Below are positions 1-64,000 of a DNA stretch of 64,000 nt, piece after piece; position 1 is the first letter of the stretch, and the number at the start of each line of letters is the position of its first letter. The stretch spans positions 5,385,223-5,449,222 of the forward strand of contig NC_057752.1 in NCBI RefSeq assembly GCF_004010195.1, read 5' to 3'. The position numbers and the translations under genes are program-made. The notes beneath the pieces are model-generated. The model did no database searches and was not told the origin of the DNA. It worked only from the letters and a program-made list of their open reading frames with translations. The DNA comes from Chiloscyllium plagiosum (lineage: Eukaryota).

Positions 1-2221
1 GTTCATGGTTGAATTCAGTATTTATTGGGAAGGAGGGTGGCAGTTACGCTAATCTGTTGGGTTTAGCACACCATTTTGCTTTAAGTTTTTGAAATGGCTG
101 TAGAGGTTAGTATGAAACTCTCCAGACAGCTTGATTTGGAGAGATGCAAATGAAGTTATTTTTATGAATGAAGAAGCAGCAACGATGAGGGCAAAAATGG
201 GTGGGACCGAGTAACAGGGTAGGTTAGAGAATGATGACTTCATCTCTGGATCCTTCATCTCAAACTAGAATGATGAAGCTTGTTACTCTAGTGTAAAATA
301 CTCTGCACCATTTGGTCAATCATTGGATAATTGCTTGATGAAAATTAAGGAAAGATTTCTAAATAGAAGCAGTGTTTCTGTTTTCTCTTGGGTTTTGGGC
401 AATGATGACGTGAAGTGAATTTAACGATGGTGCTGTTGTACGGGAACAGGGCGCATCAATTTTTCATGAGTTCAACCTCATCCAGGTTTTCACCCCAACC
501 AAAAACCACTGGGACAGAATACTTTTGAATATTGGTGCGACTATATCCTGGAGTGGGAATGATGTTTAGAAGAGGTGATGCAATGTGCAAGCTGTATTCT
601 GGAAGTGTTTCTCAGTTTGTATCGCAGTTGGTTGTAGCACATTATATAACTCAAAAATATTAGCTTGAATTTTTTTTGTTAAAAGTTCTTTTGTGTGCTA
701 CTGCATGTTCTGGTTGTGACTTTTTGTTTTTGGAAAGGCTGTGTGCAGTTTTATTGCATGCTTATTGTGGGAAAATGCACTGGCACAAATTTTATGACTT
801 TTCTCTCAACCTTTTCTTAATGTGAAGCCTTAAATTTTGAAATTCACTGGAAAAGTAGTCAAATCAGCATTTGCCTTTCATTCTGAAACATGCTCCATAA
901 TGTTTGACGTATTTTGTCAGTCAGGGTCTCTAACACTGGATTGATATTTGATTCATCCTCTAAATTTAGCCCTGTTCTTTCTTCCCTCTTGCATGTGCTG
1001 TTTCTACATGCACTCCCTTTGACCCTTCCTTTTCCACACATGCTCAAAATTGCCTTTACTGTCTATTCAACAGCAAACCTAATTGGGAGAGTACATTTCA
1101 CTGAAAGGAAATTCTTTTAAGTCCATATAGTTTTCCATGAAACGTTAGAAAGAGCCCTTGAGTTTCAGCTTTTCTCAGCACAGCTCCAAGTCAGGTAATC
1201 AAACATACAAATTGTTCACACAAACCTTCAGAAGAATCACTGGACTCAAACGTTAACTGTGTTTCTCTCTCCACAGATGCTGGCAGACCTGCTGAGTTTC
1301 TCTAGTAGCATTTGTTTGTTTTTGGCTCCAAATTAGAGTTAATGTATAATTTTCTGCTGGAACTGGCAATGCTAATATTAACCAACAATATCTTGCATCA
1401 ATGTTCAGCTTTCAATAGTAGAGCTATCACTTCAAAAATATTCTTAAACCACCTTCCCCTAGTGATACACTGATGAGCTAAATAATGCAGTTCAGGGAGG
1501 TTCCAGGTTTGATCCCTGGTTTATGTTGAGTAGAATCTAGGTCTTGGCATTTTTTTGTACTGTATTTGGCCTCATTACCATGTGTTTATAGAGAAGCAAT
1601 TCGCCTCTTGTCAGTGCAGCTCCTGGATGCACTGTTTAGATAAGCTGAGGTTCTCTTCTGTTTTTCGTTGGCATTGAGTATGGGAGCATTTACCATTTTG
1701 GCTAGGTGTGAAGAACGTCACCTTGTGTAAGATAGAGGAAATTGGCATTTATGGAACTGTACCAGAACAAACCAGTAATACCTTCAGGGTAGGAGGCAAT
1801 TCATAAAATGAAATTTTCATGAGCAATCCTTTAGTTCCATTTCTTGGCCGGGCAGGCAGGGCATTAGGCACAATTTCAGGGGTGTGCCCAGGTGTACAGA
1901 GATCAGTTCCTTGTACAGACCTCCAGATCAATTCTGTCTACAGAAGAAGTTGAAAGCACTTTTAATTCGTGTTAACAAACGTTCCTGAGTTATGCACTGC
2001 TTTTTAAAAAGAAATTCTCCCACATCTCGCAAAGTTTTCTATGCTCTGCTCCTGTGATAGATTGCCTGTGGTACTACAGTCATGAAGTTGAACAAGATGT
2101 TATAAAATACTCTGTACAATATTGTGTTGATTGGCTGGGGGAGTCACAGTAATTCCAGATTTGAGTAGAGTTGATCAGCCCAGAGTTGGCTTTTGGATGC
2201 TTTAGTTCTAGTGGTCATTGG

Positions 2222-2632
2222 GGAGACAGGCCGCCTACTTGTGGAACGTTTCAGAGAACACCTCTGGGGCACCCGCACCAACCAACCCAACCGCCCCATG
2301 GCTGAACACTTTAACTCCCCCTCCCACTCCGCCAAGGACATGCAGGTCCTTGGCCTCCTCCATCGCCAGACCATGGCAACGCGACGTCTGGAGGAGCCCT
2401 CCAACCACAAGGGATGAATGCAGATTTCTCCAGCTTATCACCCTCCCCTTAACCTCCTTCCCCCTATCACATTCCCAATGCCCCTCCCCCAAGTTCCTCC
2501 TCCCTACTTTTTATCTTAGCCTGCTTGGCACACCTTCCTCATTCTTGAAGAGGGGCTTATGCCCGAAACGTCGATTCTCCTGCTCCTTGGATGCTGCCTG
2601 ACCTGCTGCGCTTTTCCAGCAACACATTTTTC
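2222..2632 (+). mobile_element. 5'-truncated Penelope-like element (GIY-YIG C-terminal part and 3' end with hammerhead motif)
   Basis: IGETGRLLVERFREHL...PMAEHFNSPSHS; exact 18-bp direct repeat AGTTCTAGTGGTCATTGG at 2204-2221 and 2633-2650; TTGAAGA-GGGGCTTATGCCC-GAAACGTC near 2545-2572. Confidence 0.85.
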
Positions 2633-5600
2633 AGTTCTAGTGGTCATTGGTTTGGTGCAGAAGGCCAAAGCATCTGATGCCTGGGGAGGGCAACTAATTG
2701 AGCAAATTAAATAGCAGAATGATTGATTAGTTGGGCAGTGTTACAGGTCAATATATATAGTGCATTATGTCTTGATGTGGAATAGGCAATTGCTGCAGTT
2801 AATCTAACCAAAGATCAACCGATATTTAGTGCAAAACACAATGGTCCGTTGATTTTTAATACACACACAGTCAGCACTGTTATTGTGAAAATTAAAATGT
2901 TTATAAATTTGTGCTCATATGTTCAGGCGAGGCAGCAGCATCAACCAGAAATCCTTGTGGTTGACAAAAACAGTGGCATTTTGGTGATCACTGCAGCATA
3001 TGTAAAATGGCTTGTCGAATCCTGTAGTTATTGTGGCAATAGTTTCATGGAAAAAAAATCAATGGATAGGTTCCCTGGCATGAAGCCACACTGTTAATAC
3101 CTTTGAGATAAGCGATATTGTTTGTTTCTGATCATCAGAGCTAAAGCAAGCCCTTTAGTAGGAGTCAATGGCACAGTCTCTGTGTGCAAGAAATGAAGTG
3201 GCATCTTTCTTCAAAATAAAGAATGTTGTTTCTAGCAGTCAGGGAATTTGCTCTTTCTGTCACAATACCTTGACTAAATATTGTAGTAGGTCCACCATAT
3301 GTTGACCAGAGTTTAGAGTCATGTCCTGGGTGAGATTGCAACAACACGGGTTCTTCCCATTTTCAGCCAGCAAATTGCTTGCACAACTTTTGCCTGTGTG
3401 AGGTTGATTGGATTTTCTGTTGTACATGATGTATTTTTTTTTAAGGAAAGTGTAGTTTAACGATGAAAGCTAGCAGATTGAAACTGATTTGACATTGGGA
3501 AGCAGAAATTGATAATTAAATAGGACAACAACTTTTCACTGGAGGGCATTGATTAGTATTCCAAAAACAAATTGCATCAATTTGGATAGATGAGAAAAAC
3601 ATCTTTATGCCTAAGGATTTTTCAGACTGAGGACTACTCGACAACCAAAAGATAAAATGTTTCTACAAGCAAGTTACACAAATATATCTGACAGCTTCTC
3701 CATAATTCCTCATGCTTTCTTGTTAGGTCAGTAACCAGTGTAAAACAGTTAAACTGCTGTTATTTATCATTAATGCCCTACAAAAGAATATGAATTGGAA
3801 CTCTAGTATGTTACTGTTTGGGTAAAGGTTACATTTTTAGACAGGAAGTTATCTGTAGTGATAACAGGTAGCAATCAAGAAGTACCAGCAAAGTGATACT
3901 TGTTCTAGCACAACCTGATATGGCTGGACTTGGAAGGATTAACTCTTGCAGCAGGGGAGCCTTCACAGCCCCTACCCTCCCTGTCACCAGCAATGATCTC
4001 CATATTGAAGTTGTAGATCCATTTTTTTTCTTTTGCCATGTAACTTGAGAAGTCGTAAGACCAATTCTGAAATTTAACCTAAAAATAATAATCTTCTCAG
4101 GATCTGCAATGAGTAGTTGGAAGTTATGGTGAATATTGCGGCTTGTGGAATTCTTGTGTGCTCTAGTATGCATTGGGCTTTTTGGAAATTTTAATTACCT
4201 TGCTTGAAAAGGGAGGCTTTGCATGATTTACAGTCTCACTTCTAACAGTGTAAAGTCAAATACCACCCATCATTCCACCCTTTTTATTCCATAGCAAGCA
4301 TTTAATAAACCTATTAAAGCAACAAGTAAAATAAACAAAATACTGAAAAAACTCAGCAGATCAGGCAGTACCTGTATAAAGAAAAACAATGTTAATAATT
4401 CAGGTCTCTGACTTTCCATTTGAATTAGTAAAAGTTTGGAATAGGTTTTGAGCAAGTGAAAGAGTGGAGTGGTGGGAAGAAGAACAGGCTATGTTAGAGT
4501 GGAGGGCAGGGTAAATTAAATGATACAAAGTTTCATTTGGCTACACTAAAGGGAGTGATAATGGCACAAGTGAAGAAACAAAAGTGTGAATATCAGGATC
4601 CTAAATACCCGTTGTTTGAAAGAAAGGAAATAAAAGCAATGTGGAGGGGGTGAGAAACAGTCCATTTAAAACTCATTTTAACATAGAGGTATGTGCCATT
4701 GTATTGCGCACTGATTGGGTCCAAGGTACATTCTGTAATCTTAGTACCCAGAGCCTGAATATACAAGCTGATCTGTAATTCTTGTTAGTATAACACTCTG
4801 CACCTCACCATAGTGCAACTAATATAATCCTACTCATGTAACTGTGAAACACTTTCTCTTCGAGGCTTTCCCTTGCATGTGCATACGCGCATGCACGTGC
4901 ACACACACAACCACCCCACCCCACCCCACCCAATTCATTTTGTAAAACTGTGAATGTGTCTCAGTGATGTAATAAAATTAATGAGGAAGCAGTGCATATG
5001 CTTTTATGACTTCTTGATCAGTCTGCTTAAAGAAATGCGTGCTGTGGTACAACTGTGTTTTAAGCTTTTATCAATTTTCAGTCTTTGTCATCTCTTGTTT
5101 ACAATGCAATATTTACTCTTCTGTTTGTGGAGTTTGAACAATGAGGAAGTATGGTTTCATTGACTTCCCTTTAACTTGGTGTACCTTTTATTCTATTGTG
5201 GTTCAGCCTTCATATTCAAACCTCCATCTGATAAGAGTGAAACTTGGAATTACATTTTAAGTCTTGCATTTAATGTTTTGATTATCAACTCTCTAATTTG
5301 CTGCAACCTTCTTTTGAATGAACTGAGATATGCTCCCAGAATGAGGCCTTATGTGCAGCGGAATGGGGAAAGGTCATGTTACTCTCGTGGTCTTGTGTGG
5401 TGCCAAACTTGTTTTTAAAAAAAAACATGTGGTTCAGTTCAGCGTGGACATATTTGTATGTGGATTTTGAACTATCTTCAAAAAATGCGGATGATGGCAC
5501 CTGAGGTAGGTAATTAGTGTGGTATGTCCCACTTTCATTTTAAGCAATGAAGATTCTGATGTTAGACTTAACTAAATGTAATTTTATAAATGTGCAAACT

Positions 5601-5671
5601 TCAAATTTATACTTTCCGTATTATTTGTAGGTTAGCAGAGATTTTTTTTCTTAACCTTCCATATCTGACAG

Positions 5672-5843
5672 GAAGCGTTCTTTGGAAAATCACTGCTGGA
5701 CAGCAGTCGGAAGGTTTGCCTCAGTTCAGAGGGTTTCTCTGACAGTGAAAGCACTGAGTTTCCACAAGCCACGACTCAAGCGGACTCGGCACCTCAGCAG
5801 AAGGATTTAATTGAAGAAAAGCATGATGGAGCCCATGGAAAGG
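5672..5843 (+). CDS. KMT2D: KMT2D exon (~human exon 23), 172 nt, phase 0->1
   Basis: tgacag|GAAGCG ... AAGG|gtgagg; encodes EAFFGKSLLDSSRK..., the KMT2C/D EAFFGKxLLD motif. Confidence 0.92.
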
Positions 5844-7509
5844 GTGAGGGACTTCATAATAGTACTGGCATATTTTTATGTATATCTATCAATTTTGGGT
5901 CCTGGCACACATTGTGAAGGTGAAATCTGAACAGTGTATTGAAAACCCATAAATCTGAACCTTTTATTTTGATCGCATTACATTTGTTCTGGGTCTACTT
6001 TTTGAAAGAATGGAATGTAGTACAGGATTGTACCTCCTGAATCCTCCCCAGCCTTGGTACCAGGCCCTACCAGACATGAGAGTTTGCCAGGTCTTAAAAG
6101 GTAAAATGTTGGTGTCAGCATATGAATTTTTAAACCATTTCTTTTTATATTTCTGCCACTCTACTGGTATTGTACAAAAACACTTCCCTTGTGCCAAATT
6201 CTGATGATCTTTAATGGGTTATCCAGTTGTGGGGTTGTAACACCTGTACAGGCAATTGTAAAGTGTTGGTGACCATTCTCCTTGTCTGTTGTCTTGAACC
6301 AGTTTTACAACTTTTGTCTTTTTTGGCGAATCTATTGTGGCATGTATACTGTTAGGTGTTGGACCGGAGAATGCCAGATTAGGGAAATTCAATCTGTAGT
6401 CATGTGAAAAGTACTTTGATTCTTCCAGTCTAAGAACATACAGTAGCTATATTCTTGAGTACATGTGGAGACATTGCATCCAGTCTTCAAAATGAATACA
6501 AGTGAAAGACTGCTAGGAGTGTCATATGGGTAGTCTGTTTGAACCAGCATAAAAACAGGAAAATGAAAATTGACCAGTAACCCCTCGCATACAGGAAGAT
6601 TAAGGTCGATGAAAATCGGTCATTACAGTCTGGGGCACTTTTCTGCTTGCATTCCTCAGGGAATTATCCTTGGCCCAGTTGTCTTCAGTTCACTGGCTCA
6701 GGATGCACTGCAGCAATTCTCCTCACTGTTGTAGTCTCTACCACTATGAAGACTAAGAACAAGAAAACTGTTCTTGCATTCACAACCTCATACCATTTCA
6801 GGAGTACTGTAGCAATCCAAGGAAAAAAGCCCAGCAGTTCAGTGCAGGTATGCACAGGCAAACAATAAATGTAGATGATTTGGTGCAATCCACATCACAG
6901 GAATAAAAAAAGCTGTAAATTATTTTGGCATCACTAGAAAATCTCTGGAGGCAAATGGCATACACCTGAGGCTCTAATGTATGATCAGAGATTAAATTTG
7001 AGAGGTACTTCCTGTTGTCATGAAAGATCCATGAATGAAAAGGAAGATTTTGCTAATTTGGGCCTGAGTTAACTTTGTACCTATTTACAATAAAAAGGGT
7101 GATGGAGTAATCTCAGGTCTTATAGATCCATTAGCCGAGTACCTGTAACTGGCAGAATAAAGTTCCCAATAGAAGGCTAAACTAGCTCAAGACAGTAAGG
7201 ATCCTGGGTAAAACTTTAAGGTGGTAAAGTAACTAACTGACTTAGAGAGGAGTTAGAATATTGAGTTTGACCATTGGAGCAGTCAATAATCCAACATTGA
7301 GACCACTAATGTTTCTAGTTTACATAAATCATTTCAGTTCAGAAAAATAATACTGATTGGTCAGTTTCTTCTTCAGTGGCATCATTCAGAAAGTCCATAC
7401 AATCAGTAGATTAAAGCAAAATAAACCAGTGAAAGATTTACTTATCTGTCGACTGCTACCATAATGTAATTTTCCTTCATCAATAACTGTTTTCCATTAA
7501 TTCTGGCAG

Positions 7510-7608
7510 CTCCTGATGCAAAGACAATCCAAGCCATCCCAGAACATAATGGAGATCCAATCCCTGATGAACCACCTAAAACTGAAGAAACACAACCAGA
7601 TGGAATGG
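7510..7608 (+). CDS. KMT2D: KMT2D exon (~exon 24), 99 nt, phase 1->1
   Basis: tggcag|CTCCTG ... ATGG|gtgagt; open frame (A)PDAKTIQAIPEHNGDPIPDEPPKTEETQPDGM. Support is mostly splice sites and phase because the peptide is poorly conserved. Confidence 0.8.
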
Positions 7609-8162
7609 GTGAGTAGGGAGCAGGAGGAAATGTGCCTGTTGTAAATTCTATTATTTTTGGAAATGCACTGTTACAACACCAAACTTCACCCTTTGGTTTT
7701 TGTAGAACCCTGAAATAAATCCAATAACTGTTTGTAATCTAACAGCAGTTCAAGATTCATAGCTTGCGCTTAGTGCACTTATTCTATTAATTTAAATTCC
7801 AAATTCAAAGGTAACTACTTTTGATTACAAAGTCCAATGTGCTGTTAAATTATTAGTGTTCTGTAGAATAGTGGGGCAAGGTATCCAGCCAGAGTATGGT
7901 GTGTGCGCTGGTATGGGAAAAGCGACGGTACTGCAACCATGTTTCTAAATATTTAATTAGTAATGAACGTTTATTACTAAAGGTCTAGGTTCAAATGTTT
8001 GTCATGGTTGGTCAATGAAAGAATTTAAACAAGGCAGCTGTCTTGTGTTTAGGCAGCGCATGGAGCACAGAAAAATCTGAAAGGGAGTAAACTTTGAATG
8101 TAATTAAAAATAGTATACAGAATACCTATTTCCTTTTGTTCGCACTGCTACTGTCAAAACTA

Positions 8163-11100
8163 GGTCAGAAGTCACATGACACCAAGTTATAGTCCAATGG
8201 ATTTATTTGAAATCCCAAGCTTTCAGAGTACTGCTCCTTTGTCAGATGAAGTGAAGAGAAGCACACGGACACAGAATTTATAGGCAGAGAGCGAAAGATC
8301 ATATAAATGTGTGAGTGGAGTGTCAACAGGCTGAATAAAAAGTCTCTGCGGGTGATCAAAAGTGTCAGATGTGAGAGTAAAGTGTCAGCAGCTGAATAGT
8401 AAGTGAAGGGATGACCTATGATCCGATTAATTGAAGCAGAGATAATTACAAAAAATAAGACGGTGCTGGAGACAAATCAAATGGCTGGAATAAGATGATA
8501 GGTATAAGAGTCACGTGGCGAAGGTTGAACCAAAGTAACAGGTAATCCAAAACTACAAACTAATTAAGGTAGAGAGATCATGATAATTTATCAATGTGGT
8601 ATTGTCAAAATAGGACAGTAAGAAAGATTTTACAATAGAGAGTACAGTCTGGTTACCCCTAGTGCGACATGGACCCAAGATCACAGTTGAGGCCATCTTC
8701 ATGGGTACGGAACTTGGCTATCAGTTTTGCTCGGCAATTCTGCATTGTTGTGTGTCTCTAAGGCTGCCTTCGAGGGTGCTTACCCGAAGATAGGAGGCCG
8801 AATACCCTTGACTGCTGAGGTGTTCCCCGACTGGGAGGGAGCATTCTTGACAGGCGATTGTTGTGCGGCGCCCATTTATCCATTGTAGTAACGCCTGCAT
8901 GGTCTTGTCAATAAACCGTGCCTCAGGGCATCCTGGCCTGTAGTGACAGCATTGGCCGAGTCACATGAACATCTGCACTGTACGTATGGGTGGTGTTCCC
9001 ATAGGTGATGAGTGTCAATGTCCATGATCTGCATGTCTTGCAAAGATTGCCGTGGCAGAATTGTGGTCGATGCTGTCCTGAAGGCTGGGTAGTTTGCTGG
9101 AAACGATGGTCTGTTTAAGGTTTGATGGTTGTTTGAAGGCGAAAGGTGGAGGCGTAGAGATGATCATGGCGAGATGTTCGTTGTCATTCTTGACGTATTG
9201 AAGGCTGCGAAGGACATGGTGTAGTGTTTCTGCTCCAGGTGAAGGGTACTGTATTGATCGTGTTCTGTGTCTTGTCTTCTGAGGCGGTTGTTGTGGCTTT
9301 TTGCTGTGGCACATGAGAACTGGTGATTAATCAGTTGAGCGTCATCGTACCCTGTTCTTATGAGCGGGATGCGATCTTCAATTCATCGATTGCCAGTTCC
9401 GATGTGCCACAGTGAAGAACTTCAACAACCTTCTCAGAAGACAGACACAGAACATGACCAATCGAGTACCCTCTGTCCAGTACTTCCCCAGAGCAGAGAA
9501 ACTCTGCCGCGTTCTTTGCGAAGATCATCTCTACACCTCCACTTCTCGCCTTCAAACAACTGCCAAACCTTAAATAGACGATCATTAGCAGCAAACTGCC
9601 AAGCCTTCAGGACAGCATCAACCACAACACCACACAATCCTGCCACAGCAACCTCTGCAAAAAATACAGATCAGCGACATGGATACACTCATTACACGTG
9701 GGAACGCCACCCACGTTTACGTGGCAGATACTCCTGTGACTCGGCCAATGGTGCCAACCTCATACGCGTTCGGCAAGGATGCCCTGAGGCATGGTTTATT
9801 GGCAAGACCATGCAGGCACTACAACGGATGAATGGACACCGCACAACAATCGCCTGACAGGAATGTTCCCTCCCGGTCAAGGGCATTCGGCCTCTGATCT
9901 TCGGGTAAGTGTCCTCCAAGGCAGCCTTTGAGATACTCCACAACGCAGAATCACCAAGCAGAAACTGATCGCCAAGTTCTGTACCCATGAAGATGGCCTC
10001 AACTGTGATCTTGGGTTCATGTTGCACTCCATGTAACCCCACCATACTGTACTGTATTGTAAAATCTTCCTTATTGTCCTGTTTTGACGATACCACGTTG
10101 ATAAATTGTTATGATCTCTCAACTTTAATTATTTTGTACAGTTTTGGGTTACTTGTTACTTTGATTTGACCTTCAGCATGCGACTCTTAGACCTATCATC
10201 ATATTTGAGCCATTTGATTTGTCTCCAACACCATCTTTCTTTTAATTTTTTGTAATTATCTCTGCTTCAATTAATCGGATCATAAGTCATCCCTTCACTT
10301 GCTATTCAGCTGTTGACACTTGATCACCCGCAGAGACTTATTATTCAACCTGTCGACACTCCACTCACACTATTTGTATGATCTTTCAAACTGTCTGCCG
10401 ATTTCTGTGTCTGTGCTTCTCTTCACTTCACCACCTGATAAGAGGAGCAGCACTCTCCTTTCAGAATGGCAGGCGGTGACCAGTGGGGTACCGCAGGGAT
10501 CAGTGCTGGGACCGCAGCTTTTTACAATATATATTAATGATATAGAAAATGGTGTTAATAGTAACATTAGCAAATTTGCTGATGATACAAAGCTGGGTGG
10601 CAGGGTGAAATGTGAGGAGGATGTTAGGAGATTACAGGGTGACCTGGACAGGTTAGGTAAGTGGACAGATGCATGGCTGATGCAGTTTAATGTGGATAAA
10701 TGTATGGTTATCCACTTTGGTGGCAAGAACAGGAAGGCAGATTACTACCTAAATGGAGTCAAATTAGGTGAAGGGGCAGTACAAAGTGATCTGGGTGTTC
10801 TTGTACACCAGTCAATGAAGGCAAGCTTGCAGGTACAGCAGGTAGTGAAGGAAACTAATAGCATGCTGGCCTTCATAACAAGAGGGATTGCGTATAGAAG
10901 CAAAGAGGTTCTTCTGCAGCTGTACAGGGCCCTGGTGAGACCGCACCTGAATATTGTGTGCAGTTCTGGTCTCCAAATTTGAGGAAAGACATTCTGGCTA
11001 CTGAGGGAGTGCAGCGTAGGTTGACTAGGTCAATTCCTGGAATGGCGGGACTATCTTATGTTGAAAGATTGGAGCGACTGGGCTTGTATACCCTTGAGTT

Positions 11101-11597
11101 TAGAAGACTGAGAGAGGATCTGATTGAGACATATAAGATTATTAAAGGTTTGGACACTCTGGAGGCAGGACACATATTTCCACTGATGGGTGAGTGCCGA
11201 ACCAGAGGACACAACTTAAAAATAAGGGGTAGGCCATTTAGGACAGAGATGACGAGAAACTTCTTCACCCAGAGAGTGGTGGCTGTGTGGAATGCTCTGC
11301 CCCAGAAGGCAGTGGAGGCCAAGTCTCTGGATTCGTTTAAGAAAGAGTTGGATAGAGCTCTCAAGGATAGTAGAATCAAGGGTTATGGAGATAAGGCAGG
11401 AACAGGATACTGATTGAGGATGATCAGCCATGATCATAACGAATGGTGCAGGCTCGAAGGGCAGAATGGCCTACTCCTGCACCTATTGTCTATTGTCACT
11501 CTGAAAGCTGATTTCAAATAAGCCTGTTGGTCTATAACCTGGTGTCCTGTGACTTCTGACTTTGTCCACCCCAGTCCAACACCAGCACCTCCACATC
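8163..11597. mobile_element. Head-to-head (palindromic) Penelope-like insertion; left arm on -, right arm on +, right arm split by a CR1
   Basis: 8164-9357 is the diverged reverse complement of 9362-10456 plus 11503-11560; GIY-YIG-like YSCDSAN..LIR...CPEAWFIGKTMQ..RMNGHR; 13-bp TSD ACTGTC(A/G)AAACTA at 8150-8162 and 11598-11610. Confidence 0.85.
10457..11496 (+). mobile_element. 5'-truncated CR1-clade LINE (RT C-terminal half and 3' tail)
   Basis: [46 protein letters not shown] over two ORFs with one frameshift; CTATTGT x2 tail; CACTCT TSD at 10451-10456 and 11497-11502. Confidence 0.93.
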
Positions 11598-14500
11598 ACT
11601 GTCGAAACTACAAATTGTGTCCTGTTTTTTAAATAGAAGTACAAATAAATCAAATGCAAGTCTTTATGTACAAGTTTTTCCAGCAGTTAAAAATAGCTTA
11701 GTTAATGGAGACCTAATGAACCTTACAAATCATGTAACCTACAGCTTAAAGAGCAATTTAAAGTTTAAGCCAAGAAATGTTTACTTGACAATATTTAGAC
11801 CTTTTGGCCTTGAAGGAAAGCATCTTAACCTTTTGAGTAATACATTGTGACTTGCGTCACAGGACGCTGCTTTTATAAAATGTTGTAGCATCCAACTGAA
11901 TAAACAGTGGAATATTAAGTGATGTTCTGTAGTGAGCTGCACTATTGAATGCAGTTATACTCTTGCCCTTGTGCACACTTGGAGGTTGGCTCTGCCAATC
12001 TGTGCCCAGCTTTCTGAACTTGGGTAAGTGGGATGTACCCCTGCAGGAACTGTACATACAGAAACCCTGCAGGTAGCTCTAGAGTTTCAGCCGTATAATT
12101 TGAGTGAAATTTCTGCTGAGCAAAAAAGAAGTTTCTGTAGTTTCAATCCTGTTCCTGGTGGGCCTGATTCACAAAAAGTTACAGATAATTATGAATGACT
12201 TTGATGTAGAAGATTCCTTCACTTTGACTTTTCCAGGAATCTCATGGGCAACCCTACAACCACAGTCTCTCAAGGCACAACAGATATAGGTACTTTCACA
12301 AATGAAAAATTAAAAGCTCCCTGACCCGCAACTGGTCATGTAGAACAGACCCAGGCAACAGAAATGACTGACTGAGTGAGTGCGTGACTCATAAATATGA
12401 AAGAGGCAACTTAGCAGCATTCCCTTCTACTGATGCAATTGTCTGGCTTAACTACCTGAATATAAAATTATTGTTGCTGTACAAATCCATCCGCCGTAGT
12501 AAGCCAAACTGAATTTAGCACTTACTGACAGTGTCACGTAGGCAATCTTACAGATGGTTAGTGTGGAGGGTGACAGGCAGTAGAGTGCCCAACTGGCGCA
12601 GTCTTGTGAAGTAAGAGTTGAGGCACATATGGAGTAGTACGAAGGAAGTTTAGTTCTGCTTATGCCTATGCTATTTTCATGGGAGTGCATGATGCTGACA
12701 TTGGGCGTCTGAAATGACAATTACTCTGTTCTGCATTAGTACCATCACTTGCCTTGAACACAAAAAAAATGTCATTTAGTTTATCCATTTGGCTTGCTTT
12801 CCATGTTGTAATTACACTGATTCGCTTCGCTTGCCTCTCATTAGGTCTTCACTTTTAGTTTCTGTTAGGTTGTGTTTTTGTATAGTTAGTTTTGAGATGT
12901 CTCTCATCAGTTTACTCAACTGCTACCACTCCAACCATTGTTCCCCCCCCTCCACTACCTCCATCATCCCTTGCTAGCTGTGCTGAGAGATGTGCAGAAG
13001 GGTGAAGGAGAGAAGCTGATGCGTAAATAGTTATCATGGATGATGCTGCAGATGGGTAAAGGATTTTTGATTGGTGGGACGAACAGGGTGAGGGAATGAG
13101 GAAGCCAGAAGGGAGTTGTACAATTTGGTGTGTTCATGAGAAACTACAACATCTCTGTGAAAAACGACCTTCTACTGAAACACTTACCCCAACTTGCTGC
13201 TTCATGCCCTCATCCACTGTTGATACTCCTCGTAAAAGTGGCCACTTCTCTGTGTATATATATCTTTACCCACCAACTATCAGACCCCTATTATGAAAAC
13301 TATATCTCTCTAGTGCACTCTAGTGCTCTTTTCTATTGATTACACTTCCCATGCTCCTATTTTCACTGGCTTTATCTTTCTTTCATTTGGGCATGTTTGC
13401 TCAGATGCACACCAAAATTAACAGCAACATTTCTTCAATATGCACTGACATTTTTCAGAAATGTAAATGTTACATATATAAAGAGATTCTCCAATTGAAA
13501 TCGTGAAAATATTTAAATTGGAATTGTATTTTTTTAATAAGCTAAAAACCTTTCAATTTGCGTTCATTTTTCAACTAAGTTAAATTGATTGCTCAATTTT
13601 GCTCCATTGCATTCTCAATTGCAGCATGTGAAAATAGCATTCAATTGTGGATTTGTGGACGAAAGATACCATTGACAGTACTTTACAATAAAGACGCCAT
13701 TTGATGTATTCAATTAATGTCGATTATTGATTCTTATACTGTATTGTGCATTACTAGAGATAAAACAGCGTATCCTCAGACTCAACATGAGCAACGTAAC
13801 AAGAAGGGGGTGTATGCTAGCAAATTGTCAAATTCTCCTCATGATTCAGCTCTTGTAAATGATTAGCTGAGGTACAGTTTAGATTAAAGAACCAGGGAGA
13901 AGTGAGGATTTTTTTTTCTGCAGCTCATTGTGAGCTGAAATGCCCTGCTTGAAAGAACGGTGGAAGCAGATATAATCGTACTTACAATGGGAAAATGGGT
14001 ATATACTTGAAAAGTTTTGGAGAGCTATGGGAAAAGAGCAGGAGTGTGACTAAGTAACTGTGGCTTGCATAGAGACTTAGCAAGTTGGACGAGAGGGCTG
14101 CCCCGTGTTACATTCTTTTATAAAAATCTCGGTCTCACAACTGGATTGGAACTTACATTCCAGATTGTCATAAATATGCTACAAATGATTTCTTCAGCTG
14201 CTCTGTTTTTTGTATTAAAAAGAGATTAGTGGAAATTACTGTAACCCCTTTTAGGTTGCCAACTTTTTCACTCAACCAGTAAACATATACAGGGTAGCAA
14301 ATGTGAGAAGTGCTTTTAAAAATATATTTACATTGACAATTGTGAGCTCTGTTGGAAGTACACCACTGTTTTATGTGAGGCCTAAAGTCAGTTTGTTACC
14401 TGTGTTTTTAGTCTGGTTTTGAGTTACAGTCTGCCTTTGATGCATTTGTGACTGGTGTTGTGAGCGAAGCCACAGTAGATGTATTTTTATGGGATGGGTA

Positions 14501-16557
14501 CAGTGGAAAGAAGCTTCTCCCTGCTGCCTATTGTCTTGTTAATTGTGTGCTTGCCCGTCTCCAATCCACATATGCTGATTTCTGTCCTATCTCTTTCTGC
14601 TTCTGGTGTGCTTATGCTGATTTGTCTGCCCTTTTAATAAAATGCTTGATCGGTCTCTAATATTTTGCCTTGCGCAGATTCCTAAAGTGTGTTGGCTTTG
14701 TGGTACTTAGTACCCATGTCATTGTCAGAATTAGTGACTGACTAGATAAACAGCAAAATAGAATCCAGGAATGTTGAGGCCTTTTTGTTTTAATACCTTG
14801 TAATAACCAGATCTGGAAAAGCTTTCCAAGTTTTTCTTTGTAACCCAACCCTCTCTAAGGTTGGATGAGCCAATCGATTTAAAGCAATAAATGAAGCAGG
14901 TTCAGAGGAATTAATGAAATATAATGCCATCTAGGCCATGCCTATCCTGCAAAATACTGTATTCTTGTTTTATAAAATACAATTCTTTTAAAACCAGGAA
15001 AGCAAGCCAGTCACATCTTTCTGGGAGTTCCTGCCCTGGAACAATAATTTAGAAGCAACTGTAACTGTTCTATAATTGACTTCCAAGAATTTACCTATTT
15101 GCCCGTTTTGCCCAATTCCTCACAGTATTTGAGGGCAATCCTGTGGGTAAGCTATATTAACAACAGCTCCACCTTAGCAGTTAACCATCACAACTGTGCT
15201 CTAGATTAGGAGGTGATCTCCTATGGCACTGCTTTAATTTGTTTAAGCCACTGGAATACTATATCATATGTATGCCTCTGCTAATTCACATTTTCTGAGA
15301 AATGCTGAATTAGTGTATTTAGAAATACAGAAATTGTGATTGAGGAAAAAATTAGAGTTACCTAGTTTTTTTCCCCCAAATTTCATAAAATGTAGCATGA
15401 AACTTAAAAGATATGAAACTACAGATTCATGCAGTAATCTAACTAGAGGTGACTGTTGGAGAATAATAGATATTTAATTTGATTGTTGCAAGCCTGCTTC
15501 CTCTTTGTGTTGGCGCATCCATATTTGGGACATTGCAAGAGATAATGGGTCATGTTTTTTTCCTCCCTTTTTAATGTTATTTAACTTAGGTTTCACCACA
15601 AACTTGTGCACTTTTCCAACTATCAAAGTCCCTGTTCCTTCCATAATGGCACTGCCCCAATGGTGAGCTGAGTTGAAAATTTAACGCACCAATTGAATTT
15701 GAGTGAAAGCAAAATACTGCAGATGCTGGAAATCCAAAACAATCAGAATGCTGGAGAAACTCGGCAGGCCTGGCACCATCTGTCGAGCGAGAAAGAGCTA
15801 ATGTTTAAAGTCCAAAATGACACCGCTTAAGAATTGAATTTGAGTAATTGGTTGGAATATGTACCACCTCAGTAATAGTTTGAAGTCAGTAGGTTGAAAC
15901 AGTAATATTATACAGTGGAAAAAGGTAATATTAATTGCATCTCCCCATTCTCATTTTCTGTTCATGCTTGAACTTCGGTTTGTTTAGAAACAGTATTCTA
16001 GTCGATATTTACTTCAATCTGTCGTATATCTCTTTCACTTCTTTACGCACAAATGTTTTACATTTGTTTTAACCTTCTTTCCTTGTGTGAATTTTTCCAG
16101 AATTGTTTCAAGTTACCAAGCTACCTTGCTGTCTTTTTGATTGTAAAAGCTAGGCTACCTTTCTTTGTTTGTGAAACGCAGGGCTTTTGTGACTGCGTTC
16201 TTAACTGATTATTTGGTTAGGAGCTATTTACATAGTCCATTTAATGTGTCCTTTACAGATATATCTGTGGTTTTGGTCCACACTATTTAGTCAGTCCACT
16301 GCACTGACCACCCAACTAATTTTTAGAATCCAGGCTTTCTGGCTAACCTGATATCTGTAGAGACCCTGAAATATTACAGGTCACTTTGAATTTTGACACA
16401 ATTCTTATTTGCTTTGAGCCATGCACAGTGATTGGGCTGTGTTATTATGCTGTAGAGATGGTTGTGGACATTTTAGGTTGGAAAGGCTTAAATGGCTTTT
16501 GCTTGCCACTGTTCAATTTTTTCCCTTTTTGTTTTTATTGTACTTTTGGGTTTTTAG

Positions 16558-16605
16558 GTTTCGATCTCAGTCCTTTCCACGCAGACAGCTCCCTCTCTCC
16601 CTTTG
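16558..16605 (+). CDS. KMT2D: Candidate alternative KMT2D cassette exon, 48 nt, phase 1->1
   Basis: Long U-rich tract, ttttag|GTTTCG ... TTTG|gtaagc; open frame (G)FDLSPFHADSSLSPF; symmetric phase fits the neighbouring exons. Confidence 0.65.
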
Positions 16606-19600
16606 GTAAGCAGTCAGACCCTCTCGCCACTCTTTGCGTGTTCACATGTTAACATCAGTAGTTTGTACCTGGGTGCTTGTATGTCTGCTTGCGTTTTCAT
16701 AGAGGATCTTCACATGATATCACCAGTCTATTCAGTGGGTTGCTGGACAAGTACTAAAATTTGTTTTAGCAATTGTGAACGTAAAAGCCAATCAAGATTT
16801 TTCTGCTTTCCTGCCTTTCAATTCTTTTGAAACTTTATCTGTAAAATGCATGTGAAAATCAGTTTGCATTCACAAACTATCTCAGAAGTAACAATTGTGA
16901 TCTTGGATTGTCCTGCATCATATTTTATACCTAATCAAATATTTGTATTGTTGTAAAGGTATGATAACTTGAATAAAATATGTTGAGGCGCGGGAATTTT
17001 TCCAATGACTACTGGTAATCTAAGCATGTGTAAGTTATGTCACTGATTCTTGGTTCAAATTCCACCTATGGTAATAAACCAAGATTTGAAAAAGATGAAT
17101 TTTGTTTGCACCGCCACGTTTATTTGACAAATGATTTGACAATTTGTTCAAAGATTTCCAGTCTGTTTTAAATGGAATTTATAGGAGCTCTCGATATCCA
17201 AATTGATAAGTCAACCATGCAGTACATACCTTAGCCTTAACAGCTGAAAGGGTCCCAGATTTGATTTCTGGCCTGCATATAGACTAAGTTGACCCTCGCT
17301 TTGTTACAAGATGATGTCACATTATTCTCACTCCTAATCACCATCCATTGTCCCCAGCTCCCCACCCCCAGTGTCAAGAATGCGCTTGCAGATTTTGAAT
17401 GAGGTCAGCATTGGGTTTGGCTATAATCTACAATGTCAAATACCCTGCAGAACTTCAGTGTGGCAAATGGCTACGTGGAATGAATTACTGTAGGGTTGTC
17501 AGCACCCAGGTAGCTATCTCAGCAGCTGTAATTTTCCATTAACAGAGGAGGGTGAAGTACAGAATTAAGTATGTTAATGTGTTTGGAGACTTGATGCAGT
17601 CACAGTTCAGCCAAGCCGTGTACAAGGAACTGAATTGGTTCCTGTTAATTGAAATAGTTGACATTCAGCTAATGATCTGTTTATTTTGTTATCTCCTGCA
17701 GTATTGAGCCATGAGATGTCATCACGATTGTAAAAGTAAATCTGGAACTCTACTAATTTTGATTACTGCAGACCTTTAATAGAATTTGTGTTGACTGTTG
17801 CCTGATACATGTATTCCACACTATGGTGGGACAGTGCATATTTTCTATTTAAATCTTCGTCGTGGTTCAGTGCAAGTGGAATTTAGCTTTACAAATTATT
17901 GCCCATCAGAGGAACCTGTAAAATCTTGAATAGTTCATACAAAGGTTTCCCAGCCTATACAAAACAACTGGGTGGGATGAACTGTTGAACACTGACAGTT
18001 AAGTATATGCACAAAGAATTGGACATCATGATGTACTTATAATTCTAATCCTGAGGAGAGTTTGGAACACAATTTTTAAAAAAAATTAAAATCATGAGAT
18101 ATTATTTGTTTTGCAGTCTAGCAGGTTTAGAACAGCCCTATGTCTTGGGTCTGCTAAATTCAGTTGGAGATAACTCCTGCGTAAGGTATATCGCAGAATG
18201 CAACCCCAGCCAGCCAATGTGGAATCGTGTAGCTATAATTCTCTGCGCTCCAAGCTTGAAGAGGATGTATGAAGCTCAAGCGTTATGTAGGGAAGGAAGT
18301 GGAGGAAAGCCAAAGTTAAGCTGATTATTTGCTTGCAGTTTATGCTTATCTTTGCTGCTTGCCTTGAGAAAAAAATTCCTTTCACTTATGTGGGCAGGTT
18401 GTGTCCAAATCTACTTGTATAGTGCCTGTATCTTTCATCACAATAAATTTGATTTTACCTATATCGCGACTAATGATGCACCCCTCCATGTACTGTTTTC
18501 CTGTTGTAACCACAAGGCAGCTTTGCCCACAAAATTGACTCTGATTTATTACTTCATCTGAAAGTTGACAAGATTTGTGCTGAGCTTATTCAGAGATATT
18601 GAATTCCTGCTTCAGAAAGTATATTAAGATTTGCACACCAAACACAAGTTCCAGAGGCAAGCAGGGCTGTGTGAAACTGCTGGTAGGCTGCAGACATTTT
18701 AGATTAAGTCAGAATGTTGACATGCCACATTGCCAGTGTGGTCAAGCTCAACTTTGTGACATGCATCATTCATTAGCTTTTTGTAGATGCATTTTCACTG
18801 ATCCGATTTGAGTACTAGCTCTTCATGCTCTCTGGTGGTCTCTCTTGTTATATATGTTACACCAAATACATTCTCCCTCCTTTATAATTTCTCCCTGTCA
18901 CTGGCATGTGCAAGATAATCCAATTCAATTGTTAAAGTTAAATTTAAATCTAAGATTTTTGAGAGATATGGGCCCATTGCAGACATATGGAGTTAGGCCA
19001 CAGATCAACCATGATCTGATTTGAATGGCAGAGCAGGTTTGAGGGGCTGAATAGCCTACTCCTGTTCCTATGTTCTTTTCCTTGATAGTGTTAGAATTTG
19101 GTAAAATGTTCTCTTTCAGTGCCCAAATATTCCTTAAATTTAATTTGTTCTTTCCAAGAGAATTGAAAATGTTTAGCTTTGATTTATCACCATTTAGAAA
19201 ATGGACAGATCATTATTGAAATAAGACTCCTCCTTGAAATCTACATTTCCAATGATTTTGCTTTGGTGTTGAAAGCTCACTAAAATTAAGACCATAATTT
19301 TAAATAGAATCCTCAACTAATTTTAGTGTTTTTGTTTTCTCCTGAAGTCGGTGTTTGAAATGTTTTCCAATATTTAATCCAAGTGACCTTCATTAATTTG
19401 GGAGCATGGTTTTGTTGGCATTAGCAGTAAATTCTACTGATTGTCAGTGCCTCCAGACACTGACATCAATTATAACACTATCAGACCAGGAATAATGTTT
19501 AGGACCTCTGATCTGCAAAGTGGTTACCCACTGCCTTTACCAACTAAGCCATTGACAGAAGCTTTAGCTCACTCTCTTTAGATTGACCTTTTAGAATCAC

Positions 19601-20175
19601 AAATGACAATAACTTATGAAGCTTGAGTTTGTTTCTTGTGGGCTGACAATAAAATTCAGAAGCAACTAAGCCATCAAATATCAGTGTATCTAACCAGAAG
19701 CAGTGCTTATTGCAATGTGATTTGGGCATGGTCTATGTTTTGTTCAACAGTAAATAAAAGATGCCTCACTATTGTGTTGTGCTCCACTTTGCATTTGAGT
19801 AGGAGTAAAGCTCCAATCTTTGGTTGAATTTGATCAGTGGGTTGAGGATGGAAATCTGCCTATACTCGTGTATCTTGGTATTACTTGGTTGTGAATGTTC
19901 TCACTACCAGTCATGTTGGACTGCTTTGAGTTTGTATTTGTTATTTTATTAATTTCCTGCCAATAGATATTTCTTTAAAATTGTTTTCTGTCTTTTCTTT
20001 GAGAATGGAAAGGAAGTTGGTCATGTAGACCTAAAGTTTGAGTAGGCAATCTGCAAAATTTTTTCCATTTCCTTGCTGTTTTGTGTTGTTGAATTCAGCT
20101 CCATTTTTCACAACTTCGCAACTGCTGGAAAAAAAAATTTGTTCAGTAACTTATCACGGTGCTCCTTTCTTTAAG

Positions 20176-20313
20176 CTGGGATTGACATCTCATCCGTTAC
20201 GGATGAGCTTTCAGCCAATCATCCAAATGAGAGCTCAAAGCGAAATCAGCCTTTCAATGATGTTCCAGTGGAGGGTGCCCTCAGCTCAGATCTTGACAAG
20301 ATTGTAACAGAAG
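20176..20313 (+). CDS. KMT2D: KMT2D exon (~exon 25), 138 nt, phase 1->1
   Basis: ctttaag|CTGGGA ... GAAG|gtaggt; ends VEGALSSDLDKIVTE (human EGMLSSDLDRISTE, recalled). Confidence 0.9.
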
Positions 20314-20989
20314 GTAGGTCGAAAAGTGTTGTGTGAAAAGATCATGGAGGGTAAATAGTGATAGTTGTTTTTGGGGCTTGGTAGAGCTGCGATTCAAAAA
20401 TGGTGTAGAATTTTAGGGTAGTGTCTCAACTGCAGTTTGCTTTTTGGTGTATGTCTGGATAACGTTGGGATATAGCTGTGTGTTGTGGAGTTCACAAAGA
20501 GGAGTTTTTTTTGGGTACTCAGTGATGTAAAATCTTCCCTAAGTCATCTAAAGTTGCACTTCAAAGCTGGTGATTTCCTTTTCTCCCTAGTCATGTTGCT
20601 GCAAAGTGGTTTTCTCTGGGTCAGTCCCTCGACATTGTTCCCTTATCTCCAAGACTGACTTGACCATGTTTGACTATCTTATCATTGGATATGGCTGGGC
20701 GATATAAACACGATCAGCTAAAGCCACTCATTAGTCCAGGATCATACCAAAGAGTGAACAACCCACGTGCACATATGCAGCTTATTTGCTTTATTTCCAA
20801 CTGTCTTCTGAAGCTACTTTATTCCTTCAAGTGCAAGAAGCTCATGGATTCTAATCTCAGTATTGTGTATCCATTCAGCCAGGAACCTACATATTTAATT
20901 TGTCTGTCTGTCTTTTCCTGTGTCCTCTCTGCACAAGTGGGCACACAGACCCATGCATGCACAGCCTGAGATCCACCACCTGCACCTCA

Positions 20990-21990
20990 ATTGTTTCTAC
21001 TAAGTTACTACTCACTCAACTTCTTTTGCTGGTTCCCAAGCTGACAGATGGTTTCCTTTCCTCTAGTTACTGTGTACACCCTCTCCTTCAAAGCTATTGC
21101 TGTCAAATACAAACCTGCTTCTAAACCCTCTCTCAGAAAACTACTGTTTCAGCTCTAATCTACCTCTTTCCCCTTGAAGTTTTGAAAGTGTTATTACTTC
21201 CCAATCTGTCTTTTGCACATGCTTGAATCTTAACAAATTGTTTGTCTCATAAAAGCACTAAAAGGCTCTAACCAAAGTGTAAGTAACATCCTGTCACTGT
21301 GATGTATTCTCATTCCATATCCCCCTCATCCTTGTGTGTTAAATATTGGGAAGTCTGAAGTTTTTTGTCTTGTCCTCCTACCGCAAATTCCATCCCCTTT
21401 TCCATTAACTGTTTTTGCCTCAACGTAACTGTTTGTTTTTAGCCTTGGCTCCAGAATCAACCCCAGTTTAAGTACCAACCCCACACACACTCTCCCATCA
21501 CAAAAAGACTGCCTACTTCCATCTGCATGACATCACCTCTCTCTCTCCTTCTGTCTCTGTCTCAGTCCACCTGCTACTGAAGCCCTCATCCATATCTTTG
21601 TACTGTATATTCAATTATTCTGATTCTGTCCTACCATTCTCAGTACTTTGTAAACTTTAGTTCATGCGCGCCTCTGCCCAAATTTTATTCTGTGCTGTTT
21701 GTTTGTTAACTTCCAGTGGTTCCTTGTTCAACAATGCCTCTGTTCTCTTAACCTTGTGTTTAAGCCTATTTATGGCCTCCCTCCTCTCTGGCTTTGTAAA
21801 CATGGCTGTGCCTTCAGCCACCTAGATCCTTTGCTTTGCAATTTCTTCCTTAAACTCCTCTGTCTTCCTACTTCCCTTACTCCATTTTTAAGGCCTTGCT
21901 TAAAGCCACCTCGTTGTCTTTGCTTGTACTTCCTTCTCCGTGTGGTGTGCATGTTTGATGGCACCTCTGTAAAGGGCTTTGGATGCTTTT
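20990..21990 (+). mobile_element. Highly decayed L2-like LINE fragment
   Basis: Remnant frames KTAYFHL.DI and LSPPATEALIHIFV near 21505-21600, typical of the L2 ORF2 C-terminus; boundaries approximate. Confidence 0.5.
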
Positions 21991-22545
21991 CTTTTGGTGA
22001 AAGTCATATTTCTATTGTTACTTTACTTGGCATTGTAATTTTATTTTGGCAAGTCATCTCTCTCAAGGCTGCTAACACTGTTTGCGATATTCTGAAGTGG
22101 TCTTCCCCATCATTTGAGAGGGTTTCACAGCTTTGTGTTTCCAATCAACTGAATGTAGATCGTGTATGCCCATGTGATTGTGTTCTTGAAAACTTTGCGC
22201 GTCAAGTTGTTGCACTTTATCACTTTCTCATGAAAATTAAATGTAAGTGTTGTAGTTGGTTTCTGTAGGACTTTTCTCATCAGAAAAAAAGCATGAAACT
22301 GTTGAAACTTTTTTTGTTGAAGTACTTCACGTGACCTAATTTCTATATTAGTAAATGCATCAATTTTTAAAATGAAGTAAGCTTAAAAATGTAAGTGAAA
22401 TGTGGTCATTTTCAATTTCCAAAACCACCCACTTGCCACATATCCTGATCTCTCACTCTGCTGCCAGCCCTTCCCCTACCTACCATCTGGTTGAGCCCCT
22501 CCCATCTTGCTGCTGACTCTCCTGGCTCCTGTTCCCTGACTGTTC

Positions 22546-22567
22546 GTGTGTGTGTGTGTGTGTGTGT
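22546..22567. repeat. (GT)11 microsatellite
   Basis: Directly visible. Confidence 0.95.
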
Positions 22568-23568
22568 CCTGAACCCTTAGTGTGAGCCTTTTTAACCAGT
22601 CAACTCTAGCCCAATGTCTTCAGCGTTCTCAATCTGTTGAGTTGATTGTCCTGTAGGATATGTTACCAGGAGAATTCTGAGCAAAACTAGACCAAGCTCA
22701 TCACAAACCCAGTAAAAAGAGCATGCCTCCTTCATATCAAAGCAGCTGCTCCTGCTCATCTCTAGAGCACTCATTCACACTAAAGGTTTACAAGATCTCG
22801 GGAGCAGGCGGTTCAATGGGATAGCCAGTGTGGCAGAAGTCAGAAGGTAGGCAACTAGAGAAGGAGCCCACAAGTCAGATGGTCAGCATGAGGGAAAGAA
22901 ATGTCAGAAGCAGTGGAAACCACTCTTAAATGGAGGCAATCAGGTGTCATGGCCCTGCACTCAGACTGGTAAGAAACAACACTACAAAAACTTTGAGTCG
23001 TCCCTAAATGAGAATACAGGACCCATTAATTTAGTGTTAAAGAAGAACAGTGGAAAACGAGGGCTTCCTGTATAGGAACTTCAAGGGAATAACTGGTTTA
23101 TGTCCACCGACATGTGGTTAAACACAATTAAAATACAGTTAACATAAGATTTGTTAGGAAGAGCCTCTGGGAGCATGCAATATGGATAACCTGACTGCTA
23201 GTTGGGCTCGGAGGTCAAATTACCAGGAGCTATTACGCAATCCAATGTTCCTCTCCCTGGAATGTAGAAGATTTAAGTAGTGATTTGGTCCAAGATTTCA
23301 AAAACTTCAGGTTGGGATTGTTGGACTAGAGAACGCATAGTCTGAGTGAGAACCAGACTTTTCAAGAATTTATTTAGGAAGCACCTCTACACATGCGTAT
23401 CTCTTTTACAAATGGCGATTGATGCTGGACCAGTTGTATTAAGGGGCATGGGGAAAAGGTGGGTTTATGGAGTTCGTTCTCAGACCAGTCATGTTCATTG
23501 ATTGATGGAACTGGCTTGAGGATTTTGTTTAGATTACTTGATTGATGGAACTGGCTTGAGGATTTTGT

Positions 23569-23871
23569 TTAGATTACTTAGTGTGGAAACAGGCCCTTCA
23601 GCCCAACAAGTCCACACCGACCCTCCGAAGAGCAACCCACCCAGACCCATTCCCCTACATTTACCCCTTCACCTAACACTATGGGCAATTTAGCATGGCC
23701 AATTCACCTAACCTGCACATTTTTGGACTGTGGGAGGAAACCTGAGCACCCAGGGGAAACCCACGCAGACACTGGGAGAATGTGCAAACTCCACGCAGAG
23801 AGTTGCCTGAGGCGGGAATTGAACCCGGGTCTTGGGTGGCACAGTGGTTAGCACTGCTGCCTCACAGCGCC
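23569..23871 (-). mobile_element. tRNA-derived V-SINE/HE1-like element with an inverted 5' head, inserted in a CR1 3' tail
   Basis: The minus strand reads GACCCGGGTTCAATTCCC (B box) ... TGGAGTTTGCACATTCTCCC; the A-box head GGTGGCACAGTGGTTAGCACTGCTGCCTCACAGCGCCA is on + at about 23834-23871. Confidence 0.85.
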
Positions 23872-23975
23872 AAAGTGGCTTACCTCATTCCTCTGTGTCT
23901 CAATAAACTTGTGGTGTGCCGATGTTGAAAATTAGTTTTATTGTTTTAGCAATAACAAGTTTGTTCTTCTTTTAG

Positions 23976-24164
23976 AACTAGCACAAATGGAGAGTAAAGA
24001 TGTACAACAGCTCTTCACTGATGTTTTGGGATCACAGGGAAATCCTCCACTTTCAGAATCAACATTAGGTGGTATTCGAACTGCCTCCGAAAGCCATCTA
24101 CTCACTTCTCATGGCTTGGGAGAGCTTATTAGACCTTCAGTATGCCAGCGGGGTCTCCTTCCTG
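23976..24164 (+). CDS. KMT2D: KMT2D exon (~exon 26), 189 nt, phase 1->1
   Basis: ttttag|AACTAG ... CCTG|gtaaga; encodes (E)LAQMESKDVQQLFTDVLGS. Confidence 0.93.
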
Positions 24165-24775
24165 GTAAGAGAATATACACTTTTTACATTTCAACAGTTT
24201 ATCAGTCTGTTCAACAAGAATGCATGGCTGAAGCTTAAATTATTGGGTTGGGCTTTGCTGTCCTTTGTTCCTTTCATAAAATGGCTTGGCTTCTTCCAGT
24301 TATCTACTATTAATGTAAATTGTGGCAGAGCCCACATCTGCAATTCTTTCGTCTGACCACTGGTTTGGATGATGTGGGATAGGTACATGTAGATGATTTC
24401 AGGTGGGCTGGACCAGGGAGGGGGGAGTTTGGGCTGACTGAGTTGGGTTGCAAGGTTCCACTGAATACCACTTTGCCTGCCTTGATCCAAAACTGATGCC
24501 CATATTTTAGGCCAAATTATATCCCCTTACATTCCTGTGCTGCTAGATTGCAGTTTTAAAAAAAAGCCTTTATTTTAAAATTTCCATCCATGTTCCCTCA
24601 CTTCTCTGTGGCATTACCTCCAGCCCCAACTCTGTCGTCTTCTCCACAGCCTTCAGATAACTGCTCAACTAATCCTTGAGTATCCCCAATTTTAGTTGCT
24701 CCAGCATTGGTGGCTATACTTGTGGTTGCTTTGGCTCTGAGCTCTGAATTTTCTCTTTGTGTCTCTGTCTTTGAT

Positions 24776-25515
24776 CTGAACTGAATTGAATTGAATTTAT
24801 TGTCATGTGTACCGAGGCACAGTGAAAAGCTTTGTCTCGAGAGCAATACAGGCAGATCACACAGTTAAGTAGCATAGATAAGTAAATAATACGTAGACAG
24901 TGGCAAAAACCAAAACACAGATATAGGCGAATGCTAAGAGTTTGAGAGTCCATTCAGTATTCTAACAACAGTAGGGTAGAAACTGTTTCGAAACCGATTG
25001 GTGCGTGTGTCCAGGCAGCTGTACCTTTTCCCCGATGGTAGAGGTTGTAGAAAAGCATTGCCAGGGTGAGATGGATCTTTAAGAATGCTGGTGGCCTTTC
25101 CTTGACAGTGGGCCTGGTAGACGGATTCTATAGATGGGAGGTTGGCCTTAGTGATTGCCCAGGCCGAGTTCACCACTCTCTGTAATCATCTCCGATCTTG
25201 AATGGTACAGTTGCCATACCAGGTAGTGATACATCCAGACAGAATGCTCTCGATGGCGCACCTATAAAAGTTGGCAAGGGTATTTGCCGTCATGCCAAAT
25301 TTTCTCAGCTGCCTGAGGAAGAGAAGACATTGTTGGGCCTTTGTAACCAGTGGATCCACATGAAGAATCCAAGAAAGCTTGTTGCTGATGACCACTCCCA
25401 GGAGCTTGACACACTCCATTCATTCCACCTCTGTGCTGTTAATGTGTAGGGGGCATGAGTAACATCCTGCCGAATTTCAGCAGTAATGAGTTCCTTGGTG
25501 TTGCCAGCATTGAGA
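24776..25515 (-). mobile_element. Rex1/Babar-like LINE 3' fragment
   Basis: KLLGVVIS..LSW..H..KAQQCLLFLRQLRKF..FYRCAIESILS and DPSHPG..LQPLPSGKRY..RTNRFRNSFYP; on the minus strand AATAAA followed by a (TTCAA)n tail. Confidence 0.8.
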
Positions 25516-27239
25516 GCTTCTGCTTTAAGGCCCTCCTGAAAACCTACCAAACATTTGATCATCTGATGTAATGTCTTCCTATGTGGCTTGGTGTGATGTT
25601 TTACAATGCTCTATTGCAGTGTTTTGGGATTTCTAATTTACTTATGGAGCACTTCCAACATGAGTTGTTGTTGGACTGCCAATGCCGCTTGTATAGTTTG
25701 CATGAATGCTTCCTCATCTAACAGGATGTGAAGCAGGAGAACTGTTGTAGTGATTTAAGGAAAAATTTAAGTGAGGGGAAAAAGAACTACACAGGAGAAG
25801 CATTTCGGGGACAAAAGGGATTGCTTTGCATTTATCGATGCCAGTCATTTCAGTTTGAATGGTACAAGAGAGTCTCTTACTCTTTTGCGCTGATGTCCAT
25901 CGCAGACAAAGTACAGAATTAAATAAGTTTTGGCTATTATCAAGTGTAGACCGGCAGAATGGAAACTCAAAATCAAACAAAAATAGTTTCCTCCACATTT
26001 AGCCCTCCCAAGAAGAATGGTGGCAATACCTTCATGCTTCCTCTAATCTTGCACACTTGTCTGTTCCTAATTGATGTTTTCCACAGCAATTGAAGAGCAT
26101 CACCAGTGAGAAACCTGTCCTTCTGTTCAATGCCTTTTGTCTACTATTGTTTCTAGGGTCTTTTACTGGACTGTGGATTATGTTTTTGCCTCTGTTTTAG
26201 CCACCAAGTCCCCTCACTCATTGCTCTTGGATGTCTCATCCCCCATTTACTTAATATTCCAAGACACCAACCCCCACCTCTTTGATTTGATTTATTATTG
26301 TCACATGTACCAAGATACAGTGAAAAGTATTGTTTTAAGTGCTAACCAGTTATATCATACTTTATGTAAGTACATCAGGTAAATAGAACAGCATGCAGAT
26401 TTTCTCCTACGTACAATCCATTAAGGAATTCCATAACCATGAATGTTTCTCAGAGATCATCACCAGTCATACACCACAAATGAGAGATTGGTCCTGTAGG
26501 ACTACAGTGACTTTTTATGCCCAAAATCCTCACTGAGTGCACTACCAAAGTGTTATTACTAGATACTGTTCAAGTATGCAAAAGCCAGAATGGCATATGG
26601 GAGTAAGACTTAAATGGGGACCGGCATAAGGTATTTTTGAGTCCGTGGTACACACAAAATAGCTTATGCAAAAAAAGAGTGATTCAAAAGACTGTTGAGA
26701 TACTGGACTCCATCCTTGCTTTTATATTTTAAACACTAATGAACTATTGGTGTGGTTACTTAAAGCTCTACTGAGACCTTAGGTAGAATATTGTATTCTG
26801 TGTTGAGTGACCCAATTTAGTGTGGATATGCTGACCTTACAAAAGGTCTCGTGGTAATTCATCAGGATGTTACTGAGGGTGAGGAAACCGATTTTATAAT
26901 GTGCTTAAGAAAAAAGTGAGTTATTTCCTTTTCGTGATGCTGAGGTTGAGGGATGATCTGAATCCTGCAGGTACTAGAATTCTGGAACAAATTGGCAATC
27001 TTGGGATTCAAGCCAAATAGGTTAAAAGTGAGTGTGAACTGTTGTTATAGCTTGTCGTAGTAACCAAAACCTGCTGCTTCATTGTTCATGATAGGCGAGG
27101 GAATGAAAGTAAAATCTGAACAGTGGTCGTGCAAACTGCATTCTAATCAAGGCATTTGATTCGTATTTCCTGACGTGAGTTGTGGACCTTGGAAGCAAAA
27201 AAAGTGTTTTGTTTTGTTTCCTTTCCTTTCATTCTATAG

Positions 27240-27351
27240 GAGGGACGATGGCAGTTGGGCAACTTACTATTGGTGGTCCTCTGGCGCAGACATCAGGTGC
27301 AACCGGGGAGTCATTTCCCAATGTATGTCAGTCACCGTTTCTAGAAAACAG
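27240..27351 (+). CDS. KMT2D: KMT2D exon (~exon 27), 112 nt, phase 1->2
   Basis: ctatag|GAGGGA ... ACAG|gtaaac; ends ESFPNVCQSPFLEN(R). Confidence 0.9.
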
Positions 27352-27485
27352 GTAAACGTTTTGTAATCTTTGTTTGGATTCAGGTTATTGTTGAAAGATT
27401 GAAGTTAATAAATGGTCTACCTTGTAAAAATGTTTTCCCTTCCTCTCAACCACACAGTATTTAGTCCTAATATTCGAAGTATTTA

Positions 27486-27780
27486 GGGTGGCACAGTGGC
27501 TGTGGCTCACACTGCTCCCTCAGTGCCAGAGGACCTGGGTTCAATTCCATCCTTGGGTAACTTGTCTATGTGGAGTTTGCATGTTCTCCCTGTGTCTGGG
27601 TGGGTTTCCTCTGGACACTCCAGCTTCCTCCCACAATCTAAATGTGTGCAGGTTAGGTTGAGTTGCTATGAGAAATGCAGAGTTACAGGAGGATAGGTCT
27701 GAGTGGGCTGCTCTTCGGGAGGTGGGGGGTGGATCAATGGGCTGAATGGCGTACTTCCACACTGTAGGGATTCTGTATGA
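27486..27780 (+). mobile_element. tRNA-derived V-SINE/HE1-like element
   Basis: GGTGGCACAGTGG A-box-like head, GGTTCAATTCC B box, TGGAGTTTGCATGTTCTCCC core. Confidence 0.8.
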
Positions 27781-27781
27781 A

Positions 27782-28085
27782 TTAGGAATAGGCGTAGGCC
27801 ATTCAATCCCTATAACCTGCTCTGCCAATCATGGCCTGAAAGCCAGAGTCATCCCAACATACTTTTTATGCCTTAGAGTGCTCCAAAGAGACTCAACTGT
27901 CTGAAAGAAAATCCATCTCATCTCTGTCTTGAATGGGAGGTGCATTATTTTTTAATGGTGTCTCTCAATCTCTTCCGCAAGAAGAGCGCATCCTTTCTGC
28001 ATTCACCCTGTCAAGTCTCCTCAGGATCTTGCAACTTTAAGATACCTCTCATTCTTCTAAATTCCAATGGATGCAGGCCCAGCCA
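27782..28085 (-). mobile_element. CR1 LINE 3' fragment
   Basis: Reverse complement of the CR1 tail (...GAATGGCCTAC.CCT) and of LEFRRMR-like coding sequence. Confidence 0.65.
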
Positions 28086-28975
28086 GGCCACAACTTTACA
28101 AATTATGCATTAACTATCTGGATGTAGGAACTGAGGGCATTGTTGCTAAGTTTGTAGATGGCGCAAAAATAGGTGACTGGGTAGTGTTGAGGAGGCGAAG
28201 AGACTGCAGAAGGACGTCGACAGGCTCAGGTTCAGCAAAGAAGTTGCCATTGGAATACAGTATGGGGACATGTCAGGTTATGCACTTTGGTAGGAAGAGT
28301 TGAGGCAGAGACTATTTTCTAAACTGGGAAAGGCATTAGGAATCTGAAGCACAAAGAATCTTGGGTGTCCTAATGCAGGATTCTCTTAAGGTTAGCATGC
28401 AGGTTCAGTTAGCAGTTAGGAAGGTAAATGCAATGTTAGCATTCATTTCAAGAGGGCTAGAATACAGAGAGGGATGTACTGTTGGGGCTACATAAGACTC
28501 TGGACCATGAATGGAATATTGTGAGCAATGTTTGGCCCAGTACCTAAGGAAGGATGTGCCGGTCTTTGAGGGGGGTCCGGAGGAGATTTACAAAAATGAT
28601 CCCGAGAATGAAGATCTTGTCATGTGAGGAGCATTAGAGGATTCTGGGTCTGTACTCTGGAGTTTAGAATGATTGAGGGATTGATGTTATTGACATTTAC
28701 ATAATACTGAGAGACCTGGATAGCGTGGAAGTGGGGATGATTTCACTAGTAGGAGACTAGGGCCCAAGGTCACAGCCTCAGTGAATGGACAACTCTTTAG
28801 AACTGAGATGAGGAGGAATTTCTTCAGCTAGAGGGTGGGGAATCTGGAACTCATTGATGCAGAAGGCTGTGGAGGCTAAGTCATTGTGTGTATTTAAGAC
28901 ACACTTCAACCATGATCAAATGGCAGAGCAGATTTGATGGGCTGAATGACCTAATACTACTCCTATATCTTTTGG
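28086..28975 (+). mobile_element. Decayed CR1 LINE (RT C-terminus and tail)
   Basis: PQLY...INYLD...AKFVDGAKIG, CQVMHFGRKS; 3' GGGCTGAATGACCTAATAC. Confidence 0.85.
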
Positions 28976-29974
28976 CTTTTTCTCCTGTTGGAAATCGGAT
29001 CCTGCTATTCTTGGAGTCTTCACAAAAGTTTTTTTAAAAAGTATCAAAGTAGACAAAGTCCATAATATACATGTCTGAGGTTAACAGAAAACCCAGTTTC
29101 TGTACTTTACAAGAACTATTACTTATTACTTATCTCTCACCACAGATAAACAGCTATGACTGTCAACATATGATTATTCATTGAACCTCTTAACCCCTTT
29201 TAGACACACATGCAACTTCTTAAATAAATCATGTTATGTGCAGAAGGGGCAAAAACAAAACTGGGGAAACTCTTCAATGGCATCAGTTCTTGAGACTTAA
29301 TAGAGGGGTTTGTATTGTTTCCCCAAGTCTTTCAGTTCTGAGTTCTTCCTGTGGGTTATTTCACTTTTCAGGCGTCAGAGTGACTGGTTCACAAATTATA
29401 AAAGCTCTCTGACTGCTTTGTTAAAAGCAACAACTGTTATGAGAAAAATATTGCTTTTTTAAAACTTCAGGTATTTTGTTGGAGAGATGAGCATAACACC
29501 TCCCTTCTCCAGGTCTGATGGCTTCTTACTGTATCAGTCACACCCACAAGCTGTTCAACTACCAAGGACCCATTTGTTAATAACCCTCGACATGTACAAC
29601 TGGTCACAATTGTACAAACCAATCAGCTACTTGTTGTGGATTGATCGCAATTTGTACACGCTCTGATGCTGTGCCATCTATTTGCACTTACCTGCACTGC
29701 TTGCAAAGCAGCAGAGTAAGCATGCCTTATAATGAGTCCAGTAACTTGTTTTTTAAAAGTACCATAATTCCTTCCTCAGTCCTTCGTTGTAAAACAGTCC
29801 TTTTCCCAATTCAGTCCACAATCAAAAATAAAGCAAAATGAAAAAAATGCAGTCTTTATACTCCTAAGATAACCTGTGAAGAATTTGTCTTCTCAGATGC
29901 TGCCAGACCTGAATTTCTCCAGCACTTAGTTTTTGTTTCAGGTATCCAGCATCTGCAGTACTTTGTTCTGATTT

Positions 29975-30900
29975 CCTTGCTTTTATATTCCATTACACCT
30001 GCAATAAATTGCAACAGTTCACTTGCTGTACCTGCGTACCATCTTTGTGATTCATGTACCAGGGTACCCAAATCTCTCTCCTGCAGTTTTCTGCAAGCTC
30101 GATATTGAAATAATATTCTGCTTTCTGTACTCTTCCAAAGAGGGCAGACTCTAATTTTCCCACAGCAATTTTTTTGCTCCCTTACATTTTCTCTATATTT
30201 CTTTACAGGTTTGTGCCCTGTTCACAACTTATTTTCCCGCCTATACTTGTAACTTTCTTTCCTGGACTTTCTCCTCTTCGTGCTGTTCACTGTCAGCCTC
30301 TTCGTTGCTTTCTTTGAGCACCCTTCTTGGCGATTTGTTATTTCTGTTCCTCAACCATAATGACAGTCAACTTTAGACACACAGCAAATTTAGCAGCCAT
30401 TCCTTCAATCCCTTCATCCAAATCATTTATGGATATTTTTATTCAACCTGTTCAGAAATGTTATGATACCTCTGGAGCAGGTGGGACTTGAACCCAGGCC
30501 ATCTGACTTGAAGGTAGGGACAATGCCACTGTCACAAGGCCCTTCCAAGTCATTTATGTAATTGGTAAATAATTGAGGCCCCAGAACTGATTCTTGCAGC
30601 AACCATGCCCTGCCAGCCTGCAAATGACCCTTTTATGCACACCATCTGCTTCCTACTTGTCTCACTCTGTGCTGGTAGATGACCTCATTGATCCGCAAGC
30701 TGTTATTTTGTGTAGAAATCTACAATATTTCCATTGATTTCCCTCCTTCCTCAAAGAGCTCTAATAAATTTTTGAAACTTTAGTTCCTTTTCGCAAAATT
30801 ATGTTGACTATGCATAAAGGTTTTCTGAATATTCTATTATAACCTCTTTAATAGTGGTTTCCAGCATTTGCCCATGACAGATGTTAGCCCATAACAACTT
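29975..30900 (-). mobile_element. Decayed antisense CR1 fragments
   Basis: QESVLGPQLFTNYINDLE (30423..30623 -) and MGTLVHESQ (29856..30071 -); boundaries approximate. Confidence 0.6.
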
Positions 30901-30930
30901 ATGATTTCCTGCTTTCTGTCTCTCTCTCTC

Positions 30931-31488
30931 ATGAATAGACTTAAGGGGTTAAGTTATGAGGACAGGTTATACAAATTAAGCCTGTTTTCTCTAGAATTTA
31001 GAAGTTTAAAGGGTGATCTGATTGAGGTCTTCAAAATATTAACAGGAATAGATAGGATAGACAAAGATAAACTATTTTCACTGGCTGGGGATTCTCGAAC
31101 CGGGGGCATAGTCTGAGAATTACCATTCAGGAGATATGTTGGAAGCACTTCTATGCACAGAGGTTGATAAAGGATTGCAACTCTCTTCCGCAAACTGCAG
31201 TGGTTGCTGAATCAGTTATTGATTTTAAATCTCAGATAATTTTTTTTACTAAACAAAGGGATATGGGCCAAAGGCAGGTATATGGAGTTAGGCTACAGAT
31301 CAGACATTGGAGAAAGTGAGGAATGCAGATGCTGGAGAGTAAAGTCGAGAGTGTGATGCTGGAAAAGCACAGCAGGTTAGGCGGCATCCGAGGAGCAGGA
31401 GAATTGATGTTTCAGGCATAAGCCCTTGATCTCTTTGAATAGTGGAAAGTTCAAAGAGCTAAATGGCCTATTTCTGTTCCTGTATTTT
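30931..31488 (+). mobile_element. CR1 3' fragment interrupted at ~31307-31427 by an antisense hammerhead-bearing Penelope-type remnant
   Basis: LKGLSYEDRLYKLSLFSLEFRSLKGDLIEVFKIL; the tail sequence ACAGATCAG.CAT|GATCTC.TTGAAT is split by the insert. Confidence 0.8.
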
Positions 31489-32769
31489 CGGGGGGGAAAG
31501 AAACTATGACTCCTAATCTGATGGGACCTCTTCAGAATTTATGGGGTTTAATAAAATTCAAACTTGTGTGTCTACTATCTGAGCAGCAAGTTTTTTTTTA
31601 AACAACCTAAGATGTGAGTCTTAGAAATGTGGTGATAGAAAGAGTTCCTGCAAGCTCTTGGTAAATTAATGGAAAGAATAAACTTGTTGCTGAACTTTTT
31701 TTCAGTCTTCTGTCTGTCATGTAAGTGTAAAAATACACTGCTATTTTGGAGTCTCCAAACCAAGCTATCAAGAAATCTCTCAGGCTGAATTTGGTTGCCC
31801 GATCCAAAGTGTACCTTCCTCCATAATGAGAGAAACATTATGTTGACCGAAACCAATTGAGCAATGAAATGAGATTCATTTTAATAACTACTTTTTTTGT
31901 TTTGCAGGATGCAATGTTACATATGTCTGCTTCTACCTACTACCCCAATGTCCCAGCAGTCTGTCTCTATAAATACTCTAAATATTTAATAAGCCCTTTA
32001 ACTGTGTCTTAATATAATTTAATTGCTGATTTTCAAGAGCTGAGGCAGCAGTACCACCACCAAGTGTGTGCAGGCCTACTGCTGGAAATTAACCATTCAA
32101 AATGGTGCATACTGATCACTTCCTGCTGTTCATTGTTTTACCTAACAGCACTGGCTTTAAAGATTGTTTTGAGCAGACTGGAAAAATGCAGATAACCAGT
32201 CTACCACTGTAGACTCCAAAAATTGAAATGCATGCTTGGTTAGTCAACAGTACTACCTTGGATTAGAATCTATTGCCAAGCATTGGATTGATTTTCCTTC
32301 TCCAATATGTTATCTTGGAACCATGTTGGCTCCAAACAGACTGTTCACCTCAACCCCTTCCTCTAGGAGGATAGTATCTACTCAGTCAGTTCACTGTAGA
32401 TGTTTTGTCTTTGCAGGGTGTATTGCGCCACTTGGCGATCCTCCTGATTAGCATAATGAGAAATGTAACTGACCCAAGAACGTACATTGCTAGAAACGTA
32501 TGATAACCCCATCTAACGATTGTTTCACCAATTGGCAATGTAGAGCTACAGCAATGACTGTTTACTAGTTAATGGCAAGTACTGAATCCTGGATGAAATG
32601 TTTTCTCATCATCTAGTTTTTCAGTAACTGTCATTTCTAAGTCGTTACAAGTTACATATTTGACTTATTCTTTTTCAGCAAGATGTAAGATGCATTTAGG
32701 GCAATTTGTAAAATACTAAACAATGAAAATGAGTTATGTTTGTGTTAGATATTTTTGATTGATTTACAG

Positions 32770-33020
32770 GGAAAGGAGTATACCTTTCAGCCCAGACAGT
32801 GGGGAGCAACAGAGCCCGTGGACAACCCCTGCCACCCCAGCTACCCCGACCACTCCAACGACCCCGACCACTCCTACAGAGGGAGAAGGAGATGGGCTGT
32901 CCTACAACCAGCGAAGTATACTTAGATGGGAAAAAGATGAGGCTTTGGGGGAATTATCAACCATATCACCTGTTCTCTACGCGAATATCAACTTCCCGAA
33001 CCTGAAACATGATTACCCAG
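32770..33020 (+). CDS. KMT2D: KMT2D exon (~exon 28), 251 nt, phase 2->1; TP repeats and start of the HMG-box
   Basis: ttacag|GGAAAG ... CCAG|gtatga; SPWTTPATPATPTTPTTPTTPTEGEGDGLSYNQRS...NFPNLKHDYP. Confidence 0.96.
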
Positions 33021-33214
33021 GTATGATGTTAGACATAAATTCCAATTTAAGGGCTACTTCATGAATAAAAGCATGCTACATAGTATTGGCCATCTTATAG
33101 ATTGTGAATAAGTTGTTTTTAATCCTGCGATAGTTGGTGGTAATCTCAAGTGGCTATGTAGAAGTTTCCTTTATTTGTTTTTTTGTTTCTCCACCCTCCC
33201 CGCCCCCAAACCAG

Positions 33215-33288
33215 ACTGGGCAAGTCGTTGTAAGCAGATCACTAAGATTTGGAGAAAGGTACCGGCAACTGACAAAGCACCATTTCTG
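33215..33288 (+). CDS. KMT2D: KMT2D exon (~exon 29), 74 nt, phase 1->0; HMG-box
   Basis: aaccag|ACTGGG ... TCTG|gtaagt; (D)WASRCKQITKIWRKVPATDKAPFL. Confidence 0.96.
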
Positions 33289-35419
33289 GTAAGTGCTTAC
33301 TTCCCTTTGATAAATTGTTGTCAGGTGAGATGTCAAAGTAAAGATTCATGGAATTTAAACTGAACTCAATCAGTAGGGAACTAGTGTTAAATTTTGCATG
33401 CATTTTACTCTCCACTGTAATTGAGCTAGGCAGTGATGGGATATTTTACAGTTAACTAAGTAGCTTGGTATTTTTGACCAAAACTATTAGAGTACATAGA
33501 ATGGGTGTGGGACCTTGTGGTTTTTACATACATCCTAAAATTTGTTTTGATCAGAAACAAATCCACAGTGATACACGCTTAATTCCATTTATAGTGCATA
33601 ATGCAAGAACGTTATCTTTCACCCATTAGGAGTTTAGCCAGTCTAAAGCCACAAGTGCTGTAAATTTGCCACCAATAATGAATGTGCTGGATCCAGATGA
33701 ATGCTTGTATTTTGTGATGCTTCTACTGTAGAGACCGGTTTCTAATAAGTTACTACTAAAGATTTGTGAAATATTACATTCTGAAGTATGAGTTATCTTG
33801 TGTTTAAAGTCATAGAAACAAACTAATTTGCTCTTAAGGTCAGCACAAATGCATATGAACCTCTTGAAACAATATTTGCCAAAACAAAAAGTTGATTTTG
33901 AGAAGAATGTGACTCTAGAATCGTTTAATACAAATAACTTAAGATCTAGCAATTATAAAGTCATGTGAATTTGACCATGGGGCAAGCAAATTGAAATTTT
34001 CAGACTTTTTAAAAAAACAAACTTTAAAAAGTGACTTATCCATATGATGGCAAATGACTTGTTTGGAGACTTAGAAATTACACCACAGATGAAGGCAGTT
34101 CCATCCAGCTAGTCTGTTTTTAACGTTTGCACTCGATGCAAGCAAATTGTTTTACAACAACAATTCACATTTATGTAGCACCTTTTTACTGTCACAGGCC
34201 GATTGCAAGTTTTAAAAAAGAATTCTCTCCTATCCTCACTGCCTGTCTATTGTCAGATTGTATCTCAATTTCTTCCCCTTTTTTGAGCGTGTTTTAACCA
34301 TTCACTCTGTTGTGGGCAATAACTTTGCAAGGAACATGACATGCCACCAAAAGTTGGGAAAAAACAGATATAGGATTTATTTCACATGGACTTGGATGCT
34401 TTGAAACACAAGCACAGAAAGAAACCTGTACAGAGTATAAAATCAGAAAGCATAAATGAGATTGTTCAATTAATAATAACTAAAATACCAAAAAAAGAGA
34501 AATCGGGGCTTAACAGTGTCCTTGTTTTTACAGATGGAACCCAAAAATCCAAAATTGGTATTAGTCCGGAATTTGTTTGTGGGGTTGGTTGATTAGCTGG
34601 CTAGCTGGTCAGCGTTTGAGAAGTTGTCGGCGGTCTCTTCTTTTCTTTTTAAAAATCTCTTGCAAAGTCCTCCTGAGCATTTGCCAGAATGTAACTTCTA
34701 CTTAACTACTTTGATGAAAGAAACTTTACCAATACAGTGCAAATTCAGGTTGTTGGCTGCTTTCTACAGGCGAGATGCTTTTCTCTTGTAGCCAGAGTTA
34801 GCAATGTTGATATTCTGTACATGGTGTACAGAACAATGCTGACCCTTAAACTGTCTTCCATTTCAAAGTCTTAAACTAAAGAAGGCAGTTGGGCTTAATA
34901 CAGTGGGACTGATGTGACCGAGACTCTTGCAGGAGGAACAGCACTTACCCTTGAGACAAATGCTTACATTGCAGATAACCCCAGGAGTTGATCACGGACA
35001 ACCGACTAAGTGGAAAGCCATTAATACATCTTGTAAGATGGATGTGATTTGTGATTCAAGAGATGCTCTCGGAGGCAATTGTTATAATATGCTACAGAAA
35101 TACAATAGTGACCATTCCAGTCTCATTAGGAGGTAGCTGCATCTTGATTGTTTGGATGACATTGACTTCGGGGAGAGTTCCGGAAGGTTATTGCCAGGTT
35201 CTGTCACGTGTAGCAGCCATGTTTGTTTGTTAGTTGTTGACGGTTTTGAAAACAGGCATTCAGTAAACATAGATATGTATTTAAAAATTTGGTTTTTACT
35301 CCATTTGTGGCAGTAGTTAAATATCCCAAGGCATTTCACAGAAATTTAATCAGACAGAGAAGGCTGACATTAAACAAATAAACCAAAGAACTGTAGGTGC
35401 TGGAAAGAAACAAAAACAA

Positions 35420-35608
35420 ATAGAATCCCTACGCAGTGGAAGCAGGCCATTCAGCCTTTTGAGTGCACACTAACCCTCCAAAGAGCACCCCACCCAGACC
35501 CAATCCCCCACCTACCCCTGTAACCTTGCATTTCTTATGGCTAATCCACATAACCTGCATACTATGGGCAATTTAGCATGGCCAATCCACTTAATCAGCA
35601 CATGTTTA
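35420..35608 (-). mobile_element. 3' part of a V-SINE/HE1-like element
   Basis: Shares GGAAGCAGGCCATTCAGCC...CTATGGGCAATTTAGCATGGCCAAT with the copy at 23569-23831. Confidence 0.75.
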
Positions 35609-35614
35609 GACATA

Positions 35615-37790
35615 ATTAGAGAAACTATGGGCCTGGCAGCATCTGGAGAGAAAGCAGAGTTAACATTTTGGGTCCAGTGACCCTCATTCAGAACTGACGG
35701 TAGCTAGAAAAAGATTGGCATTTTTGTTGAAGGTGTAGTGTGGGGAGGAGTAAACAATAGGTGGAGATGGAATGCAGAGAGGGAGAGAGAGACAACAGCA
35801 GTTGGGTAGCCAAAGAAATGGGTAAACATCAGACTGAGAGAATCAATAGCTATTAATGAGGACAATTAATAGCTGAGACAGGATTGTTTGTGCTAGCAGC
35901 CCAAGTGGTATAATGTCCTAGTGTGTGTGGTTTCAGGTTAGGAAATGGGAGAAAGTGTTCAGGTCTTAAAATTATTGAACTTAATATGGAGTCCTAGAGG
36001 CCGCTGTGACCCCGAGTGGAAAATGAGATGTTGTTCTTCCAGTTTGTGCCGAGGCTCATCAGAGCACTGCATTAAGCCAGAGAAACAGATGTTGGCCTGG
36101 GAGCAAGGTGGTGTTCAGGTGGCAGGCTACCAGAAACTCAGGGTCATTTTTGCAGATATTCTGCAAAGCGGTTACCAAGTCTGTCATTTGTCTCCTGGGT
36201 GTAGAGGCGAACCACATTGTGAGCAGTAAATACAGTAGACTGGATTGAATGAAGTGCAAGTAAATCGCTGCTTCACTTGGAAGGTGTGTCAGGATCTTCG
36301 ATGATGGGGAGGTGAACGGGCAAGTGTTACACCTTCTGTGATTACATGGGAAGTGCCTTAAGGGAATGGGGAGTCATTGAGAACGGCGGAAGAATGGATC
36401 ACGGTATTCTGGAGGGAATAGTCCCTGTGGAAGGCTGACAAGGGAGGAGAGGGGAATGTATGTCTGGTGGTGCCATCCCGCTGGAGATTGCATGAATGTC
36501 AGCTAATGATCCTTTGCCTGGTGGATGCTGATGAGCTAGCACATGAGGGCAAGGGGGACTCTATTGGTGTTGTGGGAAGGAAGAGAGGGTTTGATGGCCA
36601 AAGTGCCCAAGATAGATGGGACATGGCTGAGGGCACAGTTGACCATGGTGGTGAGGAATCCTCAATTGTGGAAGAAAGGTGGTAATTTCAGAGGCCCCCT
36701 TGGAGAAGTTGGTATCCTTGGAACAGATGAGACTGAGAACCTGGGAGAATGAAATAGGCTTTTCAGGAAGTGGGGTGAGTGGATGTATAGCCTAAGTAAC
36801 TGTGGAAGTCAGTGGGTTTGTAGTGGATATCAGTGGCCATTATCCCCATAAATGGAAACCTGTCAAGAAAGGGAAGGGAGGAGTCAGAGATGGGCCAGAT
36901 GAAGGTGAGAGCAGGTTGGAAATTGGAAGCGCAATTGAATAATATATCCAATTCCAGACGAGAGAGGGAAGCAGTACCGAATGATGTTATTGGTGTACCA
37001 GAGAAACAGTTGTGGGTGAGGGCCAGCGTAGGACTGGAACAAGAAATGTTCCATGTACCCACAAAGGGGCAGGCGTACCTGGGGCCCATGCGGGTACCCA
37101 TTGCCACACCTTGATCTGAAGGGTGTGACTGGAGTTAAAGGAGTTGTTCAAAGTGAGGTTGAGCTTGTCCAGGCATAGTGTGGTCCAAGATGAGGATAGT
37201 TCAGGCCTTTTGTCCATGAAGAAGCAGAGAGTTCTGAGACCATCTTAAGGGGGGGTGGACATGTAAAGGGATTGCACATCCATGGTGAAGAGAAGGCTGC
37301 TGGAGCCGGTAAATTGCAAATTCTGAAACTAATGTGAAGCATCATGGGTGTAAGTGGGAAGGGACTAGACAAGGGGAGAAAATAATCAAGGTAGAAAAGG
37401 ATACATTCTGTGGGGCAGGAACAGGCAGAAACAGAAGGTCTGCCTAGGCGGACCTGTTTGTGGGTTTTGGGAAGGAGGTAGAAGTGGGCTATGTGGGTTT
37501 GGGGGACTGTGAGCATGGCGACAGTGGTAGGAGGATGGGTGGGAGAGATCCCCTGATGAAATGGGATTCGTAATTGTTGTGGATGCAGTAGCTTGATCCT
37601 CAATGGTAAAGTCCTGGTCCAGGGAGAGAGAGGAGGTGGTGTCAGAGAGCTGCTGCTCAGCCTCAGCAATGTAGAGGTCAGGATGCCAGGCAACAACAGC
37701 ACCATCCTTGTCAGCAGGCTTGATTACCAAGCTGTTGTTGGATCTGAGAGCACAGAATGCAGTCAGTCAGAAGTAAAGGGAGTGCAGAGA
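35615..37790 (-). mobile_element. Decayed Penelope-like element (RT region and 3' end)
   Basis: VIKPADKDGAVV, FYLLPKTHK...GRP.VS.CSCPTE, AMGTRMGP.YAC.FVG, LPFLD, DIHYKPTDFHSYL in frameshifted ORFs; decayed hammerhead-like AGTT-CTGAATGA-GGGTCACTGGACCC-AAAATGTT-AACT at ~35658-35695 (-). Confidence 0.85.
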
Positions 37791-38259
37791 AATCTGGCAT
37801 TTGGACAGTTGGTTAAGTAAAGTGTGTGTGTTGGAGGTGGTTGAAGGGGCGTAAAATGAGTTTTACCCAAAGAAATGGGCTGGCAGGCGAAGGCGACAGA
37901 AGAGTCCAATGTCATGTGCCTCAAAATTCATTTGAAGTGGGATGCAGAAGGATCAAACTAAGACCTTCACCAAGTACAGAGGTTGACAACCTTCCAAAGA
38001 TGGGGACAGTTAAAACAAATTACCCAAAAGCAGTTTAAGGAGGCAAGGCAATGGAGAATTTAGGGACAGAATTGCAATCTTGCAACTGAATGCTTGTCTA
38101 TTAATTATGGGCAAAGGAAGGTGAGAGTGCGCAAGAGTAGAATTGATGAAATCCTATATTTTAGAGAGGTTGTATACCTGGAGGAAGTTACAAAGATGGG
38201 GAAGGGAGTAAGGTGATTTGAAGACTCTGTATTAGTTCAGTAATGTGACCATGATGCCA

Positions 38260-39675
38260 CCATCTGGAGTAGTTCAAGATGATTGGAGGATGGCAAATGT
38301 TATTCCCTTGTTCAAGAAAGGGATTAAGGATAATGCTGGGAATTACAGACCAATCATGCTTACGTCTGTGGTCGGCAAAGTATTGGAGAGACAATATTTA
38401 TGATTACTTGGAAAACCATTGTTTCATTAGAGATTGTCAGCATGGCCTTGAGAGGCATAGGTCATGCCTTATTGAATTCTTTGAGAATGACAAAGTGCGT
38501 TGTTGAAGGTAGAGCAGTGGACGTGGTATACATGGATTTTAGCAAGGTGTTTGATAAGGTTCCACATGGTTGGTTCATTCAGAAAGTAAGGCGGCATGGG
38601 ATACAGGGAAATCTGGCTGTCTGTTTGCAGAATTGGGTGGCCCATAGAAGGCAGAGGATGGTGGTAGATGGAAAGTATTCTGCCTGGAGTTCAGTGACCT
38701 GTGGTGTTTCGCAGGGATCGTTTTGGGACCTCTGCTCTTTGTGATTTGATTTATAAATGACTTGGATGAGTAAGTGGAAGGGTGGATTTGTATGTTTGCC
38801 CATGACACAAAAGTTGGTGGAGTTGTCGATAACATGCAACGGGACATTGACAGGATGCAGAGCTGGGCTGAGAAGTGGCAGATGGAGTTTAACCTGTAAA
38901 AGTGTGAAGTGATTCAGTTTGGAAGGTCGAAATTGAATGCAGAATACAGGGTTAAAGGCAAGATTCTTGGCACTGTGAAGGAACAGAGGGATCTTGAGGT
39001 CCATCTCCATAGATCCCTCAAAGTTGCCACCCAAGTTGACAGGGTTGTTAAGAAGGCGTATGGTGTGTTGGCTTCCATTAGCAGGGGGATTGAGTTTAAA
39101 ACCCACAAGGTTATGCTGCAGCTCCATAGAGCCCTGGTTAGACCACACTTGGAATATTGTGTTCAGTTCTGGTCGCCTCAATATAGGAAAAATGTGGAAG
39201 TTTTAGAGGGGGTGCAGAGGAGATGTACCAGGATGCTGCTGGACTGGAGGGCACATCTTGTGAAGTAAGGTTGAGGGAGCTTGGGCTTTTCTCATTGGAG
39301 TGAAGAAGGATGAGAGGTGACTTGATGGAGTTATCCAAGATGTTGAGAGGCATAAATAGTGGGTAGCCAGAGACATTTTCCCAGGGCGGAAATGTCTGTC
39401 ATGAGGGGACACAATTTTAAGGTGATTGGAAGAAGGTTTAGGAGAGATGTCAGAGGTAGGTTCTTTATACAGAGTGGTGGGTGCATGGAATGCACTGCCA
39501 ACGGTGGTAGCAGAGTCGGACACATAAGGGACATTTAAGCGACTCTTGGATAGGCATATGTAGGGTATGTAGGTTAGTCTGATCTTAGAGTAGGCTAAAA
39601 GGCTGGCACAACATTGAGGGCCGAAGGACCTGTACTGTGCTGTACTGTTTTATGTTCGATGTTCTATATTCTATA
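38260..39675 (+). mobile_element. CR1 LINE, decayed RT domain and tail
   Basis: VDVVYMDFSKVFDKVPHG, GVSQGS, LHRALVRPHLEYCVQFWSP; (TATGTTC)n-like tail. Confidence 0.92.
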
Positions 39676-40163
39676 CCTGCTGCATGTCTTGTTTCTAACT
39701 TCTGATAATGTACGTTTTTTTTTAAAAAAAGTCACTTCACTACTTTCTTCCTTGAGCAGATGCCATTCTTACTGATGCATTAATGTGTTTGCTCAGAAAT
39801 GCAAACCGCTCTATTAAAACAACGCTCTAATAACATTACATAAATTCACATCTCTTGCAAAAGATATGGTTTAAAAGATTAGTTGCTGCGCACCATCGGT
39901 GAAAGCTGAAGGAGGCTTGATACGGTGCCTGCAATTTTTGGATATTATGCATCATGACTTGTGCTAGCTTCGAAGTTGTGTTATGGATCCATTTTGTCTT
40001 TGAGATGAATTGATAATGGCCTGTTCATTCCACAGATCAGCTCAGAGGGCCCTGTGGCTGAAGTCATCTGCAGGTCACCTGTTCCATACAGATTTCTTTA
40101 GATGACAAATTGTTTTGATCTTCAACATGCTGTTTTATATCTAACTTCTTTCTTGCTTTTCAG

Positions 40164-40214
40164 CAAAAGGCCAAAGACAACAGGGCAGCTCAGCGCATCA
40201 ACAAAGCACAGAAG
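40164..40214 (+). CDS. KMT2D: KMT2D exon (~exon 30), 51 nt, phase 0->0; end of the HMG-box
   Basis: tttcag|CAAAAG ... GAAG|gtaatt; QKAKDNRAAQRINKAQK. Confidence 0.95.
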
Positions 40215-40829
40215 GTAATTTAGCTTGGCTCTTTACCTGGAGCGTGCCTAAATTAATTGATTAGTTTAATTAGAGGGTGTTTGAAATTGTGTCTTGTGAT
40301 TTTCAAGTGTTATTAAAGGCAGTATGTATATATTCGCAGCTTTAGATTGTCCCTTATACAGTATTAATATATGTATTTATATTATTGCCTTACATTGAAA
40401 CTAGTTTGTAGTGCTTCACACTCTCTGAATTACTTTGAAGCGTCTTGATAGTCCTTTGTGCTCAAGGGTGACCTTTGTTGAAAGGTGAATTCATCCTTCA
40501 TTTTTAAACTTTCATCAGGGTTCAAAAGATTGCTTCTGTGTATGCTTGCTCTGTTTTTGCCATTTAGAGGACAACAATGCATTAGTTCTTTTACCAACTG
40601 TCAACATCATGTAACCGTGATTACCTATTAGATTTTCACAATTATAGTGAAATTACATACTTTTAGCTTGTGTTTATATACTCTTGCATCTTTCTCATTA
40701 TTCACTGTGACATCTTCATTTGCATTCAAGAGCCAAGTTGACTTGTCCTGATCAGCCCTCTCCCTTCTCCTGCACCTCTCTGAATAAATTAACCCAACAT
40801 ATAAGGAATTTTTCCTTTTGTTTTCACAG

Positions 40830-42764
40830 CAAGTTGATATGCAAGGTAACAGGCAGCCCAAAATTGAGAGACCAGATGTAAAACAGGATCGTAAACCACC
40901 CCGTCATCTGCAAACCTTGACTCAGAATACTGCAGTGAGCAATCTCACTTCTGCAACGTTAGTTGGGGGGAATTCCAGTTCGCCAGCAGAACTAAGGATT
41001 GAAGGTTTACGCCAGAATTCTTCTTTATACGGTAACAAATCATTTACTACCTCGGCCAATGAATTTGTGAAATTGCAGTCAGCAAGCCCATCGTCTACAG
41101 ACTCCAACAGTGATTTGTTTCCAAAACTGCACATGCAGTCTCCAACTGGAATTGTAGCCCAGGATCCTTTTGGGCATTCACTCACACCATACCCTCAGGA
41201 ACCAAACGTTCAGTCTTCCAGTAATCCAAGTCAAGCACCAGCATGGAACAGCTCCCATCACCAATCGGGTGTACCTCGTCCTGTTGTTCCAGGCCGACCA
41301 CAGCTTGTTGGTTCTTCGGAGCTGCATTCTACAACAGCAGGCACGTCACACCATCAGCTCCCTTTAACTCCTGACTCTTACCTTCGATCTAGAGTGCTCG
41401 GTGAGTCGCATGATAGCCACACAGTTGATCAGCCTTTAGGAAGTCCAGGGTTTCGTTCATCGCAGGCAACAGATTGTTACGCGAAACCAACTGAAACTTT
41501 AGCATTACCATCATCAACTGGGGAACAGTTAAGGCGACTCTCAGATTCAGAAGTTGGAGCACAGCATACCAGAAATGAACAGTATACAGGAGTCATGAGG
41601 CAAGATTTGAGTGCAAATTCCTTGGCACTTTACAGAGCTGCAATGTTGGATCCAAGTATGAATGTACGGTCACTCTCTGATGGGAGGGACAGAGATATCT
41701 TCAAAGCACCTTTAACTCCCAGATCATCGTATATGGACCAAACGCCCATAGTACCTACTCAGCGTTCTCAGGAACTACACCCTCAGTCTCAGGGTGTCTC
41801 ACCACAAACTCAGACAGATTTGTACAGGCAGTCTCCTTCTACACCATTTTCTGATCCATATCATCAACCTCCTTTGACACCACGGCCATCTTCTAGCGAA
41901 AGCTGCTCTCCGCTACCTCCTAAATCTCTCCCTTCTGATTCTCTTTCCAGGGTCCCCATGAGTCCACAGTCTCAGTGCAGTTCACCATTGACACCCAGGC
42001 CACATTCCAATGAGACATTTTCTCAGTCTCCCATTGCTTCTAGATTCCAATCACCAGATCCTTATTCTAGGCCACCTTCAAGAGATCCTTATGCTCAGCT
42101 TCACAAGCCACAGAGACCCCAAATGGTTGACACAGGATTTAAATCCTCACCAGTGCCTCATGGGCAGCCACCTGGTACAATTCCGCATTCAGCAATGTTT
42201 TCTCAACACACTGACAGCTTAAAAACAGCTTATGTAATGCAGCCTCAATCGCCAAGACCTCACTCTTTTGATGCATGTTCCAAGACGTTTACCAGTGCTC
42301 AGCCACAAAGTCCATTTCCATTCACTTCTTCACCAGGCGATATGGTGAAAGAAACCCATTCTCAGCAGTCAATATCTCAGATGCCGCGAGCAAATAATTT
42401 TCCACAAAGTCACCTGATGGGCAGCCAGCTCAATACAAATGATGCTCATTGTCCTCCGCTCAATGCCAATAATCAGTCAGGACTTCCAGATTCAGCATCT
42501 ATCACGAGAGATGAAACTTTCACCAATATGCCTTTACGGCCATCCTTGATCAAGCAAGATACACTACCTTTGCAGCAAGATTGTTCGTACCAAACTTCAA
42601 GCAGCCGTTCAGTGACTGATTCATCTCCATCAGAGAGAAGCAGTGAGAGTTCCACACCGGTGCATCCCCCGGCATCTCCCAGCAGAGATTTGCATGAGCT
42701 TCCATTTAACAGGGGAGCACAAACTGGCAATCTCAGTCAGACAGAGCTGGAGAAACAGAGACAG
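40830..42764 (+). CDS. KMT2D: KMT2D large exon (~exon 31), 1935 nt, phase 0->0; P/S-rich disordered region
   Basis: Lies within ORF 40818..42788; tcacag|CAAGTT ... ACAG|gttaga; motifs DIFKAPLTPR, DPYHQPPLTPRP, RFQSPDPYSRPPSR, LSQTELEKQRQ. Confidence 0.95.
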
Positions 42765-43019
42765 GTTAGAATCTGTAGTATTCCATGAAACTGATTACAT
42801 ACACTTGCCAACTGTTATTTTAAGTTAGAATTATCACACTTGGTTATAGTTAACTGTTGCAATCACAGGTCACTGGGAAGCAAGAAGATAATGAAACGTT
42901 ATTAGTGTCAGTTGTGGCTAAATGGCTGTGATTCTGTCCTGTTTCATTTTAGAAGGATGTATGTTCATGTTATATCCCAGACAAAATTGTTACACTACCT
43001 GAGTTATATATTGATTATG

Positions 43020-43715
43020 AATGTTAAACCAAGGCCCTGGTTTCCCTGTCTGGATATAAAAGATCTCGTGGCACTATTTTGAAGAACAGACATATTTCCC
43101 CAGTGTTTTAATCAGCAGTTACCCCATAATCTCTGCTGCTTTGTCCCCCAGCAATTATGTCAATTGTTTGAATGTGAGGGTTAAACATAAGATTTGCAAG
43201 TTCGCTGGTGCCACAAAACTAGGTGGAACTTGAGTTGAGAATACAACAAGGCCCCCAAGAAGATTTAAACAGGCTTACTGAGTAGACAAAAATTTGGCAG
43301 ATGGAATATATGGAAAAATCTGAAGTTTTCTACTTTAGAATTCTTTACTACAGTGTGCTGTGGAGGTTCAGTAATTGAGTATATTCAAACATATTTCTGT
43401 TTATTTCTGGATATTGAAGATGTAGAAGGAAATGGGAATAGTATGGGGCAAAGGCATTGAGGAAGATGATCAGCCATGATCTCATTGAAGGACTGAGTAG
43501 CTTATTCCTGCACCTATTTCCTATGTTCCTTTCACTAAAGCAGATCATCTGTCATGATTAGACTCTTTTTTTTAAATTGGTGAGACCTTGCTCTGCATGA
43601 ATTAACTGCCAAGTTTCCTACCTTACAGTAGTGACTAGACTTAAAAAGATTTATTTCTGAATAGCCGTGGGGGATATCCTGAGATCTCAAAATCCGGTAT
43701 ATAAAAGAAAAGTGT
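43020..43715 (+). mobile_element. Old Deu-SINE (SacSINE1/AmnSINE-like) split by a CR1 remnant at ~43170-43535
   Basis: GGATATAAAAGATCTCGTGGCACTATTTTGAAGAA, resuming with GACCTTGCTCTGCATGAATTAACTGCC...CAGTAGTGACT; resemblance to the Deu domain is from memory. Confidence 0.5.
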
Positions 43716-44019
43716 TTTTCTCCCCCCATTTGAATATCTTTTCAGTTAACTGATGCTGGATCCTTGTTTGGGGAGTTCTTAATATACCTTTGTGCAGTCT
43801 GTTATGGGTTGAGGTGATCCAAGTGATCTGTTTTTTAAGCATTGACCAAACTTGCCAGTTGCTTTGAAAGATAGTATTACTGGACAGCTTAGAATTTAAC
43901 TTCCATCATCTCTGGACTATAAACAATTGCTATAATTGCTGCAGTTTAGATCTCTATTTAATGAAAAAATTACAACTTTTGTTGAAATGCAATTCCTTTA
44001 AGTATCTTTGTCTTTTCAG

Positions 44020-44199
44020 CGGCAGAGATTGCGTCAGCTTTTGATCCGTCAGCAAATACAACGGAATAACTTGCGACAGGAGAAAGAACAGGCTGCTGCA
44101 TGCGGGGGAGGCACTACTACAACTAGTTGGTCGCAAGAAAGTTCAAACCAGCCCCATGAGCTACAGACAAGAGCACCACCTCCATACCCCCTCTCCCAG
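44020..44199 (+). CDS. KMT2D: KMT2D exon (~exon 32), 180 nt, phase 0->0; LxxLL and PPxY motifs
   Basis: tttcag|CGGCAG ... CCAG|gtacct; RQRLRQLLIRQQIQRNNLRQEKE...RAPPPYP. Confidence 0.95.
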
Positions 44200-44936
44200 G
44201 TACCTACTGATATTGGTTGTCTGGTATTTTAAACAACTTCCCGTACTGTCTCCTTTTCATCAATTAATATCTGGGCTAATTGATAACATGAATTGTACTT
44301 AGTTGAACAGTTACGCTTCGGTTTTTCATGTGTAGGAGCTTGAAAAAACTAATGGTTCTCCCATTCCCCTCCAATGTGTGTTCTGCTGCTTCATTTTAGA
44401 AGGTAAAATCTTCCACATATGTGAATATTCATTGCAGATCCTTCTGAAGCCACCTCTGTCCCAAACCTGACCACTTGGCTATAGTTAGTCAAATCATTTC
44501 CAGATCTCAGATGTACTAAGGTGGAGTTTGAAGTTTGATATTCTGTCATATTGCAGTTATTGAGACAGCGCAGCATTTGCAGTTTATCTTGGATTTATCA
44601 ACCATCGTATCACAACTCCGAAACATCATGTTTCAAAAGAGCAAATTTGCAGGACTTCAAAGTTCATCGCTCCTGAAGTACTCAAGAACAATTGAGACAG
44701 TCATTATGTGGATCTTATGGCCCTCCAAGTAACGATGAGGCAACTTGCTCGTTATTCTATTTTGGTAGTGATAGTTGAGGGAAAATATAAGCGAGGTCAT
44801 AATCTAACATTTCTGGATTGCTGTAAGAGCTTTTTACTGTAAAGGATCTGACAACTTAAACTGCTTTAATTTACTTTTGCAGTACACAAGTTAATTTTTT
44901 TTAAGAAATATAAATCTTGATTTTTGCTTATTGTAG

Positions 44937-45094
44937 GATCGGTCTGGCCTGAGAGGGCTAATCCCTGGCTCAGGAAATGGAAGACTAATAAATCCGGTGG
45001 TCATAGATAAACAGCGATTGTTTCCTCAGGATGAGAATCTGTGTAGGCCTCCACAGCCAGGCAGTACCCCTACTGGTGAAGTAAACACGTCCAG
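44937..45094 (+). CDS. KMT2D: KMT2D exon (~exon 33), 158 nt, phase 0->2
   Basis: ttgtag|GATCGG ... CCAG|gtactt; DRSGLRG...FPQDENLCRPPQP...EVNTS(R); phase links both neighbours. Confidence 0.88.
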
Positions 45095-45578
45095 GTACTT
45101 GCAATCTAACTAATATCTATTTGTATTTAAATAGTCGTATGTACTGGTTAACTTGGTAGAGCAGTCTGTTAAAGCATAAGGGGCTAGCTGAAAGTTTAAA
45201 AACTATCTTTGTCGCCATGTTATTGGCCCAATTAGAAAGAAGGCATTGCTGGAAAATGAAATGGATTAAAGGTCTGTGGGGTTGCATTTGGATGAGATCT
45301 TGACTTTTCAATTCGGAATGAAAAAGAGCAAGAAACAATTCAAATAGTTCTAAGTTGGAAGAGGGTTATTTCAATGTGATGAAAAGAAAGCCGATTAGGG
45401 TAAAATGGAGCTGGAGATTGCTTCATAATTCTTTCCTGTCAGTGGGTAATGTTTAAGGAACAGATGCTTCAAATGCAAGCTAGTTCATTCCAACAATTGT
45501 AAAGGAACCAAAGCAGGGGTCCTTGGATGGTGAGGGGGGTAGAGATTATGATGAAGCAAAAGTGGAAATCATGTTCCA

Positions 45579-46787
45579 CAAATTTGATTGACCTTTGAAT
45601 AGGTGACCAAGAAGATAGGTGAAGGCAGAGTAATAGACGTTATCTACAACGACTTTAGGAAGACCTTCAACAAGGTTCCGCACGGTAGACTAGTTAGTAA
45701 GGTTAGATCACATGGGAATCGAGGGAGAGCTAGCCATTTAGATACAAAATTGACTTGATGGTAGGAGAGATGGAGAGGATAGTAGTAGAGGGTTATTTTT
45801 CAGATTGGAGGCCTGTGACTAGCAGTGTGCCGCAAGAAACAGTATTGGATCCATTGTTGTTTGTCATTTATATAATTGATTTTGATGAGAATATTAGAGG
45901 CATGATTAATAAGTTTGCAGATGACATCAAAATTAGTATAGTGGATAGTGAAGAAAGTTATCTAACAGTACAACGGGTCCTTGATCAACTCGGCCAATGG
46001 GCTGAGGAATGGCAGCTGGATTTTAATTCAGATAAATGTGAGGTGTTGCATCTTGATAAGAAACCAGGGCAGGACTTGCAGAGTTAATGGGTTCTTGGGG
46101 AGTGTTATCGAACAGAGACACCTAGGGGTGCAGTTATATAGCTCTTTGAAAGTGGTGTCACAAGTAGACAGTGTGACAAAGAAGACATTTGACACGCTCA
46201 CCTTCATCGGTTAGGACATTGTGTATTGGAGTTGGGACAGATACAGCTGTACAAGACATTGATAAGGCCACATTTGGAGTACTGCATACAGTTCTCGTCG
46301 CCCTGCTATAGGAAGGATGTTATCAAACTGGAAAGCATGCAAAAAGAATTTACGAGGATATTACACTGACTAAAAGGTTTGAGTTATAAAGGAGAGACTG
46401 GATAAGCTGGGACCTTTTTCCCTGGAGCATAAGAGGCTGAGGTGTGACCTTTTATAGAGGTATATCAAATCATGAGGAGTGTAGATAAGGTGAGTAGCCA
46501 GGGTTTTTTCCTCAGGGTAGGGTAGTCCAAAAGTAGAGGGCATAAGTTTTAGGTGAGAGGAGTAAGATTGAAAAGGGACTTGAGGGGGATGTTTTTCTCA
46601 CAGCAATGAGCTGCCAGAGGAAGTGAAAAAGGCTGGTACAATTACAACATTTAAAAGACATTTGGACAGGTGCATGGATGGAAAAGGTTGAGAGGGATAT
46701 GGGCCAAATGAGATTAGTTTAGTTTAGGAAACCTGGTCAGCATGGATGAGTTGGGCTGTTTCGTTGCTGTATGACTCTACAGACTCT
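45579..46787 (+). mobile_element. CR1 LINE, decayed RT domain and tail
   Basis: YFSDWRPVTSSVPQETVLDPLLFVIYI.DFD...NKFADDIKI, WQLDFNSDKCEVLH; TATGACTCT tail. Confidence 0.92.
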
Positions 46788-47485
46788 GTAACAAAGGAGG
46801 ATGGGTGCTGAATGTCAGCCGAGTTCTTCAGGTGAAAAATCTGATCAAGCACAATCTGTCGACTTGAGAGATGGAGGAAAATAAGGCAGGCAAAGTGAAA
46901 GCATGCAAATACTGGAAATGCCCAGCAGTGAAATGTCCACATCTGGAGTTCAGAGGATGGTTCATATTTCAGGTTGATCTTTTCGTGAGCATGGGATATA
47001 ATCTAAATGCCCAGTTCTGTTGATATTTTGCATTGTTGGATTTTTTTTTAAATCATTGGAGATCAGATTGAAGGTTTTTGGAATGATAATATTAGATTGC
47101 AGGGAATTATATCCTTAATATTAAATCATAGGGAAATTGGAATAATTTCAGTGTGCCAATAAGGGATCCAGTCAAGGTAAAATGGAACTGAAGATTTGCA
47201 GGAAGGAAATATGGGGTAAGAGTGCAATCCCAACTGGTGACTGCAACAAACCTTCTGTATTGCTAAGGACACTTGCACTTTCTAAAGATGTTGAGGTTGG
47301 ATGAATTTTTTTCCATGTTCCCTGAAGTTGTTAGTCACTAATTCTTTTAAACAAGTTGAGTGAGATGTTATTGCTAGGATCTGTTCATTAATAATGTCTT
47401 AAAAGTATTCCCATTTTAAAGGGAACTCTGACTAAAGATTGCTGCTTTCCATTATTTATATCCACAGTTGCATATTTTTTTCTAG

Positions 47486-49845
47486 ACAATCAGGAGTTGG
47501 TAACCCGCAAGGATTTCACCCAAGAAGCTTACCAGCTGCTCAACAACAACAGTGGCAGCAGCAGTTAGCACAAAGACTTCCTGGACAGACTCGTTTCCAG
47601 CAACCTGAGGCTTTGCATGTTAGCAGGCCTGCAATGACCATGCAAATGAACAACACAACTGGACTTAACCCTCGACTTGCCACTCAAATCACTTTTCAAA
47701 ATGCACAGCAACAAATTGTGGCTTCACCAATTCCTGTGAGCCCTCAGTACATAGAACTGAGACACAATTCCCAACGTTTACCCATTGCTGCCCAATTGAC
47801 ACAGCGTGCTCCCCAGCCAAGACCGCGTCTTCCACTACCAAATCAAGAAATCAATCAGTATGTGCACCAAATGCAAGGATGCAAGGTCATGTCAAGGGGT
47901 CCAGGTACACCTTTGTCGCAGTCACCAGTTGGGATTGCACTCTTGCCCCAGCAGAATATCTCTGCTCAGTTGCCGCCATCTCCTCAATCAGTGGAAGTAT
48001 CAAATGCCCAACAGCATATCCAAACAAAAGAGCCTTTAGAATCTACTGCACAAGTTCAATCACAACAGGTGTTTCAAACTACTTCATCGACATCATCCTC
48101 TCCTAGTTGCTGCTCAGACAGTTTGAAAGATAGCTCTGTATCCTTTCCACTTAACTCTGTCCCATCGATGTCCAGTGTAGTTACAGAGCATGCAGATTTA
48201 GATCCTCGGAAAATCCCTTGTGATGATTCAGTAGAAAAAGCCTTAGATGAAGAACTTGACTCGCCTAAAGAGCTAGATGAAGAAGATGACCTTGCCAATC
48301 TGAGTCTTGACCCAGACAGTAAGACAGATGATGAGCTTGGTAACCTTGATAACCTAGAAACCAATGACCCCCATCTAGATGATCTCTTGAAGTGTGAAGA
48401 GTTTGATCTACTGGCCTATACTGACCCTGAGCTAGACACAGGTGACAAAAAGGACATTTTTACAGAGCAGTTACGTTTAGTAGAATCTGCAAATGAGAAG
48501 GCAGAGGAAGGTCAGGATATTCTAGCTCATCAAGATGCTGTAAACCCTGCAATTAAAGGTACACTCAATAAAGTTAACAAATCTGATTTGGAAAAAACGG
48601 CAAAGGGAGATGAGCGTGAAAAAACATTGCCTAAATCCAATGTTGTTGCAGATACACTGTCTACATCCGATAGGGTTATGTGTGGATCAGTGAATAATGT
48701 CACTTCAGAGACAAACAGTAACAATCAGTGCAGTGATCCAGTTAACAGGTCCCCATCTACTGACGATCCTCCCAAACCTACTCTTGATCTAGTACTGAAG
48801 GTTGAGGAGAATATCTCCAAAAATTCACCCTGCCAATTTGTAGCAAATACATCTGACGCACAGACAGTTTTGATAAAATCAGAAAGTCAGTCAAAGGGAA
48901 ATGGTGAGAGAGGGGCAGCATCAGTGCTACTCAGTATTGGAACTGGCCTTAGTGTTAACGTAAGTGTAGCGCAATGTCATAGCACTGAATGTACTACCAG
49001 TGGAACACAAACTACTGCTCAAAGTGGTACAGTTGCTTCAAGTGGTCATGGGACTACACATATTTCCAGCAATGGTCATTCTAACTTGGATTTAGAAAGT
49101 AAACCTTGTACATCTTCGGCTCAGTTAGTATCAAAGATACCACTAGCTGCCCAGTCTAGACCAACAATAGATAAACTTGGACTAGACGAGATGTGCCATC
49201 ACGTGTCCAGTATGGAACCAAAACGTCGATCTGTGGATGACCTTGTTAAGGTAGAGAGTTCCCTGGAAGCAAGTGAGCTTCCACTACTCCTCCATGACTT
49301 ACTTGAGCAAGAGAAAATGGAATTGCAGCAGCAACAATTGGGAGGATCACAGTGTATACCACCGCAACAACCGCAGCAACATTCAACACCAAAGGCTCTC
49401 CAAGTTCTGCAACAACTTGAGGTTTCACATCAACAGAGTCATCCAGGACTTTCTCAACACCTTTCAACAACACAGCAATCTCAGCACCTTGAGGGGCCAT
49501 CACAAAATTTAAACCTACCACAACAACATATCCTGGGAGTGATACAGCATCATCACTTGGGGATCCCAAGATCTCTTCCATCTTCCCAGCAGCAACAGTT
49601 GACAGCGTCACAGCAACGGCTTGGAACCTCACCACATGTCGTCATGTCGCAGCAGCAGCATGTGGCAACAGGACAACACGCACCGCAGCAGTTGGTGGCT
49701 ACGCAACAGAATCAGCATATGACCTCACCACAATTGCTGCCAACTCAGCAGTTGGCTGTTTCGCAGTTGGGCATCATGCAGCAGACGCAGCAAGTTGTGA
49801 TGCAACAGCAGCAACAATTAGCCAATGCTTTCTTCCCAGATACAG
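47486..49845 (+). CDS. KMT2D: KMT2D large exon (~exon 34), 2360 nt, phase 2->1; acidic LxxLL block and Q-rich region
   Basis: Lies within ORF 47439..49877; ttctag|ACAATC ... ACAG|gtacag; QYIELRHN, DDELGNLDNLETNDPHLDDLL, ELPLLLHDLLEQEK, NAFFPDT. Confidence 0.95.
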
Positions 49846-51487
49846 GTACAGTAGGTAATGAGCAAACTTGCAAATAATTTCTTTTTGGTTGTCTGGAATT
49901 GGCTGATGCACTAAATTAGCAATATAATTGTTTGAATGCTGCTTTGTGTAGTTCATGTGGGTAGTAATAGGTTTTCTATGTATCTTGGCCATTGTTCCTG
50001 CTGCACGCAGCACCAAAGAAAAACAAGATATACCAAGTCATAGATCTTGTTGTTTATGGAATCTTGGTGTCGCAAAATGACTGTTGCATTTACTGTCACT
50101 GTGCTTCAAAGTAATTCATAATGTGTGAAGTGCTTTGAGACTTTTGAGAGAAGTGATTATGCACTACATGAGTGCAAGTCACTTTGTTTTTTCCCATTAT
50201 TTTCAATTGTGTTCCATTCGGGTGGTGGTCTTGTGTTCATTATAAAGTTCATTTTATCTTTCCACCATTGCAATTTCCGATATTTAATTTATTCAAACTG
50301 AATTTCTGCTTTGCACTACTGTTTAGTCAAGCTTCATTTTTTTTTAGTGATGAAAATTATGTAATTCAATAAGAATTTGAGCAAGTTGCCATGAACAAAT
50401 GGCTGTCGTTGTTACAATTACCATCACGCTGTAGAAATAAAAAAGGGAAACTGTAATTATTAGATAATATGCAAGGCAACATTTAACATTGTAAATAAAT
50501 CTGTGTCCTTCTCGAATAACTAGGGCTAACTGCTGATGGTCAACTGGTTCAATTCTTGTTTCCTTGTATTCTGGACCCATCACAGTTCAGTCATAGTTCA
50601 TTTTGTTCGGTCACCATAATTCTTTCCATTCCTCATCCTCGACTAGCTGTAGGAACGTTGTCCGTTTGTGATATTCAAAGGAAAGCATACACTGTCGTCT
50701 TGTGAAAAATGTCGTGATATTGTGGCTAGGTGATGCTGCATGTGATCTCCTCTTGCAACATATGGACTCCGGGATCTCTGATACTGTACTAATGCAACAT
50801 TTTCCAGGAAATCTTTGGTGTTTGTATCATATCCTGTCAACAAAAGTTTTGAGTTATCCTTTGTTCAGGTGTAGGTTTGACGCAATAGCAATGTATATTC
50901 CATTAATCAGTTGCATCCAGATTTTTGTATCACTTTTCAGGAAGATTTATACTAAGAGATAAAACACAAAACGAGTTAAACTAGTGCTATTCCCTTTCAA
51001 GTGGAGCATTCAGAAGAAAGAAAAGGTATGATGTTTAGTTTGTTTTTATAGAAGGAAAGTTTTTACATGTTGATTGTAAAAGTTGTTCAATCAGCTGTAA
51101 TGTTGCTCTCATGACTGTAACAATTTTTATGTTAGTTGATAGAGTGGTTAGTCCTGTATAATGGGTGTTATGGGTTCCTGCATCTAATGACTGTGGACTC
51201 CCTGCACCAACTAGCCGAGACTATCCTGCTGCATGCATACTCTGAATTCAGGAACTGGAACTGCTTAGAGTTGAGTGTGAACCTTGCACCCTACTCAGAG
51301 GCAGGGATATGAGCACAGCTGAAGTCGTGCTCCCTGTTTTTTATATCTCTGAAATCTGAACAATGATCAATCCAATCTCTCTCTGTTGATCATGTGTGTT
51401 CTCTCCCACATGCAGACATTCTTGTCCCTCTCAAGTCATTGTGAGTGTATGCCTGTACCAATACCTACAACAGGCTTTAAAATCTTT

Positions 51488-52600
51488 ATTTTATTCACTC
51501 ATGGGATGTGATTGATTCTGTCTGGGCCAGCATTTATTACCCTTGAGACAGTGGTTATGAGCAACTTTCTTGAGCCACTGCAAATCATTTGGTGTCAGTA
51601 CACCCACAGTGCTCTTAGGGAGGGAGTTCCAGGATTTTGACCCAGCAACACTGAAGAAATGGTTATATATTTCCAAATCAGGATGATGAGCATTTTGGAT
51701 GGTAACTTGCAGGGGGTGGTGTTCCCATGTATTTGCTGCCCTGTTGTGACACTTAATGGTCGTGGTTTTGAAAGGAAAACAAAATCAGAAATTACTGGGA
51801 AAAACTCAGCAGATCTGGCAGCATTTGTGCAGAGAAATCAGAGTTAATTTTTCAGGTCCAATGACCCTTCATCATTTGTTTCTGATTTTTGGTATCCGCA
51901 GTTTCTTTTTTTGTTGTTGTGTGGGTTTGGAAGGAGTTGTTTTGAATTTTTGCAGTACATCTTAAGGTACAATGTTTCTGTTGAGTGTCGGTGGTGGAGA
52001 GAGTGAACCTTGTTGAATGTGGTGCAAATTAAGTGGATGCTTGCGTGTTGGAACTGCACTTGTCTCAGCAAGTGGGGAGTATTCCATCACTTTACTGACT
52101 TGTGCCTTTCAGATGGTGGGCAGGCTCCGTCAGTCTTGAGGCCACTTACCAACCCATACCTGGATATTGTCCAAGTTTTGCTTCATTTGCATGTGGACTG
52201 TTTCAGTACCTGAGGAGACCTGTATGGTTCTGAAGATTGTACAGTCATGAGCTAGCATCCCCAGTCCTGACCTTAAGATGGAAGGAAGGTCATTGAAGCA
52301 GTTGAAGAAGGTTGAGCCTCAGACACTATCCTGACGAACTCCTGCAGCAATGTCCTGGAGCTGAGGTGACTGATCTACAACAACTATGGCCATCTTCTTG
52401 TGTGCCAGTTATAACTCCAACCATTGAAGAACTTTTCCCTTGGCTTGTGTGCTGTGTGGTAATCACCAGGAGATCTCCATGCCTATGTTTGACCTGATAC
52501 CATGAGACTTCATGGGGCCCAGGATTCATGTTTAGGACTCAGAGCACCTCCCTCCTAACTCTATACCACTGTGCCTCCACATCTACTGCGTTGTCATGAC
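51488..52600 (-). mobile_element. Decayed CR1-group LINE fragments with a Penelope-type remnant at ~51775-51905
   Basis: FFSVAGSKSWNSLP (51491..51676 -); IAAGV.Q.SV-like motif on - near 52322-52352. Confidence 0.6.
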
Positions 52601-53525
52601 TGTCCAGTTTCATTCTTTTTAAACTCTGTTGTGGGCTCTGCAACTGTGTGCTTTGCTTGGTAACTTCAGCAGGCAGTTAAGAGTCAACCACGTTTCTGTG
52701 GGCCTGGAGTCACGTGGAGGCCAGGCAAAGGTGACCACCTTAAAAGACATTAATGAGCCAGATGAGTTTTTCCATCGATCAACAATGGTTTCATGGTCAT
52801 CACTAGACATTTAATTTCAGGATTTTAAAATTTCAAATTCCTAAATCCTCCAGAACCTGGGCCTCTGAATTATTAGGCTAGTAATAAAACTGAGGCTATC
52901 GCCACCCCTCAAATTATTATCTCTGCAAAATAGCATTTGTAATTGCAGACCTTTTTAGTCACTGTATAGATAAGTGAGAGTTCTCTTTTCCATTGTTTTG
53001 TGCAATCATGCACACTTAAAAGGATGTCTTATTTATGTATGACTTACATGAAGGCTTTCAGTTTGCAGTGCGCTAGTGCACGGAGCAAACATTGAATGGG
53101 GTATCATGATAAATGGTATTGCTTGAGTTGAATTGCCTTCAAGTTGGCTAACTGCAAAAGGAAGATTAGAATCCAGTTGATCCACTTCGGTAGACTTCGT
53201 AATTTATTACCTGTGACATGCAGGTCTAGAGTATTCCAGACTATTATGAGTGATTACCCAGCCAGTTTGGTTTATTAATGGGAATTGGAGAATTGACCTG
53301 TCGTGGGAGGTTATGCTTTGCTCTCAATATCTCTGCAAACTACCCACCTAATGGCTTGGAGGATTCTACATTGACATGCAGCAAGGACCTTACCAGTATG
53401 CTCTGCTGGTAGGTTGAAAGATTTTGACTGATTGGGGTCCAAATATGCTCCTGCTTAGATTTGGAAATTCCTAAGACTTGACTGTTGTCAATGTGGGTAC
53501 AAGCAGTTTGGACTGAGTTGTGCAG

Positions 53526-55330
53526 CACAGAAACCAACCCTTCGGTCCAACTTGGCCATGCAACCAGATATCCTAAATTAATCTTGTCTCATTTGCCAGC
53601 ATTTGGCCCATATCCCTCTAAACCCTTCCTATTCATGTACCCATCCAGATGCCTTTTAAATGTTGTAATTGTAACAGCCTCCACCACTTCCTCTGGCAAC
53701 TTATTCATGATGCACATCATCCTCTGTGTGAAAATGTTGCCCCTCAGGTCCTTTTAAATCTTTGTGTCAACTTACACCAATGTCCTCTAAGTTTGGACTC
53801 TCCTATCCTGGGAAAAATACCTTGTCTATTTTCCCTATCCATGCCTGTCATGATTTTATAAATCTCTAATAAGGTCACCCCCTTCAGCTTATGACACTCC
53901 AGGGAAAACAGCCCTAGCCTATTCAACCTCTCCCTGTAGCTCAAGCCCTCCACCCCTGTCAACATCCTTGTAAATCTTTTCTGAACCCTTTCAAATTTCA
54001 CAACATCCTTCAGGAGGGAGACCAGATTCGCACAATATACTACAAACGTGGCCTAACCAATGTCCTGTTCAGCCACAAGTGAAGTTCCAACTCCTAATCT
54101 CAATACCCTGACTAATAAAGGGAAGTGTACCAAATATTGCCTTCACTACTCTATCTACCTGTGACACCACTTTCAAGGAACTATGAACCTGTACCCCAAG
54201 GTCTCTTTGTTCAGCAACACTCCCTAGGGCCTTACCATTAAGTGTATACTTTCTGCCCTGATTTACCTTTCCAAAATGCATCTCCCATTTGTCTAAATTA
54301 AACTCCACCTGCCACTCCATGGCCCAATGGCCCATCTGATGAAGGTCCCATTGTTCTCTGACGTAACTTTCTTCGCTGTCCACTACACCTCCAATTTTGG
54401 TGTCATCTCCAAGTTTACTAGCCATACTTCTATATTGACATCCAAATCGTGTACATAAATTAGAAAAAGCAGTGGACCCAGCACTGATCCTTGTGGCACA
54501 CCACTGGTCACAGGCTTCCAGTCATCCTCTGTCTCTTACCTTCAAGCCAATTTTGTATCCAAATGGCTAGGTCTCCCTGATTTCCATGTGATCTAACCTT
54601 GCTAACCATGTGGAACCTTGTTGTTCGCCTTGCTGAAGCCTATGTAGGCAACATCCACTGCTCTAATTTCTTCAGTCTTTGTCACTTTAAAAAAACTCAA
54701 GTTAGTGAGACACTATTTTGCGCGCACACAGCCATACTGATTACCCTAATCAGGCCTTTCCTTTCCAAATGCATGTGAATCATGTTTCTCAGAATCTCCT
54801 CCAACAACTTGTCCACCAATGATGTCAGATTCACCAGTCTGTAGTTCCCTGACTTTTCTTTTATAATAGCACACGCCAGCCAATCCCCAGTCTTCCGGCA
54901 CCTCACCTGCGGATGGAGATGGTCCAAATATCTCAGCAAAGAGCCCAGCAATTACTTCCCTAGTTTCTCAGAGTTCTCTGGTACATCTGATCAGATCCTG
55001 GGGATTTATCCACCTTTGAGTTTTAAGACATCCAGCACCACTTCTAATATGGAGGATTTTCAAGACATCACTATGCATTTCTCCAAGTTCTCTAGCTTTT
55101 ATATCCTTCTCCACAGTAAATATTGATGTGAAATACTTATTTAGTATCTCACCCATCTGCAGTTCCATACACAGGCTGCCCTTTTGATCTTCAAGGAGCC
55201 CTATTCTCTCCCTAGTCACTCTTTTGTCCTTAATATATTTGTGGAATCACTTTGGATTTTTCTTAACCCTATTTGCCAAAGCTATCTCATGTGCCCTTTT
55301 TTCCCTCCTGATTTCCCTTGAGTATATTAC
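53526..55330 (-). mobile_element. CR1 LINE, decayed, antisense
   Basis: [57 protein letters not shown]...LSYRERLNRLGLFSLE. Confidence 0.92.
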
Positions 55331-56658
55331 TACTGCTGTTGTATTCCTCTAGTTGACCATGCAGTATTAATAGAAACACAATCTTTTGCTGTCTGTTTAC
55401 TCTGACTTGTTTTGCAGACTATGCAAACGCAGTGCTGGGTACGCCAGTAAAATAGGGAGATTAATGTGTCAAATCTGCAGAAATTACTCCTATTTAAAAA
55501 AAACAATATTTCTCATTACTCAGAACAACATGCTAAAATAGGAAAACCTAATCAAAAATGGCGATAAGGGTCTTTCATTTATCAGTCCAGAGATCATTGG
55601 CATAATGATCTCTGGACTGCAATAATTTGCAATAATGAGCAAAAAACTTAATTTACATAAAATAACGATATTCTGCATTGGCTCTCCTATATTTGTATGA
55701 TATGTTCTCTGATTCCACTATTATCACTTTTTTTTCCTTTGAGACACATACAAATGCTTGTTGGCAAAGGCTGGTTTGAGGGTGTATCTCGCATATTCTG
55801 GAGGCAGTATACTAGGGAATTGGACCATGCAGTATTACCAGTTTAACTATTTAAATAAGCCATTCAATGAGTTGCCATAAAAAGGCAGACAGTCCCTCCT
55901 CGGCCTCTTGATCTACTGGCAACTAGAAATATTGATTTTAAGACATGGAAGATGACATCATTTGGATATTTTGGGCCAGACCATCATAAAAACAGTGGTA
56001 TTCACTAAGTTGTCTAATGATGGTGTGTACTAGCTCCAGGCAACTTGACCCAGCATTGGAAGCTTTCCTCTGGATCTCATGTCAATCTTACCATGAATTC
56101 TTCTTGGCTGTATTCTTATGGAGTATATCTGAAGGAGGAGCAAGAACAAGCCATTCAGCCCCTCAAACCTGTTCTGCAAATCAATGGGTGATCAGATTGC
56201 TTCACATTCTTGCCTGTCCTCATTAATCTTTCATTCCCTTATTTATCAAGAATCCACCCACCTCTACCAAAGGTACTCAAATTTCTGAGGGAAGAAGTAG
56301 TTCTCAACTATCCTAAACCGATGACCCCTTAATTTAAAGCAGTGCTTCTCTTCTCCCCCCCCCCCCCCCCCCCCCCCCACCTCAGTTCTAGGTCTTCCCA
56401 CAAAAGGAACCATCCTTTTCATAATCACCCTGTCAAGACTTCTCATGATCTTGTATGCTTCAGTCAAGATACATTGTATTCTCCTAAACTCCAGATACAA
56501 GCCTAGTCTGTCAAACTTTTCCTCCTAAAGCAACCTGCCTCTTCCAGATATTAGTCTAGTAAACAGTCTCTGACTTGCTTCCAATGCATTGCATTCTATC
56601 TTACACCAGGTGACCAATAATGTCTCACCACCCTGTTTAACTGAAACATAATGTCCAT

Positions 56659-56924
56659 TATGTTTCCTGAGCCTGAAGGCTCACTGATGATGTTACCTAG
56701 TATGGTGGTGAAACATCTGAAAACGAACCTTGCAGCTCAGCGAGCAAACCTACATCTAGAACTTCAACCTGAGCTACAAATCTTCTCAAAACTCGCTAAC
56801 ACCTATGAGTACAATACGCTAAAACTGGCCCAAAAGTGGGAAAGGCTCACCGAAGACGTTACCTAGTATGGTGATGACACGTCAGAAAATGAACCTTGCA
56901 GCTCAGTGAGCAAACCTACATCCA
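56659..56924 (+). mobile_element. Small non-autonomous Penelope/retrozyme-like insert with two hammerhead-containing direct repeats
   Basis: 15-bp TSD AAACATAATGTCCAT at 56644-56658 and 56925-56939; ~81-bp direct repeats starting at 56676 and 56842. Confidence 0.75.
56681..56720 (+). ncRNA. Minimal type I hammerhead ribozyme motif (stem III mutated)
   Basis: TCA-CTGATGA-TGTTACC-TAGTAT-GGTGGT-GAAAC-ATC-TGA: intact CUGANGA, GAAA and UH core, 3-bp stem I (TCA/TGA), hairpin stem II. Confidence 0.6.
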
Positions 56925-58750
56925 AAACATAATGTCCATACTTTGGTATTCAACTCCCCTCACTGCAAATTATAACATGCTGTTAGCTTTCATAATTACT
57001 TGTACCTGCAGGCTGACCATTTGAGATTCATGCACTTGGAAACCCAGGACCCTGTGCATTCACAGAATTCTGGAATCTCACCATTTAGATAATATGCTTT
57101 TTATTCTTCCTGCCAAAATGGACATTTTCCCATTTTCCTTTATGGTACTGTATTTGCTAGATCTTTTCCCATTCACTTAGCTGCATCCCTTTGTAGTCTT
57201 GTGCTTTTCTACTTATCTTTGTCATCAGCAAATTTAGCAACCATGCCTTCCACCTTTTCTTCCATCATTTATGCAAGTTGTAAGGAGTTGAGACCCCCAC
57301 ACTGATCCCTGTACCATATGATTTGTTGCACCTTACCAACCAGAAAATTACTCACTTAATATCTTCTGTTAGCTTGCCAATCTTCTCTTCATGCCGACAT
57401 GGTAACCCCTACACCAAGAGCCTTTTTCTCTACAATAATCTTTGACATGCTTTTGAGAAATCCAAGCATAATACATCAACCAATTTCTCCTATTTCCACA
57501 GCATTTGGTACTTCCTCAACAACTGCAAAAATTTGGTTCAACGTGATTTCCATTTCACAAAACTATATTGACTATACCTGATTACCTCAAACTTGTCCAA
57601 GTGTTCCTGCTATAACATCTTTAATTATACTTTCTCACATTTTCCCTGTGCGAGATGTTAAGATAATAGGCCTATAGTTTTTGCTTTCTGTCTCCCTTTG
57701 TGAATAAAGGAGTTAAATTGCTAATTTTTTAATCTAATGGAACCTTCCTTGAATCTAGGGAATCTTGGAAAATGGGGACCGAGGCATCTACTCGCTCTTG
57801 GGGCCCGTTTTGTAGGATCATAACAGATTTGGCCTTGAAAGCAAATTTATCGACATGGATCTAATTCAATTAGGAGGACATACAGCTATGCCCGTTGGAC
57901 TAAATCTAACTTTGTAGCTGTCCACAATCTCTTGAGATAAGACACAGCATTTTTATGTCCACTGCACCTGATTGAGGACAAAATGTGGGCTGCTGTGCCA
58001 CGGAGAGGTGGTAATCTGCCCTGTCTCAACAGCAAAATTTATGACTGATTTATTGCTCCACAGACTGGCACATCCCATTTGATGACATTTCCACTAATTA
58101 TAGTAACTGCAGTACACATTACAGTCATGACTTTTGAGTTGCTCGTAGAAGATGTACTGGAATATGTATAATAGCAAAAGTTGACAGCATGGGTGCTATT
58201 CCAGGATAGCTTCTAACTTGTAAGCAATGTCAGAATTGCCAACGGTGCTATGAGCTAGTCTCTTTTGAAAAAGAAAGATGAGGGCAGAGTATATTGGTGG
58301 ATAAGCACTACTGCTGTTAGGCGGTAGTGTGGGGAGAAGAAAAAAAGAAAAAAAAAGTACATTGGTGGAAGGCATTTTGCAGGAGGGGACGTGTTCAAAT
58401 TGTAAGAGTGAAGTGACCTGGCAGACCATTAGAGGCCTGGACCAATATTTTGTGTGATTAGCTCGAACTGTGGTTGGTATAAACTAAAAGGAAAAGCTTG
58501 GGAGTAATCTGCCTTTGCAAGGGAAATCAAACCTAAGCTGAAGAGAAGGTAGAAGAGTTTTTTTAAAAAAAGAGACCGGTTGAAACAGCAGGATTTGAGC
58601 AAAAGAATTTAGGACATGGAAAGGAGGTAAAATTGCAGATTCAAGGAATTCATTTTTCTAAATGTGATATGACTCCAGTTTGTCCTGGTTTTAGGTCATG
58701 AAATAGATCAAGTTAGTTTAAGTGTAGGCAGGTTTTAGAAAATGTGGTAA

Positions 58751-58878
58751 ATTCCTGATGAAGGGCTTATGCCCGAAATGGCTCTCCTGCTCCTTGGATG
58801 CTGTTTGACCAGCTGTGCTTTTCCAGTACTGCACTTCTGGACTCTGATCTCCAGCATCTGCAGTCCTCACTTTCTCCT
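58751..58878 (+). mobile_element. Solo Penelope-type terminal remnant with a partial hammerhead core
   Basis: CTGATGA-AGGGCTTATGCCC-GAAA at 58755-58778, then CTCCTGCTCCTTGGATGCTG, shared with the 2222-2632 element; the cleavage triplet is lost. Confidence 0.75.
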
Positions 58879-59546
58879 ATGTTTAGAAAACAATAACTGC
58901 AATATTACTTAATGTAAGAAAAACCAAGGAAAGATATTCTTGACTGGAAAATAGCAAATTATAATATGATGAATATGTAAATTTATCCGTGATCAAGTGG
59001 AAGGGAAAGAAACCTGGATTACCAGTGAGGATTTTTTTGAAGTGAGTATTTGGAAAAGCACACACTAAGAACATGAATGTAGAACGCTACAGGTGCTGTA
59101 TGTTTGAAATAAAAAGAAATACGGGAAATAATCAGGTCAGACAGTGTCTGTGGAGACGAATGCTTCAGATTGGTGGTAAGAAAACAAGGGAGGCTTCTGA
59201 TTCCGTTGGCATTTCGTCCAAAAGTCAATTTTATCACATGTTACTAAGCACATGGGGGGAAAAAAAGAGTTAACTTGGGCCAGTCAGCATAGATTTCTAA
59301 AATGCAACTTAGCCTTGACAGAAATAAAAATTAAAAAAAGTTGAAAAAGCTCAAGTCTGGTAGCATCTGTAGAGAAACAGTTAACATTTCAGGCTGGATG
59401 TTCTTTCAGCAAATGCTACCAGGCTAGTTTAGTTTTTCCAGGACAATTCTTATTTCCCATCCCCAGCATCTACAATACTTTTTATAGTATTCTCTGAATA
59501 CGTCTAAGGATAAAGAAAATTGTGGTTTCGTGGCATTCAAAAACAT

Positions 59547-59751
59547 GCTCGTGCTGCTCCTTCGCTCGCGCACGCGCTCGCTGTTACTCGGGCGGGCACG
59601 CTCTCTCTCTCCCCCGCCCCCCGGCGCGGGCTCGCTGTCGCCCTCTCGACCTCGCCCCTCATCGTGTCTCGCTGTCGCTCGCGCGCGCCCTTGCCTCCGC
59701 GCGCTCTCGCTCTCCGCACCGCCTACTCGCGCACGCTCGCCCCCGCGCGCA
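59547..59751. repeat. C-rich, CpG-dense low-complexity island (CTCG/CGCG/CT-like)
   Basis: About 38 CpG by hand count in ~205 bp, very few A, sharp edges against AT-rich intron. Confidence 0.85.
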
Positions 59752-61654
59752 GTTTTAGGCTTCCCGTATGAAGAGTATATAGAAGCAATAAGAGAGAGTG
59801 CAGTATAAATTTACTGGCTTGATTTTAAGTTTCTTACATGAAAAGTAGCACTCGTGATATTGTCAGTTTAATTGGTGAACTGCAAGGCTAATTTTGGATC
59901 AGTTGTAATATGATTTTACATTAAGGCAGGATGGTATTTCTTCTGCAATCGCTTTCCACTTTTGTCTAATAGTTTTATTTGTTGCTATGAGTCAGAGCGA
60001 AATATCGTCTCCAATCATACATGTACTTGGGGTTGCAAGCAGATCTCATGCAATTTAGACTATTTTGACAGACACTACAGTCCATTAAGGCAATGTCTGG
60101 TGGTTGAGATGAACGATCCTACAAAGAGTAAGGAATCCTCTGATACCTTAGCAGCATTCCTCCCTTAATCAGCACCACTTAAAGCAGAATAACAATTTAT
60201 TTGTGTTGATTGGTGCAAAATAGTTCTGTCATTTCTCATAGACATTCTTAGTTTATTTTACTTGAAAATGTTTGGGAGGTTTGAGAGACTTGACAAAGCA
60301 CAGTGTAACTACAAGTTATTTTGCCAGAAAGAACACCATGTGGCTAGTTAAATGCCATTTTCTCCGGTTTATAGTTGCTTTCTGTTTATTTCTCAATTTT
60401 CAAATTATGCACATGCAAGGCTATTATTTGTAGCAAAAACAAGTTACTGGGGGCACTCAGCTGGTCTGGCAGCATCTGTGGGAAGAAAGCAGATAACATT
60501 TAAGGTCCAGTGATATTCAATGTTCAACTCCCTGGCGAGGCAGCACCTTTTGATAGACTGATGCTATACCACAGTTGGTATTCTGGCCCTTTTGCAGGGG
60601 CTACCCTTATCCTAAATCGCTTGCACTGTGGTAACCTTCTGGAGAGTGGATGAGTGCAATGAGGAAGATGGATTGTTTGTCTGATAGGGCCGCCTTTATT
60701 TTTTACGTGACTTCCAAGCCCTCAGGCAAAATTATATTTGGTGATGGGAGGGAAGTTAGTTTTTTAAAAAATTTGGCTTCATATTTAAATTAATTGAAGT
60801 TGTGCAAGCCCTAGTGTTTTATGGAATTAAGAGGTAGCCTGCAGCATCACCTATCTACAATATTATAACAGCATTTTCACATGATTGTTCAGAATGTCGT
60901 TTCCTCAGAACTTATCGAGGTAGGCTATGCTCCTATGAGCTGTGAAGGATGAGCATTTTTTAATGGTGATCTAACCAGGGAGGTAACATGTCTTGATCTT
61001 GACCACTATTTTCCCCTGTCTGTCTCTGTGCTATGGCTGGTTTCCTTTTTAAAAGACTCATTTTGCATGTAAACCTTAATAGCAGTATTTAATCTCCATT
61101 TTAGGGCAATTATATGTATTTTCATTTTTGACCAAAGTCCTTAACTTGGTAGGAAATTGACTGGTCACTACCATGTCATATGGATGTCTTGAAGCATCTT
61201 TAAACTTGATGTATTATACAGTTTGAAACAATTTTGACTACTAAAATTGGTTGATTTTTGTCAGAATTAATATCCAGAGTGAGAATTCTGTTGTTGAGCC
61301 TTTTTTTGAAAGGGTCTATTATCTTGAAAGGCTTTTCAACCATAAAAAACAACCAAATATACCAATTTCAAATCTGCTTTTCACCTGAGTAAGTTGAAAC
61401 TCCAGGCCAGAGTTCAACAATATTATACTTTCATGGTACTTGATTCTCCCCTCCACCCCCAGCCCTCTCCTCTTGTGGTAGGTATTCCTTTTGAGATCTT
61501 GCAAATTGTGCAAAACACCAAGTTTCACAACACAACATCTACAATTTTGTACCTGTTTTTAAGGATTGTTTCTCATTTGAAATGCTCAGTTTTGTAATCA
61601 GAGTTCTAAAATGCAGCATTTTGAACAGTTTTACCAGATTCTTTTTCTTTGTAG

Positions 61655-61778
61655 ATTTGGATAAATTTGCAGCTGATGATATCATGGACCCTATTGCCAA
61701 GGCAAAAATGGTGGCTTTGAAGGGAATTAAAAAAGTCATGGCACAAGGAAACATCACTGTAGCACCAGGGATGAATAG
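61655..61778 (+). CDS. KMT2D: KMT2D exon (~exon 35), 124 nt, phase 1->2
   Basis: ttgtag|ATTTGG ... ATAG|gtagat; (D)LDKFAADDIMDPIAKAKMVALKGIKKVMAQGNITVAPGMN(R). Confidence 0.96.
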
Positions 61779-62027
61779 GTAGATTTTACTGTCATTTGTT
61801 TTTATTGATTTCATGCAGAATGATTTGTATTTGTCAAAAAAAACCTTTGGCAAAAGTAATAAGGACAAATGAAAATATCCACGACCCAACATGGGAATTG
61901 AGTTGGTGAAAATCAGGTTTAAACTTGAAAACATTTTGCATTTTTAATTTTAAAATTTACAATTGTAGCAAATGAAAAGTCGCTTGATAGATGTTCATGA
62001 TTAATGTTTTTTAAAACGAATTTTTAG

Positions 62028-62115
62028 GCAGCAGGTTTCATTGTTGGCACAGAGGTTGGCTGGGGCTCCAGGAACAAACGAGACGCAGACAAAATTGACA
62101 CCTGGAAACAGTCAG
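62028..62115 (+). CDS. KMT2D: KMT2D exon (~exon 36), 88 nt, phase 2->0
   Basis: ttttag|GCAGCA ... TCAG|gtactt; QQVSLLAQRLAGAPG... Confidence 0.92.
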
Positions 62116-63884
62116 GTACTTTAAACTCTTTAAAACTGAAGTAAGGTGATATCTCACGTGTTTACAAAGAATAAGTATTCTGGAATGTTATTTCTGGAGC
62201 AGCACTGACCTCTGAGCCTTGGAACTGTTTAAAAGGGCTTGAGGGTCTTATTGTTATGCTTTCGGTAAGTTCTACTGACCGAGACCATTCCTTTCATTGG
62301 CAGTTCCATCCCACCCAGAGTATAGCAGTTCAGCCTTCCCCAACCCATCTGTCATCAGTTCACAAAACATCTTCAAATTACTCAAGTTCTTCCAACAACA
62401 GATGTTTAAGCTGCTGTTTCTCTTCCATATATTTTCTAACTGTATGCCACATGCAGTTTGAAGAGCCACAACTAACAGCTCATGATAAAACATTGTTGAG
62501 GAAGGACCTTTGACAGTGACAATTCAGGATGAAGGTGAACAAAGGGAAGAAAATAAAGCACGGGGTTTGGAAGAGGTGGGCAATGGTACAAGCGAGAGCA
62601 ACAGTAGCAGGTGAGAAAAGAGGCAGGTTTAGAGGCCAAAAGGGTGGGAAAGCTGTGGTTTGGGGAAAGAAAGACTGGAGTGATACATCAGACTGAAAAA
62701 TATTTTGCTGCAGAGCTTCCAGGGGTTTCATTCAGCTAGTGGAGTGTTTCCAGCAGCAGCAGCCTCTTGTAGGATATGCAAGAGTTCTTCATGGTATTGT
62801 CTCCCCTCCTGAACTTCTGTCATCATTTAAAAGCATTTTTACAACCTATGCAACTGTTTTCTTTGTGGGCTGCTTGGAATGATTAATGCCCTGACTGAAT
62901 TAAAATGTCTTGCCTTGCCAAGATCTGGTTTAGTGTGTGTAGTTTACCAAGTGGCCCTGGTCAATTTTCAACATCCATTTTTCTGCATTGGTGCTCCAAC
63001 TTTCCGTTTCCTCAGTAAGTGCTCTCACAACCAGTTCTGTTCCAGCGTACATACCTCCAGACCTCCACACGTCAGCCTACTGGAATGGTTCCATTTCCCA
63101 ATTCAGGTCTTTGCTTGCTCTCCTAAACTATCTACTCCATTGTCCACTGTTTTCCTCACCCAGGTCACCCAGCTTCATTGTGGTTTCACAGAAGGAGGCA
63201 TTTTAGTCTGTTGTGTCTGTGTCATCTCCCTTCTTGAACTTTCCCATTCTTCAGACTCTCCCCTTTTGACTGCAATCATCATTTGTCATTCCTTGAATTG
63301 CCTCATGCCCCAGGACACTCGCACTTCCAGTCAGAATCACATAGATTCCAAGACTTCATTCTCTTGACCTTTAAATCCTTATTTCTTTGAAGGCTCAGTC
63401 ATTGTTATGCTTGCTATTAGACCACAGTTCACCTGTTCCCTTTCATTATCCATTCTCAGTATCTATATTCCTTCATACTGAAGTGCATGTCTGTCTACCC
63501 CCTTGCCTGCCCCTCTCCTCTGCATTCTCTCTCAACAACCCGTCATCCAGTACCTCTTCCACAACGTCTCTTCATCCCCAGTCCAAACTTCAAATGTTAC
63601 TTTGCATATTCCGACGTCCCCTGACCTTTTTCTATTTAAAAGGGAAAAAAGTGGTTTTAGTGGATGTCGAATATGTCTATTTAAAACAAATTCAGGACTT
63701 TGACAAGAAATTATTGATAGGACAGTCAAAAAGCAGCATGACATTTTTTAAAAATCAGTATAGTCAGTCACAGAGAGAAAGGGAAGGAAGGTGAAGGTAG
63801 TGCTAAGCAAAGAGAATGAAAGAACTGCATAGAGCAAATCCTTGACATACTATAGCAAGGTTTTATTGATTTGATTTCTGCGTA

Positions 63885-64000
63885 ACAAGAAAATTTGCTG
63901 ATTCAGTTTGTGGATGTACCTACTAGAGAAGGCGCAAAACTTGACCTACTCTTGAGAAATAAGGCAGGTGACTGAGTTGTCAGTGCGGGGAGCACTTTGG
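63885..64000 (+). mobile_element. CR1 ORF2 endonuclease-region fragment running off the window
   Basis: QENLLIQFVDVPTREGAKLDLLL.NK. Confidence 0.7.

Follow-up and report, generated by a model that had tools for sequence, protein, structure and literature searches.

The window analysed here, a 64,000-nt stretch of the Chiloscyllium plagiosum genome, holds within a KMT2D intron a 48-nt segment, exon C, encoding GFDLSPFHADSSLSPF (read from 16557, in frame with exons B and D). Exon C is best explained as the KMT2D copy of an optional 16-codon exon of the paralog KMT2C, one that likely dates from the single gene before duplication and that this shark probably still splices in at a low or tissue-restricted level. 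Judged by position, length and significant likeness in sequence, it is a homologue of that KMT2C exon.

The optional exon of KMT2C

In KMT2C, a 16-residue segment occurs at the equivalent place in gene models from catshark, bonefish, eel, newt, turtle and mammals, with 7–9 of 16 residues identical to exon C (8/16 in catshark and turtle, 9/16 in newt, and 8/16 in bonefish, cat and chimpanzee); the catshark and turtle segments agree residue for residue. Among 14 KMT2C rows, F7 is kept in all and S12 and F16 in 13 each. Thirteen of the 16 exon C residues appear at the same position in at least one of these rows, and the differences are mostly conservative (F/L, H/Q, A/V, D/E). Examples are GCB60659.1 (Scyliorhinus torazame), XP_069067214.1 as compared to XP_069067217.1 (Pleurodeles waltl), and XP_063671141.1 (Pan troglodytes).

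The optional status of the segment is read from automatic gene models: 41 of 76 KMT2C records include it, 33 skip it, and in 2 the anchor is missing. Both forms are found within Felis catus (P0067/P0120 versus P0092–P0094), Odocoileus (P0095 versus P0117) and Pleurodeles (included in 10 of 12 models, skipped in 2). Where the upstream KMT2C segment ends, the next residue varies with the form between G, A and D, always with a G-starting codon, as a phase-1 junction predicts; from such isoform pairs we infer that the KMT2C intron has the same position and phase as that of exon C. Like the KMT2C segment, exon C lies between the same anchors, has 16 codons and a compatible phase, and is followed by AG[IL]D[IV]; unlike it, exon C sits in KMT2D, differs in half its residues and is a putative exon. 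The 9-nt alternative acceptor of the next KMT2C exon is absent from exon D in the window, which has no AG there.

The preliminary description of this DNA had pointed to a similar peptide in some KMT2C isoforms. Such a counterpart does exist, optional and of the same position and length, though the letters it gave are close rather than identical to the database segments; of the two SP sites it had noted in exon C, the second (S14-P15) is common to KMT2C and the first is not. Because the counterpart is optional and equal in position and length, an origin before the KMT2C/KMT2D split, as proposed there, is the most economical reading and one that we regard as very probable.

Host gene and exon structure

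By the sequence of its exons, the host gene is a KMT2D orthologue (Table 1). Five of 11 segments (HMG1, HMG2, big1, big2 and 61654) score higher on all five KMT2D than on all five KMT2C sequences compared, the HMG-region exons giving 117–126 and 45–49 bits on KMT2D versus 76–86 and 35–36 on KMT2C; these and other segment scores bear out the gene identity first suggested. Exon E and segment 44017 also find their best matches on KMT2D, with score ranges that overlap those of KMT2C. Typing by exon A is undecided, exon B gives no true match, and exons C and D favor KMT2C because bony-vertebrate KMT2D is without them.

By position, exon B corresponds to a KMT2C segment of 35 residues, with just 4–7 identities. 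Exon D aligns to KMT2C without gaps over 46 residues, and its last 16 residues are 81% identical to reptile KMT2D. Two other KMT2C segments sought in the intron between exons D and E had no counterpart there (best scores 16 and 18).

Table 1. Features of the KMT2D locus around exon C (window positions)
Feature	Position	Strand	Description
Exon A (EAFFGK...)	5672..5843	+	Conserved in both KMT2C and KMT2D; upstream anchor
Exon B	7510..7608	+	99 nt, phase 1-1, 33 codons; upstream of exon C
Exon C 3' splice region	16486..16557	+	70-nt AG-free T-rich tract, then AG
Exon C (putative cassette exon)	16558..16605	+	48 nt, 16 codons, phase 1-1, stop-free, AG/GT ends
Exon C 5' splice site	16606..16611	+	TTG/gtaagc; 6/9 U1 consensus, counting the last three exon bases
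TGCATG	16847..16852	+	Possible RBFOX site by motif match; not fixed in the species
Exon D	20176..20313	+	138 nt, phase 1-1, 46 codons; downstream of exon C
Exon E (ELAQMESKDVQQLF...)	23976..24164	+	Downstream anchor, KMT2D type
HMG-region exons	32768..33297	+	Code for most of the HMG-box-like region and for the stretch before it; basis of the KMT2D typing

Splice signals and regulation

Re-reading the sequence agrees with the preliminary description on the frame-preserving 48-nt segment, its coordinates, symmetric phase 1 and lack of a stop, and on its joining in frame to AGIDISSVTD, with which exon D opens. The U-rich, AG-free tract with TGC motifs is also as described: 70 nt (16486–16555), with TGC at 16500 and 16504 and a T fraction of 0.71 over –30 to –3, the highest among the five exons compared, before the acceptor ttttag/GT. 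The splice sites had been called strong, which is apt for the acceptor; the donor is a moderate site whose 6/9 match to U1 is equaled or beaten by 47 GT sites in the B-to-D interval. Gaps between successive AGs reach at least 70 nt in 50 of 4372 cases window-wide, 11 gaps longer than that of exon C fall in the B-to-D interval, and exon B is likewise preceded by an AG-free zone, of 72 nt. On their own, the DNA signals of exon C exceed chance only weakly. The CTTAAAT at 16487 resembles a branch point by consensus match. The predicted RNA fold of 16480–16700 is not unusual (z 0.48), and no repeats of 16201–17000 were found elsewhere in the window.

In structure, exon C agrees with alternative micro-exons (≤51 nt, canonical sites, symmetric phase), a class bounded at ≤51 nt by Li et al. 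2015 (PMC4317164). It might more specifically be a neural or muscle switch exon of the RBFOX or SRRM4 type, a reading that falls within the best explanation and that we think rather unlikely. The TGCATG had been proposed as an RBFOX element and lies 242 nt downstream of exon C; the same paper describes enrichment of TGCATG in the 3' flanks of alternative micro-exons and long T-rich tracts upstream of them, and the skipped-type contigs considered below come from samples of unknown tissue. The motif stands, but control through it is not supported: the window has 33 copies, the probability of meeting one within 250 nt is 12% (the share of all 250-nt windows that hold one), and G>T at 16848 disrupts it in a contig of the same species (X1 record 1, depth 6.7). 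SRRM4-type neural microexons have a UGC close to the acceptor, whereas the TGC motifs of exon C lie 54–58 nt upstream (nearest, 54 nt) and are not enriched (5 seen, 3.3 expected). Exon C, at 48 nt, is also longer than the 3–27 nt of the SRRM4-type neural microexon class, as defined in PMC8437376. KMT2 is named 0 times in the portion of text covered of a survey of neuron-specific chromatin-regulator splicing (PMC11864812; names in its Figure 1 aside), and two files of its supplement gave 0 hits.

Probable present use and retention among lineages

Present-day inclusion of exon C in shark mRNA, at a low level or in restricted tissues, appears likely. Exon D is found in RNA-type contigs. We compared contigs over 16000–20400, a span with exon B outside it, and the sequence upstream of exon D in the contigs of sets X1–X3 was outside view; among the listed pieces of these sets (tissue unknown, rare forms dropped), none has the inclusion joint from 16605 to 20176. 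The X2 and X3 contigs, from two related species, contain exon D with no piece on exon C, which fits a skipped form. A same-species unspliced contig runs across exon C with no change inside the exon. The raw-read run X10 had 0 reads over 16000–20400 and hence provides no test.

The exon C segment is found in 0 of 46 bony-vertebrate KMT2D protein records, mostly from teleosts and with no full-length human, coelacanth, lungfish, gar or bichir protein; the models make loss of the exon from bony-vertebrate KMT2D a strong likelihood. Four protein searches identified no second cartilaginous-fish KMT2D. The first gave 6 matches and the second 120 listed of 168 (4467–5000 aa), none so named; among the 59 matches of the third, the true ones are KMT2C-type by their flanks and 3 are unrelated repeats; the fourth gave 22 candidates, none at E ≤ 1. 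Proteins >5000 aa were outside the first, second and fourth searches. The 59 matches of the third search (15 of them looked up by name) yielded no recognized counterpart from lamprey, hagfish or amphioxus, and the ancestral state is therefore read without an outgroup.

Exon C could instead be a relic, homologous to the KMT2C exon yet no longer usefully spliced, in a shark KMT2D that has merely been slower to lose it. The missing inclusion joint among the listed contig pieces agrees with this, as do the broken TGCATG, the bony-vertebrate records, by which KMT2D can do without the exon, and a drift of 7–8 residues from the segment that catshark and turtle share unchanged. However, exon C keeps an open frame, its exact length, AG/GT ends and a T-rich tract, and its differences from KMT2C are mostly conservative; an unused intron segment is not expected to stay intact in this way over hundreds of millions of years. 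Moreover, exon C is better conserved than the neighboring used exons: identity between KMT2D and KMT2C is 50–56% for exon C, as compared to 12–21% for B, 30–33% for D, 33–40% for A and 30% for E, which indicates long selection on the peptide. We accordingly judge the relic reading unlikely.

Far less probable is that, after the duplication, gene conversion in cartilaginous fishes copied exon C from KMT2C into KMT2D, possibly along with the first part of exon D. KMT2C does give higher scores for exons C and D than bony-vertebrate KMT2D does. Yet exon C is no closer to the KMT2C of catshark than to that of turtle or newt, exon D is 30% identical to catshark and chimaera KMT2C versus 33–35% to turtle and newt, and exon D is of KMT2D type in its 3' part.

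Scored against the KMT2C segments, exon C ranks first among 127,906 six-frame 16-mers of the window (36.7; next, 24.0). Of the 24 open 48-nt AG..GT candidates that the intron offers, it scores highest, the runner-up reaching 8.3. A chance pseudo-exon, conceivable in a 12.6-kb intronic interval with 716 open phase-1 AG..GT segments of 15–150 nt and with DNA signals that are each common taken singly, is refuted in practice by that rank and by the 0 of 100,000 shuffles that reach the score of exon C, whose peptide matches the optional segment of the paralog at its exact position and length.

Relation to known micro-exons

Alternative micro-exons shared by paralogs are known, including those of APBB1-3 (6 nt) and the tensins, and such exons are enriched in disordered regions, according to PMC4317164; a row in its supplement lists an MLL3 micro-exon of 23 nt, different from the exon C counterpart. 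Like these alternatively spliced exons, exon C is short, frame-preserving and at a paralogous position across an early vertebrate duplication. Unlike them, it lies in a linker rather than a folded binding domain, and its KMT2D copy seems to be retained only in a cartilaginous fish. The neuron-specific microexons of LSD1 (12 nt) and PHF21A, described in PMC11864812, are likewise short, in-frame optional inserts in H3K4-related chromatin enzymes, whereas exon C is 48 nt, lies outside catalytic and reader domains, and shows no sign of neuron-specific inclusion.

We found no papers on exon C in the open-licence literature, beyond which large inclusion tables could list the KMT2C exon; the four supplementary files covered of PMC8187152 gave 0 hits. 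The finding is modestly novel: events of this type have been described, public gene models include the KMT2C exon, and exon C may already be present in models of shark KMT2D. According to PMC6954584, KMT2C and KMT2D overlap in part in their role as H3K4 methyltransferases of enhancers, and they underlie neurodevelopmental syndromes. Little has been mapped of what sets the two apart in their long linkers; exon C would place an alternative-splicing event earlier than the duplication, and it singles out a small motif in KMT2C.

Proposed function in the linker

Inclusion of exon C would extend the linker from the last PHD finger to the HMG box by a conserved, short acidic and aromatic motif that closes with S-P-F. 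It would bring two further conserved Phe, at positions 7 and 16, and a single conserved S-P, and would place a second G-hydrophobic-D-hydrophobic element 16 residues before the one that opens exon D. The acidic linker, probably mostly unstructured, would thereby gain hydrophobic motifs for contacts, much like regions of the activation-domain type, and inclusion may tune interaction with some partner. Whether the peptide acts as a short linear interaction motif or phospho-motif seems evenly balanced. Readings as SUMO-interacting, LC3-interacting or ERK docking motifs, by consensus, were dropped as too degenerate.

More tentatively, and with some doubt, exon C may mark a partner-binding motif, switchable by splicing and already in the ancestral enhancer methyltransferase, kept nearly unchanged from catshark to apes in KMT2C, diverged as a working copy in cartilaginous-fish KMT2D, and lost with the adjoining motif from bony-vertebrate KMT2D. 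If so, human KMT2C and KMT2D would differ by a concrete, regulated interface, one that skipped isoforms are without.

In record P0127, where the segment spans 1110–1125, no Pfam family falls in the stretch from the PHD fingers to the HMG-like match (itself below cut-off), and a PDB profile search for the exon C region gave 0 hits. FoldIndex-type values, a crude index of hydropathy and charge that is mixed along the linker, are negative for exons A, B and D and slightly positive for C and E.

Homology of the cassette to an optional KMT2C segment

Judged by exon scores, the host gene is KMT2D: exons were located by tblastn and then scored against five KMT2C and five KMT2D proteins, and for the two HMG-region exons, both giant exons and the exon at 61654, every KMT2D scores above any KMT2C (for example, 117–126 vs 76–86 bits). 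The preliminary description placed a 48-nt frame-preserving cassette (exon C) in this gene, and its coordinates, AG/GT ends and open frame are confirmed; since its neighbors, exons B and D, are both phase 1-1, the frame is kept with the cassette in or out. The cassette fits the definition of an alternative micro-exon (≤51 nt, symmetric phase); its 48 nt rule out the 3–27 nt neural microexon class.

Features of the KMT2D region (window positions)
Feature	Position	Strand	Remarks
Exon A	5672–5843		
Exon B	7510–7608	+	phase 1-1
Inverted repeat, intron upstream of cassette	8159–9338 and 9378–10370, with 11510–11565		arms ∼1 kb, 13 pieces, 76–96% complementary, center 39 nt
Broken reverse-transcriptase-like frames	10317–11413; 38334–39268; 45734–46087; 53744–54521		
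Cassette (exon C)	16558–16605	+	48 nt; ttttag upstream, gtaagc downstream; no stop; reads GFDLSPFHADSSLSPF
TGCATG	starts at 16847		downstream of cassette
Short repeat fragment	18940–19086		related to 11448–11494
Exon D	20176–20313	+	phase 1-1
Tandem duplication	23498–23579		40 nt, perfect, 2 copies
Exon E	23976–24164		

The DNA signals described earlier are present, but by themselves they are not rare. The AG-free zone before the cassette is 70 nt, comparable to that of exon B (72 nt), and AG-to-AG gaps of at least this length number 50 of 4372 in the window; TGCATG occurs in 12% of 250-nt windows, and the cassette donor matches U1 at 6 of 9 positions.

The suggested KMT2C counterpart is borne out. 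A 16-residue segment lies at the equivalent position, immediately before AG[IL]D[IV]G or D[IV]G, in 41 of 76 KMT2C records (absent from 33; anchor missing in 2), and forms with and without it, all automatic gene models, coexist within cat, deer, and newt (10 of 12 newt records have it). Profile search added the catshark segment GLDLCTFQVENSPSPF, to which the turtle sequence is identical, along with bonefish and eel segments and truncated ones in other teleost copies; the chimaera model omits the segment. The cassette peptide shares 7–9 of 16 residues with the 10 full-length KMT2C versions and 3–7 with the four shortened teleost versions. Scored against six distinct KMT2C segments, the cassette peptide comes out top of all 127,906 six-frame 16-mers (36.7; next 24.0), a score attained by 0 of 100,000 shuffles; of the 24 stop-free 48-nt stretches between AG and GT in the interval, it is also the most like these segments. 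Paralog identity is 50–56% for the cassette vs 12–21% for exon B, 30–33% for D, 33–40% for A, and 30% for E. At the sequence level, homology of the cassette to the optional KMT2C segment is not in doubt. The KMT2C exon is already present in public gene models; we found no paper on it in an open-licence library, large inclusion tables aside.

KMT2C has further options nearby. Its next exon has a 9-nt alternative acceptor (records P0051–P0126 and P0200–P0213), of which the short form alone is used in all 15 primate records and in rodent and lemur records, while carnivores and ungulates use the long acceptor or both; exon D of the window has no AG at the corresponding place. Two more KMT2C features follow exon D, an extension of 15 residues that is again optional and a short segment with LYKIP; intron 20314–23975 showed a counterpart to neither.

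Possible role of the peptide

Comparison with the KMT2C segments marks G1, D3, L4, F7, S12, S14, P15, and F16 as conserved. Both previously claimed SP sites are in the window peptide, but only S14-P15 is shared with KMT2C, S5-P6 not. When included, the cassette would supply a second G-hydrophobic-D-hydrophobic element 16 residues ahead of the one opening exon D; an acidic linker in which no domain is recognized would also gain two Phe and one shared S-P. In catshark KMT2C, Pfam finds no domain across the segment, and a weak, below-cut-off HMG-box match ∼200 residues past it. Alternative micro-exons are described in PMC4317164 as enriched in disordered regions and are proposed there to alter protein interactions. 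Because of this enrichment and the conserved residues added to a domain-free linker, we give roughly even chances to the cassette being a splicing-tuned short interaction or phospho-motif. As a micro-exon shared between paralogs, it would work like the alternative ones of APBB and tensin. Neural or muscle control of the cassette is unsupported, and we consider it possible but rather unlikely.

Evolutionary history

The KMT2C/KMT2D duplication was part of the genome doublings early in vertebrate history. The 46 KMT2D records in which both anchors are present come chiefly from teleosts, with reptiles, two rodents and unnamed records making up the rest and none from coelacanth, lungfish, gar, or bichir. 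In none of them does the linker contain a segment like the cassette or a G-hydrophobic-D-hydrophobic motif; their best combined score is 29, and the window itself scores 127. Two more teleost records with a variant anchor, inspected by eye, showed no counterpart, and searches for further cartilaginous-fish KMT2D proteins, most of them confined to proteins of up to 5000 aa, found none. The end of exon D alone is kept in amniote KMT2D records and is lost too in those of teleosts. Since cartilaginous fishes have both paralogs, the simplest history, drawn outgroup-free, would place the exon in the pre-duplication gene, with retention in KMT2C and the present KMT2D and at least one loss in bony-vertebrate KMT2D. 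Shark KMT2C is an unlikely source of the cassette by conversion: the KMT2C of turtle and newt is at least as close to exons C and D as that of catshark or chimaera. PMC6954584 gives Drosophila trr a one-to-two relation to the KMT2C/KMT2D pair.

Transcript evidence

Four runs were compared with 16000–20400; a raw single-cell run gave 0 reads, leaving three transcript-type contig sets, X1 from the same species and X2 and X3 under other species labels. The joint 16605→20176 is not listed in any of the three, but tissues are unspecified and contigs drop rare forms, so these results neither prove nor disprove inclusion of the cassette. A 12,172-nt X3 contig and a 784-nt X2 contig, which despite their labels have only 0–1 differences in exon D, contain that exon with no piece or depth on the cassette; they likely represent the skipped form, although the contig output does not show letters upstream of exon D and may omit pieces as short as 48 nt. 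In X1, the cassette occurs, unchanged, solely within an unspliced 928-nt contig (record 1, depth 6.7), whose single difference, G>T at 16848, disrupts TGCATG; with the motif's frequency, this undercuts the earlier RBFOX argument. This change may be an allele or an error. The X1 contigs cover the intron from 16477 on and leave 16000–16476 uncovered, which may reflect a filter gap or a pre-mRNA coverage step near the branch region of the cassette.

Repeats in the window

Pairing between the arms of the inverted repeat upstream of the cassette might make the pre-mRNA double-stranded there, with editing or splicing effects. The short repeat fragment between the cassette and exon D has very high contig depth in X1, X2, and X3. 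The reverse-transcriptase-like frames resemble CR1-type LINE pieces, and a tandem duplication lies shortly before exon E.

Follow-up and report, generated by a model that had tools for sequence, protein, structure and literature searches.

Introduction

Animal non-LTR retrozymes are described, in the portion of the source available to us, as tandem hammerhead repeats yielding circles (PMC7229834), and the active ones have been defined, in the accessible part of a preprint, as at least two consecutive units called by TRF and carrying complete motifs (bioRxiv 10.64898/2026.07.22.740005). The minimal hammerheads of metazoan Penelope-like elements are predicted to be active only as dimers, according to the sections of PMC4209133 considered here (Cervera and De la Pena 2014). 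With respect to Penelope architecture, the excerpts on which we draw report partial tandems, first codons located within the terminal repeat (pLTR), a tail of 30-40 bp, a target-site duplication (TSD), 5' palindromes and microhomology deletions (PMC3846280, PMC8557442). In the Poseidon element of Anolis carolinensis (PAc), as far as the available part of the description goes, the ORF opens at hammerhead stem II and the cut falls 26 bp past the start codon; its targets are A/T-rich, and reverse transcription starts at +111-118 and one 30-40-bp tail earlier (PMC11167929).

The locus considered here lies in a window of 64,000 nt, by which we mean the whole stretch of DNA that was analyzed. An original prediction had inferred from it a retrozyme-like family with a 166-nt monomer, and we compare the locus with the systems above.

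Results

The Insert and Its Genomic Setting

An insert of 266 bp (56659-56924) is flanked by two copies of a 15-nt direct repeat, exactly where the original prediction had placed both. In element coordinates, counted relative to the ATG, the insert runs from -17 to +154 and then from -13 to +69, the two pieces being joined via one or two shared A. The features of the locus are the following.

49845..61638, plus strand: approximate KMT2D intron containing the insert, taken between the aligned exons, borders unrefined
56267..57347, minus strand: decayed LINE reverse-transcriptase region interrupted by the insert (peptide alignment, Pfam RVT_1)
56644..56658, plus strand: left copy of the TSD, an exact 15-nt repeat, A/T-rich, within the minus-strand reading frame of the host LINE
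56659..56666, no strand assigned: fold-back arm 1, an inverted copy of the target with a 2-nt loop
56668..56674, no strand assigned: fold-back arm 2, element-derived, matching the reverse complement of 56677-56683 exactly, loop of 2 nt
56673..56689, plus strand: stub of the terminal repeat (pLTR), -17 to -1 relative to the ATG; matching of the family contigs begins at 56673/56677
56684..56717, plus strand: minimal type I hammerhead, copy 1, with an intact core, a broken stem III palindrome and a predicted cut after +28
56690..56843, plus strand: start of the Penelope/Poseidon reading frame, codons 1-51, the ATG overlapping the last core base and stem II
56730..56779, plus strand: stem-loop predicted by RNAfold 3' of the hammerhead, with the family's first 3' end (+67 to +69) in its A/C-rich loop
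56842..56843, plus strand: internal junction, +154 joined to -13, where the repeat starts and up to which (56843) contigs 13 and 15 of run X12 match
56843..56924, plus strand: second terminal piece, -13 to +69, its end coinciding with the first of the family's common 3' ends
56850..56883, plus strand: minimal type I hammerhead, copy 2, with two core lesions and the first base pair of stem I unpaired
56925..56939, plus strand: right copy of the TSD, an exact 15-nt repeat

The reading frame through the spacer and the two fold-back arms at the 5' junction are features additional to those that had been pointed out earlier for this locus. At arm 1, positions 56656-56666 are the exact reverse complement of 56643-56653, and perfect 10-bp hairpins with a loop of at most 4 nt have only two starts in the window, consistent with the single 11-bp hairpin of this arm. 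Arm 2 is weaker taken alone, given that 31 such starts of 7-bp hairpins occur in the window; it likely represents cDNA snap-back synthesis.

Several lines of evidence bear on the nature of the 15-nt repeat. None of 500 shuffles of 56300-57300 contained an exact repeat of at least 15 nt, and 3 of 63 real 1-kb tiles do, the insert's own tile among them. When the insert and one copy of the repeat were deleted in silico, LINE-RT-like peptides taken from other parts of the same window (one of them RVT_1 by Pfam) aligned across the join on the minus strand, with E values of 6e-13 and 9e-7. The continuity of these peptides across the join indicates that a decayed LINE served as the target and that the 15-mer is the duplicated site. 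The host sequence had been called an old CR1; the decayed LINE is borne out by the peptides, and we take the element to be CR1-like.

On a larger scale, plus-strand exons (47481-49844 and 61639-61779) align with a KMT2D-like protein of the whale shark at 90% and 94%, respectively (the KMT2D exon gave no match in PDB). The insert, having exons of the plus strand on either side, is thus intronic and sense to KMT2D, in agreement with the orientation first proposed. On sequence grounds, the host is most likely a shark. The GC content of the insert is 45%, and a self-search of the 64-kb window found no other copies of the insert's family.

Two Damaged Hammerheads

The insert carries a direct repeat of 87 nt, with a spacing of 166 and an identity of 87%, and the two copies differ at 10 of 82 element positions. 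Each copy holds a hammerhead, the two lying 166 nt apart; both parse as minimal motifs, and both are damaged. In copy 1 we find an intact core (56684-56690), a bulged base, a 6-bp stem II with 6 of 6 positions paired when G-U is allowed, and GAAA; the cut is predicted after 56717, and position 16.2 is changed to A. In copy 2 both U4 and A14 are changed to C, and the cut is predicted after 56883. Our re-parsing thus reproduced the repeats, the motifs as written and both cut sites of the original prediction. A scan of the window for degenerate hammerheads returned two sites, both in the insert, and five shuffles gave 0, 1, 1, 0 and 0. A search of Rfam with E up to 10 gave no hammerhead, its two matches (E 2.4 and 6.7) being unrelated.

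The motifs share several traits with the minimal hammerheads of metazoan Penelope-like elements, so far as the latter are covered by the sections at hand: a bulge after core position 9, a long stem II, G-C at 10.1-11.1 (in the intact form), a palindromic 15.2-16.2 and no real helix III (PMC4209133, Cervera and De la Pena 2014). They differ from those hammerheads in that both shark copies are damaged and in that the palindromic form is in the minority. The lesions predict little or no self-cleavage of this copy. The copy is decayed and probably inactive, and we infer that it would be unable to cleave or move. Accounts of the locus as a probably inactive copy with Penelope-type minimal hammerheads in a shark-type host are therein upheld.

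The Spacer Encodes the Start of a Poseidon-Type Protein

The spacer between the two hammerheads is coding. Its 51 codons match residues 1-51 of the protein P0008 at 23 of 51 positions (45%; E 1e-12), the start of P0009 is also matched by the window peptide (E 3e-6), and a tblastn comparison of P0008 with the whole window points to 56690-56842 (E 4e-8). P0008 and P0009, of 824 and 832 aa, are single frames with a central RVT_1 domain. The score was reached by 0 of 1000 shuffles for the whole peptide and, likewise, by 0 of 1000 for codons 24-51, which lie beyond the repeat; codons 38-51 by themselves are marginal (14 of 1000). The spacer codes for the start of the element's protein, and the 166-nt unit corresponds to the element end plus the first 51 codons.

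These proteins were reached through phmmer, which gave six matches. Two of them, P0003 and P0006, align along the peptide and were used, and P0003 led to P0008 and P0009. The remaining phmmer matches (P0001, P0002, P0004 and P0005) are unrelated, mostly repetitive proteins and were dropped; of the four matches in the search that provided P0008 and P0009, which were kept, P0007 and P0010 have the appearance of chimeric gene models and were left unused. Comparing the 54-aa peptide with longer proteins in a word-based search gave 0 of 7 candidates. Scans with Pfam, PDB and PHROGs named no GIY-YIG domain in P0008 or P0009, and the insert contains none. In our own estimation, a GIY-YIG motif is presumably recognizable in both proteins. 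The placement within Poseidon rests on the N-terminus and the layout.

The Family in Related Organisms

Contigs from three related organisms (A, B and C) and one RNA run were compared with 56450-57150 at a likeness cut-off of 80%. The depth peaks at 56762-56785, at about 27,000-34,000 times the flank, a ratio that should not be read as a copy number. The spacer at 56810-56833 is 477-, 732- and 1036-fold lower in the three contig runs, that is, 0.10-0.21% of the peak. It still reaches 26-63 times the flank, again a measure of depth and not of copies; moreover, the likeness of the spacer is close to the 80% limit (26-27 differences in about 160 nt for X12 pieces 13 and 15), and the depth there may be undercounted. 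Loose ends pile up in 3 of 3 contig runs behind 56756 and 56924 (+67, +69) and behind 56795-56800 (+106 to +111), and these ends are long, A/T-rich and mutually unlike (agreement 0.36-0.42). The end positions of the family are the known two-site signature of Penelope tails, and the insert itself stops at +69. What has been amplified is a population of end stubs of ~85-125 nt. Upstream of 56673/56677 the family runs on in different, partly conserved sequence (agreement 0.52-0.55), which is not the end of the 166-nt unit.

The family also allows the inferred ancestor to be evaluated. The original prediction had reconstructed an intact hammerhead with a palindromic stem III from the two damaged copies. 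The canonical letters do prevail in the family, with 93-99% of the depth of run X1 (A at 56708, 99%; T at 56851, 93%; A at 56878, 98%). The palindrome fares differently, its G at 56715 amounting to 25-30% of the depth in the three contig runs, for contigs placed on copy 1.

The parallels with PAc are considerable, the comparison being one of descriptions and restricted to the part of the PAc report at hand (PMC11167929). The two have in common an ORF start at stem II, a core preceding the start codon, a cut ~26-28 nt into the frame, A/T-rich targets and 3' ends at two positions separated by about 40 nt (in the shark family, near +69 and +110). They differ in that the shark family ends at +67/+69 and at +106 to +111 rather than at +111-118, and in that the shark copy retains only 51 codons. 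The structural features of the insert are all of the kinds listed in the excerpts on Penelope insertions (PMC3846280, PMC8557442). It departs from the described insertions in the size of the whole unit, just 266 bp, in its TSD of 15 bp compared with 8-10 bp in the rotifer examples there, and in its fold-back arms, which are 7-8 nt long and of which one is target-derived. The locus thus shows what a fragment of such an element should show, namely homology to the RT frame and a hammerhead overlapping the start codon, together with further Penelope hallmarks: two 3' ends with a tail and A/T-rich targets, and a partial-tandem, inverted 5' structure with a TSD. We consider it almost certain that the insert is a dead remnant of Poseidon type.

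Is the Insert a Retrozyme?

A different reading would make the insert a low-copy, non-autonomous 166-nt unit, a tandem or circular RNA having been reverse-transcribed from +69 through 1.5 turns by Poseidon enzymes. The two in-phase type I hammerheads, close together, the long TSD, the GC content of 45% and the origin from a Penelope terminus are likenesses to animal non-LTR retrozymes as characterized in the portion of PMC7229834 available. Similarly, in the accessible part of the preprint the vertebrate units have lengths of 51 to 972 bp and show matches to Penelope termini, and they are present in the single chondrichthyan sampled, although cleavage was observed there in just 1 of 9 tested dimers (bioRxiv 10.64898/2026.07.22.740005). 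The unit, in addition, holds most of +20 to +172, the stretch of RNA required by the Anolis enzyme according to the sections of PMC11167929 at hand, and the depth of the spacer over the flank leaves room for a few dozen copies. However, that same depth is a minute share of the family's, and the listed contigs which reach the spacer leave the reference at 56830-56843, none entering the second hammerhead; X12 contig 15 continues for 66 further unmatched letters and X18 contig 23 for 174. Furthermore, the sequence 5' of copy 1 is without the repeat of the unit end that a tandem or circular template would need. TRF called six arrays in the window and none at the insert, which comprises 1.5 units with lesions in both motifs. 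A GC content below 50% and a TSD longer than 4 bp are both found, and both are unspecific, ordinary Penelope stubs having them as well. We judge this reading improbable.

Compared with animal non-LTR retrozymes, as defined in the parts of the sources available, the insert has 1.5 units instead of at least two, damaged hammerheads, the start of a protein frame and no amplification of the unit. Judged by its letters, it would fall outside the retrozymes, the resemblance being one of layout only, and it is very probably not an amplified unit. The family with a 166-nt monomer envisaged in the original prediction finds no support: its spacer is coding and rare in depth, it amounts to 1.5 units outside any TRF array, and its motifs are damaged. 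The unit is seen largely as an end piece of long coding Penelope elements, which goes most of the way towards the outcome under which that prediction was to be given up. Joints in X12 that go back 162 were considered as evidence of a tandem array and rejected, as they reflect ordinary copies placed on copy 2 and then on copy 1.

The RNA run (a poly(A) single-cell library, of which about 2% was read) placed 461 reads, 459 of them partially and 4 at an identity of at least 99%, with no pile-up of starts or ends, a pattern to be read with the proviso that a poly(A) library would miss small circles. These reads are derived from other copies of the family. Among the sequencing runs listed for the 1-kb stretch there was no RNA run. 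DNA pattern scans of viral, prokaryote-genome and metagenome contigs yielded nothing, and scans for related loci by alignment confirmed none of 421 stretches from metagenomes and none of 195 from viruses. A search of the literature, as distinct from the repeat databases Repbase and Dfam, found no description of this shark family.

Junctions and Age of the Insertion

None of the 24 pieces listed (of 61,295) bridges the internal junction, by which the copy number is bounded only. This is also the observation that would speak for a short form produced by assembly collapse of a longer Penelope element. Yet such a collapse would fuse homologous sequence and leave one repeat, not the start of a frame plus a second repeat; contigs span the left outer junction in organisms A and C (X1 contig 1 and X18 contig 17), and the best run contains 0.64 of the sampled words from the 1-kb stretch. 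A collapse is accordingly very remote in our assessment. At the right outer junction, contigs of B and C reach across but extend only 21 and 24 letters into the insert, short of the 31-letter rule, and the 15 joints listed (of 214) do not include the empty-site joint, which would skip 281.

In the flanks, the contigs of organisms B and C diverge by about 3% from the window. This divergence, together with the 10 differences between the two copies, indicates that the insertion is old. It predates the split of organisms A and C, and probably that of B.

Discussion

Origin of the Insertion

The anatomy described above would be accounted for, in the scenario that we moderately favor, by one target-primed insertion of two Penelope/Poseidon end pieces with one template switch. 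We infer the following order of events. The endonuclease would have cut an A/T-rich site, giving rise to the 15-bp duplication, and reverse transcription would have begun inside the element at +69, one of two start sites that the family commonly uses. After copying 82 nt, synthesis would have halted at -13 and, via the one or two shared A, re-primed at +154 on the same RNA or on a sibling of it, proceeding from there to about -17. Two short fold-back syntheses would then have linked the 5' end to the target. The outcome would be a partial tandem of 1.5 units with its hammerheads 166 nt apart. Comparable behavior is on record: template jumps and snap-back 5' junctions have been documented for R2 proteins in the portion of PMC11371274 available, and 5' palindromes and TSDs are described for Penelope in the excerpt of PMC3846280.

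In the main rival scenario, a long copy consisting of the terminal stub, the whole frame and the terminal repeat to +69 was inserted and was later shortened by a microhomology-mediated deletion, which removed some 2.3-2.5 kb, from +155 as far as position -14 in the second repeat; the result would still be a dead single copy. The surviving parts are exactly both ends of a canonical pLTR-ORF-pLTR insertion, and internal deletions mediated by microhomology have been reported in Penelope copies, as stated in the excerpt of PMC3846280. On the other hand, the endpoint of the deletion must fall at most 4 nt from the truncation of the upstream repeat (-13 versus -17), a coincidence unlikely for random repair, and the homology is only 1-2 nt. 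The template switch is favored over the deletion by the near coincidence of the two 5' stops (-17 and -13), as well as by an inversion joint at exactly 56673 (-17) in an X1 contig of depth 783. We hold the deletion to be rather unlikely.

Single letters provide additional clues on the templates. At 56732/56898 the two copies have G in common, against C in 89-90% of the X1 family depth, and the sharing of this rare letter suggests one source element; the deletion scenario would equally agree with a single source. At core position 7, T in one copy faces A in the other, and the family is likewise split (39% A in X1). This difference, falling at a position where the family varies, could mean two different templates.

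Implications

The insert is explained by known Penelope biology, and it represents one old, damaged copy of an element whose stubs are extremely common in the genome, likely a product of a single insertion event that was not repeated elsewhere. Two nearby hammerheads within a TSD are, therefore, insufficient for a retrozyme call. In a broader context, the shark family extends to a cartilaginous fish the Anolis model, mapped by biochemical means, of a start codon within the hammerhead and a two-site 3' end.

We also put forward, as a conjecture that is probably wrong, that the insert is a fossil of the birth of a retrozyme, in which one jump of a Poseidon reverse transcriptase led from a recurring stop near -13/-17 back to +154. 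If so, a single step would place two in-phase hammerheads in a 166-nt head-to-tail unit, together with almost all of the cis-region (+20 to +172 in Anolis); while the insertion was new, read-through of the KMT2D intron could have freed a circle of 166 nt, and sharks may harbor a small family of units of this kind. The link between Penelope elements and retrozymes has so far been argued from co-occurrence and sequence similarity. Should copies sharing the internal junction exist, they would offer a concrete one-step route from Penelope ends to retrozymes.

Other sequences of note elsewhere in the window

Besides the insert, the window holds three hammerhead-like ends, which belong to repeat families other than that of the insert, as well as Penelope-type coding remnants and a tandem duplication.

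2545-2580, plus strand: hammerhead-like repeat-family end; stem II sequence unlike that of the insert
8210-8250, minus strand: degenerate hammerhead-like repeat-family end; stem II sequence unlike that of the insert
23498-23579: perfect 40-nt tandem duplication
37409-37760, minus strand: decayed Penelope-type reverse-transcriptase fragments, matching the Penelope/Poseidon-type proteins P0008 and P0009 (E 5e-6 and 1e-5)
51845-51880, minus strand: degenerate hammerhead-like repeat-family end; stem II sequence unlike that of the insert

Variation at the locus and within the family

The contig of organism A (run X1) that bridges the left junction departs from the reference at 56532, with 172 unmatched letters beyond, whereas the organism C contig continues through this position. 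The difference may represent a polymorphic insertion/deletion in the flanking LINE.

At 56715 in copy 1, the G required for a palindromic stem III is found in just 25-30% of the family depth, in all three contig runs. Such a low share could reflect heavy CpG decay or, alternatively, the spread of a large subfamily with a weakened hammerhead. Family reads in the poly(A) single-cell RNA run X21 originate at loci other than the insert, and show a strand bias of approximately 5 to 1 (230 vs 44 at 56738-56761), in a library whose orientation is not established.

A joint to the opposite strand falls exactly at -17, counted from the element ATG, in one X1 contig (region 56673 to 56734; depth 783, which is not a copy number), and again at exactly -17 in one RNA read; none was seen among the joints listed for the other two organisms. 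This suggests a recurrent inverted-head form of the element, with the same breakpoint as copy 1.
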